Assembly: GCA_964600615.1 (NCBI GenBank)
Contig: CAZRJK010000005.1
Span: 7,398-71,397, forward strand
DNA from: an uncultured Muribaculaceae bacterium
GTDB taxonomy: Bacteria; Bacillota_I; Bacilli_A; RF39; UBA660
Reading direction: 5' to 3'
DNA: 64,000 bases
This document shows positions 1 to 64,000 of this stretch, in pieces (position 1 is the first letter of the stretch; each line of letters begins with the position of its first letter). Both the position numbers and the translations under genes were made by a program. The notes under the pieces were generated by a model that did not search any database, was not told the DNA's origin, and was given only the letters and a program-made list of their open reading frames with translations.

Positions 1-1506
1 TGGATTTCCACTCAAGCCACCTCTAGAAGGATCTCCTCTCGAAGTAGCAAAGTGTAAATGTGTTCCACCATAAGGATTGTAACTAGTAGGAACAGGATAT
101 ACTTCTCCAGAATTACCCATAGTACCAATCTTTTGGCCTCTAGCAACAACCTGACCAGGTTTAACTAATATAGTAGCTAAATGCATATAAGTACTATGAT
201 AACCGCCAATATTATGATTAATAATTATATAATTACCTCTTCTACCATTACAACCTAAATAACCAGGAGTACAACCACCAGTAGCAGCAATAACCGTACC
301 ATTATTAGCTGCATAAATAGCAGAACCATAACCAGGACCATATATATCTATAGCAGCATGCATAGTACCCCAACGATATCCATAATAAGTAGTAATTGTA
401 TAAGGAGTATCCGTAGGCCATGCCCAATAAGTCAAGTCTGCAATATGAGGAACTTCCTTATCTCCTTTAACTATAACCTGATCAACAGTAGGTTTCAATT
501 CTGAAGAACTCAAAGTTTGCGTACTAGTAAGTTGTCCATTAATATATAAATATTCACGATTAACTCTATATAATCCTTTTTCACCAGGAGTCTCTATATA
601 TTCTGTCCCCCTTAACCTAGATTCATCATATTTTATAACAACACCAAAATTTTTTTCTTCATCCTTAACACCATTTACCTCGACAGCAATATCCAAAACA
701 GGATTAATTAAACCTACATTAACTACTTGACCAGAATAAAGTAAAATATTCTTACTATTAAAACCAGAATTAGCAAGCAAAAATTCTTGAACATTAAGCT
801 TATTAGCAACAGCAACTGATTCAACAGTATCACCCTCACGAACAACATAACTAGCCTGTTTTTCTGTAGTACCAAACAACAAATATTTAGCAAGTTCTGA
901 AGAATCATTAAATATCTCTTTATCAATAGAAATATAACCTTTCTTATAAGTAATTTTTTGATTTAAATCAATACTCTTAATAATACTACCAGTATCAACA
1001 ATCTCTTTCTGTGTACTACTCATATAACTCTCATAATCTTTTTCATTTACAAAAGATTTAATTAAAGATATTAAAGCTTTATCAAATACTTCTTTACTAG
1101 TAACATACAAATTTCTTGTTTCATAACCATCCCCTTCTTCCTTAGAAGAAATAGTAATAATAACACCCTTAATAGTAAATTGTTTTAACTTAACCATCTT
1201 CTTATATATATAATCATTAGAATCGATATTATTGCCATAAGTAACTACTCTCTTAATAGAAACACCATTAGGCATATATACCTTATCTACTCCATATTTC
1301 TTCATAACTGAAGCTTCTTTTCTATTTATATATGACTCAAAATCTTCTTTATCATCAACAGTGCCAACAACTTCCCCATCAACATATATATTATAAACAT
1401 TATTAGGTTCCCTATCATTATATTTAGTAAATCCTAATCCAAAAGCAAGAACACTTACTAAAATGATTATAATATAATAAGAAATTCTAAAGCCATTATT
1501 TTGCAC
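1..1506 (-). CDS. M23 (LytM-type) metallopeptidase with LysM and G5-like domains; C-terminus runs off the window
   Basis: Absent from the ORF track because it is open to the window edge. I translated the minus strand from GTG at 1506; the SD GAGGGTGG lies 5 nt upstream, inside the dnaB 3' end. It shows an N-terminal TM 'ISYYIIIILVSVLAF', a LysM-like 'YVVREGDTVESVAVANKLNVQEFLLANSG', a G5-like segment, and M23 motifs 'HAAIDI' (HxxxD) and 'GGTHLHF' (HxH). Confidence 0.8.
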   Translation of the reverse strand, partial: MQNNGFRISYYIIIILVSVLAFGLGFTKYNDREPNNVYNIYVDGEVVGTVDDKEDFESYINRKEASVMKKYGVDKVYMPNGVSIKRVVTYGNNIDSNDYIYKKMVKLKQFTIKGVIITISSKEEGDGYETRNLYVTSKEVFDKALISLIKSFVNEKDYESYMSSTQKEIVDTGSIIKSIDLNQKITYKKGYISIDKEIFNDSSELAKYLLFGTTEKQASYVVREGDTVESVAVANKLNVQEFLLANSGFNSKNILLYSGQVVNVGLINPVLDIAVEVNGVKDEEKNFGVVIKYDESRLRGTEYIETPGEKGLYRVNREYLYINGQLTSTQTLSSSELKPTVDQVIVKGDKEVPHIADLTYWAWPTDTPYTITTYYGYRWGTMHAAIDIYGPGYGSAIYAANNGTVIAATGGCTPGYLGCNGRRGNYIIINHNIGGYHSTYMHLATILVKPGQVVARGQKIGTMGNSGEVYPVPTSYNPYGGTHLHFATSRGDPSRGGLSGNP

Positions 1507-2839
1507 TAATACCACCCTCTTTTTTTATCGATAAAAACGTTGAAGTCTTTTTCTTAAATAACATATCTATAGTTGCAATTGGTCCATTACGATGTTTTAA
1601 TATAATAATCTGAATAGGACTAGGAATACTATCATCAATAGGACCTTCAACATTAGGAGCATGAAGAGCAGCTACAATATCAGCATCCTGTTCAATAGAA
1701 CCAGATTCCCTCAAATCACTAAGAACAGGCTTTTTATCTTCTCTTTTCTCAACATTTCTAGATAACTGAGACAAAGCAATAACAGGAACCTCTAATTCCA
1801 AAGCCATTGTCTTTAAACTCCTAGAAATTTCAGACACTTCCTGTTGTCTACTACCAGAATATCTATTAGAAGAATCAATTAACTGTAAATAGTCAATAAC
1901 AACTAAACCTAAACCCTCTCCCATCGTAGACAATCTTCTACATTTAGTTTTAATTTCACTAACCGTAACCCCACCAGCATCATGAAAATATATATTAGTA
2001 TCAGCAAGCTGACTAATAGCTTCATTTACCCTTCTCCAATCATCATTTTCTAACTTACCAGTTTGTAATTTTTTATTATCTACTTGTCCCAAAGAACTAA
2101 TCATTCTCATAATTAACTGTTCAGCAGGCATCTCCAAAGAAAATATAGCAATATTCTTCTTAGTACTCTTAGCTGCAGCACAAGCAATATTTAAAGCAAA
2201 AGCTGTTTTACCTACAGCAGGACGAGCAGCTACTATAACCAATTGAGTAGGATTAAATCCATTAGTCAAATTATCTAAGTCAGCCATTCCGGAAGTAAGT
2301 CCCGTAATTTTTCCCTTGTTCTTAGATAATAACTCTAAATCACTTTGTGCTTTATCTAAAACATCTTTAACAGTTCTAAAATCACTAGTTCTAGTAGTTT
2401 TAGAAACATTTAATATACTTTTCTCAGCTTCTTCAACAACATCACTAATTTTTAAAGAACTATCATTAGCATTACTAATAATCTTAGTAGCTACCTCAAT
2501 CATTCGCCTTAAAGTATAATTACCAATAACAGAATCAATATAATAAGATATATTTGCTCCTGTAGCCACACTATTAATAACAGAATTTAAATATTCTACT
2601 CCCCCTATTTGTACCAAATATCCCTTATCAACAATCCTAGCCGTAACAGTACTAACATCAACAGGTTTCTTATCAAAATATAATTCCTGAATTACCTCAA
2701 ATATTTTACTATGACTATCTAAATAAAAAACCTCTTTTGAAACCTCTTCACAAGCCTTCTGTAAAGAATTATAAGACCAAAAAACAGACCCAATTAAAGC
2801 CTTTTCAGCCTCTATATTATGCGGTAATCCATTATTCAT
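1496..2839 (-). CDS. dnaB: Replicative DNA helicase (DnaB family; DnaC in Bacillus nomenclature)
   Basis: 447 aa. N-terminus 'LPHNIEAEKALIGSV', Walker A 'ARPAVGKTAFALN', 'VIDYLQLI', 'ALSQLSR'. Lies directly downstream of rplI, as in Firmicutes. Confidence 0.95.
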   Translation of the reverse strand: MNNGLPHNIEAEKALIGSVFWSYNSLQKACEEVSKEVFYLDSHSKIFEVIQELYFDKKPVDVSTVTARIVDKGYLVQIGGVEYLNSVINSVATGANISYYIDSVIGNYTLRRMIEVATKIISNANDSSLKISDVVEEAEKSILNVSKTTRTSDFRTVKDVLDKAQSDLELLSKNKGKITGLTSGMADLDNLTNGFNPTQLVIVAARPAVGKTAFALNIACAAAKSTKKNIAIFSLEMPAEQLIMRMISSLGQVDNKKLQTGKLENDDWRRVNEAISQLADTNIYFHDAGGVTVSEIKTKCRRLSTMGEGLGLVVIDYLQLIDSSNRYSGSRQQEVSEISRSLKTMALELEVPVIALSQLSRNVEKREDKKPVLSDLRESGSIEQDADIVAALHAPNVEGPIDDSIPSPIQIIILKHRNGPIATIDMLFKKKTSTFLSIKKEGGISAK

Positions 2840-2847
2840 AAGTACAC

Positions 2848-3288
2848 CTACTTCCCTGTTAATACAACCTTTATATCACAACTAACCTTCTTATGTAACT
2901 TAATAGTAACATTATGATACCCTAAAGTATTCAAAGAATTATCTAAAGCAACCATCTTTCTATTAATATCAAAACCTTTCTTAGATAATTCTTCACATAT
3001 TTGCTTACTACTAACAGAACCAAAAACCTTCCCATTATTTTCTTTAACAACAAATTCTAATGTAACATTACTTAACTTTTTAGCAACATCATTAGCCTTC
3101 TTAATATCATTATCTTCCTTATTTTTAATATTTTCTAAATCCTTATTTAAAATATCAGAACTAGTTTTAGTATACTTAACAGCATAACCATTCTTTATTA
3201 AAAAATTAGTAGCATAACCATCACTAACTTCCTTAATCTCATTAACACGTCCTTGTTTCTTCAAATCCTTAATAAAAATTACTTTCAC
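2848..3288 (-). CDS. rplI: 50S ribosomal protein L9
   Basis: 146 aa. 'MKVIFIKDLKKQGRVNEIKEVSDGYATNFLIKNGYA' is the L9 N-domain signature. Adjacent to dnaB. Confidence 0.95.
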   Translation of the reverse strand: MKVIFIKDLKKQGRVNEIKEVSDGYATNFLIKNGYAVKYTKTSSDILNKDLENIKNKEDNDIKKANDVAKKLSNVTLEFVVKENNGKVFGSVSSKQICEELSKKGFDINRKMVALDNSLNTLGYHNVTIKLHKKVSCDIKVVLTGK

Positions 3289-3335
3289 AATACCACCCTC
3301 CTATGGATAATTATACTATAAATAATATTTTTAGT

Positions 3336-3365
3336 AAAGAAAAAGAACTAGTCAAACTAGTTCTT
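3336..3365 (-). terminator. Rho-independent terminator of adhesin gene 1
   Basis: Inverted repeat aagaactag (3343-3351) / ctagttctt (3357-3365) with a 5-nt loop. An A-run on the + strand gives a T-run on the minus strand. The right arm contains the stop codon. Confidence 0.7.
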
Positions 3366-6134
3366 AACACTCTTTTTTCTAATTACATAAACATAAAGTA
3401 ATGCGCCTAAAGATACAAAACCAAATACAGAAATAATTATAATTGGAAGCATACCAGTTTTAACTTCTTTAAGAGGTGCATCCTTCATCTCTACCTTATT
3501 ATTTTTAAAACTCTTACCATCCTTATCAGTAACAGTACCATCATCATTCATCCTAAATAGAAGTGATTCTGCAGTAGAATATTTAGCAGGAGAAATCTTC
3601 TCAACCAAATAATATAATCCAGCTGGAAGACCAACAATCTCTTTAGGCTTATCAGTAGAAACCCATTGTGCACGAGTACCATCATTAAGTAAAACTGGAA
3701 TACATTCACCAGTATCTTTATTAACAACATACTTATCACTAGTAAATTTACTTTCTTCAGTCGCATCAGAATCTGTCTCAGTACTCTGTTCAGGAATTGA
3801 CTCATCAATTTCTCCAGCTACAACAGCTCTACAAATTGATATAGTAGCACCAGGAAGTTCTTTAGTAGTTGCCATATCAGTCTTACTAACAGTTACTTTA
3901 TTTAAAGTATCTTTAACAACTACTATATCTCTAGATTCTTCTCCACTAGTAACCTTAGCAACAGTTTTACCAGTTACCTTACCATCAGCAGCAAGCTTAA
4001 ATTCCACAGCAGTAGATATCTTGCTATATCCACTAGGAGCAATAGTTTCCACAATTGCATAATCCCCAGGAACTATTCCACGCCATATCTTAGGTGCAAC
4101 TCCAGAAATCCATTTAACATTTTTATTATTAACCGTTTTAATAGGAGTACAATTTTCTTTATTAGATGTATAATCAGCCTTAGTACAAACTTTTAATTCA
4201 GCACCAGGAACTTCATCATCGCCAGTAATAGCCCTTTTACTAATCTCAACTGTATTTTTAACATTAGTAACATCTATAGTCAAATTCTCACCATCAAAAG
4301 TAAATAACGCATATGAATCATTATTACAATATTTAGCATTCACTTCTGTATTTTTATCATTAAAACATTTAGCACCAGATTCAACAATAGTAGTCTTAAC
4401 GCACTTACCCGATGTATCATTAAAAGTAAACCCGTTTTCAGTATCACAAGTTGCATGAGGCTCAGCTTGAGCAGGTTCTGGTATTATAGGATTATCAGGA
4501 TCATCAGGATTTTCAACAGGAGCAGGATTATCTTCTACACACATATTCGTAGATTCATTTAAAGTATATCCAGCATCACAAGTATTAACAGGATCAACTT
4601 CACTAGTAGATGTACAATCATTAGTACCAGTTAAAGTTGCACCACCAGTACATTTCCAACTATGAGCTGAACAATATTCTAATGAATCATTATCTCCACC
4701 TACAAGAATATATTCATCATCATTTTCCTTATAACAATTCTCACCTTTTCTAACAGTAGGTATATCAAATGTTGTCTTACTAGATATATATCCTCTTGGA
4801 ACAGTAATCTCAGTTAATTCAAATCTTGAAAAATCATACTGCGTTGTAGTCACACCAGATTCCCAAGTAAATGTACCATCACCATCATCAGTTAGATTTA
4901 CCGTAGAACCATTATATTTTAAACTAAAACTTGCGCCTTTTACAGGATTACCAGTTTCCTCATCAACTTTATTAATATTAAGACTATAACTATATTTTTT
5001 TGGTTCTGGTGTTGGTGTTGGCGTTGGTGTTGGTCCAGGTGTTGGTGTTGGCGTTGGTGTTGGTTTGGGATTTGGAACTACCACCGTCATAGATTTTCCA
5101 GTATTACGAGTAATAGAAAATTCGCCAGGATAAACTAACCTTTGTTTACCAGCTTTATAAGTTCCACTATAATATAAATAAGATGTATAATATACATTAC
5201 GATTACTACCCTCAACTCTTATAGTTATCTTAGACTTAGCAATATTACTACCTTTTATATATAAAGTAAATAAATATTTTCCACCAGATATAGCACTTGT
5301 AATATCTTTATTACTTATACCATTTGCAGGATAACTTTTTCCATCTAAACTAACTTTAGCATTACTATTATTTGAAGTTATATTTAATTTATACGTAACA
5401 GGAGCTCCATATTGAGTAGTATTTAAATTAGAAACCTCTATTTTACTCACTGTCTTATAAATATATTCACCATTCTTTTTACTTTCAGACAAAGTAGGAT
5501 TACTACTAAATTTTGGAACAGCAAGTGAAGTAGCAGCAATACCAGCTTTATTATCAGTATAATACTTTTCAGCTTGCGTAATAGCATTTTTATATTTAGT
5601 TAACAAATTAGGAAAGTTGCGGCTACCTTCAAGAGAACAACCTTTACAATTAGCCAAAAAATGATTAATACATACACCAACGTCAGCATAAATATTCTTT
5701 TCTATCTTATTATCGGGATTAAGTATATGAGAAATAGCTCCAACAACAATAGCTCTCCTAGACATAGGATCCCAAGTAGATTCCCCATATTTATAATAAT
5801 GTCCATTTTTATGAATACCTTTTATCCATTCAGCACAATATATAGCTCGATTTTTATTATTATAATTTATAAACTTTGCTTTTTCTACACCAGTATTACT
5901 CCCAGAACTACTAGTAATAGAGCCGGTATTTCTACTAAAATAAAACTTACCATTATTTAAGTATTTATAATAAAAATCATTTGGTACATCTACATATTCA
6001 ATGGTATAACTATTACCATCACTAGAGAAACCAGTAATTCCAGTTCCAGTCTCTTCACCATAAGTAACTGCTATATTTACTACAAAAAGAGTTATAAAAA
6101 ATAATAATATATAGTTTACCTTTTTTCTAAACAT
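3357..6134 (-). CDS. Large secreted surface adhesin with SpaA/Cna-B-type (prealbumin-fold) repeat domains, a PT-rich linker and a Cys-rich middle region
   Basis: About 925 aa. ATG at 6134 is preferred because the SD GGAGAG lies 7 nt upstream. Signal peptide 'KKVNYILLFFITLFVVNIAVTYG'. Linker 'PKPTPTPTPTPGPTPTPTPTPEP'. Repeated 'Y.(I/L)VE..AP.GY' motifs ('YAIVETIAPSGYS', 'YYLVEKISPAKYS', 'ELTEITVPRGYIS'). C-terminus 'EVKTG' plus a hydrophobic stretch plus 'IRKKSVKN'. Confidence 0.8.
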   Translation of the reverse strand: MFRKKVNYILLFFITLFVVNIAVTYGEETGTGITGFSSDGNSYTIEYVDVPNDFYYKYLNNGKFYFSRNTGSITSSSGSNTGVEKAKFINYNNKNRAIYCAEWIKGIHKNGHYYKYGESTWDPMSRRAIVVGAISHILNPDNKIEKNIYADVGVCINHFLANCKGCSLEGSRNFPNLLTKYKNAITQAEKYYTDNKAGIAATSLAVPKFSSNPTLSESKKNGEYIYKTVSKIEVSNLNTTQYGAPVTYKLNITSNNSNAKVSLDGKSYPANGISNKDITSAISGGKYLFTLYIKGSNIAKSKITIRVEGSNRNVYYTSYLYYSGTYKAGKQRLVYPGEFSITRNTGKSMTVVVPNPKPTPTPTPTPGPTPTPTPTPEPKKYSYSLNINKVDEETGNPVKGASFSLKYNGSTVNLTDDGDGTFTWESGVTTTQYDFSRFELTEITVPRGYISSKTTFDIPTVRKGENCYKENDDEYILVGGDNDSLEYCSAHSWKCTGGATLTGTNDCTSTSEVDPVNTCDAGYTLNESTNMCVEDNPAPVENPDDPDNPIIPEPAQAEPHATCDTENGFTFNDTSGKCVKTTIVESGAKCFNDKNTEVNAKYCNNDSYALFTFDGENLTIDVTNVKNTVEISKRAITGDDEVPGAELKVCTKADYTSNKENCTPIKTVNNKNVKWISGVAPKIWRGIVPGDYAIVETIAPSGYSKISTAVEFKLAADGKVTGKTVAKVTSGEESRDIVVVKDTLNKVTVSKTDMATTKELPGATISICRAVVAGEIDESIPEQSTETDSDATEESKFTSDKYVVNKDTGECIPVLLNDGTRAQWVSTDKPKEIVGLPAGLYYLVEKISPAKYSTAESLLFRMNDDGTVTDKDGKSFKNNKVEMKDAPLKEVKTGMLPIIIISVFGFVSLGALLYVYVIRKKSVKN
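5004..5070 (-). repeat. PT-linker coding microsatellite-like repeat (adhesin 1)
   Basis: The exact 27-nt unit ggtgttggtgttggcgttggtgttggt occurs twice (5008-5034 and 5038-5064), separated by cca. It encodes (PT)n-PG-(PT)n. Confidence 0.9.
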
Positions 6135-6168
6135 AATCATACTCTCCTATCATAACTACTATAAATAA

Positions 6169-6197
6169 AGTATAACACACAATAAAAAAATTTACAA
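6169..6197 (-). promoter_or_regulatory. SigA-type promoter of adhesin gene 1
   Basis: Minus strand reads TTGTAA, a 17-nt spacer, then TGtTATACT (extended -10). It lies about 25 nt upstream of the RBS. Confidence 0.6.
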
Positions 6198-6199
6198 TA

Positions 6200-6228
6200 G
6201 AAAAAAGAACTAAAACAAATTAGTTCTT
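6200..6228 (-). terminator. Rho-independent terminator of adhesin gene 2
   Basis: Inverted repeat aagaactaa (6205-6213) / ttagttctt (6220-6228), followed by a T-run on the minus strand. The sequence is nearly the same as the terminator at 3336-3365. Confidence 0.7.
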
Positions 6229-8832
6229 TATTACTCTTTTTCTATATTTTGGTGAATTAACATAATCTAAAATTCCCAAAGAAACAAAAGCTAAAATTGA
6301 AATAATAATTATAGGTAACATACCAGTCTTAACCTCTTCGAGATGCTCATCCTTCATAACAAGCTTATTATTAGCTAGACTCTTACCATCTTTATCAGTA
6401 AGTTCACCAGTATCAGTCATCTTAAACAATATAGCTTCAGCAGTAGAATATCCCCTTGGTGCCGTTTTCTCAACCAAATAATAAGTTCCAGCAGGAAGTC
6501 CAGATATAACTTTAGGTTTATCAGTAGATGTCCAAGTAGCATCAGTTCCATCCGCTAATTTAGCAGGAATACATTCACCATCCATATCTAAATCTAACTG
6601 AACCTTAGTACCATCTACCTCAACCACAGAATCATCTTCAGTAGTAGGAGCAGTTCCATGCTCAGTATCTTTTTCATCTCCAGGCTCTAATCCTTCCTCT
6701 TCTGGAGCTTCTTCATAAACTTTTACAACCTCACAAATTGATATTGTAGCCCCAGGCAATTCCTTAGAAGTTGCTATATCAGTCTTACTAATAGTTAAAT
6801 TATTAAGCTGATTATTGATAACAAGATGATTATCAGTAACAGTAGTATTACCAGTTTTAACTTCACCATATTTATCCATCGTAAACTTAGTAGCAGTAGT
6901 AACTAATTTATAACCAGCAGGAGGTACAGTTTCAATTAAATAATAAGTTCCAGCTTTAATACCACTAAATTCTTTTTCACTCTTACCAGAAGTCCAACTT
7001 AATTTTACATCTTCAATTGTCTTAGCGGCTTCACATGATTCTTTATTACTATTATAAGTTGCTTCTGTGCAAATCTTTAACTTAGCTCCTTCAATTTCTT
7101 CATCACCAGTAATAAGTTTTTTGCTAATCTTTAAATTAGTTTTCTTATTTGATCTAACAACAAATATACTACCATCATCTATTTCTACTTTCTCATAATC
7201 ATCAGGATCCCTACAATAAGCATCCCAATCATCAGGATTATCAGAAGGAGCCATAGAAGAAAAATTATTATTGCTACCTAAAATTCCACATAATTTTTCA
7301 ACCTCAACCTTACTAGTAGTTTCATCATCAGATGCAACACAACTCTCATCATAACCACTATAAGTAATTCTAGCAGTAGTTGGATCCAAAACTCTATTAG
7401 TTACTGTAGTAGGTTCTCCACCCTCTTCAATAGGTGGAACCTCAACAACTTGATCCATATAATCAGTAGTTGTCTTCTTACAAGCATATTGTATATTAGT
7501 ATTACAATAATCCATACCAACCTCAGTGCCAGCAGCACTAGCACCGTTATAGTAGCACTTAACGCTATCCGCAGTATTTTTAGAAATAGTATAGCATGAT
7601 TTATTATCTACCGTAGTTTTACCTAAAGAATATCCATCTGGAGCTGTTGTTTCTGTAAAACAAAAGTTTTTACCATAAAACTGATCAGCATTTGCAGGCA
7701 CAGGACCATAAGTATATGTAATTCTAGTACCATCAGAACTTGTAGTTCTTGTTAATTCAAGAGGTCCTTCATAAGTAAATTCAGCACCAGATAAAGCCTC
7801 TCCATTTTCATCAGTTTTTAAAATTTCAATTTCATGTGTAACTGGAGCTGGTGTTGGTGTTGGCGTTGGTGTAGGACCAGGCGTTGGCGTTGGTGTTGGT
7901 GTTGGTGTTTTATTAACTTTAAAGTTAACAACATGCTTAGCACTAAAACTTTCATTTTTTGTCTTATAAATTAGTACTTTTTGAGCACTAGTTCTACAAA
8001 AAACTTGACCCTTAGGATAAGATATTCTTACACTACCAGATAATTTAACAGAAAAATTAAGTGCACTTGCAGATGCATCAACACCAGTAACCTTAACATA
8101 ATAAGCTTTAGTTTCAACACCAGATAAAGTAACCCCATCAACAGCAGTACATCCTGTACCAGTAGAACCAGTACACAGATAGGCATTTTGTCCAGATTTC
8201 AATCCAGAAACCGAAAAAGAATAAGTAGGAGTAGAACCTAGATAAGTCTTTTTCAAACCTTTAAAAGTTACTTTTTCAGAAATAAATTGTTTATTAGCTT
8301 TTAACTTTTTCATAGTTGCATTAGACAAAGTATGCCCCAAGTCCTTAGCAAAATTAGCATCGCTAGCAGCATCAATCTCTTCTGCTCTTCTTCTAGCCTC
8401 ATCAACTATAGTTTTAATTGAAGGACTACCACCAGTAACTTCTGCACTACCAGGAACTTTTCTATAAAAAGCAGTATTTAAGGCTGCAACCTTATAAGCA
8501 TATTTCTTTTTCCAATCAAAGTCTTGCTGCATATTAACATATTTAATAATTTGACCAGCATGAATTAATTGAAAATCACTAAGAACTTTATCACAAGAAG
8601 TATACTTGCTTCCCCCAAAATTATCCGTAAATGCAATACAAAAAGCAACATCTCCATCACTAGTTGTTTTATAAGAAGTTCGATAATGGCTGGTTCTTTT
8701 TGCAGTTAAACCAAACTCCCTTAAAGAAACGTAACCGTTTTCATGAACATAAATTACTGATGCCAAAGCATTAATAGGCAACATAAAAAACACAATAAAA
8801 ATAATTAATAAATACTTAAACTTATACTTCAT
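6220..8832 (-). CDS. Large secreted surface adhesin, paralog of 3357-6134 (SpaA/Cna-B-type domains, PT linker)
   Basis: 870 aa. Signal peptide 'KYLLIIFIVFFMLPINALA'. Linker 'KTPTPTPTPTPGPTPTPTPTPAP'. 'YYLIETVPPAGYK', 'YYLVEKTAPRGYS', 'FTETTAPDGYS'. The C-terminus 'EVKTGMLPIIIIS...KYRKRVIKN' is nearly identical to the paralog. Confidence 0.8.
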   Translation of the reverse strand: MKYKFKYLLIIFIVFFMLPINALASVIYVHENGYVSLREFGLTAKRTSHYRTSYKTTSDGDVAFCIAFTDNFGGSKYTSCDKVLSDFQLIHAGQIIKYVNMQQDFDWKKKYAYKVAALNTAFYRKVPGSAEVTGGSPSIKTIVDEARRRAEEIDAASDANFAKDLGHTLSNATMKKLKANKQFISEKVTFKGLKKTYLGSTPTYSFSVSGLKSGQNAYLCTGSTGTGCTAVDGVTLSGVETKAYYVKVTGVDASASALNFSVKLSGSVRISYPKGQVFCRTSAQKVLIYKTKNESFSAKHVVNFKVNKTPTPTPTPTPGPTPTPTPTPAPVTHEIEILKTDENGEALSGAEFTYEGPLELTRTTSSDGTRITYTYGPVPANADQFYGKNFCFTETTAPDGYSLGKTTVDNKSCYTISKNTADSVKCYYNGASAAGTEVGMDYCNTNIQYACKKTTTDYMDQVVEVPPIEEGGEPTTVTNRVLDPTTARITYSGYDESCVASDDETTSKVEVEKLCGILGSNNNFSSMAPSDNPDDWDAYCRDPDDYEKVEIDDGSIFVVRSNKKTNLKISKKLITGDEEIEGAKLKICTEATYNSNKESCEAAKTIEDVKLSWTSGKSEKEFSGIKAGTYYLIETVPPAGYKLVTTATKFTMDKYGEVKTGNTTVTDNHLVINNQLNNLTISKTDIATSKELPGATISICEVVKVYEEAPEEEGLEPGDEKDTEHGTAPTTEDDSVVEVDGTKVQLDLDMDGECIPAKLADGTDATWTSTDKPKVISGLPAGTYYLVEKTAPRGYSTAEAILFKMTDTGELTDKDGKSLANNKLVMKDEHLEEVKTGMLPIIIISILAFVSLGILDYVNSPKYRKRVIKN
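7844..7909 (-). repeat. PT-linker coding repeat (adhesin 2)
   Basis: Runs of ggtgttggtgttggcgttggtg-type triplets encode PTPTPTPTPGPTPTPTPTP. The protein sequence is nearly the same as the linker at 5004-5070. Confidence 0.85.
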
Positions 8833-8858
8833 AAAATCACTCTACCTCTACTATGAAT

Positions 8859-8887
8859 AGTATAGCATAATAAAAATAAAAATACAA
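8859..8887 (-). promoter_or_regulatory. SigA-type promoter of adhesin gene 2
   Basis: Minus strand reads TTGTAT, a 17-nt spacer, then TGcTATACT (extended -10). It lies immediately after the infB terminator. Confidence 0.6.
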
Positions 8888-8888
8888 C

Positions 8889-8920
8889 AAAAAAAGAAAT
8901 AAAGATTATCTCTTTATTTC
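8889..8920 (-). terminator. Rho-independent terminator of infB
   Basis: 10-bp inverted repeat gaaataaaga (8896-8905) / tctttatttc (8911-8920). It overlaps the infB stop and is followed by T7 on the minus strand. Confidence 0.75.
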
Positions 8921-11014
8921 TACAATCTCATATGCTTCAATTATATCTTTTTCTTTTATATCATTAAAGCTCTCAATAGTAATACCACATTCAATACCAC
9001 TCTTAACTTCTTTTACTTGATCTTTCTCACGCGCTATAGTATTAATATTACCATCATACACTACTACACCATCTCTTATTATTCTAGCCTTAGCATCTCT
9101 CTTAATAATACCAGCAATAACCATAGAACCAGCAATAGTACCTACCTTAGAAAATTTAAATAACTTTCTAACTTCTGCACTACCAATTATTTTTTCTTCA
9201 TACTCTGGATCTAATTTACCCTTCATAGCTTGTTCCATTTCTTCAACTAATTTATAAATGATATTATATAACCTAATATCTACTTCTCTTTCTTTAGCAT
9301 AATCCATAATCTTATTATCAGGTCTTACATTAAATCCAATAATAATAGCATCACTAGCTTTAGCTAAAACAACATCAGACTCACTAATAGCACCAATACT
9401 ACTTCTAATAACATTAATTTTAATACCATCAACATCCAACTTTAATAATGAATTCTTAACAGCTTCTTCACTACCCTTAACATCTGCTTTCAAAATTACA
9501 TTAATTTCTTTAGAACCAGCATTTATTCTATCAAACAAATCATCCAAACTAACAGAATGATTTACATTCTTATTAGCTTCTTTATATTTTAGCAATCTAT
9601 TAGCCGCTATACTTTTAGCCTTTTTTTCTGTATCAAATACCATAAATTTATCTCCAGCACTTGGACTATCAGATAAACCAGTAATACTAACAGGAGTACT
9701 AGGACCAGCTTCAACTAAAGACTCCATCTTATCATTCTTTAAAGTCCTAACCTTACCAGCATAATTTCCAACAACAATGGCATCTCCCAATCTTAATGTA
9801 CCATTTTGAATAAGCAATGTACAACTAACACCAGATCCTTTATCTACCTTAGACTCTATAACAGTCCCAGAAGCATATCTGTTAGGATTTGCCTTTAATT
9901 CACACATCTCACTAACAAGTAAAATTCTCTCTAACAAATCATCTATACCCATACCAGTTTTAGCAGAAATATTAACAAACATAACATCTCCACCCCACTC
10001 TTCAGGCATAATACCAGCTTCTGCCATCTCCGTAAGAACTCTCTCAGCATTGGCCCCAGGTTTATCCATTTTATTAACAGCAACAATAATAGGTACTCCA
10101 GCAGCCTTAGCATGATCTATAGCTTCTTTAGTCTGAGGCATAACCCCATCATCAGCAGCTACTATAATAATAACAATATCAGTAATAGATGCACCTCTAG
10201 CTCTCATCTCTGTAAATGCAGCATGACCAGGAGTATCTATAAATGTTAATTTTTTATCATTATATTTAATTTGATAAGCACCAATAGCTTGTGTAATACC
10301 ACCAGCTTCACCTTCTACTACATTAGTCTTTCTAATAGTATCAAGCAAAGTAGTTTTACCATGATCAACATGCCCCATAATTGTAACAACAGGAGGTCTT
10401 TCCACTAATTCATCATCATTATCAACAATTTCTAACTCCTCAAAATTAGCTTCATCAACAACTTCTTCTCTCTTTATATTCTTATTGTAATCCATAGCAA
10501 TAATAGAAGCTGTATCAAAATCAATAGATTGATTTAAATTCATCATCATTCCCATAGACATAAGCTTCTTTATTATTTCAGAAACAGAAACACCAATACC
10601 ATTAGCAAAATCAGATACACTCATACCATCATGATATATAACATCATCATCACTAATTAAAACCTCATTAGATTTAAGCTTATCCTTATGCTTATACATT
10701 TCTTTTCTTTTCTTTTTAAAATCATTATCATCATCTAAAGAAACATCAACATTTTTTTTCTTCTTATTATTATTCTTAACTGGTTTACTAACCAACTCTA
10801 ATTCCTCTTCATAAGAATCAACTTCATCATAAGTTTCTTCTACATCATCACTATTATAATCACCATTATCTATTTCATTATCAAGCATTATAATAGCTTC
10901 ATCATCTAGCATATCATCTCCACTACTTGCATTAATATCTAATCTCTTACACAAATCTAATATAGTACTAACACTTAAAGAAACATCCTCTGCATATTCC
11001 AAAACACTCATCAT
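8906..11014 (-). CDS. infB: Translation initiation factor IF-2
   Basis: G1 'GHVDHGKTTLLD', G3 'DTPGH', G4 'NKMD'. The track ORF starts at TTG 11029; ATG at 11014 is preferred because it follows the SD GGAGGTGA. Confidence 0.95.
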   Translation of the reverse strand: MMSVLEYAEDVSLSVSTILDLCKRLDINASSGDDMLDDEAIIMLDNEIDNGDYNSDDVEETYDEVDSYEEELELVSKPVKNNNKKKKNVDVSLDDDNDFKKKRKEMYKHKDKLKSNEVLISDDDVIYHDGMSVSDFANGIGVSVSEIIKKLMSMGMMMNLNQSIDFDTASIIAMDYNKNIKREEVVDEANFEELEIVDNDDELVERPPVVTIMGHVDHGKTTLLDTIRKTNVVEGEAGGITQAIGAYQIKYNDKKLTFIDTPGHAAFTEMRARGASITDIVIIIVAADDGVMPQTKEAIDHAKAAGVPIIVAVNKMDKPGANAERVLTEMAEAGIMPEEWGGDVMFVNISAKTGMGIDDLLERILLVSEMCELKANPNRYASGTVIESKVDKGSGVSCTLLIQNGTLRLGDAIVVGNYAGKVRTLKNDKMESLVEAGPSTPVSITGLSDSPSAGDKFMVFDTEKKAKSIAANRLLKYKEANKNVNHSVSLDDLFDRINAGSKEINVILKADVKGSEEAVKNSLLKLDVDGIKINVIRSSIGAISESDVVLAKASDAIIIGFNVRPDNKIMDYAKEREVDIRLYNIIYKLVEEMEQAMKGKLDPEYEEKIIGSAEVRKLFKFSKVGTIAGSMVIAGIIKRDAKARIIRDGVVVYDGNINTIAREKDQVKEVKSGIECGITIESFNDIKEKDIIEAYEIVEIKR

Positions 11015-11034
11015 GAGCATCACCTCCAATATTT

Positions 11035-11289
11035 TTATTTAATCATACTTACAAGCTCCTCATATATATTATCAGGAATTTCTATTCCTAATTTTTTATC
11101 TAATATTTTATTCTTTTTACACTTTTCAATAACTGCAATATCCTTCTTTAAATAAGCTCCTCTACCATTAGCTTTACCACTTAAATCAATAAATATTTCA
11201 TTATCTTTATTTTTTACTACTCTTATTAAATCCTTTTTCTCAAATTTTTCCATAGTCACAATACAACTACGCATTGGTATCTTCTTCAT
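11035..11289 (-). CDS. ylxR: YlxR/RnpM family RNA-binding protein (DUF448)
   Basis: 84 aa. 'PMRSCIVT...DLIRVV...GKANGRGAYL'. Sits between nusA and infB. Overlaps the nusA end by 23 nt. Confidence 0.85.
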   Translation of the reverse strand: MKKIPMRSCIVTMEKFEKKDLIRVVKNKDNEIFIDLSGKANGRGAYLKKDIAVIEKCKKNKILDKKLGIEIPDNIYEELVSMIK

Positions 11290-12391
11290 TATTATCTTCT
11301 ACCTCTTCAATTCTAACATCAGAGTATTTATTACGATATTCATTAATATCAACTTCTTCATCACATTTAACATCTATCTTAAATTTAGTTAATCTAGAAG
11401 CTAATTTAACATTAATACCCTTCTTACCAATAGCTAAAGATAAATTATCCTTATTTACAATAGCAATAGCTTCTTTCTTCTTAGGATTAGTAATAAATAC
11501 CTCTACTTCCTTAGCAGGAGCTAAAGCATTCTTAATAAATGTAATAGGATCTTTACTATATTCAATAACATCTATCTTTTCATTAGCAATTTGTTTTAAA
11601 ACTCTATTTATTCTACTACCAGATGGTCCAATTACACATCCAACAGCCATAACATTATCAACTTCACTATAAACAGCTATCTTACTCCTAATACCAGCTT
11701 CTCTTGCAACAGAATATAAAACAACAGTACCATCGTTAATCTCAGGTATCTCAGTTTCTAACAATCTCTTTAAGAAACCATAATGAGTTCTAGATAGCAA
11801 AATAAATACACCCTTATTACCAATCTCTAATTTAGTAACATAAGCCTTAATCTGACTACCCATCTCTAACTTTTCCCCAGGAATAACATCTTTCTTAGGA
11901 AGTAAAGCAAAAGTTTTTCCTAAATCAACATAATAAGTACTAGCATCTTCTCTAGATAAAGTACCAACAACCATTTCATCTTGCTTATCACCATACATAC
12001 TAGCTATTATTTCTTTTTCAGCTTCCTTTACTCTTTGAACAACAACTTGTTTAGCCGTACCAGCAGCAACTCTACCAAAATCAGTCATCTCCACAGGTTT
12101 TTCAATAGTTTCACCAATCTCTATATCAGGAACTTCTTCCTTAGCTAAAGATAAAGAGATTTGACTCTTAGGATCTAAATAATTTTCATCTTCTACAACT
12201 GTTCTAACAGAAAATAATTTAATTTCTCCAGTATCAGGATTAACTTCACACCTAGCAGCTCCACCTTTTTTCTTATATGCAGCCGCCATAGCTTGTTCCA
12301 TAGCCTCTATAATAATATTCTTATCTATACCTTTCTCAGCAACAATCGCATCAACTGCTGTCATAAATTCTTTCATTTGTTTCTTATTCAT
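11267..12391 (-). CDS. nusA: Transcription termination/antitermination factor NusA
   Basis: 374 aa. N-terminus 'EFMTAVDAIVAEKGIDKNIIIEAMEQAMAAAYKK', followed by an S1-like then KH-like region 'IGPSGSRINRV...AIGKKGINVKLAS'. Sits in rimP-nusA-ylxR-infB order. Confidence 0.95.
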   Translation of the reverse strand: MNKKQMKEFMTAVDAIVAEKGIDKNIIIEAMEQAMAAAYKKKGGAARCEVNPDTGEIKLFSVRTVVEDENYLDPKSQISLSLAKEEVPDIEIGETIEKPVEMTDFGRVAAGTAKQVVVQRVKEAEKEIIASMYGDKQDEMVVGTLSREDASTYYVDLGKTFALLPKKDVIPGEKLEMGSQIKAYVTKLEIGNKGVFILLSRTHYGFLKRLLETEIPEINDGTVVLYSVAREAGIRSKIAVYSEVDNVMAVGCVIGPSGSRINRVLKQIANEKIDVIEYSKDPITFIKNALAPAKEVEVFITNPKKKEAIAIVNKDNLSLAIGKKGINVKLASRLTKFKIDVKCDEEVDINEYRNKYSDVRIEEVEDNNEEDTNA

Positions 12392-12393
12392 TT

Positions 12394-12642
12394 TTATTCA
12401 CCTTTCTCCTTTGAAGATATATCTAATATATAACTATCAGAAATAATATCATGCTTATCAAGAATCTCATTAACAACCTTAGTAACATCTACTACTGTAT
12501 CAATATCAATAATCTTATCTCTATCAATAATAATTCTTAAAAAATAATTATTACCTTCCTTAATATATTCAATACTATCAATAAGTATTCCCATATCATT
12601 AACTGGTTTCTCAATCAAATTCTTAACTTTCTCTTCTATCAT
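12394..12642 (-). CDS. rimP: Ribosome maturation factor RimP, N-terminal domain only (82 aa)
   Basis: Lies immediately upstream of nusA. 'YFLRIIIDRD...ISDSYILDISS' resembles the RimP N-domain ('Y.LEVSSPG' region). The ORF stops 2 nt before the nusA ATG, and its last codons (AAGGAGAAAGGTGA) form the nusA SD. Confidence 0.65.
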   Translation of the reverse strand: MIEEKVKNLIEKPVNDMGILIDSIEYIKEGNNYFLRIIIDRDKIIDIDTVVDVTKVVNEILDKHDIISDSYILDISSKEKGE

Positions 12643-12663
12643 AAATCCTCCTAATTAATATTA

Positions 12664-12690
12664 AAAAGTGGACTTCATAAGGCCACTTTT
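12664..12690 (-). promoter_or_regulatory. Terminator-like hairpin in the rimP-nusA-infB leader (candidate attenuator)
   Basis: Minus strand reads AAAAGTGG, an 11-nt loop, CCACTTTT, then TAAT. It lies about 20 nt upstream of the rimP SD. The stem is weak and is followed by a U-run. Confidence 0.4.
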
Positions 12691-12723
12691 CTCTCAAGAC
12701 ATGCATATTATATCATTATAACA

Positions 12724-12750
12724 ACAAAAAAACAAGACAAATCTTGTTTT
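12724..12750 (-). terminator. Rho-independent terminator after pgsA
   Basis: Inverted repeat aacaaga (12731-12737) / tcttgtt (12742-12748), flanked by A/T runs on both sides. Confidence 0.65.
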
Positions 12751-13344
12751 TTATTTAGTTTCTATATATTCACTTGCCATAGTATAATACTTAAATCCAC
12801 TAATTAATGCAAATACAGCAGATATAATTAATAATACATCACTAACTCTAATACCTATAAGTTCAAAAGGTAAATTATAGAACAAAGCAAAAGTTAAACC
12901 AACCATCAAAGTAGCAGTCTTACACTTAGCAGTATAAATAGCTGCTACAGCATGTCCTTTATTACCAACAATCATCTTCATAGAATCAACAGCAAAATCC
13001 CTAACAATAATTATAACTGCCACAGTTGTACTAACCATTCCTTGACTAGCTAAAATAATTAATAAAGAATTAGTAAGCATTTTATCACTAATAGCATCAA
13101 CCATCTTACCAAAATCAGTAACCATATTATACTTTCTAGCAACACGACCATCAAAAAAATCAGTTAAAGATGCTATTATAAACAAGACACCAGCTATAAT
13201 GTATTTAAGTTCAACATAAACTTTACCAGCAACCATAAAACTAGGCAAATTCATATTCAAACTCTCAAAAGGAAATAATAATAGTATCATTATAACAATC
13301 GCCAAAACAACCCTAGATAACGTAATCTTATTCGCTAAATTCAT
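12751..13344 (-). CDS. pgsA: CDP-diacylglycerol--glycerol-3-phosphate 3-phosphatidyltransferase
   Basis: 197 aa. CDP-alcohol phosphatidyltransferase motif 'DFFDGRVARKYNMVTDFGKMVDAISDK'. Multi-TM. rodZ lies upstream, as in Bacillus. Confidence 0.9.
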   Translation of the reverse strand: MNLANKITLSRVVLAIVIMILLLFPFESLNMNLPSFMVAGKVYVELKYIIAGVLFIIASLTDFFDGRVARKYNMVTDFGKMVDAISDKMLTNSLLIILASQGMVSTTVAVIIIVRDFAVDSMKMIVGNKGHAVAAIYTAKCKTATLMVGLTFALFYNLPFELIGIRVSDVLLIISAVFALISGFKYYTMASEYIETK

Positions 13345-13825
13345 TTTTCTCTCCCATCCTATAACTTATTTTACTACTTACAAAATCATCATTACCACCT
13401 TTATTTCTAGCAAGCAAATATACACCCACTAAAATTATAACTATAATTATAAAAGCAATAATAATAATTTTTCTTCTCTTTTTATCCTTATTTGTCAAAG
13501 TATATGGAGATAAAATCTTCATATTCTTTTCACTTTCTTCTTTTTCTTTTTTAGCTTTCTCAATATCCTCTAAAGAAATCTTCGAAGTCTCTTCAAATAA
13601 ATATTCATTAAAAGAATCAAGCATTTCTTCACCATCAAGTCCTAAATACTTAGCATAATCTCTAATAAACAATTTCAAAGATAAAACATCCTTAAAATCA
13701 TCTTTTCGTCCTTCTTCAATACTCTCTAATTGACTAACACGCATTTTAAGATCTTCAGCAGCTTCTTCTAGACTAACACCGTTATCCTCTCTTTTTTGCT
13801 TTAATCTTAATCCTATTTCTTTCAT
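13328..13825 (-). CDS. rodZ: RodZ-like cytoskeleton-associated protein (XRE-type HTH plus one TM)
   Basis: 165 aa. HTH 'IGLRLKQKREDNGVSLEEAAEDLKMRVSQLESIEEG', TM 'IIIIAFIIIVIILVGVYLL'. Position upstream of pgsA matches ymfM/rodZ in B. subtilis. Confidence 0.7.
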   Translation of the reverse strand: MKEIGLRLKQKREDNGVSLEEAAEDLKMRVSQLESIEEGRKDDFKDVLSLKLFIRDYAKYLGLDGEEMLDSFNEYLFEETSKISLEDIEKAKKEKEESEKNMKILSPYTLTNKDKKRRKIIIIAFIIIVIILVGVYLLARNKGGNDDFVSSKISYRMGEKNEFSE

Positions 13826-13844
13826 ATTATCTCCTTAACAAAAC

Positions 13845-14200
13845 AATAATTAATCTTATAAGCCACGTTCTGTACCTAAAAGGCGGTAAACATTTATCTA
13901 TAGTTTAACTATCCATTCAGAAATTCTTATTATCCCTTCATGATTCCTCTACCATAATTTGAGTTTCTTGCTTGTGGGGTTTACCTCGTTTCACCATTTA
14001 TATTTCTATAAATTCTCGTCACTGTGGCACTTTTATACTAATTAATTCATAGCAATGCCTTAGAATTAATTAAAGCCGTAAGCAAAGCTTCCTTAGGTTA
14101 TTTATTCCCTAAGCACAAACACTACTATCATCACAGATAGTGCAAGCGTGGACTTTCCTCTATATATATAAATATACAGCGTTTACCCAGATCAATTATT
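13845..14200 (-). ncRNA. rnpB: RNase P RNA, type B (Firmicute type)
   Basis: The minus strand contains the universally conserved 'GAGGAAAGUCCACGC' (14146-14160) and 'ACAGAACGUGGCUUA' (about 13859-13875). It also has the type-B blocks 'GUGCCACAGUGACGA', 'GGUAAACCCCACAAGCAAGAAACUCAAAUUAUGGUAGAGGAA'. I paired a 12-bp P1 by hand: 5' AAUAAUUGAUCU (14200-14189) with 3' AGAUUAAUUAUU (13856-13845). It lies next to gpsB, as in B. subtilis. Confidence 0.9.
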
Positions 14201-14521
14201 CTCTTTACCTAAAATAATCTTCTCCAATTGACTTACTCTACGTATTAAATCAACATTACTAACTTCCTTAGAAGAAGAAAACTTCAATGCTTCCATATTA
14301 GACTTAAGATCTCTAATTTCCTCTTTTAAACTCTCATTTTCCATCGACAATTTATTATTCATAGTAGCTATCTCTTTTATAATACCATTAAACTCATTGT
14401 AATCTTTAATTATAATATCAAGATATTTATCAACTTCCTGCAAATTGTAACCTCTAGCATCAATCTTAAAATCCTTCTCTAAAATCTCTTGACCACTTAA
14501 AGTTATTCTATCATGATACAT
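14192..14521 (-). CDS. gpsB: Cell-cycle protein GpsB (DivIVA-domain)
   Basis: 109 aa. 'LSGQEILEKDFKIDARGYNLQEVDKYLDIIIKDYNEF' is the DivIVA/GpsB N-domain, followed by a coiled coil. Adjacent to rnpB. Confidence 0.85.
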   Translation of the reverse strand: MYHDRITLSGQEILEKDFKIDARGYNLQEVDKYLDIIIKDYNEFNGIIKEIATMNNKLSMENESLKEEIRDLKSNMEALKFSSSKEVSNVDLIRRVSQLEKIILGKENN

Positions 14522-14621
14522 ACTAGACCACCTCTATAATAATATTTTAATTTATTTATAACTATTTGTCAATTAATAATAAGAATTTAAAAAAGCTAAC
14601 AAACATAATACCATAAAATCA

Positions 14622-15452
14622 CTAATTAGTCAATTTTTGACATTTATCACAATAATAAGTTCCCCTTCCACCAACCTTAGTTTTAAGTATTATACTGCCA
14701 CATTTTGGACATTTTTTACCTTCCTTAGTATGAACATTTAATTCTTGTTGAAACAAGCCATGAACACCATCTACACTACTATAACTCCTAATAGTAGTTC
14801 CACCCTTCTTTATCGCACCTTCTAACTCATTTCTAGTATTCTTAATAATACTGTCCATTTCTTTATCACTTAAATCCATAGCTTTTTTCATCGGATTAAT
14901 ACCAGATAAAAACAATATCTCATCAGCATAAATATTACCAATACCAACAATAATACTTTGATCTAAAAGTACACTTTTAATAGGCAGTCTCTTCTTACTA
15001 TATTTATCACGTAGATAATTAACATTAAGCTTCTTATCCCATGGATCTAATCCCAAATCAACTAAAGGACCAACAACATCTATCTTATCCTTAGATATTA
15101 AATGCATCTTACCAAATTTTCTAACATCCATATACCTAAGTTCCATACCATTATCTAATATAAATACTACATGTTCATGCTTATTTAATTCATCTACCTT
15201 ATTCTTGATAAAGTATTTTCCTTCCATTCTTAAATGAGATAATAAATAATAATCATCTAAAACAAAAATTAACCATTTACCATATCTATCAATATCATTA
15301 ATTCTTTGCCCTTTTATATTAGTACAAAACTCTTTTACACTAGGATATTCTATAATACCATCATAATAAATTTCAACAGAACTAATAATTCTATTTCTAA
15401 CTTTTAACCTTAAACTCTGTCTAACAGTCTCTACTTCAGGTAATTCTGGCAT
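14622..15452 (-). CDS. mutM: Formamidopyrimidine-DNA glycosylase
   Basis: 276 aa. 'MPELPEVETV' N-terminus and a C-terminal zinc finger 'CPKCGS...YYCDKCQ'. Downstream of polA, as in Bacillus. Confidence 0.95.
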   Translation of the reverse strand: MPELPEVETVRQSLRLKVRNRIISSVEIYYDGIIEYPSVKEFCTNIKGQRINDIDRYGKWLIFVLDDYYLLSHLRMEGKYFIKNKVDELNKHEHVVFILDNGMELRYMDVRKFGKMHLISKDKIDVVGPLVDLGLDPWDKKLNVNYLRDKYSKKRLPIKSVLLDQSIIVGIGNIYADEILFLSGINPMKKAMDLSDKEMDSIIKNTRNELEGAIKKGGTTIRSYSSVDGVHGLFQQELNVHTKEGKKCPKCGSIILKTKVGGRGTYYCDKCQKLTN

Positions 15453-15463
15453 AATATCACTTC

Positions 15464-18019
15464 CTACTTAGCTTCATATAAATCTTTACCAATAGATATT
15501 TCAACTTCTAAAGGAACACTCAATTTATATATTTTCTCCATAATATCCTTTACAATCTTCTTAACTTCTTCTAATTCATCATTACAAACATTAAATATAA
15601 GTTCATCATGTATTTGTAACAACATCTTACTCTTTAACTTCTTCTTTATAAATTCTTTATCAATCTTAATCATAGCCATCTTCAATATATCAGCACTACT
15701 ACCCTGTATAGGAGTATTTAAAGCCATTCTTTCACCCATACTCCTAATATTATAATTAGTATTCTTAAGCTCATTAATAACTCTTCTTCTACCAGTAATA
15801 GTCTTAACATATCCTAGTTCATAAGCCCTTTTTATTTCTTCATCCATATAATTCTTAATACCAGGATAAGTCTTAAAATAATTATCTATAAATTCCCTTG
15901 CTTCCTTAGGACTAATACCTAAATCTTGAGATAAACCATAACTTGATATACCATATATAATACCAAAATTAACAGCCTTTGCCCCTCTTCTCATATCCTT
16001 AGTAACATTATCCATATCTACATGATATATCAAAGAAGCAGTATGCGTATGAATATCAAAATTATTTAAAAAAGCTTCTTTCATACTATCAATATTAGCT
16101 AAATGAGCAAACACCCTAAGTTCTATTTGCGAATAATCACTACTTAAAATAACACTATCCTCATCACTAACAAAACTCTTTCTAATTAACCTACCATATT
16201 CATTTCTAATAGGAATATTCTGTAAATTAGGTTCTATAGAAGATAACCTACCAGTCCTAGTTAAAGCTTGTGTATAAATAGTATGTATCTTACCATCATC
16301 CATAATATTAGCTTTAAGCCCTTCTATATATGTAGTATATAACTTATTTAACATTCTATATTCAAGTATTAACCCAATAATAGGATAACCTCTTAACTTA
16401 GATAAAGTTGCCTCATCTGTAGCATAATTACCACTTTTACCCTTCTTACCATGAGGCATCTCTAATTTATTAAATAATATATCCCCTAATTGTTTAGGAC
16501 TAGCTATATTAAACTCACACCCAGCCAAATCATATATACTCTTACTAACATCATTAATTCTAGATTGAATATCTTCACCCATTTTATCCAATATCTTACT
16601 ATCACATCTAATACCTTCATATTCCATTCTACCAAGAACAAAAGACAAAGGCATTTCTATATCGTTATATATATTCAATACCCCACTATGTTTCATTTCA
16701 TCCATTAACTTATCTTTTATCTCATATATAAACTTAGCCTTCATTACACATCTCTTTGCTCTATCTTCCAAAGACAAATCCTCTTTCTTATCATAAAAAG
16801 GAATATCTACTCCCATATCATGAGCAACATAGGCAATATCATCATTAACATTATAATTTAACAAATAACAAGAAAGCATAATATCATCACTAATATTACT
16901 TAATTCTATTCCTAATTTCTTAAAACTAACATATAATCTTTTAGCATCATAAGTATAAATATTTCCTTTAATATTAGATAAATCAAAATTATTCCTCAAA
17001 TAAATATTATTATTCTTATTATATATACCAATACCTAAAATATTTCCCTTATGATAATTAGTATTATCCATATCCATATAAATTGAAACATCATCATTAA
17101 TCTTTAAATTACCAATATCACTAACAATATTTACCTTAATATCTTCATTATTACTAACAACATCAACCTTCTTAATAAAAGAATAAAACTCTAATTCATT
17201 ATATAAATCAATCAATTTCTTACTAGTACTATTATTATACTTAATATCAACAAAATCTATATCAATAGGTACTTCTTTATATATAGTAGCAATCTCTTTG
17301 CTCATAAAAGCACTATCTCTACCATCTCTAAGTTTGTTACCAATAGTACCTTTAACATCATCAATATGCTCATATAAATTTTCTATAGTATCATATTCTT
17401 GTAATAATTTTAAAGCCGTCTTCTCTCCAATCCCCTTAACACCAGGAATATTATCAGAAGAATCACCCATTAAACCCTTTAAATCAATCATTCTAATAGG
17501 TTCTATACCATAAGTACTAACAAAAGTATCATGATTCATCATTATATAATCCTTACTCTTTAACAATTTAACAGATACATCATCACTAATTAGTTGCAAT
17601 AAATCCTTATCACTACTAACAATTAATCCATCATAATTAGAATCCTCATCAATCATTCTAGAAAAAGTCCCAATAATATCATCAGCCTCATAACCAGGAA
17701 CTTCTAAATATTTAATCCCCATAGCAGTAAGTATTTCCTTAGCAACAGGAAATTGCATTTTTAATTCATCAGGAGTTTCAATCCTACCATCTTTATAACT
17801 ATCATACTTATCATGCCTAAAAGTCTTTCCTACATCAAAAGCCACCAAAATATACTTAGGATTTTCTTCACTAATAATCTTATTTATCATATTAACAAAA
17901 CCATACAAACCATTAGTAGGAAAACCCTTACTATTTCTCATAATATTACCACTATAAGCAGTAGCATAATAACTTCTAAACAATAAATTATTACCATCAA
18001 CTAATATAACCTTTTCCAT
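15464..18019 (-). CDS. polA: DNA polymerase I
   Basis: 851 aa. 5'-nuclease region 'LVDGNNLLFRSYYA', 'GDSSDNIPGVKGIGEKTA'. Pol motifs 'DYSQIELRV', 'RRGAKAVNFGIIYG', 'QIHDELIF'. Confidence 0.95.
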   Translation of the reverse strand: MEKVILVDGNNLLFRSYYATAYSGNIMRNSKGFPTNGLYGFVNMINKIISEENPKYILVAFDVGKTFRHDKYDSYKDGRIETPDELKMQFPVAKEILTAMGIKYLEVPGYEADDIIGTFSRMIDEDSNYDGLIVSSDKDLLQLISDDVSVKLLKSKDYIMMNHDTFVSTYGIEPIRMIDLKGLMGDSSDNIPGVKGIGEKTALKLLQEYDTIENLYEHIDDVKGTIGNKLRDGRDSAFMSKEIATIYKEVPIDIDFVDIKYNNSTSKKLIDLYNELEFYSFIKKVDVVSNNEDIKVNIVSDIGNLKINDDVSIYMDMDNTNYHKGNILGIGIYNKNNNIYLRNNFDLSNIKGNIYTYDAKRLYVSFKKLGIELSNISDDIMLSCYLLNYNVNDDIAYVAHDMGVDIPFYDKKEDLSLEDRAKRCVMKAKFIYEIKDKLMDEMKHSGVLNIYNDIEMPLSFVLGRMEYEGIRCDSKILDKMGEDIQSRINDVSKSIYDLAGCEFNIASPKQLGDILFNKLEMPHGKKGKSGNYATDEATLSKLRGYPIIGLILEYRMLNKLYTTYIEGLKANIMDDGKIHTIYTQALTRTGRLSSIEPNLQNIPIRNEYGRLIRKSFVSDEDSVILSSDYSQIELRVFAHLANIDSMKEAFLNNFDIHTHTASLIYHVDMDNVTKDMRRGAKAVNFGIIYGISSYGLSQDLGISPKEAREFIDNYFKTYPGIKNYMDEEIKRAYELGYVKTITGRRRVINELKNTNYNIRSMGERMALNTPIQGSSADILKMAMIKIDKEFIKKKLKSKMLLQIHDELIFNVCNDELEEVKKIVKDIMEKIYKLSVPLEVEISIGKDLYEAK

Positions 18020-18084
18020 ACCATCACCTAAAACAATTATAACATAATAATAAAACTATTAATAATAATAAATAATAAAATAAC

Positions 18085-18112
18085 AAAAAAAGAGCTTTAA
18101 AAGCTCTTTTAT
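18085..18112 (-). terminator. Rho-independent terminator after the 105-aa membrane protein gene
   Basis: Inverted repeat aaagagctt (18089-18097) / aagctcttt (18101-18109) with flanking A/T runs. Confidence 0.7.
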
Positions 18113-18117
18113 TCATA

Positions 18118-18435
18118 TTAATCTTTCGCCTTTTGTTGTTCCCAACAATCATCCCAACTAATACCATCAGTAGCATTAGCAGGAAGTAACTTCCACACAA
18201 AAGTAACAAGAGTAGCAACTAAAAATACTGCTACAGCATAAACAACTCTTCTAAAGAAAATCTTTTGTGCTGCCTTCATTTCATCTTCCTTACCAGCAAT
18301 AACTGCTTTAGCTAAATCCAAAGTACCAAAAATAATTAATAAAACTGGAACTACCCACTTAATTAAGTTTACTATTCTAAAAGCAATATAAAGAACATCC
18401 CCTAAATCAGTACAATAATCTACTAAAAAAAACAT
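18118..18435 (-). CDS. Small two-TM hairpin membrane protein (unknown function; topology like VirB2-type or pilin-like proteins)
   Basis: 105 aa. Two hydrophobic helices ('WVVPVLLIIFGTL', 'VVYAVAVFLVATLVTFVW') are separated by a charged loop 'AKAVIAGKEDEMKAAQKIFFRR'. Has its own promoter and terminator. SD GAGGAGGAAAG. Confidence 0.5.
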   Translation of the reverse strand: MFFLVDYCTDLGDVLYIAFRIVNLIKWVVPVLLIIFGTLDLAKAVIAGKEDEMKAAQKIFFRRVVYAVAVFLVATLVTFVWKLLPANATDGISWDDCWEQQKAKD

Positions 18436-18463
18436 ATTCTTTCCTCCTCACATCTATAAATAA

Positions 18464-18492
18464 ATAATACACTAAAATCAAAATAAAGTCAA
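18464..18492 (-). promoter_or_regulatory. Near-consensus SigA promoter of the 105-aa gene
   Basis: Minus strand reads TTGACT (18492-18487), a 17-nt spacer, then TATTAT (18469-18464). Confidence 0.65.
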
Positions 18493-18544
18493 TGTTTTTT
18501 TTATTTATTACTTATTTTACAATATTACCTCTATATTTTAAATT

Positions 18545-18571
18545 ATAAAAAATAACTACAATTCTGTAGTT
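18545..18571 (-). terminator. Rho-independent terminator ending the Tad-like operon
   Basis: Inverted repeat aactaca (18554-18560) / tgtagtt (18565-18571) with a 4-nt loop and a T-run on the minus strand. It overlaps the tadZ-like stop codon. Confidence 0.6.
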
Positions 18572-19580
18572 AAAATTTAAAAAACTTATTCTTTGAAGTA
18601 TCTGCAGATTCATTAGTTACTTTTTTATATAATCCTAATCTTTCCAAAAATGGAAGCAATATCTTAGAATTATCATCCCTATCATTCATAGGAGGTAAAG
18701 CATAAAATATCTTAATTCTTGCCTCTCTACTAAAGACAGAAATATCCTTATCAGAAAGCAAACATTTATTTAAAACAACCTTGTAATTTCTTAACTTAAC
18801 CAAAGATTTAGGATCTGCCTTAGAAACTTTATTAATAGCTAATAAAGAAGGTTCAATTAAATAAATAAACTCTGTACAAAAACTATTCGCATAATCATCA
18901 ACAACATTATTCAAATCCATTAAAATAATATTAACATCAGTATATTCTTCTAAATAACGATTTATCTCATCATCCTTAATAGATACCATTCCTTTATCAT
19001 TAAAAAATATAAAATCAGTTTTATTAATTTCTAAAGAAATAACAGAATAATTCTTCTCTAATTGCTTCTTTATCATATATATCAATGTAGTAGAACCAGC
19101 ATGATTAGTAAAATTTTTAAACCCAATAACCCTAGGTTTCCTTCTCTTAGAACTTTCGTCACTATCTTGAACAAAACTATTAGATTCACCAATAAAACTA
19201 CTATTTACATTTTGATACTTAGCTACATCTTTATATTGATTAGGATTATTATATAAATATAATAACTCATCCTCATTTCTAGCAAAATTATATATACCTA
19301 AACTAACTAACTTAGATATATAAGCATCATTAACAACAGGATCATCATTTAATAACAATATAATTTTACTAACATCAAGTCCAATAGAAAGTTTTTGAAT
19401 ATTATTAATATCTCTATAGTTTTTAATAGAAGTAATATCCAAAAACATTCTATTGAAGAAAAAATTGGAGAAAGTTTGTACCAACTCCTCAGAAGAAAAT
19501 TCTCCATTCATAGACTTAATAATATCAACATTCAAATTATTAAATTTTTGTTTATTTAAATTAGATACTATAACATTCAT
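18570..19580 (-). CDS. tadZ: TadZ/CpaE-like pilus localisation protein (ParA/MinD fold with degenerate Walker A, plus a receiver-like N-domain)
   Basis: About 336 aa. ATG at 19580 follows the SD TTGGAGGA. C-terminal half 'RVIGFKNFTNHAGSTTLIYMI...ILMDLN' aligns to the deviant Walker A 'KGGvGKTT' but lacks both lysines. Sits in the Tad locus. Confidence 0.55.
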   Translation of the reverse strand: MNVIVSNLNKQKFNNLNVDIIKSMNGEFSSEELVQTFSNFFFNRMFLDITSIKNYRDINNIQKLSIGLDVSKIILLLNDDPVVNDAYISKLVSLGIYNFARNEDELLYLYNNPNQYKDVAKYQNVNSSFIGESNSFVQDSDESSKRRKPRVIGFKNFTNHAGSTTLIYMIKKQLEKNYSVISLEINKTDFIFFNDKGMVSIKDDEINRYLEEYTDVNIILMDLNNVVDDYANSFCTEFIYLIEPSLLAINKVSKADPKSLVKLRNYKVVLNKCLLSDKDISVFSREARIKIFYALPPMNDRDDNSKILLPFLERLGLYKKVTNESADTSKNKFFKF

Positions 19581-19599
19581 ACAATCATCCTCCAATTAA

Positions 19600-20034
19600 T
19601 TAACCTGCAATAACCTTTGTCTCTCCACTTGCAACAATAGGTATTTTTAAATCCATAATAGGTAACCTTACTATATGATATACACTAACAGTATAATAAT
19701 GTTTATTATCACTACCCTTTTGAATAACACAAACACCTAAGCCACTAAAATCTTCCAAAGCAGTACCATTAGTAGCTTTACAATATTCTTCAAAAGGAAG
19801 ATCATCACCAAACTTAGTAGTATAAGGAACATTAGCCAAATAAGCACTTAATTTAACACTTATATTCCCATCATCCTTACCACTATACTGTTCGTGTTCT
19901 AATATATTTATAACATTATTTTTTACTCTATATATCTTAGCAAAATTAAGTGCTACACCAATTACTGAAATATATAAAACAAAGAAAACCATAAATATAT
20001 ATATCATAGCAGTTCCACCATATGCATCTCTCAT
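19600..20034 (-). CDS. TadE-like minor pilin / pseudopilin candidate
   Basis: 144 aa. Short polar leader 'MRDAYGG' then hydrophobic 'TAMIYIFMVFFVLYISVIGV'. Sits directly after the flp-like gene, as tadE does in other Tad loci. Confidence 0.5.
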   Translation of the reverse strand: MRDAYGGTAMIYIFMVFFVLYISVIGVALNFAKIYRVKNNVINILEHEQYSGKDDGNISVKLSAYLANVPYTTKFGDDLPFEEYCKATNGTALEDFSGLGVCVIQKGSDNKHYYTVSVYHIVRLPIMDLKIPIVASGETKVIAG

Positions 20035-20065
20035 ATAAAATCACCTACCTAAATAACAATTAAAA

Positions 20066-20230
20066 TTAATATTGCTCATCAGCTTTTTTAGTCATTTTAG
20101 TCCATTGATCATTAATCCAAGTTTTTGCTAAACCATCTTTTCCAAAAAAGAAAGTAAGAATAGCTATTAAAGCAATAACAGCAATTATAACAACAACTGT
20201 CATACTTAATTCACCTGTAGCTTCTTTCAT
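20066..20230 (-). CDS. flp: Flp-family (type IVc) pilin, 54 aa (not in ORF track)
   Basis: I translated MKEATGELSMTVVVIIAVIALIAILTFFFGKDGLAKTWINDQWTKMTKKADEQY. A strong SD AAGGAGGTGA lies 8 nt upstream of the ATG. A short polar leader ends in Gly and is followed by a hydrophobic helix. Sits between tadC and the tadE-like gene. Confidence 0.7.
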   Translation of the reverse strand: MKEATGELSMTVVVIIAVIALIAILTFFFGKDGLAKTWINDQWTKMTKKADEQY

Positions 20231-20275
20231 TCAAAACTCACCTCCTTAAATTAAATTTCTTATTATCATATTTAA

Positions 20276-21073
20276 TTACATAGCGTTAGCAAGCATCATA
20301 AACATTGATACAAGTAGTAGCAACATTCCGCCTCCGCCAGTACAAACTAACATAATCATTGTCATACTTTCCATACGATTAAGTCTATTCTTATATTTTT
20401 GTTCCCTAGCCTTCTCTTGAAGATTAGAAACACTTTTAGAAAATGATAACAATTGTTGATGTTTTCTTTCTTGCTCACCAAGTCCTAATCTATATAACAA
20501 TCTCATCATTCTCATAGAATCCCTAACAGGATATCTATTAGCAAAATCTGTATAAGGTTGAATACTTGAGTCCCCTGCCTCAATCTTAGCAACCAATTCC
20601 TTTAAACCAGGTTTAAATACCGCAGGAGCATCATCAATACTTCTAGCAAGTGCTACTGGCACTGTATAATGCTGTATTAATACCTCTAAACCCTTTAAAT
20701 AATATGGAAGTAACGAATCAACCTCCGTCAAATGCTTCTTATAATAATTTCGTAAACTAATATAATCATACTTAAAGACAAAAACACCAACAACTAAACA
20801 AATTATAACGTTTACAAAACTTAAATTAGAAATAAAGACAAATACCATAACAATAGTTACAAGAAAAGCATTTTTAAATCTCCCCATAAATACTCTTTCA
20901 GGATCAACAACCCTATCACCATATTTAGCATATAATAAGAATTCATAATCACTTTCCTTAAGCATATTAAATATATCTTTATTATCTTCTACAAATTTAC
21001 CTGTATTAATTCTTCCAGTGTAAATAAAGACAAACATCAATATAATTCCAAATATTAAAATCTCTGTATACAT
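20276..21073 (-). CDS. tadC: TadC-like inner-membrane platform protein (T2SS-F family)
   Basis: About 265 aa, polytopic, second of two tandem platform genes after the ATPase. The start is uncertain: the track gives 21112, and I prefer ATG 21073 just after the tadB stop (MYTEILIFG...). Confidence 0.6.
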   Translation of the reverse strand: MYTEILIFGIILMFVFIYTGRINTGKFVEDNKDIFNMLKESDYEFLLYAKYGDRVVDPERVFMGRFKNAFLVTIVMVFVFISNLSFVNVIICLVVGVFVFKYDYISLRNYYKKHLTEVDSLLPYYLKGLEVLIQHYTVPVALARSIDDAPAVFKPGLKELVAKIEAGDSSIQPYTDFANRYPVRDSMRMMRLLYRLGLGEQERKHQQLLSFSKSVSNLQEKAREQKYKNRLNRMESMTMIMLVCTGGGGMLLLLVSMFMMLANAM

Positions 21074-21074
21074 A

Positions 21075-21971
21075 CTACTCAGCCCCCACATTCTCATTAT
21101 AGAATTTCTCACCTTTTAATAAAAAGTAAGTATTTATAAAAATCAAACCATGTAGCGCGATAACAATAAGAACATTATTTAACATAGAAATATAAGTATC
21201 AATCTGTACCAAAAATTGCAGCAAAATAACAATACCATAAAGAGCAAAACCAAATAACAAAAACTGCCTATGGAAATTAGCTCTATCCATTCTGTCCCTA
21301 TAAACACCTTCAACTAAAATATCTATATCAGATAACATATTTTCAAATGTTTCAGCAGTATCCTTAGCACCTTCTTTAGTAACTTGTAAAAACAATTGAT
21401 GCATATTCTTTACCATAAAGAAAGGATATTTAGAATTCATATATTCAATTGAGGCATAAACATCACCTTTTTCATATGATAAAGCTATCATAGTCTTTAC
21501 ATCAGATAAAACAGGATCTTCTAATATACCAGATTCAACAACTCCCTCTAAAGACTTAACAAAAGCCTGTGTAGTTGCAAACTCCATTATAGTATTAGTA
21601 ACATATACTTGAATCTGTTCAAATATAAATTCACTATATTGCCTTTTTGACCTCAAATATGTCAAATAAGGAACAAAAGCTATAGCAATAGCTAAATAAA
21701 ATAAAGACCACCAAATACTATAAAAATACAAATATCCAACTCCAGCAGCAAAAGCACCAATTAAAACAACCTGCATAATATATTGCCTTGGAGTATAATC
21801 TATACCTAATGCCTTAATCTTATTACGCATCTCTTTATATGAATAAGGTGCATATTTATCATATAGACTAGTAGCTTGCTGAGAAATAAATTTATATACA
21901 CCTTCACCAGTACTAGATCTATACGTAATAATAAATATTATTATCAATCCAACAATAAAAACTTCTAACAT
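21075..21971 (-). CDS. tadB: TadB-like inner-membrane platform protein (T2SS-F family)
   Basis: 298 aa. TM, then a cytoplasmic helical domain, then TM-TM, the architecture typical of GspF/TadB. Lies immediately downstream of the secretion ATPase. Confidence 0.6.
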   Translation of the reverse strand: MLEVFIVGLIIIFIITYRSSTGEGVYKFISQQATSLYDKYAPYSYKEMRNKIKALGIDYTPRQYIMQVVLIGAFAAGVGYLYFYSIWWSLFYLAIAIAFVPYLTYLRSKRQYSEFIFEQIQVYVTNTIMEFATTQAFVKSLEGVVESGILEDPVLSDVKTMIALSYEKGDVYASIEYMNSKYPFFMVKNMHQLFLQVTKEGAKDTAETFENMLSDIDILVEGVYRDRMDRANFHRQFLLFGFALYGIVILLQFLVQIDTYISMLNNVLIVIALHGLIFINTYFLLKGEKFYNENVGAE

Positions 21972-21991
21972 ATACTCACCTCAATTCACTA

Positions 21992-23395
21992 CTATACATT
22001 ACTTACATTAGTATATAATAAATTTGTATTTTTTTCAATAGGATTACTATTAACCATACCATTATTATTAACATTAGTACCTAAATTATTATCATTTACA
22101 ATATTATTATTAACATTGCCAACATTATTATTACTAACATTTACATTATTATCACTAATTAATTCATAATTTAAATTTAACAATGGATTAATACCATTAT
22201 TCAAATTGTTAGTCCCATTTATAACATTATTATTAGGAACAACATTTTCCTGTACTGGATTACTATTTGGTACAGGAATATTATTTTGCACAGGTTGATT
22301 AACAACAGAAATGTTAGAATTCTCATCAGCAGCCTCATGAAAACTTTCTTTTACCAAAGTGTCAGGTTGCATAATAACACCTTGACTTTCCAAATAACCT
22401 AAAAGATATTTAGTAGGATTATTTAAAATTGTCTTACCATCTGGGGTTCTTTTATATAAAATTTTATAACCAGGTGTATTATCATCATCCACATAAAATT
22501 CTACAACCTCAGCAACTTCTCTCTTAAATCTCTGTAACTCTTTACTATAATATCCCTTAATATGTACACCTAACTGTACATATCTATGTATACTCCTTAA
22601 AAACTGATCCATATCAATACTAGATTCTAGTAAACTATACAAACGGCTAGGTATAGACTCAGCTTTTTCAGCATGTATAGTAGACAAAATATTATGTCCA
22701 GAAGATATAGAGTCACGAACAGCCATAACAGCTTCAGCACTTCTAACCTCAGATAACAATATCCATCTAGGATTCTGTCTCATACAAGTAACAAGAACAT
22801 CAGCATAACTAGCTATATTATTAGTCTTCATTGCCACTATGTCCCTTTGAGGAAATATTTTATCTAAGTGCAATTCAAGAGTATCCTCAATAGTAATAAG
22901 CTTTTCATCAGTTTTAGTATGAGCAGCTAAATACTTAACAAACTCTGTTTTACCACTACCAGTTTCACCACTTACTAGTATATTACAATGTCCCTCTACG
23001 CACTTAAGCAAAAAATCATGAATATCTAATCTAATATAATCTTCTTTTAATATTTTTTCTTTCTCCAGCCTAATTTTAGCAGGAGTTTTACGAATAAGAA
23101 CAGCTATTCCATTTCTTGCAATAGAATCATGAACAAAGTTCATACGAAGTTCATCACTCTCAGCATCAAGAAATGGATTAGCCATATTAAAGGCTTTACC
23201 CATTGAATTAGCACACTGAAAAGCCATTTTTTCCATAAACGCATTATTTACAGCAGGATTTTCAACCCTATATACACCTTTAGATAACGTCTTTAACCAT
23301 ACTTGTCCACCATTACTATATGATATATCAGTTACGTCATCATTATCTAAATAAACTTGAATAGGCCCAAAATCAACTTGAGTAAATTCATTCAT
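21992..23395 (-). CDS. tadA: TadA/CpaF-type secretion ATPase with an Asn-rich C-terminal extension
   Basis: 467 aa. Walker A 'SGETGSGKTEF', 'ITIEDTLEL' (Asp box), Walker B 'RWILLSEVR', His box 'GHNILSTIHA'. The last 105 aa or so are N/V-rich low complexity. Confidence 0.85.
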   Translation of the reverse strand: MNEFTQVDFGPIQVYLDNDDVTDISYSNGGQVWLKTLSKGVYRVENPAVNNAFMEKMAFQCANSMGKAFNMANPFLDAESDELRMNFVHDSIARNGIAVLIRKTPAKIRLEKEKILKEDYIRLDIHDFLLKCVEGHCNILVSGETGSGKTEFVKYLAAHTKTDEKLITIEDTLELHLDKIFPQRDIVAMKTNNIASYADVLVTCMRQNPRWILLSEVRSAEAVMAVRDSISSGHNILSTIHAEKAESIPSRLYSLLESSIDMDQFLRSIHRYVQLGVHIKGYYSKELQRFKREVAEVVEFYVDDDNTPGYKILYKRTPDGKTILNNPTKYLLGYLESQGVIMQPDTLVKESFHEAADENSNISVVNQPVQNNIPVPNSNPVQENVVPNNNVINGTNNLNNGINPLLNLNYELISDNNVNVSNNNVGNVNNNIVNDNNLGTNVNNNGMVNSNPIEKNTNLLYTNVSNV

Positions 23396-23415
23396 GAATT
23401 ATCACCCCTTATTGA

Positions 23416-24261
23416 TTAATTCTTTTTAGTATCTTTTTTCTCTTCTTTACTTTCAGTTACTTCTTTAGTAGTTGATAAAATTTCATCTACAGAAACCATC
23501 TTAGTTTTTTCATTAATAAATTTTTGAATATCTTCACTACTAACCATTACAGCATCATCATTAGTAAGTTCTTTAGTATTAGGAACCAAAATCAATTCTA
23601 CATTATATTGACCAGCTAAATATATAGCTTTCCTAAATAATAAATGCATATCTTCTGGTAAAGCAAATAACATATAAGCAGGAATTCTAGCTTCTTCCGT
23701 AGTATCAAATACATGTTGTCCAGCACTATCCTTTACATCTAATATTTCAACATTACTAATAAATTTACCAAACATAATAGTATTATCATCATTAGTACCC
23801 TTAAAATAAATATTAATATATTCTCCTGGCATCATACTATTAGCATAAGTACTATCCATATCAACTTTATAATTTATAACAGTATAGCCTTTCTTTACAT
23901 TAATAAATGAAGAATTAGGTAAACTTTTTTCATCTATAAGTAAATCAGTATAGAAAATACTACCTTCAGCTATCATAGTATTATAATTAGAATACTTTCC
24001 AACTATATCATCAACATTTTTATAATAACTTCCCTTCAAGAATGACGCAGGAACATTCATATAAGCAACCATATCAGCAGTAATCTTAGTTTTAGGCTGA
24101 ATAGTATGTTGCGCATAAGGAACCCTTGTCAAAGAAACTCTTTGATTTATCCTAACATTATAACCAACCCACAAAACAGCAACACAAAGTAACACCCCTA
24201 GAATAGTAACAGTATTCCTATTACCCAAAAATTTTTTTAATGAACCAGACAAATTATTCAT
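23416..24261 (-). CDS. cpaB: CpaB/RcpC-like pilus assembly protein (TM plus SAF-like domain)
   Basis: About 281 aa. N-terminal TM 'VTILGVLLCVAVLWVGY'. SAF-like 'VPYAQHTIQPKTKITADMVAYMNVP...IVGKYSNYNTMIAEGSIFYTDLL'. Sits upstream of the ATPase. Confidence 0.6.
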   Translation of the reverse strand: MNNLSGSLKKFLGNRNTVTILGVLLCVAVLWVGYNVRINQRVSLTRVPYAQHTIQPKTKITADMVAYMNVPASFLKGSYYKNVDDIVGKYSNYNTMIAEGSIFYTDLLIDEKSLPNSSFINVKKGYTVINYKVDMDSTYANSMMPGEYINIYFKGTNDDNTIMFGKFISNVEILDVKDSAGQHVFDTTEEARIPAYMLFALPEDMHLLFRKAIYLAGQYNVELILVPNTKELTNDDAVMVSSEDIQKFINEKTKMVSVDEILSTTKEVTESKEEKKDTKKN

Positions 24262-24296
24262 TAATATCACCCTTTCTTTTTTTTATATCAAAATTA

Positions 24297-24770
24297 TTAA
24301 TCTACTACTTCTAAAATACCAGATAAATAATTTGTTATATTTACATCATTCACCATAGATTCATAACTCTTATTACCAGACGTTACTATAACACTAGCTT
24401 TAGGCGGAGATTCAATAATATCATAAAATTCTATATCATAAGAATCAACATTACCTGAAATACTCTCAGAAAATCTTCTAGTAAAATTCTCCACAAATTT
24501 TTGTTCAGATATTTTTAAATTACCATTACATCCAGTATAAATATATGCGCCACTAGCATCTTTTTCAGGAACCTGACTATTATTATATTTCACAGCACTA
24601 CTCCTATAACAAGCAAAATCAACAGATTCCAACATTGCAGCTTCCATAGACTCTTTTAAAACATAATACTCACTATCATTATCAAGAGTAATAGATTCAA
24701 ACAACATAATAATTATAATACCGACCATTCCAAAAAATATCATAGCCATTCCCATAAAACCATATCTCAT
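24297..24770 (-). CDS. Pseudopilin-like protein (TadE/TadF-like candidate)
   Basis: 157 aa. 'MRYGFMG' leader then 'MAMIFFGMVGIIIIMLF'. The N-terminal pattern is shared with 19600-20034 (MR..(Y/F).G.AMI). Confidence 0.45.
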   Translation of the reverse strand: MRYGFMGMAMIFFGMVGIIIIMLFESITLDNDSEYYVLKESMEAAMLESVDFACYRSSAVKYNNSQVPEKDASGAYIYTGCNGNLKISEQKFVENFTRRFSESISGNVDSYDIEFYDIIESPPKASVIVTSGNKSYESMVNDVNITNYLSGILEVVD

Positions 24771-24787
24771 TTTTAAATATCACCTAC

Positions 24788-27700
24788 CTATTTATTAGGG
24801 TCATTATCGCAGCCTTTACTAAATTCTCCAAGATTACAATAAGAAATACCAGAATTACATACACGTTCTCCAAATATTAATCCACTACCAGTATTAACTT
24901 CAGGACAAACAACATTACTCTTACCATTAGATAACATATGATCCCAGTTAGTATAACTAGTATCATTAAATTTTCTTACATCAGATAAAGAATTTTTACT
25001 AGCATCGTTATTATCATATTTATTAATATGAATAGAATATAATGGTTTATCAATATTAGAAAAAGTATTGCCTAACCTATTAGGATTCTCTTTATACCAT
25101 TTACTCCAATTACTAGGAACCTTCTTAGGAAAAGGATTATTAACATTTATACTTCTATAATTATATTTTAATTCTTTACCTTTAACAGTAGTAGAACAAC
25201 TTAATTTATGATTAATTACAATACCCTCATGATTACTTAAATTAACTCCATTTACACCAATTGTTTTAAAATCAACTGTTTTTAGATTACTTGGATAATC
25301 AATAGGAATATAATATAAAGTTTGTTTTAACTCATTTACACCCAGTATATAATTTTGTCCACAATCATTAGCAATTGTATCTAAGTATTTAATAGATCCA
25401 TTATTATATTTAGTTCCTTGTTCATTCAAATATTTCCTAGCTATACAAGAAGTATTCAAATTAACATTAAAAAAATATTTACGATGAAAATTAACATTAC
25501 CATCAGTAGAATTACTATTATCATATTTATCCAATGTAGTTGTAGTCTTTACTATAGAAGTCTTAACAGTATTATTGCTATCAAGATAATTATTACTATC
25601 AACAGATTGAAATATTCTTATATTTTTATCTAATTTTCTACCTTTTCCTAATCCCCTAGTATCAGAAAGATCATCTAATTTATTCATAATTTTTTGACCA
25701 AAAGAAGTATTTGCACTTATAGGATTAGAACATTTATCATCAGTATAAATATCACCCAATTTAACATTGTCAACAATAGAAAATTCAATAGGACCACTAT
25801 TTTTAGCATTTTTCCCATTGTCAAAAGTAATATTAGATACAACATCATAATCATCTTTATTACCCTTCACCAAATAATACTTACCACCAACAAGACTAAC
25901 AGTTACTCCAGCACCTCCCTTTATAAGGGATGCATACCTAACAGTAAAATCATTTACAATAGTAGCACTAGTATTAAATCCACTTCCAATATAAGGAACT
26001 TCAGTAGGTTTTTTGACTGTTAAAGTAGATTTTTCTGTAATCAACAAAGGAATAGTGGATAAAGAAGCCCTAATTTTGACACAATCAGTTCCCTTACCAG
26101 CAGCAATTAAATCAGAAATTGTCTTGCCATTTTCTTTTTTATAAAATTTTAAATCCGTTATTTCTCCATTATCAAAAGAAAACTTTTTATTTTTTATATT
26201 ATAATAAAGAAAATCAGGTAAACTAGGAACTATTTCTTTAAGATTTATATTTACTTTTACAGAAGAATTAAATTTTTGAATTCCCTCACCATTACTTTTA
26301 TTATGAGTCTTCGTATACGTTTTAACAGGACCATTTTCTGTTTTAGGTTCTTGTTTACATTGTATAGCATCCCTTACAATACCAGCAATCCTATCAGCAA
26401 CTGTAGAAGAAGAATTTACTATACTAGCATCAACGATCTTATTTTCTCCTATTTTAAACCAGCTAGTCCCTGGAAAATCGTTTTTCATTTTATCGCCTGT
26501 TTTTGGAACATTAACACATTTCCCATTTTCTATTCTATAACAACGTTTAATCCTATATTTTCCTGTTTCTGAATCATATTTTAATCCACAGTCAGGTTCA
26601 TTTTTATTTCTTCCCTTTGTACTTGTTCCCCAAACTCTACAAATGTGTTTTTCATTAACATAAAGATGAAATCTGTGCTGATAATATAGTGTTCCATTAC
26701 CATTACCATTAGATTTAATAAATTGATCAAGCCTTGTTTTTGTCATATCAAAATAAATATAATCACCAGAAGGATAGCCAAAGAATTCACCAGCATCAGG
26801 ATAACTATTTTTCTTTATCTCATAAGTATAAATAGTTTTACCATCAATATAATCACGTAAAGCCTTAACACCAGTATGATATGGTGTATTACTATTTAAA
26901 CCTTCATAAGTTTCAGCACTAGGATTCAAAAGAAATTTAGCATATTGATCACCATCAGGATTTACAGCCGTATCGCCTAAATCAATACCTACAGTAATTA
27001 CCTTTGCCTGCTTATTTAGAGTTAATAATTTACTCTTTAAGGTATTAAAAGTTCTTGCAACCCAAAATACTCTACGAGGTCCAGAAGAACCAGAACCATA
27101 AAATTCATTTGTACCTCCCCTGATATAATTTGCCTTTAAAGCCATTTTAGAAAAATTTGCATTAAGAAATCCTTGAGTTGGATAACCATCAGTAATAAAA
27201 ATAACTATTGGAATTTGATTTCCACTATTTTTTGCCTCCAATAAAGACCAAGCCTTATATAAAGGATATTGCAAATCAGTATAATCTCCATACTTTTCGC
27301 CTTCAGATTCTTTTTTTATAAATCTATTACTATTATCAGTATTTTTATATCTATTATAAGCATTCCTTATGCTTAACCAACCAGTAGCACTTCTATCTGC
27401 CAAATCATAAAAAACATTAGTTTTATCGCCAGTTTCCATACCACCAAATTTCACTAAATTAACACTACCAGTACCATTATCCAAACTATCTAGCTCTCCT
27501 AAAATATTAGCTATTGCTCTATTGGTATTTCCAACCCTATTTCCTACTTTCATAGAACCACTAATATCTACAAGAATAACAACATTATAAGAATATGATT
27601 CATCGCATCCTGGTATTATCTTAGTATTTGAAAGATAAATACTAGTAGACATACCAGTTATATTTTCCGAAGTATCAGATTCAGAAACACATTCCTTACT

Positions 27701-27853
27701 TGTAACACTACTTTTAACACTGGTTGTTGTTATATCAGCTTCTCTTATTTTAATAACATCACCCACATTAATATCAGCAGTATTAGGAGCCGCTTCAACC
27801 ACTACAATACCAATAAAATATATAACAAAAAATAAAAATATATTTTTTTTCAT
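24788..27853 (-). CDS. Large secreted von Willebrand factor A (vWA) domain protein, candidate pilus-associated adhesin
   Basis: 1021 aa. Signal peptide 'IFLFFVIYFIGIVVVEA'. MIDAS 'VVILVDISGSM', a later 'VIFITDGYPT' and 'ITVGIDLG'. Long beta-rich C-terminal part with a Cys-rich end. No LPXTG and no TM anchor. Confidence 0.7.
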   Translation of the reverse strand: MKKNIFLFFVIYFIGIVVVEAAPNTADINVGDVIKIREADITTTSVKSSVTSKECVSESDTSENITGMSTSIYLSNTKIIPGCDESYSYNVVILVDISGSMKVGNRVGNTNRAIANILGELDSLDNGTGSVNLVKFGGMETGDKTNVFYDLADRSATGWLSIRNAYNRYKNTDNSNRFIKKESEGEKYGDYTDLQYPLYKAWSLLEAKNSGNQIPIVIFITDGYPTQGFLNANFSKMALKANYIRGGTNEFYGSGSSGPRRVFWVARTFNTLKSKLLTLNKQAKVITVGIDLGDTAVNPDGDQYAKFLLNPSAETYEGLNSNTPYHTGVKALRDYIDGKTIYTYEIKKNSYPDAGEFFGYPSGDYIYFDMTKTRLDQFIKSNGNGNGTLYYQHRFHLYVNEKHICRVWGTSTKGRNKNEPDCGLKYDSETGKYRIKRCYRIENGKCVNVPKTGDKMKNDFPGTSWFKIGENKIVDASIVNSSSTVADRIAGIVRDAIQCKQEPKTENGPVKTYTKTHNKSNGEGIQKFNSSVKVNINLKEIVPSLPDFLYYNIKNKKFSFDNGEITDLKFYKKENGKTISDLIAAGKGTDCVKIRASLSTIPLLITEKSTLTVKKPTEVPYIGSGFNTSATIVNDFTVRYASLIKGGAGVTVSLVGGKYYLVKGNKDDYDVVSNITFDNGKNAKNSGPIEFSIVDNVKLGDIYTDDKCSNPISANTSFGQKIMNKLDDLSDTRGLGKGRKLDKNIRIFQSVDSNNYLDSNNTVKTSIVKTTTTLDKYDNSNSTDGNVNFHRKYFFNVNLNTSCIARKYLNEQGTKYNNGSIKYLDTIANDCGQNYILGVNELKQTLYYIPIDYPSNLKTVDFKTIGVNGVNLSNHEGIVINHKLSCSTTVKGKELKYNYRSINVNNPFPKKVPSNWSKWYKENPNRLGNTFSNIDKPLYSIHINKYDNNDASKNSLSDVRKFNDTSYTNWDHMLSNGKSNVVCPEVNTGSGLIFGERVCNSGISYCNLGEFSKGCDNDPNK

Positions 27854-27875
27854 GACCTAACCTCATTTCACAAAA

Positions 27876-28499
27876 CTAATCCAAACGATTGTCTTTTATT
27901 TTTTTCTTTATAAATAAAATCAACAAGACAATTATTAAAATAGCAATTGGAATAAAATAATAATAATAACCAGTTACAAAATTTAAAAGATTATCAAATA
28001 TTCCTCCATTACTAGCTGCATTATACTCAGCTACCAAATTATCAAATTGCTTGTCTGTAAATTCCTCTTCAGTCCACTCGTCACAAATTTCCAAATCACT
28101 ATGTTGTTCACAAAAAGGAGACTGACTATACTCATTAAACTTAGGTAAATTTATAGTTATATAATCAACCACTACATCACATTTTTTTGAATAAACCTTA
28201 AATCCTTTTTTTCCACTCTGTATAAAATTTTTTTGCGCATTAACCTCAAATAAAAAATTATTATCATTATCATCAATAAAAACATAAAAATCATTATCCA
28301 GAGCCTCAAAGTAAACTTCATAAGTTTGAAAATCACCATCAGTCACAGAATATCCAACATAATCATACTGATAAGTTATTCTTTTAGATAACTGTTTTAA
28401 ATAATCAATCTCATTACTATCACAATCTTCTGCTTTTACGTATAAATTAAAACTTAAAAACAAGAATAAGATTAAGCAAATATATTTAAATTGTCTCAT
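27876..28499 (-). CDS. Secreted protein with C-terminal TM anchor, first gene of the Tad-like operon (unknown function)
   Basis: About 207 aa. Signal peptide 'YICLILFLFLSFNLYVKA'. C-terminal TM 'YYYFIPIAILIIVLLILFI' plus 'KKKIKDNRLD'. ATG at 28499 follows the SD GGAGAGTAGGTGA. Confidence 0.5.
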   Translation of the reverse strand: MRQFKYICLILFLFLSFNLYVKAEDCDSNEIDYLKQLSKRITYQYDYVGYSVTDGDFQTYEVYFEALDNDFYVFIDDNDNNFLFEVNAQKNFIQSGKKGFKVYSKKCDVVVDYITINLPKFNEYSQSPFCEQHSDLEICDEWTEEEFTDKQFDNLVAEYNAASNGGIFDNLLNFVTGYYYYFIPIAILIIVLLILFIKKKIKDNRLD

Positions 28500-28529
28500 A
28501 TACAATATTCACCTACTCTCCTATTAAAA

Positions 28530-28558
28530 ATAATAACATTTTTTTTATAAAAAATAAA
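28530..28558 (-). promoter_or_regulatory. Candidate promoter of the Tad-like operon
   Basis: Minus strand has an extended -10 TGtTATTAT (28530-28538) with a weak -35 TTTATT 17 nt upstream. Confidence 0.35.
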
Positions 28559-28565
28559 GTTTTTT

Positions 28566-28594
28566 TTGTATTTTTTTAAAAAAAGTGTTATTAT
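28566..28594 (+). promoter_or_regulatory. SigA-type promoter of the thioredoxin-like gene
   Basis: TTGTAT (28566-28571), a 17-nt spacer, then TGtTATTAT (-10 at 28589-28594). Lies about 20 nt upstream of the SD AAGGAG. Confidence 0.55.
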
Positions 28595-28620
28595 ATATAT
28601 TACATATAAAGGAGATTTTT

Positions 28621-29067
28621 ATGAAAGAAAAAAATAATAGATTATTTGTTACACTAATAATAATATTTATAATAATAGTATCATCACTATTAATTATTAA
28701 TATTTTAAATCCAAAGAAAGGACAACTAGTAGCAATAAACTACAAAGAATATAAAAATAAAATTAATAAAAAAGATTCATTTATCTTAGTAGTAAGTGCT
28801 AGTACATGTTCACATTGTGCTGAATATAAACCAAAATTAATTAAAATTGCCAGCAAAAACAATATAAATATTTACTACATAGATTATGACTTAGAATCTT
28901 CTAAAGATCAAAAAGAATTTTTAGATAATAATAAATTAAATGGATCAACACCTATAACTCTATTTATAAAGAACGGAAAACAAACTAGTTTATTTGATAG
29001 AATTGAAGGAGATGTTTCTCAAGAGAAAGCAATAGAAAAATTTAAAAAAATGGGATTTATTAAGTAA
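28621..29067 (+). CDS. Membrane-anchored thioredoxin-fold thiol-disulfide oxidoreductase
   Basis: About 148 aa from ATG 28621 (SD AAGGAG). TM 'LFVTLIIIFIIIVSSLLIINIL' then 'FILVVSASTCSHCAEYKP' (CxxC). Confidence 0.75.
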   Translation: MKEKNNRLFVTLIIIFIIIVSSLLIINILNPKKGQLVAINYKEYKNKINKKDSFILVVSASTCSHCAEYKPKLIKIASKNNINIYYIDYDLESSKDQKEFLDNNKLNGSTPITLFIKNGKQTSLFDRIEGDVSQEKAIEKFKKMGFIK

Positions 29068-29129
29068 TAAATCCTATTTTTATTGATTTTTTTAGACTTT
29101 TATTATATAATTATAAGCGTATTTAAAAA

Positions 29130-29206
29130 GCGCCCATAGCTCAACTGGATAGAGCGTTTGGCTACGGACCAAAAGGTTTGGGGTTCGAATCCCTATGGGC
29201 GCACCA
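29130..29206 (+). tRNA. tRNA-Arg (anticodon ACG)
   Basis: I folded the cloverleaf by hand. Acceptor GCGCCCA/TGGGCGC, D-arm GCTC/GAGC, anticodon stem TTTGG/CCAAA with loop CTACGGA, T-arm TGGGG-TTCGAAT-CCCTA, and an encoded CCA. Confidence 0.9.
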
Positions 29207-29216
29207 TAAAATAAAT

Positions 29217-29241
29217 AAAACGACCATAAAAGTCGTTTTTT
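29217..29241 (+). terminator. Rho-independent terminator after tRNA-Arg
   Basis: aaaacgac (29217-29224) / gtcgtttt (29232-29239) followed by a T-run. Confidence 0.75.
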
Positions 29242-29304
29242 ATTATTACATATATTTAATAAACACTAATATTTTTTTATGATATAATTAAAATGAGGTG
29301 CAAT

Positions 29305-29931
29305 ATGAATTATAAAAAATATTTAACTAATGAACTAAAACTTGATAAACAACAATTAATAGGTATTACTTGCCTAATAATAGTAATATCTGGAATATTT
29401 GGCTGGATATATGAATTTATCTTTTATTACTTTAATGGAGGATGTAAAACATTTTATATGCAAGGAGGAAACTTCTTACCTTGGATAAATATTTATGCAA
29501 TAGGAAGTATAATGATTATCTTACTAACAAAAAAAGTAAGAAAATATCCTATCATAGTATTCTTAATTGGCATAATATCCACAGGAATATTAGAATACTT
29601 TTCTGGATTAGCTATATTTAAATTATACAATTTAAGATTATGGGACTATAATAAAGAAATATTAAACTTTGGTAACATTGATGGCTTTGTATGCTTAAGA
29701 AGTATAATGTTCTTTGGAATGTCCTCTCTATTACTAATTTATATAATATTACCATTTTGTATATATTTATCTAAAAAAATTAATAAAAAAACTTTCTTAA
29801 TTATAAGTATAAGCTTATGTAGCATAATATTATTTGATGAATTATATAATCTAATATTTGCCAGATTATTAAATCTCCCTCGAGCATCAGATGTATATAA
29901 AGGATTAGGCTTTAAATATGTAAAATTTTAA
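29305..29931 (+). CDS. Polytopic membrane protein (resembles the DUF1113 / 'ABC-transporter type IV' family)
   Basis: About 208 aa. 'GWIYEFIFYYF', 'GILEYFSGL', 'LWDY' motifs. About 6 TM. ATG at 29305 follows the SD GAGGTG. Confidence 0.45.
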   Translation: MNYKKYLTNELKLDKQQLIGITCLIIVISGIFGWIYEFIFYYFNGGCKTFYMQGGNFLPWINIYAIGSIMIILLTKKVRKYPIIVFLIGIISTGILEYFSGLAIFKLYNLRLWDYNKEILNFGNIDGFVCLRSIMFFGMSSLLLIYIILPFCIYLSKKINKKTFLIISISLCSIILFDELYNLIFARLLNLPRASDVYKGLGFKYVKF

Positions 29932-29932
29932 T

Positions 29933-29964
29933 AAAAAAAACTCTTGATTATCAAGAGTTTTTTA
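29933..29964. terminator. Bidirectional terminator between convergent genes
   Basis: aactcttga (29939-29947) / tcaagagtt (29951-29959), with A8 upstream and T7 downstream. Confidence 0.75.
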
Positions 29965-31413
29965 TTATATAAATGATACTATCATTAACACCACAAATAT
30001 CAAAATTAATAGGCCTAATATAAATCTCCATATATACTTTAACCATTTAGAATAAGGAACTTCTAAATAAGTAAGACCTATAATTAACATAATACTAGTA
30101 GGGCCACATATCTGTACTAGACCATAAAAACTTTGGAATATTGTTGCATAAACATTTAAATTAGCCTTATCTGTTAAACTTGAAGTAATATTAGAAAAAA
30201 TACCAGCTACTACATAGAAAACATCAACATTAAGAATTGCACCCAACACTGACAATAAAGAAGCAACAATAACATTATCACCAAAACTCTCACCAGCATT
30301 TGTAATAAGAGTTTCAACAAACCCATTATTATAAGCTGCTACTAAAACAGTATATGCTAAAGCAACAATCATTACAGCAGGTACCATTTTTCTAATACCA
30401 TAAACAAATCCATTAATAAGATCTTTAAACTTAACTTTTGAAATAAGTTTCATAATTAGTAAGAATAGAGAAATACATATACTAGCCATTAAATAGCTAC
30501 CCATCTCTCCCCATCTACCAAAAGCTGTAATATTTTTAGAAATCAAACTAGTAAACACAGCATATTTACCAATTTTTAATCCAGTCAACCAAGTATGGAA
30601 CTTATCAAAACAAGTAAATCCAAACAAATCATTCCATGGCATATAACCTAAAACTAATACAACAAACAATAAAGATGCAAATACAATTAAAGGCCATACT
30701 TTAACAGAAGAAACATCTTCTTTAGTCTTTGTCTTAGGTTGAACATTAAATACATCATCAGTACTTAATAATACTTTTTCATTCTCATTTTCAACATTTT
30801 TAATATGTTTAATAATAAAGAATATCAATAAAGCAGTTCCCAAAACTAATAATATAACTTTAGGAATAACATTTTTCCAAATACCATCTAATCCAGCTAC
30901 CTTATCAAATACTGTAAAAGTTGTTCCATATTGACTTGAACCATCTCTAAAACTAAAGAACAATCCACCAATAATACCAACAAAAGTAGCAACTACAGTT
31001 GATGATAAAGCAACAAATTTATCATAACCCAATAATAAAATAACTGAAATTACAAAAGGTATAAAAATAAGCGCCAACAAATTAAATCCACCAATAGATG
31101 TAAGTAATACAAAAACAATAGTAGAAATAATTATAAATAATTTTTTCCTTTCTTTAACTTTTTCTGCAGTAACAGTTAATAATTTCTTATATGCTGGAAT
31201 CTTATTCAAAGCTCCATACATACCACCTACTACAAAAATAAATAATATTGTTTCAAAGAAATAATAATATGATTGAAAATAATCAATTAATAAATCTCCT
31301 ATAGCAACATAGCTAATACCACTTCTTCCTTCAATAAAGTAGCTAGCAATTACAATCAATAATAAGATAATTAAAATTGATGCAACAAAACCAAATTTCT
31401 TTACTTTCTTCAT
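29965..31413 (-). CDS. Polytopic transporter-like membrane protein (YfcC / DcuC-like anion permease superfamily candidate)
   Basis: 482 aa, about 12 TM, N-terminus 'KKFGFVASILIILLLIV'. The family assignment is by overall resemblance only. Confidence 0.4.
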   Translation of the reverse strand: MKKVKKFGFVASILIILLLIVIASYFIEGRSGISYVAIGDLLIDYFQSYYYFFETILFIFVVGGMYGALNKIPAYKKLLTVTAEKVKERKKLFIIISTIVFVLLTSIGGFNLLALIFIPFVISVILLLGYDKFVALSSTVVATFVGIIGGLFFSFRDGSSQYGTTFTVFDKVAGLDGIWKNVIPKVILLVLGTALLIFFIIKHIKNVENENEKVLLSTDDVFNVQPKTKTKEDVSSVKVWPLIVFASLLFVVLVLGYMPWNDLFGFTCFDKFHTWLTGLKIGKYAVFTSLISKNITAFGRWGEMGSYLMASICISLFLLIMKLISKVKFKDLINGFVYGIRKMVPAVMIVALAYTVLVAAYNNGFVETLITNAGESFGDNVIVASLLSVLGAILNVDVFYVVAGIFSNITSSLTDKANLNVYATIFQSFYGLVQICGPTSIMLIIGLTYLEVPYSKWLKYIWRFILGLLILIFVVLMIVSFI

Positions 31414-31528
31414 AATTTACCTCCAATTTCATTATAGCACAATCGTTATTTTTTACTACAATTTTACCCATTTGTTTACTAAAACAGCAAAAAAATTAAC
31501 CATTAATTAAATAATAGTTAATTTTTAT

Positions 31529-32272
31529 TTATACTGTATTACCATTTTTTATATCTGCTTTAGTTAGAGAAAAAATAACAGCAAAATAAGCATAAGGCAT
31601 TTTTTCCTCAAAACCAAATATTTTATCTGCATCTTGTGGCACTTTAGTTCTTTCTTCAGACATCGAATCAATTACTATATATTTATTATCATCTGTTTTA
31701 CCAGTTAAAACAATATAATGTCCTCCTTTAGTCCAATAACCTTTTTTACCACTATCTCTACCATATTCATTCTGTACATGCACAATGACTTTTTTCCCAT
31801 CATCCAAAGCTTTATCAATTTCGGGTTTATATGCACCAAGACAATCATTTTCATAACCACCAATTATTTCAGGTTCATCTAACCCATAAATTTTTGCTAA
31901 ATCATTAAAAGCATTACGTGTCTTTGATGTATCAACACCATTTTCATAAGCTTTAGTAGCTATTGCCTCTGGAGATTGATATTCATTAGACAAAAAACTA
32001 TTAAATAGAGTTGCAAAAGCAAAAATACCACAACCACTTTTTTTTAAATTATCATCACTATATGGAATTTTTTCATATTTATTACACTGTTGATTATACC
32101 AATAACCATCATTATATTTTTTACATTCAACTTCTGAATCAATAGAAACAGTTTCCGTATCACAATTACTTCCTAATTTTTTAATTTTAAATTTTTCAGC
32201 ATTACTAACATCAATTGTTAAATCAATCATATCATTAGTAGATACTGATTTAATACTAGAATCATTTCCCAT
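31529..32272 (-). CDS. Papain-fold cysteine peptidase, C39-like domain protein
   Basis: 247 aa. Candidate nucleophile 'KKSGCGIFAFATLFNSF' and His 'KGGHYIVLTGK'. I recognised no signal peptide. Confidence 0.45.
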   Translation of the reverse strand: MGNDSSIKSVSTNDMIDLTIDVSNAEKFKIKKLGSNCDTETVSIDSEVECKKYNDGYWYNQQCNKYEKIPYSDDNLKKSGCGIFAFATLFNSFLSNEYQSPEAIATKAYENGVDTSKTRNAFNDLAKIYGLDEPEIIGGYENDCLGAYKPEIDKALDDGKKVIVHVQNEYGRDSGKKGYWTKGGHYIVLTGKTDDNKYIVIDSMSEERTKVPQDADKIFGFEEKMPYAYFAVIFSLTKADIKNGNTV

Positions 32273-32281
32273 ATAACACCA

Positions 32282-33775
32282 CTACTTATCTTTAGGTTTC
32301 ATTGTTGGAAACAAAATTACTTCTTGAATAGAATCTTGCTCAGTAAGTAACATTACCAACCTATCAATTCCATACCCTATACCACCAGCAGGAGGCATAC
32401 CATATTCCAAAGCCTCAACAAAATCATAATCTATATCATTAGCTTCCTCATTACCAAGCTCTCTTTCCTTAATTTGAGCTTCAAATCTCTCTAACTGATC
32501 AATAGGATCATTCAATTCCGTATAAGCATTAGCAAACTCTTTACCACCAATAAATAATTCAAATCTATCAACAAATCTAGGATCATCTGGATTTTTCTTT
32601 GTAAGAGGACTTAATTCAATAGGATGTCCATATAAAAACGTTGGTTGAATCAAATCTTCTTCAACATATTTTTCAAAGAATTTATTAATAATATGTCCAT
32701 AAGATTTCTCGTGTTCCTCTAATTCTATATCATGTTCCTTAGCCAATTTTAAACATTCATCTAAATCTTTAATCTTTTTAAAATCTATTTTAGTTTTTTC
32801 TTTTATAGCATCAGTCATACTTACCTTCTTAAAAGGCTTAGACAAATCTATTTCATTACCATACCAAGTAAATACATTCTTACCAACAGCTTTATCAGCA
32901 ACAAATTTAAACATTCTCTCAGTTTGATCCATCATACCATCTAAATCAGAATAAGCTTTATAAGCCTCCATTAAAGTGAACTCTGGATTATGCTTAGGAT
33001 CCATTCCTTCATTTCTAAAAGTTCTACCTATTTCATAAACAGATTCCATACCACCAACTAAAAGCCTTTTTAAAGGAAGTTCCAAAGCTATTCTCAAATA
33101 CATATCAATATCTAAAGTATTATGATGAGTAACAAAAGGTCTAGCGGCAGCACCTGTAAGTAAATTAGTAAGAATAGGAGTCTCTACTTCTACATACCCT
33201 TCATTATCCATAAACTCCTGAATAGCTCTAATAATCTTAGGTCTAACAAAAGCTACTCTCTTAGCTTCTTCATTACAAATTAAATCTAAATACCTTTTTC
33301 TTAACCTATCTTCTATATTAGTAAGACCATGAAATTTTTCAGGTAAAACTCTCAAAGATTTAACTAAATGCGTATATTCTAAACACTTAACAGTCATTTC
33401 TCCAGTTCTAGTCTTCATAACCTTACCAGTTACACCAACTATATCTCCAATATCAGCACTCTTAAATAAATTATATACCTCTTCACCAACATCATTAATA
33501 GATATATATACTTGCATTTTCCCCGCTTTATCTTGAATACTAAAGAAAGAAGCCTTTCCCATTTTTCTTATAAACATAATTCTACCAGCAATAGTAACAC
33601 GAGTATCCATTTCTTCCAATTTATCATGTTCAATATCCCCATACTCTTCCCTAATTTCTGAAGATAAATGTGTTCTATTAAATACATGTCCAAAAGGATC
33701 TATCCCCATATTTCTAATTTTTTCAGCTTTCTCTCTTCTAACAATCTCCTGATCAGTTCTATTAATTTCTTCCAT
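32282..33775 (-). CDS. lysS: Lysine--tRNA ligase (class II)
   Basis: About 497 aa. 'GRIMFIRKMGKASF' OB-fold, motif 2 'FRNEGMD', motif 3 'GGIGYGIDRLVMLL'. ATG at 33775 follows the SD AGGAAGGTGA. Confidence 0.95.
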   Translation of the reverse strand: MEEINRTDQEIVRREKAEKIRNMGIDPFGHVFNRTHLSSEIREEYGDIEHDKLEEMDTRVTIAGRIMFIRKMGKASFFSIQDKAGKMQVYISINDVGEEVYNLFKSADIGDIVGVTGKVMKTRTGEMTVKCLEYTHLVKSLRVLPEKFHGLTNIEDRLRKRYLDLICNEEAKRVAFVRPKIIRAIQEFMDNEGYVEVETPILTNLLTGAAARPFVTHHNTLDIDMYLRIALELPLKRLLVGGMESVYEIGRTFRNEGMDPKHNPEFTLMEAYKAYSDLDGMMDQTERMFKFVADKAVGKNVFTWYGNEIDLSKPFKKVSMTDAIKEKTKIDFKKIKDLDECLKLAKEHDIELEEHEKSYGHIINKFFEKYVEEDLIQPTFLYGHPIELSPLTKKNPDDPRFVDRFELFIGGKEFANAYTELNDPIDQLERFEAQIKERELGNEEANDIDYDFVEALEYGMPPAGGIGYGIDRLVMLLTEQDSIQEVILFPTMKPKDK

Positions 33776-33788
33776 TCCTTTCACCTTC

Positions 33789-34379
33789 CTACTTACAATC
33801 TATAACAACACTATTACTCATAATATCATTAAGAGATAAATTATCTTCTCTTTTATTAATCATTATTACAGATGCTAACATATAAATTAATCTAATAATA
33901 TTAATTAATCCACATAGAACCATATACATAACTCCCCTTGTTAAATATAACATGATAACAAGAAACAACGCAGGTATTATATCATCTATAATACTAGTTC
34001 TAATAATTAATTTAAACAAACTAATTCTTTTATTATCATTATTAATAATCCTAATCCCCATAAGTTTCTTACCAATACTAGCACCATCATTTAAATATTG
34101 AAACATTATAAAATATCCTATACATATAATAGCATACAAAGTATTATAAGTTACATTAACCATTCCCATATCATAATTAATATTAGAAACTAACTTTATA
34201 TATTCACTATCAGATATCTCCCTATTAACATAACTATTATTAACAGAATATAATTCTTTATTTAAACTTTCTAACTTAGAAGTATTATTTCCCAAAGATA
34301 TAATAGATACGATTAAACCAACAATAAACATATCTATAACATAAGCCAGAAGTCTTTTCTTTAAACTAGCATGTTTCAT
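33789..34379 (-). CDS. RDD-family membrane protein
   Basis: 196 aa. 'KKRLLAYVIDMFIV', 3-4 TM. Confidence 0.6.
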   Translation of the reverse strand: MKHASLKKRLLAYVIDMFIVGLIVSIISLGNNTSKLESLNKELYSVNNSYVNREISDSEYIKLVSNINYDMGMVNVTYNTLYAIICIGYFIMFQYLNDGASIGKKLMGIRIINNDNKRISLFKLIIRTSIIDDIIPALFLVIMLYLTRGVMYMVLCGLINIIRLIYMLASVIMINKREDNLSLNDIMSNSVVIDCK

Positions 34380-34407
34380 AACATCACACTCACAAAATTA
34401 TTATACA

Positions 34408-35385
34408 CTAAGTACTTAATTTATTCAAATAGTTTTTAAGTATATTCCTAATCTCTTCTTCATTATTTGCCTTAAATATTTCCCTCTTAATATTAATACA
34501 ATCAGGCATACCTTTTATATACCAAGCTATATGACTTCTCATCTCTAAAATAGCAACCTTTTCCTTTTTTATCTCTAATAGATAACTCATATGATGAAAA
34601 CACATATCTATTCTTTCTAAATATGATACAGGAATAGGCTTAATTCCCTTGTCAAAATAGTTAACTAAATCTCTAATCAACCAAGGATTTCCCAAACATC
34701 CTCTACCTATCATAATAGCATCAACACCAGTATTAAACATTAATATTGCACTATATATATCAGTTATATCCCCATTACCAATAACAGGAATAGATACACT
34801 TTCTTTAACACTCCTAATTACATCATAATTAACCTTACCAGAATATCCTTGACTCCTAGTTCTACCATGAACAGCAATTGCACTAGCACCAGCCTCTTCA
34901 CATTTTTTAGCAATCTCCACTGCATTAATACTCTTATCATCCCAACCAATTCTCATCTTTACCGTAACAGGAATAGATGAACTAGATACTACAGACTTTA
35001 CTATTTCATATGCTTTAGAAGGATCCTTTAAAAGAGCAGAACCAGCCTTAGACTTAATAGCAACCTTAGGAACAGGACATCCCATATTAATATCAATAAT
35101 ATCGCATAATTTATTTTCACTAATATATTTAGCTGCTTTAGCCATCGTATCAGCATTAGAACCAAATATTTGTATCGCAATAGGTATATTTAACTTATCA
35201 TATCCTCTTAACATATCTAATGTTTTTTTATTACTTCTAATAATAGCCTCTGCACTAATTAATTCCGTAACAGCATAACCAACTCCCATTTCTTCACATA
35301 TTTTTATATAAGGATAATTAGAAACACCTGCCATAGGAGCTAACACTATATTATTCTTTATTTCAACATTACCTATCTTAAACAA
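34408..35385 (-). CDS. dusB: tRNA-dihydrouridine synthase
   Basis: 'LAPMAGVSN', 'DINMGCP', 'VHGRTR'. A TTG start at 35385 after the SD AGAGGTGA is likely; the track ORF extends to 35418. Lies upstream of lysS, as in Bacillus. Confidence 0.9.
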   Translation of the reverse strand: MFKIGNVEIKNNIVLAPMAGVSNYPYIKICEEMGVGYAVTELISAEAIIRSNKKTLDMLRGYDKLNIPIAIQIFGSNADTMAKAAKYISENKLCDIIDINMGCPVPKVAIKSKAGSALLKDPSKAYEIVKSVVSSSSIPVTVKMRIGWDDKSINAVEIAKKCEEAGASAIAVHGRTRSQGYSGKVNYDVIRSVKESVSIPVIGNGDITDIYSAILMFNTGVDAIMIGRGCLGNPWLIRDLVNYFDKGIKPIPVSYLERIDMCFHHMSYLLEIKKEKVAILEMRSHIAWYIKGMPDCINIKREIFKANNEEEIRNILKNYLNKLST

Positions 35386-35485
35386 AAGAATCACCTCTAA
35401 ACAAAAGTATTTTACCATATAATTAGCAAAACAAAAAGTATTTTATAATAATTAAAAATATATTATAATTAACTTAGGTGATATT

Positions 35486-45124: not shown

Positions 45125-45142
45125 CACATAATAATTATAACA

Positions 45143-45168
45143 TAAAAAAAGACTTCTCAAGAAGTCTT
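45143..45168 (-). terminator. Rho-independent terminator of the 91-aa gene
   Basis: aagacttc (45149-45156) / gaagtctt (45161-45168) with a 4-nt loop, followed by T7 on the minus strand. Confidence 0.7.
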
Positions 45169-45432
45169 TTTCAAACTTTCAGCATATATCCTAAGCTCTC
45201 TATAATAAAAATAACTACCAATACAAAAAATATTCATACATAAAAAAGCAATAGCAACCAATATATAACTACTCTCTCCCTTAACTAAAGAACCCAAAAA
45301 CATCCCCATAGTAACCATAAAAGTAATAAAAGGAACAGCATAACAAACTATAAATATACTCTTACCATATCTAGTACCATAAAAATCATGCAATAACTTC
45401 TTTATCCCTTTACCATCTAACTTATATATCAT
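45157..45432 (-). CDS. Small two-TM membrane protein (unknown)
   Basis: 91 aa. 'SIFIVCYAVPFITFMVTMGMFLG' and 'YILVAIAFLCMNIFCIGSYF'. Confidence 0.4.
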   Translation of the reverse strand: MIYKLDGKGIKKLLHDFYGTRYGKSIFIVCYAVPFITFMVTMGMFLGSLVKGESSYILVAIAFLCMNIFCIGSYFYYRELRIYAESLKKTS

Positions 45433-45454
45433 AATTTAATCCTTCCCATTCTTC

Positions 45455-45484
45455 TAAAAAAAGATTTCCCCAATAGGAAATCTT
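45455..45484 (-). terminator. Rho-independent terminator of the type IV pilin gene
   Basis: aagatttcc (45461-45469) / ggaaatctt (45476-45484) with a 6-nt loop, followed by T5+ on the minus strand. Confidence 0.75.
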
Positions 45485-45495
45485 AAATATTAATA

Positions 45496-46020
45496 CTAAG
45501 TCCAGCTTTTTAGACTAGAAGTACCATTAAATCTTTCAGTGCACCAAAACATTTTTCCACTAGGAATAGTTTTAGCAGTTGAACCCTCACCATAAATAGT
45601 TGTAGCTTGTGTAGATTCTGCATTTCTTACATGAAATTTTCCATTTGATCCTGCAGATGTTAAGCAAACTTCAAACCTCTCAGTACTAGATTCAAACCTA
45701 ACATATGAATTATCTGCATCAATATCTTTGTTTGAAATATTTAAAGTAGTTAATGTAGTAGAAGTCAAAGTTTGAGGTGTACCAGTTTTTAAAGTTTCCA
45801 AACTAACACCTAAAATTGTAGTTGCCCCAATAACTTGTGACTCAACATATCCTGTATTGAATGCTTCTTGCACTATTAATGCATTATCTTGTAAAGAACC
45901 TTTCCTTGAATTATTCATAGATGTAATTACACTATTAGCAGCAATTCCCATAACTACAGCAAGAATAACTATAACAGCAAGCAACTCTATTAAAGTAAAA
46001 CCTTTATTATTTAATTTCAT
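45496..46020 (-). CDS. Type IV pilin / pseudopilin with canonical prepilin N-terminal methylation motif
   Basis: About 174 aa from ATG 46020 (SD AGAGGAGGAA). 'MKLNNKG|FTLIELLAVIVILAVVMGIA' is a class III signal with Glu at +5. Confidence 0.85.
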   Translation of the reverse strand: MKLNNKGFTLIELLAVIVILAVVMGIAANSVITSMNNSRKGSLQDNALIVQEAFNTGYVESQVIGATTILGVSLETLKTGTPQTLTSTTLTTLNISNKDIDADNSYVRFESSTERFEVCLTSAGSNGKFHVRNAESTQATTIYGEGSTAKTIPSGKMFWCTERFNGTSSLKSWT

Positions 46021-46052
46021 AATTTCCTCCTCTATTTTATAAATAAATAATA

Positions 46053-46080
46053 CCAAAAAAACAATTGTTAGTCAATTGTT
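46053..46080 (-). terminator. Rho-independent terminator after rsmD
   Basis: aacaattg (46060-46067) / caattgtt (46073-46080). It overlaps the rsmD stop and is followed by a T-run on the minus strand. Confidence 0.6.
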
Positions 46081-46622
46081 TTTTGTAAAATATATATATA
46101 TTTATCTCCATATTTTTTAATTTTCTTTATCCTAAATTCTTTTTCATCAACTTCTAATTTATCATCTCTAAACTCTAATATTAATAAACCATTATAATTT
46201 AATATATTATATTTAATAATATTATTAATACATCTATTAATATTATGATAATCATAAGGAGGATCTACAAATATAATATCAAATAATATATTATTACTAT
46301 TAAAATATTTAATAGCCCTATTATAATCCATATTTAATACTTCTGTTTTATCTTTAATTTTAAAATTATTTATATTCTTATTTATTATATTAATACATTT
46401 AATATTATTATCTATAAAATAACAATATTTACTACCATTACTTATAGCCTCTATTCCTAAATTACCAGAACCTGCAAATAAATCTAATATTACAGCATCT
46501 TTAATATAATCTTGAATACTACCAAAGACACTTTCTTTAACCCTATCCATAGTAGGTCTAGTACCTTCTATATCATATCCTTCTATTTTTCTTCCCTTTA
46601 ATATACCACTTATTACTCTCAT
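46068..46622 (-). CDS. rsmD: 16S rRNA (guanine966-N2)-methyltransferase
   Basis: 184 aa. 'GTRPTMDRVKESVF', 'LDLFAGSGNLGIEAISNG', 'VDPPY'. Sits downstream of ylbD/E/F-like genes, as in B. subtilis ylbH. Confidence 0.9.
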   Translation of the reverse strand: MRVISGILKGRKIEGYDIEGTRPTMDRVKESVFGSIQDYIKDAVILDLFAGSGNLGIEAISNGSKYCYFIDNNIKCINIINKNINNFKIKDKTEVLNMDYNRAIKYFNSNNILFDIIFVDPPYDYHNINRCINNIIKYNILNYNGLLILEFRDDKLEVDEKEFRIKKIKKYGDKYIYILQKTID

Positions 46623-46631
46623 ATTACTCCT

Positions 46632-46922
46632 TTAAAAACATTTATTACCAGTTACTTTCTTAAATCTACTATTAATATCTATAACTATATACATTAGTTC
46701 ATTATAATATTTCATATAACTAACATATTCAGGATATTTATATAGTTTTCTTTTTATATCCATTAATTCATAATCATCTTTTATATCTTTACCTTTTTTT
46801 AATAATTCTTGTATTTCATTATTATTAATTATTTTATTTTTATATAAAGTAATATTCTTAATAATATCACTATCATCTAATGCATCCAATAATTTAAATG
46901 TCTTATCCATAACCTCATTCAT
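46632..46922 (-). CDS. YlbF/YmcA-family-like small protein
   Basis: 96 aa, helical. The call rests mainly on its position between the ylbE-like gene and rsmD; sequence resemblance is weak. Confidence 0.35.
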   Translation of the reverse strand: MNEVMDKTFKLLDALDDSDIIKNITLYKNKIINNNEIQELLKKGKDIKDDYELMDIKRKLYKYPEYVSYMKYYNELMYIVIDINSRFKKVTGNKCF

Positions 46923-46952
46923 AATTATCCCTCGATGAGTATTATATATTAA

Positions 46953-47174
46953 TTACTTAAAAACATCAAGAAAACTTTGTAACATATTAATATTATCCAT
47001 TGTTTTATTTATTTTATCCACAGTAGTAAGCTTATACTTTACCCTCATTTCATCTACAAAATATTTAAAACTATTACTATTTCTATTTAAATATTTATAC
47101 CAATAAGAATTCTCTCTTAAAAATCTTTTTAAATTAATATCTTTTTCTATTTTATATTGAATACTATATTCCAT
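46953..47174 (-). CDS. YlbE-like protein
   Basis: 73 aa. 'LRENSYWYKYLNRNSNSFKYFVDEMRVKYKLT' matches the YlbE-like pattern (P.WY+.L.R....f..f......Y+.T). Confidence 0.6.
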   Translation of the reverse strand: MEYSIQYKIEKDINLKRFLRENSYWYKYLNRNSNSFKYFVDEMRVKYKLTTVDKINKTMDNINMLQSFLDVFK

Positions 47175-47527
47175 TAATCATCAAACTTTCTATATAAAGG
47201 CCTAGGATTATAAGTAGTATTATTAGTATTACTACTAACAAACAAATCACCTAATAAAGTTAAGGTCTTTTGTAAAGAAGTAATACCCTCCTGCACTTTA
47301 TCAACATCTATATTTTTAGCCATTTTTACTAAATCCTCAAATTTAAAACTACTACTAGAATTATTAGAATTACCATTTAAATATTTATTCCAAGCTTCTT
47401 CATCATCACCAACTATATCATATAATTCATATAATTCCTGCCAAGTCTTTTTTTTATCTCTAACATAACTAATTAAAAAAGGATTAGCCTTAACAAACAA
47501 TTTAAAACTATCACTTCTATCACTCAT
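47174..47527 (-). CDS. YlbD-like putative spore coat protein
   Basis: 117 aa. 'FKLFVKANPFLISYVRDKKKTWQELYELYDIVGDDEEAWNKY' matches the YlbD_coat pattern. Confidence 0.6.
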   Translation of the reverse strand: MSDRSDSFKLFVKANPFLISYVRDKKKTWQELYELYDIVGDDEEAWNKYLNGNSNNSSSSFKFEDLVKMAKNIDVDKVQEGITSLQKTLTLLGDLFVSSNTNNTTYNPRPLYRKFDD

Positions 47528-47583
47528 AATATCACCTTCTATATAAATATATGTTAAATAAAAAAAGAAATAGACTATTTCTT

Positions 47584-48312
47584 TTATTTTACTAAACTAT
47601 ATAATATAGCAATCTCCTTATTAGATAATTTTCTATATTCTCCTACTTTTAATCCTGTTAAATCTAAAAAAGCATATCTTTCTCTTTTTAATTTTATTAC
47701 TTTTTTACCAACAGCTTCTATCATTTTTCTAATTTGCCTATTTCTACCTTCATGAATTATTATCTCTACCATACAGGTATTCTTTTCACGAGAAATACTC
47801 TTTATTTTAACAGAAGCCTTACTAGTTTTCTTACCATCAATAATAATACCTTCTCTTAATCTTTTAACATCATACCCCGTAAGTATACCTTCTACTTTTA
47901 CAATATATAATTTATCTATATTACTATTAGGCTTCATTAATTTATTAGATAAATTACCATCATTAGTAAGAAGTAATACCCCTGTAGTATCATAATCAAG
48001 TCTACCTATAGGATAAATTCTTGTATTAGTATTTATTAAATCTACAACAGTTTTTCTACCCTTATCATCAGAGACAGTACTAACAACACCTCTTGGTTTA
48101 TATAATAAATAATATTCATAATTTTTATTATTATCTAATATAACACCTTCTACTTCAATACTATCCCCATGATTTACTTTAGTTCCCAATTCTAAAACAG
48201 TATTACCATTAACTTTCACTTTTCCTTCTAAAATTAATTTTTCTGCTTTTCTTCTAGAACAATATCCACATTCCGCTATTACCTTTTGTATTCTCTCCAT
48301 AATATCACTCAT
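47584..48312 (-). CDS. rluB: 23S rRNA pseudouridine synthase (RluB/RsuA family)
   Basis: 242 aa. S4 domain 'RIQKVIAECGYCSRRKAEKLI', catalytic 'GRLDYDTTGVLLLTNDG'. Confidence 0.9.
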   Translation of the reverse strand: MSDIMERIQKVIAECGYCSRRKAEKLILEGKVKVNGNTVLELGTKVNHGDSIEVEGVILDNNKNYEYYLLYKPRGVVSTVSDDKGRKTVVDLINTNTRIYPIGRLDYDTTGVLLLTNDGNLSNKLMKPNSNIDKLYIVKVEGILTGYDVKRLREGIIIDGKKTSKASVKIKSISREKNTCMVEIIIHEGRNRQIRKMIEAVGKKVIKLKRERYAFLDLTGLKVGEYRKLSNKEIAILYSLVK

Positions 48313-48338
48313 TTCTAAAAATATTATACAATAAATAA

Positions 48339-49232
48339 TTACTTCAAACCATCAAATTTTTCAAAATCAGGAATAAAACTCTCTTTTTGTGTTTCCCCAT
48401 CTTGAATATAAGCTTCTCTAATTCCTAAATCATAAACATAATTAATTAATTCATCATAATCTTCATCTTTAACTCTATCATTTAACTCTTTATATTCTAG
48501 TTTTCTAATAGGAGTATATTGATTCATAATACTATAAATAATATTATTATTATATTTATCATATAAATATTTAATAATCTTCTTACTATCAACAATATTA
48601 CCTGGTAACATTAAATGTCTAACAATTACTCCTCTTTTTATTAGACCATTCTTATCATATTTAGGGTTTCCTACCTGATTATACATTTCTTCTATAGCTA
48701 AACTAGCATATTTAAAATAATCTTTACAATTACTATATTTAATAGCTAATTCATTATCATAATACTTAAAATCAGGTAAATATACATCTACAATACCATC
48801 TAACATTTTAATAGTATCTATATTTTCATAACTACTAGTATTATAAATAATAGGTATTTTTAATCCTTTCTTTTTAGCTAATTTAATTCCATCTACTATT
48901 AAAGGAACATACATAGTACCAGTAATCAAATTAATATTATTAGCGCCCTTATTTTGTAATTTTATACATATATCACTAAATTCTCCTACACTAACAACTT
49001 TACCCTTATGTAAAGTACTAATATCATAATTCTGACAAAAAATACATCTTAAATTACAATAAGAAAAAAATATAGTCCCTGACCCAGTATCACCACTAAT
49101 ACAAGGTTCTTCCCACATATGTAAAGAATATCTAGCTATAACCATATCTTTCCCACAGCCACAATACCCAAATTCACCTTTTAATCGATTTACTTTACAA
49201 TTATGAGGACATAATTCACAACACTCTAACAT
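48339..49232 (-). CDS. Radical SAM protein (PflX-like, pyruvate formate-lyase activase-related)
   Basis: 297 aa. 'CNLRCIFCQNYDIS' (CxxxCxxC) and an N-terminal Cys cluster 'CELCPHNC...GYCGC'. Confidence 0.8.
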   Translation of the reverse strand: MLECCELCPHNCKVNRLKGEFGYCGCGKDMVIARYSLHMWEEPCISGDTGSGTIFFSYCNLRCIFCQNYDISTLHKGKVVSVGEFSDICIKLQNKGANNINLITGTMYVPLIVDGIKLAKKKGLKIPIIYNTSSYENIDTIKMLDGIVDVYLPDFKYYDNELAIKYSNCKDYFKYASLAIEEMYNQVGNPKYDKNGLIKRGVIVRHLMLPGNIVDSKKIIKYLYDKYNNNIIYSIMNQYTPIRKLEYKELNDRVKDEDYDELINYVYDLGIREAYIQDGETQKESFIPDFEKFDGLK

Positions 49233-49258
49233 AAAATCACCTCAAAAAAAGAAAGTGT

Positions 49259-49999
49259 TTAATAAAACACATTTCTTAAAAATAATCCCTGTGCTTCAGC
49301 CGTTGGACCAGCTTTAGATCTATCTTCACTTTGAAGTATATCTATTATCTCTTCACTTCTTCTTTTACCTTCTCCAATTTCTATTAAAGTACCTACCATA
49401 TTCCTAACCATATATCTAAGAAATCCCGTACCAATAAAAACTAAAGTAATCTTACTAACATCCTTTAAATCTCTTATAATATTAGTCTGAGATAAAGTCC
49501 TAACATAATCTTCTCTATCATCATCAGCCTTAGTAAAAGCTTTAAAACTATGCGTACCTTCCAAATATTTCATAGCCCTCTGCATCTCTACAACATCTAA
49601 TTTTCTATTATGTTGATAAACATACTTTCTCTCTAAAGGATTATATTCTCCCATATTTATTTGATAAATATATTCCTTACCTATAGCATCAAATCTAGCA
49701 TGAAAATTATCAGAAACAGGTTCAATACTCTTAATATAAATATCTGGAGGAAGCATTGAATTAGCACTACTAAGAACCTTTTCACAATCTATCTCTTTAG
49801 AAAAATCCACATGAGCTTTCTGATTCATCGCATGTACTCCTGCATCCGTTCTCCCAGAAGCTACTACATTTACTTCTTTATTTCCATTTAACTTTTTCAA
49901 AACACTTTCAATTTCTCCTTGAACCGTTCTATCCTTTGGTTGCTTTTGATAACCTTTAAAATCAGTACCATCATAAGAAAAAGTCATAAAATACCTCAT
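49259..49999 (-). CDS. truA: tRNA pseudouridine(38-40) synthase
   Basis: 246 aa. 'FSYDGTDFKGYQKQP', 'GRTDAGVHA'. Follows the ecf genes, as in Firmicutes. Confidence 0.95.
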   Translation of the reverse strand: MRYFMTFSYDGTDFKGYQKQPKDRTVQGEIESVLKKLNGNKEVNVVASGRTDAGVHAMNQKAHVDFSKEIDCEKVLSSANSMLPPDIYIKSIEPVSDNFHARFDAIGKEYIYQINMGEYNPLERKYVYQHNRKLDVVEMQRAMKYLEGTHSFKAFTKADDDREDYVRTLSQTNIIRDLKDVSKITLVFIGTGFLRYMVRNMVGTLIEIGEGKRRSEEIIDILQSEDRSKAGPTAEAQGLFLRNVFY

Positions 50000-50013
50000 A
50001 CTACTACCTCTTT

Positions 50014-50754
50014 CTAATAAATGAAAGTTACAACCATCATCATAATAGTAACAACTAATAACATTGTATCAGTTTTCTTCCATTTATTCAATCTATAATC
50101 AGATATATAATTACTAACACCATAATTCTTAATATACATATTATTTTTTAATATACTTAATTTCTCAACAGATTTTTTCAATACAGGTTTAATGCAACTA
50201 ACAACATTCTTTAATTTATCAATAAAACTCATATCTATAACCCTAACACCCCTTAATTTTTTAGATAACTTAATTCTATTATATTCAGCATAACATATAC
50301 CAAAAAACTTAAAATTTAAAGCTAAGTCCAAAGACTCTTCATTAATATCAATAAATCTCTTAAAAGGTTTTAATAATCTATAAATTCCATTAACCATATC
50401 ATTTAAAGAAGTAGTAATAGTAATTATCATCAAATAAATAATAATATCAAATGCCTTTAAAGTCCATATTAATCCATTAATAACATTCCATGAAAACAAA
50501 CTAACTAAAACTAACACAAATAATAATATAAACCTAAAAATTCTTAAATTACTTAAATATAATCTAAAACTAATATTACTCCATAACATCATAACAAATA
50601 TATATAAATTAACAACCACTAAATCTACAACACTTTCACAAAAAAACAAAGAAATAACTAATATTATTAAAGAACTTATCTTATATATAGAACTTAATCT
50701 ATGAACCATTGAAGAAATAGAATAATATTCAAAAAAACTATAATTATTTTGCAT
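50014..50754 (-). CDS. ecfT: ECF transporter transmembrane component EcfT
   Basis: 246 aa, polytopic. Sits after two EcfA ATPases and before truA. Confidence 0.75.
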   Translation of the reverse strand: MQNNYSFFEYYSISSMVHRLSSIYKISSLIILVISLFFCESVVDLVVVNLYIFVMMLWSNISFRLYLSNLRIFRFILLFVLVLVSLFSWNVINGLIWTLKAFDIIIYLMIITITTSLNDMVNGIYRLLKPFKRFIDINEESLDLALNFKFFGICYAEYNRIKLSKKLRGVRVIDMSFIDKLKNVVSCIKPVLKKSVEKLSILKNNMYIKNYGVSNYISDYRLNKWKKTDTMLLVVTIMMMVVTFIY

Positions 50755-51550
50755 TATCTACCACTTCCATTACTAACTCATTAATGTCACTAGTATATTT
50801 TAAATCTAAATCCTTCAAAACATTAACCAACTTAATAAAATTAACACTATCTGGAATCTCATAACCAAAAGTTTTTAAAATATCACTATTATCAATTAAT
50901 TCACTAATCTTACCACTCTTAATCAATCTACAATTATCCATAAAAACATAATTATCACTAACATTATAAACAAAATCAATATCATTAGACATAATAATAA
51001 CACTCTTATGATATCTATTCTTTAATAATTTTATTAATTTAATTAATTTCTTTTTATAATTATAATCCAAATATACTGTAGGTTCATCCAATATTAATAC
51101 CTGTGGATTTAACACTAAAGATGAAGCTAAAGCCACTAAAAAAGCCTCGCCACTACTCAAAGTATCTATTTTTCTTGAATAATAACTCTCATCCAAACCA
51201 ACAAGTTTTAAAGAATCAACAATTTGCTTATCCCTTTTATTCTCTTTAAATCTAAATTGCTTTAACCCAAATCCTATTTCATCATAAACATTTTCACAAA
51301 AGAAATGATCTGTAGGTTTTTGAAAAACATACCCTACATCCTTCATAAATCTATTTTTATTATATTCTGTACTTCCATTAACAAGAATTTTTCCACCATC
51401 ATATTTAACTAAATCCATAATTATATAACTAATTAAACTCTTACCACTACCACTCTTACCTAAAATGGCAGTTACTTTAGAACTTTCAAACTTATAACTA
51501 AAATTATCAATAATATTTCTAAACTTAATATTATATAACTCTATTTCCAT
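50744..51550 (-). CDS. ecfA2: ECF transporter ATPase EcfA2
   Basis: 268 aa. Walker A 'GKSGSGKS', signature 'LSSGE', Walker B 'LILDEP'. Confidence 0.9.
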   Translation of the reverse strand: MEIELYNIKFRNIIDNFSYKFESSKVTAILGKSGSGKSLISYIIMDLVKYDGGKILVNGSTEYNKNRFMKDVGYVFQKPTDHFFCENVYDEIGFGLKQFRFKENKRDKQIVDSLKLVGLDESYYSRKIDTLSSGEAFLVALASSLVLNPQVLILDEPTVYLDYNYKKKLIKLIKLLKNRYHKSVIIMSNDIDFVYNVSDNYVFMDNCRLIKSGKISELIDNSDILKTFGYEIPDSVNFIKLVNVLKDLDLKYTSDINELVMEVVDNAK

Positions 51551-52359
51551 ATATCATCAACTAACTTTCTCATATCTAAATAAACATGGCTAATAATATC
51601 TTTATCAATAAGTTTCAAAGAAAAATCAATCATAAAAGGAAGTTCTATACCACAATCATATAATTTTTCTTTATTCTTAAATACACTTCTAGGAGTACCA
51701 CTAAACATAACACTACCCTTATCTAAAACAATAACTCTATCTCCATAAAGAGTATCATTCATATTATGAGTAACCATTAAAATCGTTAACTTACTCTCTT
51801 TATTATATTTTTTTAAAATATTAAAAACAAGCTCTCTATCCTTAACAGATAACTGATGTAAGCAATCATCAAGAATTAATACTGAAGGATTAGTAATAAG
51901 AGCAGACGCTAAAAATACTTTTACTTTATTACTATTAGATATCTTATCAAAATCCCTATTTAAAATCTCATAAATCTTAAACTCTTTAGCAATATCAACT
52001 ACTTTCTTACTAATACTAAACTCATTTACCCCTAAATTATTAAGACCAACAGATATTTCATCACTAACACTAACACACACATTAACATTATTTATATCAT
52101 CTAAAACAATACTAACATTCTTTCTAACATTATAAATATTGGCCTTATTCAAACAAATACCATTTATATCTATATAACCATCATAATTAATAAGACCTGC
52201 TAAGATATTAACTAACGTACTCTTACCACTACCATTAGCCCCAATTATACTAACAAATTCTCCCTTTTTAATATTAAAAGATAAATTATTTAATATATTC
52301 TTTCCATCTACAGAATAACTAACATTATCAAAATTAATAATACTTTCCATAAATATCAC
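51541..52359 (-). CDS. ecfA1: ECF transporter ATPase EcfA1
   Basis: About 270 aa. Walker A 'GANGSGKST', Walker B 'LILDD'. The ABC signature looks degenerate ('ISNSN' region). The start is GTG 52359 or ATG 52350. Confidence 0.85.
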   Translation of the reverse strand: MIFMESIINFDNVSYSVDGKNILNNLSFNIKKGEFVSIIGANGSGKSTLVNILAGLINYDGYIDINGICLNKANIYNVRKNVSIVLDDINNVNVCVSVSDEISVGLNNLGVNEFSISKKVVDIAKEFKIYEILNRDFDKISNSNKVKVFLASALITNPSVLILDDCLHQLSVKDRELVFNILKKYNKESKLTILMVTHNMNDTLYGDRVIVLDKGSVMFSGTPRSVFKNKEKLYDCGIELPFMIDFSLKLIDKDIISHVYLDMRKLVDDIWK

Positions 52360-52401
52360 AACCCATACGCATATTATAGAGTAAACCTAAGGTTTTTGCA
52401 A

Positions 52402-52428
52402 GAAAAAAAAATAATGTTACCATTATTT
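52402..52428 (-). terminator. Rho-independent terminator after mreB/mbl
   Basis: aaataatg (52409-52416) / cattattt (52421-52428), followed by T8 on the minus strand. Confidence 0.7.
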
Positions 52429-53424
52429 TTAAATTTTTCCATCTATTAAATGAATATTATCTAAAAGTATTCCCGTACCCTCTGCAACACAAGTAAGAGG
52501 ACTCTCAGCAATAAATACAGGTACTTTTAATTCTTGAGATAATAATTGTCCAAAACCATCCACTAAACAACCCCCACCAGTAAGAACAATACCCTTATCT
52601 ATAATATCAGCAGATAACTCTGGAGGAGTTTGTTCTAAAATACTCTTAGCACAATGAACAATCGTATAAACGCTCTCTCTTAATGCTTCTTCTACTTCAT
52701 CACTAGTAATTGTAACAGAATGAGGAAGACCAGTAACTAAATCTCTACCCCTAACTTCCATCTTCTCATTTCTAGAACCAGGAAATACAGTTCCAATAGT
52801 TATCTTTATATCTTCAGCAGTTCTATCACCAACTAATAATTTATATTTATCTTTAATATATTTAACAATATCATTATCAAAAGCATTACCCGCTATTCTA
52901 ATTGATGCACTATTAACAATACCACCTAAAGATAAAATAGCAATATCAGTAGTACCACCACCAATATCTATAACCATATTACCAGATGGTTTTGAAATAT
53001 CCATACCAGCACCAATAGCAGCAACCTTAGGTTCTTCCTCTAAGAATACTTTCTTAGCACCAGTTCTCTCAGCCGCTTCTACAATAGCATTTTTTTCAAC
53101 CTGAGTGATATTAGAAGGACAACAAATTAGTATCCTAGGACGTGAAAAGAAACTCTTACCATTAACTTTCTTAATAAAATAATTAAGCATAACTTCTGTA
53201 GTTTCAAAATCCGCAATAACCCCATCTTTCATAGGTCTAATTGCTTTAACTTTACCAGGAGTTCTTCCAAGCATTTCCCTAGCCTCAGTACCAACAGCTA
53301 AAGGTTTTTTTGATTCAACCTCTATTGCTACAACACTAGGTTCATTTAAAACAATACCTTGTCCTTTTATATAAATTAAAACATTAGCCGTCCCTAAATC
53401 AATACCAATATCCTTATGAAACAT
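52429..53424 (-). CDS. mbl: Rod-shape determining actin homolog MreB/Mbl
   Basis: 'IGIDLGTANVL', 'DIGGGTTD', 'IVLTGGG'. Downstream of spoIIID, as for mbl. ATG at 53424 follows the SD GGAGGGTGA. Confidence 0.9.
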   Translation of the reverse strand: MFHKDIGIDLGTANVLIYIKGQGIVLNEPSVVAIEVESKKPLAVGTEAREMLGRTPGKVKAIRPMKDGVIADFETTEVMLNYFIKKVNGKSFFSRPRILICCPSNITQVEKNAIVEAAERTGAKKVFLEEEPKVAAIGAGMDISKPSGNMVIDIGGGTTDIAILSLGGIVNSASIRIAGNAFDNDIVKYIKDKYKLLVGDRTAEDIKITIGTVFPGSRNEKMEVRGRDLVTGLPHSVTITSDEVEEALRESVYTIVHCAKSILEQTPPELSADIIDKGIVLTGGGCLVDGFGQLLSQELKVPVFIAESPLTCVAEGTGILLDNIHLIDGKI

Positions 53425-53477
53425 AATATCACCCTCCATTTCATTATTTTAACACATAAAATAAGGTTTGAATACCA

Positions 53478-53735
53478 TTAATTTGCATTTTTCTCTAAAA
53501 ATTTTCTTTTTGTAGATTCTCCTCCTCTAATGTGTCTAATATTTGTATGATAAGTCATAATTTTTGACACTTTATTATACATTTCAACATCAATTTCTAA
53601 CAATCTATCATGTAAATCTTTATGTACAGTACTCTTACTAACATTAAATATCAAAGCCATATCCCTAACAGTTTCTCCAGTATCTATCATATACTTAGCC
53701 TCATTAATAACCCTATTAACAATATACTTATTCAT
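53478..53735 (-). CDS. spoIIID: Sporulation transcriptional regulator SpoIIID
   Basis: 85 aa. 'VINEAKYMIDTGETVRDMALIFNVSKSTVHKDL', 'NIRHIRGGESTK'. Confidence 0.9.
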   Translation of the reverse strand: MNKYIVNRVINEAKYMIDTGETVRDMALIFNVSKSTVHKDLHDRLLEIDVEMYNKVSKIMTYHTNIRHIRGGESTKRKFLEKNAN

Positions 53736-53800
53736 ATCAATCCCCTTTACACTATTATATTAATCTATTTTATTTCTATGAAAAAAAGTGGCATTACCAC

Positions 53801-54454
53801 TTAATTTAATTCACCAAGAAGTTTTCCATAATAGTCATCAGGATTAACTACCTTTCCTTGATAATATAATTCAAAATGCAAATGATTACCAAGATCAGTA
53901 CTAATATTATTTTCCCCACTCTTACCAATTATTGTTCCTTGAGTAACATTATCATCCACTTTAAAATTAATAACCCCCATACTTTGATAAACACTAATTA
54001 AATCATTACTATGCTTAATCTTAATAGTTTTACCCATAATCTCATCTTCAACAACTTCCATAACAGTACCATCTAATATACTAACAACATCAAATTCATT
54101 ACCATTAGCATAATCTATACCAGAATTTTGCATATAAGTATCCCCATAATAAAAGATAGCATTCTCTTGTGTAGCATTATCAGATTCCTTATTATAATAA
54201 TTTTTAACAACCTTCATATCCGTAACAACATAAGGTCTAATTATCTGAGGATCAGTATTAACAACAGGAACAACCTCTTCTACAACAGTATCCTCACTAC
54301 TAGGTAATTCTTCCTCCCTGTCACTAACAGTACCAGTATCCTTAAACAAAGAATTATTAATAGCTTTATCAATAAAAAACATACTACCAATAAGCATAGC
54401 TATTGATAAAACATAAACTAATGGAACAACAAATGGTTTTATTCTTCTTTTCAT
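53801..54454 (-). CDS. spoIIQ: SpoIIQ-like M23/LytM-domain membrane protein
   Basis: 217 aa. N-terminal TM, then a LytM domain with 'NSGIDY' in place of HxxxD and an intact 'GNHLHFE'. Sits between spoIID and spoIIID. Confidence 0.65.
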   Translation of the reverse strand: MKRRIKPFVVPLVYVLSIAMLIGSMFFIDKAINNSLFKDTGTVSDREEELPSSEDTVVEEVVPVVNTDPQIIRPYVVTDMKVVKNYYNKESDNATQENAIFYYGDTYMQNSGIDYANGNEFDVVSILDGTVMEVVEDEIMGKTIKIKHSNDLISVYQSMGVINFKVDDNVTQGTIIGKSGENNISTDLGNHLHFELYYQGKVVNPDDYYGKLLGELN

Positions 54455-54501
54455 ATTTTCACCTCTATTCTAGTTATTATCTAAAATAGAAATTTTATAC
54501 A

Positions 54502-64000: not shown

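Follow-up and report, generated by a model that had tools for sequence, protein, structure and literature searches.

The RNase P RNA gene of an uncultured gut Bacilli lineage lies between gpsB and a rodZ-like gene, with a predicted P1 helix that includes the gpsB stop codon

When the window (the whole stretch of 64,000 nucleotides that was analyzed) was annotated, the gene for RNase P RNA (rnpB) was found on the minus strand in series with three protein genes, in the order gpsB, rnpB, rodZ-like gene and pgsA (14521 to 12751). Genes for RNase P RNA are generally regarded as stand-alone units that possess a promoter and a terminator of their own. In a lineage of about 100 small-genome gut Bacilli species, to which the window belongs, the intergenic regions on both sides of rnpB have been removed. 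The terminal helix of the ribozyme (P1) is partly coding and holds a stop codon, and the next ribosome-binding site is placed within 8 nt of it. The genes and the rodZ ribosome-binding site are as follows.

14192..14521, minus strand: gpsB, 109 aa, cell-division regulator with a DivIVA domain (Pfam DivIVA, 36.7 bits); TGA stop at 14194-14192
13854..14194, minus strand: rnpB core as bounded by Rfam (cmscan, 278 bits)
13831..13836, minus strand: Shine-Dalgarno sequence AAGGAG of the rodZ-like gene, separated by 8 nt from P1 and by 5 nt from the ATG
13328..13825, minus strand: RodZ-like protein, 165 aa, with an N-terminal HTH_25 domain (Pfam, 60.2 bits) and one transmembrane helix
12751..13344, minus strand: pgsA (TIGR00560, 139 bits; cut-off 109), which shares 17 nt with the rodZ-like gene

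When the window was searched using cmscan, Rfam family RF00011 (RNaseP_bact_b) was matched at 13854-14194 on the minus strand with 278 bits (gathering score 97; E-value 4.8e-81). The match was untruncated, with model positions 1-365 of 365 aligned. The preliminary description of this DNA had assigned the ORF-free gap of 366 nt between gpsB and the rodZ-like gene (13826-14191) to rnpB with all of its conserved blocks, and both the assignment and the gap length were found to be correct. The blocks GAGGAAAGUCC (P4/CR-I), GUGCCACAGUGACG, AGAUAAAUG and ACAGAACGUGGCUUA (CR-V) were aligned by cmscan with high posterior probability, and the same blocks were invariant or almost so in the RNAalifold alignment of 30 relatives. 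Helices P5.1, P10.1 and P15.1 of type-B RNAs were aligned to the model (type-A RNAs have P13/P14/P16/P17 instead). In the same cmscan alignment only a stub of 2 bp remained of P19, and P9 and P18 were shortened, the helix names being our own reading of the RF00011 structure line. Reduced P19 was also frequent among the small-genome relatives in the 30-sequence alignment. A single RF00011 copy was present in the whole assembly (1.39 Mb, 54 contigs), together with a gene for the protein subunit RnpA (PF00825, 91 bits). Read from its sequence, rnpB is the single, predicted functional type-B RNase P RNA gene of the organism and an ordinary member of RF00011.

The gpsB product scored 89.3 bits against the NCBIfam GpsB equivalog NF010725 (positions 3-105 of 111; cut-off 91), and the conserved synteny with rnpB described below supports its predicted orthology. 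In the case of the rodZ-like gene, the NCBIfam equivalog cut-offs for RodZ (208 and 375) were missed, with weak N-terminal matches of about 32 bits, and no C-terminal domain was matched in Pfam or NCBIfam. The product is called RodZ-like because of these two results. Its position beside pgsA is presumably the same arrangement as ymfM-pgsA of B. subtilis. As had been proposed, this gene starts 19 nt past the end of the RNA, with only its Shine-Dalgarno sequence between them: P1 ends at 13845, AAGGAG is found at 13836-13831 and the ATG begins at 13825. An AGGAG-type Shine-Dalgarno sequence was observed in the equivalent place in relatives.

The P1 helix was analyzed in its extended form, which consists of two strands.

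14188..14200, minus strand: P1 5' strand, made of the codons AAT AAT, the TGA stop and TCTG; covariation at alignment columns 15-21
13845..13858, minus strand: P1 3' strand, U-A-AGAUUAAUUAUU, with A13857 bulged; covariation at alignment columns 421-427

Between AAUAAUUGAUCU (14200-14189) and AGAUUAAUUAUU (13856-13845) there are 12 uninterrupted base pairs, one of them a G-U (G14193-U13852), and the Rfam pair G14188-U13858 is added across the bulged A13857. P1 measures about 13 bp in total, its 5' strand consisting of the last two sense codons of gpsB, the stop and the four next bases. In the mature B. subtilis RNA, P1 is presumably about 11-12 bp and likewise extends beyond the Rfam model. As the RF00011 model holds just 4 bp of P1, the Rfam boundaries are shorter than the extended helix, and for type-B rnpB they miss about 6-10 nt at each end. 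Since the gpsB ORF occupies 14192-14521, its TGA (14194-14192) forms the first three bases of the Rfam match. With P1 reaching about 14200 and 13845, the helix therefore contains this stop and the last two Asn codons. A placement of P1 elsewhere by the covariance model had been named earlier as a possible objection; the model did not place it elsewhere, and its ends differ from the extended ones on account of the 4 bp that it carries.

Several lines of evidence were consistent with the extended helix. When the flanks were shuffled with their composition preserved, only 51 of 100,000 shuffles attained a 9-bp ungapped anchored extension past the Rfam P1. Both the MFE and the centroid folds of 13838-14206 were closed by the extended P1, with four weaker outer pairs. 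Exact Rfam anchors were present in 63 relatives, and in these the ungapped extension past the Rfam P1 had a mean of 5.1 bp with the cognate 3' partner, compared with 0.2-1.3 bp when the partner was slid by 1-3 nt and 1.3 bp with non-cognate partners. In 23 lineages the mean duplex energy of the flanks was -12.2 kcal/mol for cognate and -5.3 kcal/mol for non-cognate pairs, and the cognate partner was ranked first in 13 of them. Finally, when 30 diverse relatives with 16-nt flanks were analyzed using RNAalifold, P1 was recovered as columns 15-21 paired with 421-427, and each pair was supported by compensatory changes in 7-13 sequences (AU, UA, GC and CG) across families. In the window these columns correspond to 14196-14190, which include the gpsB stop and two bases of the last Asn codon. 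The 12-bp helix that had been paired by hand from the last gpsB codons and the stop was thus confirmed by sequence, folds and covariation.

We also considered that the pairing past the Rfam boundary might simply reflect base composition, as the coding end is rich in A (Lys, Glu and Asn codons) and lies opposite a spacer rich in U. In that case the mature RNA would start at or after the stop and there would be no functional overlap with gpsB. Both extension strands are indeed nearly pure A/U, non-cognate flanks from within the clade still reached -8.3 kcal/mol and about 17 bp (cognate, -12.2 kcal/mol), and many congeners keep the extended P1 only by means of a one-base bulge. However, the same columns switch between pair types with double changes in 7-13 sequences per pair, pairing is lost in the slid registers and the cognate partner leads in 13 of the 23 lineages; moreover, the gpsB stop lies inside even the Rfam-bounded RNA. 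We regard this explanation as very improbable. That P1 overlaps the end of gpsB is taken as real because the predicted pairing exceeds chance in the shuffles, the folds, the extension test, the duplex energies and the covariation. Certainty is lower for the outermost pairs (14197-14200, and four optional pairs beyond a G-G mismatch) than for the inner part of the helix, because A-rich coding ends and U-rich spacers pair moderately even between non-cognate genomes of the clade.

Genetic code 4, under which TGA would be read as Trp and gpsB would run on into rnpB, was also tried and rejected, as polA, infB and nusA are intact under table 11 and TAA is found at the same position in 16 of 17 congeners. 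Annotation pipelines that forbid an overlap of CDS and ncRNA would mis-trim either gpsB or rnpB at this locus.

The ends of the mature RNA were estimated from relatives. Families of the same class with larger genomes have a TATAAT box 11-17 nt upstream of Rfam position 1, and the start predicted from it falls 4-7 nt upstream of that position, at the base of the extended P1. By this register the mature 5' end in the window is probably near 14200, and the RNA would therefore be about 356 nt long (14200 to 13845).

13845..14200, minus strand: inferred mature RNase P RNA with full P1, about 356 nt, with a margin of about 5 nt at either end

The RNase P RNA of B. licheniformis and of S. pneumoniae is 401 nt long, and the RNA of the window is shorter. 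The preliminary description had stressed its small size by comparison with B. subtilis (about 400 nt). This emphasis was overstated, and we dropped the reading as an exceptionally compact RNA. Rfam-bounded rnpB lengths range from 275 to 443 nt among 150 genomes of the class and from 331 to 359 nt within the clade, and about 356 nt is ordinary.

The conservation of the layout was then compared at increasing distance. The host lineage comprises uncultured small-genome gut Bacilli, with relatives including Clostridium sp. CAG:1193, CAG:1000, Candidatus Aphodocola and Candidatus Onthousia, and related MAGs were obtained from goat, rabbit, chicken and human gut. In all 17 congeners that gave an rnpB match, gpsB abuts rnpB. 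The stop codon coincides with Rfam positions 1-3 in 15 of them, as in the window, and overlaps by 2 nt in another; in the remaining one the alignment looks alike. A rodZ-like gene comes next in 16 of the 17, and the contig of the last one stops just past rnpB. Three congeners have longer spacers of 99-211 nt before rodZ. All seven other genera sampled from the family, and the one representative of another family of the order, likewise showed gpsB abutting rnpB, with the rodZ-like gene next in five of the seven genera and in the order representative.

A further 80 loci (L040-L119) were collected from species-representative genomes by a search seeded with a 5-sequence GpsB alignment. The order gpsB-rnpB-rodZ was found in 79 of the 80, counts here being drawn from related uncultured MAGs whose loci are not statistically independent. 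In 75 of the 79 clade loci the gpsB stop ends no more than 3 nt to either side of Rfam position 1 (rnpB coordinates in this set come from an nhmmer profile, and an offset of 1-2 nt from Rfam is possible), and rodZ starts 22-49 nt past the Rfam 3' end in all 79. Among those outliers in stop position that were inspected, one was an alignment artefact and in the others P1 starts at or just past the stop. Near-zero gaps between gpsB and rnpB were also present in other families of the class (f5, f7, f8, f14, f17 and f25), and a rodZ-like gene as the direct 3' neighbor was specific to this order among the sampled genomes. As far as these genome sequences go, the gpsB-rnpB-rodZ layout is common to about 100 related species of uncultured gut Bacilli.

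Transcription signals were predicted at the two ends of the gene series.

14544..14572, minus strand: predicted sigma-A/sigma-70-type promoter, TTGACA, 17-nt spacer and TAAAAT (11 of 12 matches)
12721..12750, minus strand: first terminator-like element, in which AAAACAAGA and UCUUGUUUU form an AU-rich hairpin of 9 bp around the loop UUUG, and UUUGUUGU comes next

The -10 hexamer of the predicted promoter ends 22 nt before the gpsB ATG. The site at 14572-14544 is the top-scoring promoter-like site within 12600-15600, in a scan where 22 promoter-like sites were found against 20.3 expected by chance and where -10-like hexamers are abundant, as the genome is AT-rich. Its TTGACA was invariant in 17 of 17 aligned sequences of the genus, the window among them. 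Upstream of gpsB, a promoter-like pair with 10-12 of 12 matches was found in all 78 clade loci with enough upstream sequence. In this set the pair was perfect in 25 loci and contained an exact TTGACA in 69, and the -10 hexamer was placed 17-30 nt before the gpsB start codon in 68.

Closer to rnpB the pattern was different. It had been claimed that there is no room for an intergenic promoter between gpsB and rnpB, which agrees with the gpsB stop lying within the Rfam match. Within gpsB itself, the last 150 nt gave 7-10 of 12 matches (mostly 8-9) in the hexamer-pair scan of the clade, equal to control coding DNA, and the scan of the window found no minus-strand promoter-like site from 14521 to 13826. 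A -10 box for a start at the P1 base would be expected at positions -14 to -7 before rnpB, and in the alignment of 17 congeners these positions change freely according to the codons used. The hexamer AATAAT (14200-14195), the best -10-like candidate, was rejected, as the start would fall inside the covarying P1.

These results bear on the possibility that rnpB is expressed mainly from its own weak promoter in the 3' end of gpsB, with a primary 5' end at the P1 base and with read-through from upstream minor or irrelevant. The TATAAT box of the larger-genome families, with its start at the P1 base, speaks for such a promoter, as do the native rnpB promoter of B. subtilis and the independent 401-nt RnpB transcript of B. 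licheniformis. In S. aureus a candidate start was reported at the mature rnpB 5' end (PMC3937233), where it possibly adds to read-through. In the window, a weak hexamer, TATTTT (14216-14211), is located at a plausible distance from the P1 base; this observation counts against excision, and the TAnnnT pattern is retained in most congeners. However, TATTTT has no -35 partner, and the hexamer shifts with synonymous Ile and Leu codons (TATTTT, TATATT, TAATTT, TAATAC and TAGTAT). Against a promoter in gpsB there is also the contrast between the control-level score of the last 150 nt and the 10-12 matches upstream of gpsB in 78 of 78 loci, in addition to the empty scan between 14521 and 13826. A start directed by AATAAT would delete a strand that is paired by covariation. 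We consider such a promoter, whether it acts alone or in addition to read-through as proposed for S. aureus, to be the main alternative and somewhat unlikely.

On the downstream side, the terminator scan detected no terminator-like element from gpsB to pgsA, in line with the earlier statement that there is none between rnpB and rodZ. The hairpin at 12750-12721 was read from the sequence, directly after the pgsA stop; the automatic scan overlooked it because at least three G-C pairs are demanded.

P1 and the U-rich run UGUUUUGUU might alternatively act as a partial intrinsic terminator, which would make rnpB the last gene of the unit. Expression of rodZ-pgsA would then depend on leaky read-through alone or on a separate promoter concealed within the 3' portion of rnpB. 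A 13-bp helix followed by 7 U in 9 nt does have terminator-like geometry, and the 99-211-nt spacers of the three congeners mentioned above would leave room for signals of their own. On the other hand, P1 is a long-range, nearly all-AU helix that closes 340 nt and not a nascent hairpin, and no minus-strand promoter-like sites were found within rnpB. The spacing of 22-49 nt, with the Shine-Dalgarno sequence directly past P1, in 79 of 79 clade loci is that of a typical operon-internal junction. In addition, the U-run past P1 is not conserved among relatives (two loci, L021 and L030, pass from P1 straight into the Shine-Dalgarno sequence), and P1 was not regarded as a terminator for this reason. 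We judge a terminator at this place to be improbable.

The preliminary description had offered either a polycistron or a promoter inside gpsB as the source of the RNA. We favor the polycistron, and rnpB is probably co-transcribed from the gpsB promoter and then excised by nucleases from a gpsB-rnpB-rodZ-pgsA unit. Excision is preferred over an internal promoter because the upstream promoter recurs in 78 of 78 loci and the 3' end of gpsB is at control level; the precedents in S. aureus and S. agalactiae (see below) also count in its favor. Under this model RNA polymerase would start at the predicted promoter at 14572-14544, and the transcript would end at the hairpin and U-run at about 12750-12721. 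GpsB would be translated on the nascent or unprocessed transcript, before P1 formation or in competition with it. Cuts would be made within the gpsB mRNA and within the 8 nt that separate P1 from the rodZ Shine-Dalgarno sequence, the candidate enzymes being RNase Y and RNase J in an endonucleolytic role. RNase J1/J2 would then trim in the 5'-to-3' direction until blocked at the P1 base, and 3' exonucleases would be halted on the other side of P1. The stable ribozyme with RnpA would accumulate and the flanking mRNAs would turn over, and one promoter could therefore serve an abundant RNA and low-abundance proteins. Of the nucleases relevant here, the genome encodes two RNase J paralogues (two TIGR00649 matches above cut-off, 579 and 423 bits), RNase Y (700 bits) and RNase III.

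A further idea is that the shared nucleotides, with the gpsB stop and last codons inside P1 and the rodZ Shine-Dalgarno sequence next to its other strand, are themselves functional and do more than save space. Each transcript would then serve either as mRNA, with P1 open and a ribosome terminating inside it, or as ribozyme, with P1 closed and the flanks degraded. The synthesis of GpsB (cell division), RodZ (elongation) and PgsA (a lipid enzyme) would be mechanically tied to, and limited by, folding and maturation of RNase P RNA, and envelope growth would be linked to tRNA-processing capacity across an order of reduced-genome gut Bacilli. The present evidence gives this reading of mRNA or ribozyme no specific support, and we hold it to be doubtful.

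When the locus was compared with known systems, S. aureus was the first precedent. There the gpsB (SA1279) transcript runs on into rnpB, and a gpsB-rnpB RNA from +1 to +915 was demonstrated (PMC3937233, Linder et al. 2014). The S. aureus rnpB is matured by endonuclease cleavage and by RNase J trimming to a P1-protected end, and intermediates accumulate in RNase J mutants (PMC3937233). In both cases gpsB immediately precedes rnpB in the same orientation, no terminator separates the two, a promoter stands before gpsB, and RNase J1/J2 are encoded; in the window all of these are sequence predictions. They differ in that S. aureus has a spacer between gpsB and rnpB (intermediates at +452 to +477 'downstream of the SA1279 ORF', mature end at +485), whereas the window has none, and because there is no spacer the last sense codons and the stop of gpsB are part of P1. 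S. aureus also has a candidate rnpB-proximal start, and its unit stops at about +915, just past rnpB (PMC3937233). In the window, in contrast, P1 is built of gpsB codons and stop, and protein genes follow with no terminator detected.

For S. agalactiae, it was reported that RnpB is likely cut out of a transcript with gpsB and downstream protein genes, and that this association is conserved in all streptococci (PMC4448216, Rosinski-Chupin et al. 2015). The likeness lies in an RnpB contained in a longer transcript, with gpsB upstream, protein genes downstream and a lineage-wide association. The downstream genes are not the same (a 23S rRNA methylase and an unknown protein in S. agalactiae, the rodZ-like gene and pgsA in the window). 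An overlap of P1 with the gpsB stop is not described in PMC4448216.

B. subtilis and B. licheniformis share the RNA family and the gpsB-rnpB synteny with the window, and in both rnpB is transcribed independently from a native promoter. Their RNAs have full-length P19 and P9, whereas the RNA of the window would fall short of them by about 45 nt and lacks intergenic space both upstream and downstream. The processing stalks of rRNA, which are cut by RNase III or Mini-III, offer a looser analogy, as a stable RNA is likewise excised and its ends pair together. Unlike these stalks, the P1 of the window would be the functional helix of the RNA itself and be kept in the mature molecule.

In our literature search, the S. 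aureus and S. agalactiae papers were the only ones found on other rnpB polycistrons, and no paper describing an overlap of P1 with a stop codon was found. The operon logic, in which rnpB rides on the gpsB transcript and is excised by nucleases, is already published, and the overlap of gpsB and rnpB reveals no new kind of molecule or mechanism. What appears new here is the compaction, with a P1 that includes gpsB sense codons and the stop and with the next Shine-Dalgarno sequence after 8 nt, in addition to the rodZ-like gene and pgsA as downstream partners, which are fixed across roughly a hundred species. The gpsB-rnpB linkage was already known in staphylococci and streptococci, and here it takes its tightest form. 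The locus offers a clean natural setting in which to examine how scarce mRNAs and an abundant stable RNA could come out of one transcript.

The type-B model RF00011 represents P1, the closing helix of RNase P RNA, by only 4 bp, both in the window (13854-14194) and in all loci. The cmscan ends therefore fall about 6-10 nt short on each side, and overlaps of rnpB with adjacent genes go unseen when annotation relies on Rfam only. The 5' strand of P1 includes the gpsB stop codon (14192-14194), which is TGA in the window versus TAA in 16 of the 17 congeners in the L005-L031 comparison. The G of this TGA pairs with U13852 as a G-U wobble, and thus the P1 pairing is kept in the window. In most congeners, a single base of the 5' strand is bulged out instead (AATAAT-T-AATCT versus AGATTATTATT).

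When larger-genome families of the same class were compared, a clear TATAAT box was observed 11-17 nt upstream of the first base of the RF00011 match (rnpB loci L001, L002, L007, L029, L032, L037, L120, L121, L126, L137 and L139). Several of these families have no gpsB upstream of rnpB. Thus, the class holds both rnpB genes with their own promoter and embedded rnpB genes, and among the genomes sampled the embedded state and small genomes occur together.

The following features lie 3' of rnpB in the window:

13328-13825, minus strand: RodZ-like protein, 165 aa
12721-12750, minus strand: AU-rich hairpin and U-run resembling an intrinsic terminator, directly 3' of pgsA
12394-12642, minus strand: RimP, 82 aa (PF02576, 56 bits)
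11035-11289, minus strand: YlxR/DUF448 protein of the nusA operon, 84 aa (PF04296, 93 bits)

In the RodZ-like protein, HTH_25 is followed by a linker rich in Lys and Glu, a single transmembrane helix and a short tail; neither Pfam nor NCBIfam gave a hit for the C-terminal domain of RodZ. According to ORF calls, its homologues in the clade are mostly of nearly the same size (about 132-168 aa). In some congeners (L012-L014, L024 and L026), the rnpB-rodZ spacer is 49-54 nt long and a small hairpin, e.g. GCTAAT-CA-ATTAGC, is placed between P1 and the rodZ SD. This hairpin, which is not followed by a U-run in the congeners and is absent from the window, may have a role in processing or stability.

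The terminator-like hairpin after pgsA has 9 bp, of which two are G-C pairs. It was overlooked by the consensus scan because the scan needs at least three G-C pairs, and this threshold probably under-calls terminators in this genome. Next after the hairpin is TTGTTATAATGATATAAT, which is probably a -10 region of the rimP-nusA operon. This operon starts about 100 nt beyond the pgsA terminator. The RimP of this operon matches the N-terminal domain only. As for the YlxR protein, the family has been named YlxR/RnpM, and its overexpression is reported to raise RNase P RNA levels (PMC11622646); rnpB is thus located about 2.6 kb upstream of a gene whose product has been linked to RNase P RNA.

Follow-up and report, generated by a model that had tools for sequence, protein, structure and literature searches.

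The locus at 18570-28505 of the analysed stretch of DNA (64,000 nucleotides; hereafter, the window) appears, on balance, to encode a filament or pseudopilus module that derives from Tad (type IVc-like), has diverged strongly and would serve a monoderm type IV secretion system (T4SS). It would be the chromosomal counterpart of a block with which the conjugation operons of pLS20, pXO2 and plasmids of Listeria and Enterococcus begin. The whole is best read as a domesticated monoderm type IV secretion-related system with a filament and adhesin module. The evidence comes from gene content, conservation, homologies, and synteny with plasmids and T4SS genes.

Gene content and conservation of the locus

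The first-pass annotation had described a close-set, co-directional block of eleven genes. The ORF listing recovered such a block, all on the minus strand and densely packed with intergenic gaps of 1-45 nt, but with ten genes (g1 to g10). These genes and the associated features are as follows.

27876-28505, minus strand: g1, 209 aa, secreted, with signal peptide and C-terminal transmembrane (TM) anchor; the ATG at 28499 is the end used earlier
24788-27853, minus strand: g2, large secreted surface protein of 1021 aa; borderline vWA domain at residues 90-236 with a DISGS MIDAS-like motif
24297-24770, minus strand: g3, DUF5411 protein of 157 aa, N-terminal hydrophobic helix, minor-pilin-like (PF17424, E = 1.3e-33)
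23416-24270, minus strand: g4, CpaB/RcpC-like protein of 284 aa, N-terminal TM and SAF-type domain
21992-23395, minus strand: g5, secretion ATPase of the T2SSE family, 467 aa (T2SSE, E = 8e-26)
21075-21971, minus strand: g6, polytopic membrane protein of 298 aa in the TadB position; putative counterpart of pLS20 gene 38
20276-21112, minus strand: g7, polytopic membrane protein of 278 aa in the TadC position (265 aa from the ATG at 21073 in database calls)
20066-20230, minus strand: g8, candidate major subunit of 54 aa, Flp-sized; leader MKEATG, then a hydrophobic helix
19600-20034, minus strand: g9, minor-pilin-like protein of 144 aa; leader MRDAYGG and a hydrophobic helix
18570-19595, minus strand: g10, TadZ-like two-domain protein of 341 aa (336 aa from the start at 19580 in database calls)
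18545-18572, minus strand: hairpin and U-run after g10 (-8.2 kcal/mol, z = -2.8)
18118-18435, minus strand: g11, VirB2/T4SS-pilin-like protein with two TM segments (PF18895 T4SS_pilin, E = 1.4e-4; its 22.3 bits fall short of the gathering score, 26.6)
28585-29067, plus strand, divergent: membrane-anchored thioredoxin (Pfam Thioredoxin, E = 2.9e-6)
36976-39108, minus strand: VirD4-like coupling protein of the CD1115 family (conju_CD1115, 308 bits against a cut-off of 250; E = 8e-92)

The comparison with relatives that the first-pass annotation had proposed showed the gene order to be retained among uncultured gut Bacilli of the RF39 type, in the genomes of at least 80 species. A relative was encoded in at least 499 species genomes, the best 80 being 70-91% identical with differing flanks. 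The locus is therefore resident, as had been supposed, and vertically kept; it is chromosomal and order-wide, with no integrase nearby. Among the 48 related loci with at least 6 kb on either side of the ATPase, g4-g5-g6-g7 stood in the same order in all 48, which places the block beyond chance. The g3 gene was present in 46 of them and g9 and g10 in 39; in nine of the 48, g8-g10 were absent beside g7.

The limits originally drawn were too narrow, since g11, immediately downstream, usually accompanies the block and the divergent thioredoxin is conserved together with it. The terminator placed at 18545-18571 has a real hairpin and U-run, but it is weak and at best leaky. Promoter-like matches in this AT-rich DNA occurred at chance level (83 found, 85 expected). 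Calling the host a spore-forming monoderm was reasonable, because the window holds SpoIID and YlbD_coat genes and RF39 bacteria are predicted to be walled and capable of sporulation (PMC10868615).

The ATPase groups with those of Gram-positive conjugative plasmids

An alignment of g5 (A1) confirmed the Walker A, Asp box, Walker B and His box. G143, G148, K149 and E151 of Walker A were invariant, and E170/E174, E216/E221 and T239/H241 were further motif residues; the C-terminal tail was Asn-rich and variable. The best PDB relative was CpaF (E = 4e-18). NCBIfam models gave 114 bits for VirB11 and 97 for TadA, all well under their cut-offs. Against reference proteins, the pLS20-type plasmid ATPases matched best (E = 1e-43), followed by CpaF (about 1e-18) and VirB11 (about 1e-15), and hhalign gave 1e-50 for the plasmid set, 1e-31 for the VirB11 set and 5e-26 for the CpaF set. 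In a neighbour-joining (NJ) tree, g5 fell into neither the CpaF clade nor that of classical VirB11, with 24% identity to CpaF. The earlier TadA/CpaF assignment thus holds for the T2SSE family and the best PDB match, but not for the clade. Judged by these comparisons, the nearest annotated relatives of g5 are the "VirB11-like" ATPases of the pLS20, pXO2, Listeria and Enterococcus conjugative plasmids, and g5 is assigned to the Gram-positive conjugative "CpaF/VirB11 family".

The locus encodes a CpaB-like and a TadZ-like protein

The CpaB-like call for g4, which was found in all 48 loci, was borne out by hhalign against canonical CpaB (97.8%, E = 6.5e-13, 226 columns); TIGR03177, SAF and RcpC matched weakly. 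For g10, sequence searches found no family match. Its AF2 model (pLDDT 76 overall, about 90 in the C-domain) has a receiver-like N-domain and a MinD/ParA-fold domain with a degenerate P-loop/Walker A, GFKNFTNHAGSTT. Foldseek matched it to TadZ (3FKQ, E = 5.8e-5) across both domains and to HypB, MinD, ParA and FlhG (E = 4e-6 to 1e-3), in agreement with the TadZ-like ParA-fold protein first described. The g10 gene still adjoined the ATPase gene in lineages without platform genes.

The platform-like and pilin-like proteins are highly divergent

Neither g6 nor g7 was assigned to T2SSF, TadB or TadC by Pfam, NCBIfam or PDB-sequence searches, contrary to the platform assignment of the first-pass annotation and largely the outcome that it had itself named as speaking against its reading; g6 gave no match at all in these searches, and g7 reached only E = 0.11 against Pfam T2SSF. 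By hhalign, g7 matched the plasmid p39-like proteins (96.3%, E = 1.8e-9) and on this evidence is a homologue of pLS20 gene 39, and g6 matched p38-like proteins at 31% (E = 5e-4, 204 colinear columns). The two types of protein appeared to be a paralogous pair in profile comparison (80%, E = 1.4e-5). The pooled g6 and p38 profile matched TadB (67%, E = 5e-5) over TadC (0.3%), and the pooled g7 and p39 profile TadC (58%, E = 1e-4) over TadB (3.6%). The TM topology of g6 fits TadB, and the topologies of both match their Tad counterparts. The top six Foldseek matches of g7 were all GspF/EpsF/OutF cytoplasmic domains (E = 0.7-1.2) from a low-confidence AF2 model (pLDDT 64). These results suggest a remote likeness of g6 to TadB and of g7 to TadC, drawn from profile probabilities of 58-67% with small reference sets, topology and the pLDDT 64 model.

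The g3, g8 and g9 proteins are small and have an N-terminal helix and a common short leader (M-K/R-E-A/S-x-G), in line with the pseudopilin-like reading of g3; these pilin-like N-termini recur in dozens of species. The g3 profile matched plasmid p36-like proteins (hhalign 96.5%, E = 7e-10, 118 columns), which identifies it, at the level of sequence profiles, as a homologue of pLS20 gene 36. The g8 gene has a strong RBS, AAGGAGGTGA, and 66 copies across loci carried MK[EA][AV]x[GS]E and a hydrophobic helix, many ending in CC. Pfam gave no Flp_Fap match for g8, hhalign against Flp was not significant and the G/XXXXEY motif was absent, so the Flp-like label was not supported. Likewise, the TadE-like label of g9 found no model match. 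Its orthologues, often duplicated, shared M[RK][ED][AS]xG, and hhalign gave 55% (E = 1e-4) for p40-like proteins and 2% for TadE; g9 is possibly the counterpart of pLS20 gene 40/DUF4320. As first noted, the locus encodes no prepilin peptidase, and no A24 peptidase was found in the window or in 1.48 Mb around 80 related loci.

Secreted proteins and the neighbouring thioredoxin

The g1 protein matched no Pfam or NCBIfam family. It has a conserved Cys directly past the signal peptide, and in orthologues from 27 of the 48 complete loci a [D/x]C motif likewise came after a signal peptide. For g2, the vWA call was borderline, both models falling below their cut-offs (VWA 23.7 bits against 23.8; VWA_2 24.2 bits against 27). 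Orthologues by position, present in 43 loci and almost all bearing a signal peptide, were 358-1547 aa long, the two shorter than 500 aa beginning at most 50 bases from a locus end. Of ten that were searched, none had a Pfam domain, and phmmer with g2 gave no match at E <= 1e-3. All that they shared was a consensus containing Cys over the last ~150 aa. TadG-type vWA proteins occur in classical Tad loci, so that the presence of such a protein is not by itself unusual; the one found here is lineage-specific and a candidate variable adhesin.

The thioredoxin had been treated as a flank outside the system. In close relatives its orthologues (PedC-like, weakly TraF) preceded the locus in divergent orientation, and they did so too in distant lineages retaining only the ATPase, g10 and T4SS genes. 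It is probably a disulfide-forming helper for the secreted Cys-bearing parts.

The block is colinear with conjugation operons and in most relatives adjoins T4SS genes

In nine plasmids a big adhesin was followed in turn by a ~125-aa protein, the ATPase and proteins of ~270, ~250 and ~120 aa; most of these plasmids also had tiny TM proteins. TrbC/VirB2 was annotated after the block in five, and VirD4 further on in six. The locus was colinear with pLS20 genes 34-41, pXO2, Listeria pLM80-like, E. faecium, Brochothrix, Virgibacillus and Paraclostridium blocks: adhesin, ~125-aa protein with an N-terminal TM, CpaF/VirB11 ATPase, two polytopic proteins of ~250-290 aa, a ~120-aa protein with an N-terminal TM, TM proteins of 47-59 aa, a VirB2-like protein and then a CD1115-type VirD4. 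The gene layout once called unusual is that of pLS20/pXO2-type conjugation operons. Homology was found for the ATPase (E = 1e-43 to 1e-50), g3 with p36 and g7 with p39, and is only suggested for g6 with p38 and g9 with p40. Unlike the plasmids, the locus is chromosomal, is kept across an order, has no relaxase in view and adds CpaB and the TadZ-like protein, both of which the plasmids lack. Its candidate adhesin does not belong to the thioester or isopeptide proteins, and the leader of its tiny subunit contains Gly, whereas the plasmid ones do not (MLDQNTDR...). For pLS20, the annotation assigns no function to genes 36 and 38-41, and gene 37 was modelled as VirB11 (PMC8557374).

The g11 gene has its own promoter-like site, RBS and strong terminator (18088-18110), and its orthologues in two distant loci (L105 and L106) bear a precomputed PF18895 match. 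In 37 of 42 loci a g11-like gene followed g10 at no more than 4 kb, often as an array of 2-5 such genes. Of the 42, 25 or 26 also had a VirB6-like protein of ~640 aa and one of ~105 aa, and 22 a TraC-like/VirB4 N-terminal piece followed by VirB4. Distant lineages (L105-L107) had the ATPase, g10, thioredoxin and T4SS genes, with no platform or pilin genes. The VirD4 of the window, with a Pfam T4SS-DNA_transf match and 26% identity to pLS20 VirD4 (E = 7e-56), lies 18 kb from the locus in housekeeping surroundings and is possibly a dispersed part of its system. In most relatives the type IV secretion genes directly adjoin the locus, but in this genome the system would be dispersed. VirB4 and VirB6 genes were not found in the window and are not adjacent in this genome or its closest relatives, so coupling to secretion is proposed by analogy.

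Comparison with other systems and alternative readings

Classical Tad loci (Aggregatibacter tad, Caulobacter cpa and, as monoderm reference, Pontibacillus) have in common with this locus CpaB/RcpC, a TadZ-like protein, a four-motif T2SSE ATPase, a paralogous pair of platform-like proteins ordered TadB then TadC, a tiny major subunit and proteins resembling minor pilins. They differ in that the ATPase here lies outside the CpaF clade, T2SSF, Flp_Fap and TadE matches and the G/XXXXEY motif are lacking, the TadZ-like gene is last, T4SS genes are associated, and the A24 peptidase, which in Pontibacillus lies between Flp and TadE, is absent. The Tad reading as first drawn was thus upheld by CpaB, the TadZ-like fold, the ATPase motifs and the pilin-like proteins, but not by g6-g9, which matched no Tad model. 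A stand-alone divergent monoderm Tad/Flp adhesion pilus for gut colonisation or biofilm, with T4SS adjacency elsewhere incidental, would have this same inventory. It would also suit the weak terminator and the end of the cluster at g10 here and in the nearest relatives, where housekeeping or unrelated genes follow; the lack of a secretin is known from other monoderm Tad loci (PMC6668835, PMC11680825). We consider it rather unlikely, given the conjugative-plasmid affinity of the ATPase, the continuation of the locus, in 37 of 42 relatives, into co-directional genes for VirB2-like pilins and T4SS parts, the distant lineages that retained ATPase and g10 with T4SS but lost pilus parts, and the missing peptidase and Flp motif.

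Gut Firmicutes offer systems that are similar by description, namely, in Roseburia, Ruminococcus and Eubacterium, predicted pilus/secretion operons with DUF5411 genes (Miller et al. 2022, PMC9523054) and, besides these, the TANB77 Tad-like pilus (PMC11680825). They combine a CpaF-type ATPase, a PilC/GspF-like membrane protein and a large surface protein with small TM "pilin-like" proteins that are either DUF5411 or unannotatable; their ATPase and platform are recognised by standard tools, and no T4SS or conjugation link is reported. T4SS loci of Patescibacteria (CPR) resemble the relatives of our locus in tandem divergent PF18895-type pilins adjoining VirB6/VirB3/VirB4-like genes (PMC12102498, PMC12857230), in chromosomal location, in a reduced-genome uncultured host and in having no relaxase in view. 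The locus differs in phylum (Bacillota), and in its relatives VirB4 comes nearest to the Mycoplasma-ICE and CD1110 types; a VirB11-like ATPase accompanied by a CpaB/TadZ/platform module has not been reported from CPR loci.

Another reading is a system that makes no filament, in which g5 would be the VirB11-type energiser of a monoderm T4SS channel and g3 and g6-g9 would be channel or envelope subunits with superficial pilin and platform likeness. The VirB11 model as top NCBIfam match, the hhalign ranking of VirB11 above CpaF, the modelling of pLS20 gene 37, the L105-L107 gene content and the lack of Tad HMM matches point in this direction. We judge it improbable, because classical VirB11 comes without CpaB, TadZ and paired polytopic partners, whereas here there is strong homology to CpaB and a clear TadZ fold; reciprocal TadB- and TadC-specific profiles, topology and GspF-like top folds favour a type IV filament platform, and three families have the short leader and hydrophobic helix that typify pilins. 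A machine for DNA uptake (competence-like) or for chromosomal DNA exchange, whose fibre would capture DNA or partner cells while VirD4/VirB4 import or export DNA, might help an auxotrophic organism with the reduced genome of RF39 (PMC6784871) and has in its favour analogy with ComB of Helicobacter and Ced/Ups of Sulfolobales, the order-wide, integrase-free chromosomal setting, the housekeeping context of VirD4 and weak VirB4/VirD4 matches to CedD/CedB models, but it is very improbable, as those scores were negligible and a separate classical type IV pilin (KGFTLIE) in the window could serve competence.

A proposed filament and adhesin module serving a monoderm T4SS

For the preferred reading, a Tad-derived module serving a T4SS, we infer that a fibre is made and propose the following working. 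Hexameric g5 would act on a TadB/TadC-like platform of g6 and g7 and power the polymerisation of the 54-aa g8 into a thin fibre, which g3 and g9 may prime or cap. The CpaB-like g4 would form an extracytoplasmic collar, and the TadZ-like pseudo-ATPase g10 would position or recruit the motor. The fast-evolving g2, with membrane-anchored g1, would be the displayed adhesin, and the neighbouring thioredoxin may form the disulfides of both. The T4SS parts would be the VirB2-like pilins, VirB6-like and VirB4-like proteins and the CD1115-type VirD4. Most likely, the module brings the cell to a partner cell or surface in the service of this system. To our knowledge, the plasmid module has never been observed to make a filament. 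Gram-positive conjugation systems are stated to make no pili (PMC8557374, PMC11730352), and the closest relatives of this Tad-like locus sit in plasmids that are generally said to be pilus-free.

Gene content and setting of the locus

The studied locus is a closely spaced block of genes on the minus strand, with 1-45 nt between neighbours. The first-pass annotation had described it as an eleven-gene Tad/Flp locus; we counted ten ORFs in 18570-28505. The genes discussed below are the following.

18118-18435: g11, VirB2-like gene
18570-28505, minus strand: g1 (membrane-anchored secreted protein), g2 (large secreted protein), g3 (DUF5411 protein), g4 (CpaB-like), g5 (ATPase), g6 and g7 (platform candidates), g8 (54-aa subunit candidate), g9 (minor-pilin-like), g10 (TadZ-like)
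28585-29067, divergent from g1: membrane thioredoxin gene (trx)

Downstream of g10, a 134-nt spacer leads to g11 and then to polA, and the thioredoxin and tRNA-Arg genes lie divergently upstream of g1. The locus is set in the chromosome between polA/fpg and trx/tRNA-Arg. The G+C content around it is 25-29%, and base composition shows no break at the locus. The hairpin after g10 that had been proposed as a terminator is real and followed by a U-run, but it is weak (-8.2 kcal/mol, z = -2.8), and the terminator after g11 is stronger. Promoter-like matches were no more frequent than chance predicts (83 against 85), the scan being uninformative in such AT-rich DNA. The ORF of g8 has a strong ribosome-binding site. 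No relaxase or integrase domain was found among about 50 window proteins scanned. The description of the locus as a resident chromosomal system lacking an integrase was borne out, and at least 499 species genomes retain the locus. Because the scanned proteins include no integrase, the flanks are housekeeping genes and conservation is order-wide, we rejected a prophage or integrative element.

Host lineage and conservation

Near-identical relatives of g5 number thousands in metagenomes, and when a single genome per species was scanned, at least 499 encoded a g5 relative. The best 80 of these share 70-91% identity with g5 and all come from uncultured gut MAGs named "Bacilli/Tenericutes/Mollicutes", among them Clostridium sp. 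CAG:914, CAG:609, Acholeplasma sp. CAG:878, Ca. Fimihabitans and a closed 1.26-Mb MAG. By their GTDB names, we take these 80 genomes to be members of the order RF39. To our knowledge, the host lineage is known from metagenomes only. RF39 bacteria, highly reduced and auxotrophic, are among the most prevalent uncultured lineages in human and animal guts, and their cell-cell interactions are barely known (PMC6784871). They have been predicted to be peptidoglycan-walled and capable of sporulation (Field et al. 2024, PMC10868615). This prediction agrees with the SpoIID and YlbD_coat genes of the window, so that the earlier description of a spore-forming monoderm is acceptable, and the doubt that a reduced-genome host could form spores was dropped.

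Conservation was counted in the 48 related loci that reach 6 kb or more to both sides of the ATPase gene. Genes g4, g5, g6 and g7 were present in all 48, g3 in 46, g9 and g10 in 39, and g11 in 34; in nine loci, g8-g10 were absent after g7. Co-conservation in relatives, which had been proposed as a check, indicates a real conserved machine. Since polA adjoins the locus in the window's near relatives only and the flanks differ between clades, the locus is resident and vertically kept rather than a recent insert. The thioredoxin gene, previously regarded as a mere flank, lies upstream in divergent orientation in close relatives and likewise in distant lineages, and it is counted here as part of the system. 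Gene duplications were also seen. Two tandem CpaB-like genes occur in some relatives (L019, L024, L030 and L061, at about 8350-9970), two g9-type and two g8-type genes are common, and L061 has a second set of g3, g1 and large-protein genes after g7.

The ATPase belongs with Gram-positive plasmid ATPases

The g5 protein has a T2SSE domain and all four ATPase motifs (Pfam, alignment), in line with its naming as a TadA/CpaF ATPase. Its placement in the CpaF clade did not stand. Scores against the NCBIfam models were all far below the cut-offs, with 97 bits for TadA (TIGR03819, cut-off 373), 114 for VirB11 and 85 for FlaI. The best solved relative was CpaF (E = 4e-18), with archaeal GspE, VirB11 and FlaI close behind. 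Identity was 24% to CpaF versus 30% to ATPases of Gram-positive plasmids, and E-values were 1e-43 to 1e-25 against the plasmid ATPases versus about 1e-18 to 1e-11 against canonical CpaF/VirB11. The closest annotated relatives were "CpaF/VirB11 family" proteins of plasmids of the pLS20 family, pXO2, Listeria, Enterococcus faecium, Brochothrix, Virgibacillus and Paraclostridium. A plasmid match was obtained by tblastn at E = 1e-43 (35% identity, 93% of the query covered), and hhalign against the plasmid set gave E = 1.4e-50. In a rough neighbour-joining tree built without archaeal sequences, RF39 and metagenome ATPases formed one broad group, the plasmid ATPases joined next, and CpaF and VirB11/TrbB were the outgroup. 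These results indicate that g5 belongs to the pLS20/pXO2-type ATPase lineage.

The C-terminal third of g5 (21992-22354) is an Asn-rich, low-complexity tail of widely varying length, near-identical relatives being 421-584 aa long at 93-97% core identity. Distant relatives carry acidic N-terminal extensions instead.

CpaB-like, TadZ-like and platform proteins

When all ten proteins were scanned singly with Pfam and NCBIfam, a family-level answer came out for g3 (DUF5411) and g5 (T2SSE) only. As a single sequence, g4 had HMM matches below the cut-offs. A profile of 81 orthologues matched canonical CpaB by hhalign at 97.8% (E = 6.5e-13, 226 columns), which upholds the identification of a CpaB-like protein.

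No sequence-family match was found for g10 by Pfam, NCBIfam, PDB-sequence profile or per-orthologue scans, and hhalign against TadZ gave 5.5%. Its AF2 model (pLDDT 76, about 90 in the C-domain) comprises an α/β domain at the N-terminus and a SIMIBI-type P-loop domain, joined by a disordered linker. Foldseek returned HypB, MinD, ParA and FlhG, and 3FKQ matched both domains over 399 columns (E = 5.8e-5); 3FKQ is a TadZ structure (PMC10499894). The P-loop of g10, GFKNFTNHAGSTT, does not have the lysine of GK[ST], and TadZ has been noted for an atypical Walker A motif (PMC6668835). The predicted structure thus agrees with the naming of a TadZ-like ParA-fold protein, and by fold only, g10 has a TadZ-like two-domain architecture.

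For g6 and g7, neither T2SSF nor another model was matched by single sequences, by 78 orthologues or by profiles against PDB sequences. Pfam scans of 38-40 orthologues each of g6, g7 and g10 returned nothing useful; T2SSF was hit by three of 38 g7 orthologues (E >= 0.058) and none of 40 g6 orthologues. We then pooled g6 and g7 with their homologues from the plasmid pLS20, the products of genes 38 (p38) and 39 (p39), for profile comparison.

Pooled profiles compared with TadB and TadC
g6 + p38: TadB 67% (E = 5e-5); TadC 0.3%
g7 + p39: TadB 3.6%; TadC 58% (E = 1e-4)

By profile comparison, the two pooled families are paralogues of each other (80%, E = 1.4e-5). Hydropathy of both proteins follows the TadB/TadC topology of an N-terminal TM segment, a TM pair, a cytoplasmic domain of about 130 aa and C-terminal TM segments. 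The model of g7, made from an alignment of sequences at least 70% identical, was poor (pLDDT 64); its six best PDB fold matches were all GspF-family cytoplasmic domains, yet they were not significant (Foldseek E = 0.7-1.2). Pairing and topology agree with the earlier TadB-like and TadC-like labels, although the family HMMs do not recognise g6 and g7. On this remote evidence from profiles and models, their TadB/TadC likeness is probable but not established.

Pilin-like proteins and the secreted protein g2

Across 66 copies, g8 orthologues start with MK[EA][AV]x[GS]E and continue into a hydrophobic helix; in the window the leader is MKEATG-ELSMT, with no E-Y at +5/+6. Flp_Fap was not matched (Pfam). 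The hhalign comparisons of g8 with Flp (0.8%) and with the tiny plasmid proteins were not significant, the protein being too short and hydrophobic for the method. The 54-aa protein is Flp-like in size and architecture, but it could not be kept as an Flp-like pilin, since both G/XXXXEY and Flp_Fap are absent. Orthologues of g9 start with M[RK][ED][AS]xG, and g3 (DUF5411, E = 1e-33) starts with MKESFWG or MKWSF. In both g3 and g9 the N-terminus carries a conserved leader and a helix, with no TadE match in Pfam and at most 2% by hhalign. The supposed TadE-like g9 has a pilin-like N-terminus and no match to the TadE models. Shared leaders and helices across orthologues support the view that these small proteins are pilin-like, and from its sequence the leader of g3, g8 and g9 is a putative short, class-III-like type distinct from the Flp G/XXXXEY type.

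As had been noted, no prepilin peptidase is present at the locus. There was no GxGD-type ORF in the window, and an A24 profile and motif search of 1.48 Mb around 80 related loci returned nothing credible.

The first ORF after g7, of g8 type, is often 70-90 aa long (L018, L020, L021, L023, L025, L027 and others). Such proteins have a CC pair in the first 42 residues (…KSSCC, …KRTCC), and the 54-aa g8 of the window lacks Cys. The CC pairs and the co-conserved membrane thioredoxin together hint that the fibre or its partners undergo disulfide chemistry.

The g2 product had been called a secreted vWA protein; its vWA match is borderline and lineage-specific. Positional orthologues of g2 are 358-1547 aa long, the two under 500 aa being cut by the end of the locus, and a signal peptide is present in almost every one. 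Of ten tested, none had a Pfam domain, and phmmer with g2 recovered none of the positional orthologues. All that they have in common is a Cys-containing C-terminal consensus.

Gene order shared with Gram-positive conjugation plasmids

All nine plasmids examined have a common core gene order with counterparts at the locus.

Core gene order of the nine plasmids
1: large thioester, isopeptide or SpaA adhesin
2: N-TM protein of ~125 aa
3: ATPase
4: protein of ~270 aa
5: protein of ~250-290 aa
6: N-TM protein of ~120 aa (DUF4320)

This order equals g2-g3-(g4)-g5-g6-g7-g8/g9-(g10)-g11. Tiny TM proteins of 47-59 aa are present in most of the nine plasmids. A TrbC/VirB2-family gene is annotated after the block in five, with a gene for a protein of ~80 aa before it (DUF5415 in one), and VirD4 is annotated further on in six, five of them of the CD1115 family. 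Homologues of pLS20 genes 36, 38, 39 and 40 occur in identical order at the locus.

Locus proteins and pLS20 genes compared by hhalign
g3 and gene 36: 96.5%, secure
g7 and gene 39: 96.3%, secure
g6 and gene 38: 31%, 204 colinear columns, suggestive
g9 and gene 40: 55%, suggestive

Genes 36 and 38-41 of pLS20 are listed as unknown, and gene 37 as a putative VirB11 (PMC8557374). The plasmid block sits on self-transmissible elements, whereas the RF39 locus is chromosomal and has no relaxase in the proteins scanned.

On the Brochothrix plasmid (L091, 5470-6198), four tandem 50-aa genes for tiny TM proteins of the MLDQNTDRSWW… type lie between the adhesin and the ATPase block, and two of the four proteins are identical. 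This array looks like an amplification of a putative subunit gene on a conjugative plasmid.

Type IV secretion genes

Of the 42 related loci that extend 5 kb or more beyond g10, 37 have one to five g11-like, PF18895-type pilin genes following. In 22-26 of these, genes for proteins of ~640 aa, ~105 aa and ~185 aa (TraC-like) come next, in that order, and the ~640-aa protein has weak similarity to the VirB6-like proteins pLS20_p028 and Mbov_0396. A VirB4-like ATPase after the TraC-like piece was seen only in six loci extending far enough. Its best model was the Mycoplasma-ICE protein Mbov_0397 (351 bits, cut-off 590), followed by CD1110 (176 bits). Tandem arrays of VirB2-like pilins beside relaxase-less monoderm T4SS are a hallmark of Patescibacteria systems (PMC12102498, PMC12857230).

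The g11 protein of the window scored 22.3 bits against PF18895 (gathering score 26.6), and its orthologues carry precomputed PF18895 matches. Compared with plasmid TrbC/VirB2, it reached 1% by hhalign, a method poorly suited to such short, hydrophobic proteins. Within the clade of the window, the locus and the secretion genes are not neighbours. A search of the window with the relatives' T4SS proteins found g11 alone, and tblastn with their VirB4 found none. For this particular genome, the locus might be read as a stand-alone adhesion pilus, which is plausible, though less likely than a fibre tied to type IV secretion. The window does encode a VirD4 18 kb from the locus, which exceeds the conju_CD1115 cut-off of 250 with 308 bits and is a bona fide CD1115-family coupling protein.

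36976-39108, minus strand: VirD4; neighbours are the housekeeping genes lysS, dus and SIR2 and a PrsA-like gene
36231-36563, minus strand: 110-aa protein after VirD4, borderline CotD match

Neither a relaxase nor another T4SS gene was found beside this VirD4.

Distant lineages with 40-51% identical ATPases have a trimmed version that contains neither g1-g4 nor g6-g9. Its order is thioredoxin, divergent, then ATPase, g10-like protein, T4SS pilin, VirB6-like protein, VirB4 and a SpoIID+CHAP hydrolase. It was found in the following loci of more distant low-G+C lineages, in which VirB4 is split (about 181 + 597 aa).

L105: 3296-11087
L106: 4674-12356
L107: 763-11941

Across the full and trimmed loci, the secretion genes are regularly accompanied by those for the ATPase, g10, the thioredoxin and the VirB2-like pilin. 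Depending on the lineage, the module made up of the CpaB, platform and pilin parts is present, split off or absent.

Other surface and sporulation genes in the window

3357-6140 and 6220-8832, minus strand: tandem large proteins of 927 and 870 aa with SpaA/prealbumin-like domains
41249-42196 and 42212-43600, minus strand: adjacent secreted or N-anchored proteins of 315 and 462 aa, no Pfam match
45496-46056, minus strand: classical type IV pilin/pseudopilin with N-methylation motif MKLNNKGFTLIELLAVI... containing …KGFTLIE… (PF07963, E = 6e-9)
47174-47527, minus strand: YlbD_coat, sporulation-type
53801-54454, minus strand: M23 peptidase, sporulation-type
54502-55434, minus strand: SpoIID, sporulation-type

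The classical pilin gene lies apart from the locus and implies a putative second system, of Com or T4aP type, in the genome. Since this pilin is encoded in the window, a prepilin peptidase is expected elsewhere in the genome. The 315-aa and 462-aa proteins are paralogues encoded a few kb from it and, by eye, have a common Cys-rich C-terminal region (…GNSGCSGASCNGVNVNFV… and …GDNGCSGSSCSGVNVNFV…). The SpaA-type tandem pair suggests sortase-type pilus or adhesin proteins, which would be a third surface-fibre system within 64 kb.

Discussion

The first-pass annotation saw a recognisable Tad core with odd accessory genes. It named the CpaB, the TadZ-like protein, the ATPase class and the pilin-like proteins rightly, but judged by the Tad family's own models the locus is not a recognisable member of that family. 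The features called odd are normal for a different, barely studied lineage, in which a Tad-derived filament module is part of monoderm conjugation/T4SS loci.

We moderately favour the reading that the locus builds a short adhesin-presenting fibre tied, now or ancestrally, to a type IV secretion apparatus. The short fibre would present a fast-evolving adhesin and would work with the secretion apparatus or derive from working with it. The weakest points of this reading are the remoteness of the platform evidence, the failure to find a peptidase and the missing Flp motif. A non-filament machine consisting of a VirB11 and a channel, to which the VirB11 score of g5 could be fitted, is quite improbable in view of the CpaB, TadZ and platform evidence.

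Beyond the adhesin-presenting fibre itself, we tentatively propose that RF39-type Bacilli and the pLS20, pXO2, Listeria and Enterococcus plasmids share a hybrid machine, a Tad-derived filament built into a monoderm T4SS with VirB2-like pilins. Its filament would consist of a motor, a platform, a tiny subunit, minor pilins and a variable tip adhesin. Gram-positive conjugative elements are said to form no pili (PMC8557374, PMC11730352); if the proposal is true, some Gram-positive mating or secretion systems make a pilus-like fibre. We found no paper on this system in RF39, nor on a Tad-like module in Gram-positive conjugation. The nearest published work describes computationally predicted DUF5411-containing pilus-like operons in Clostridia (PMC9523054) and a Tad-like pilus in TANB77 (PMC11680825).

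The locus gives an interpretive frame for plasmid genes listed as unknown in pLS20, pXO2, Listeria and Enterococcus (PMC8557374, PMC11730352), and because pLS20 is genetically tractable, the idea is directly testable. It would also show type IV filament and type IV secretion modules combined, split and trimmed across lineages, and this shuffling bears on the kinship of VirB11-type and Tad/archaeal-type ATPases. As its core is present in every related locus examined and its adhesin evolves fast, the locus is a prime candidate for cell interaction in RF39. If the hybrid machine is real, its domestication in a reduced-genome gut lineage would have served obligatory interaction between cells, as that of T4SS has in Patescibacteria.
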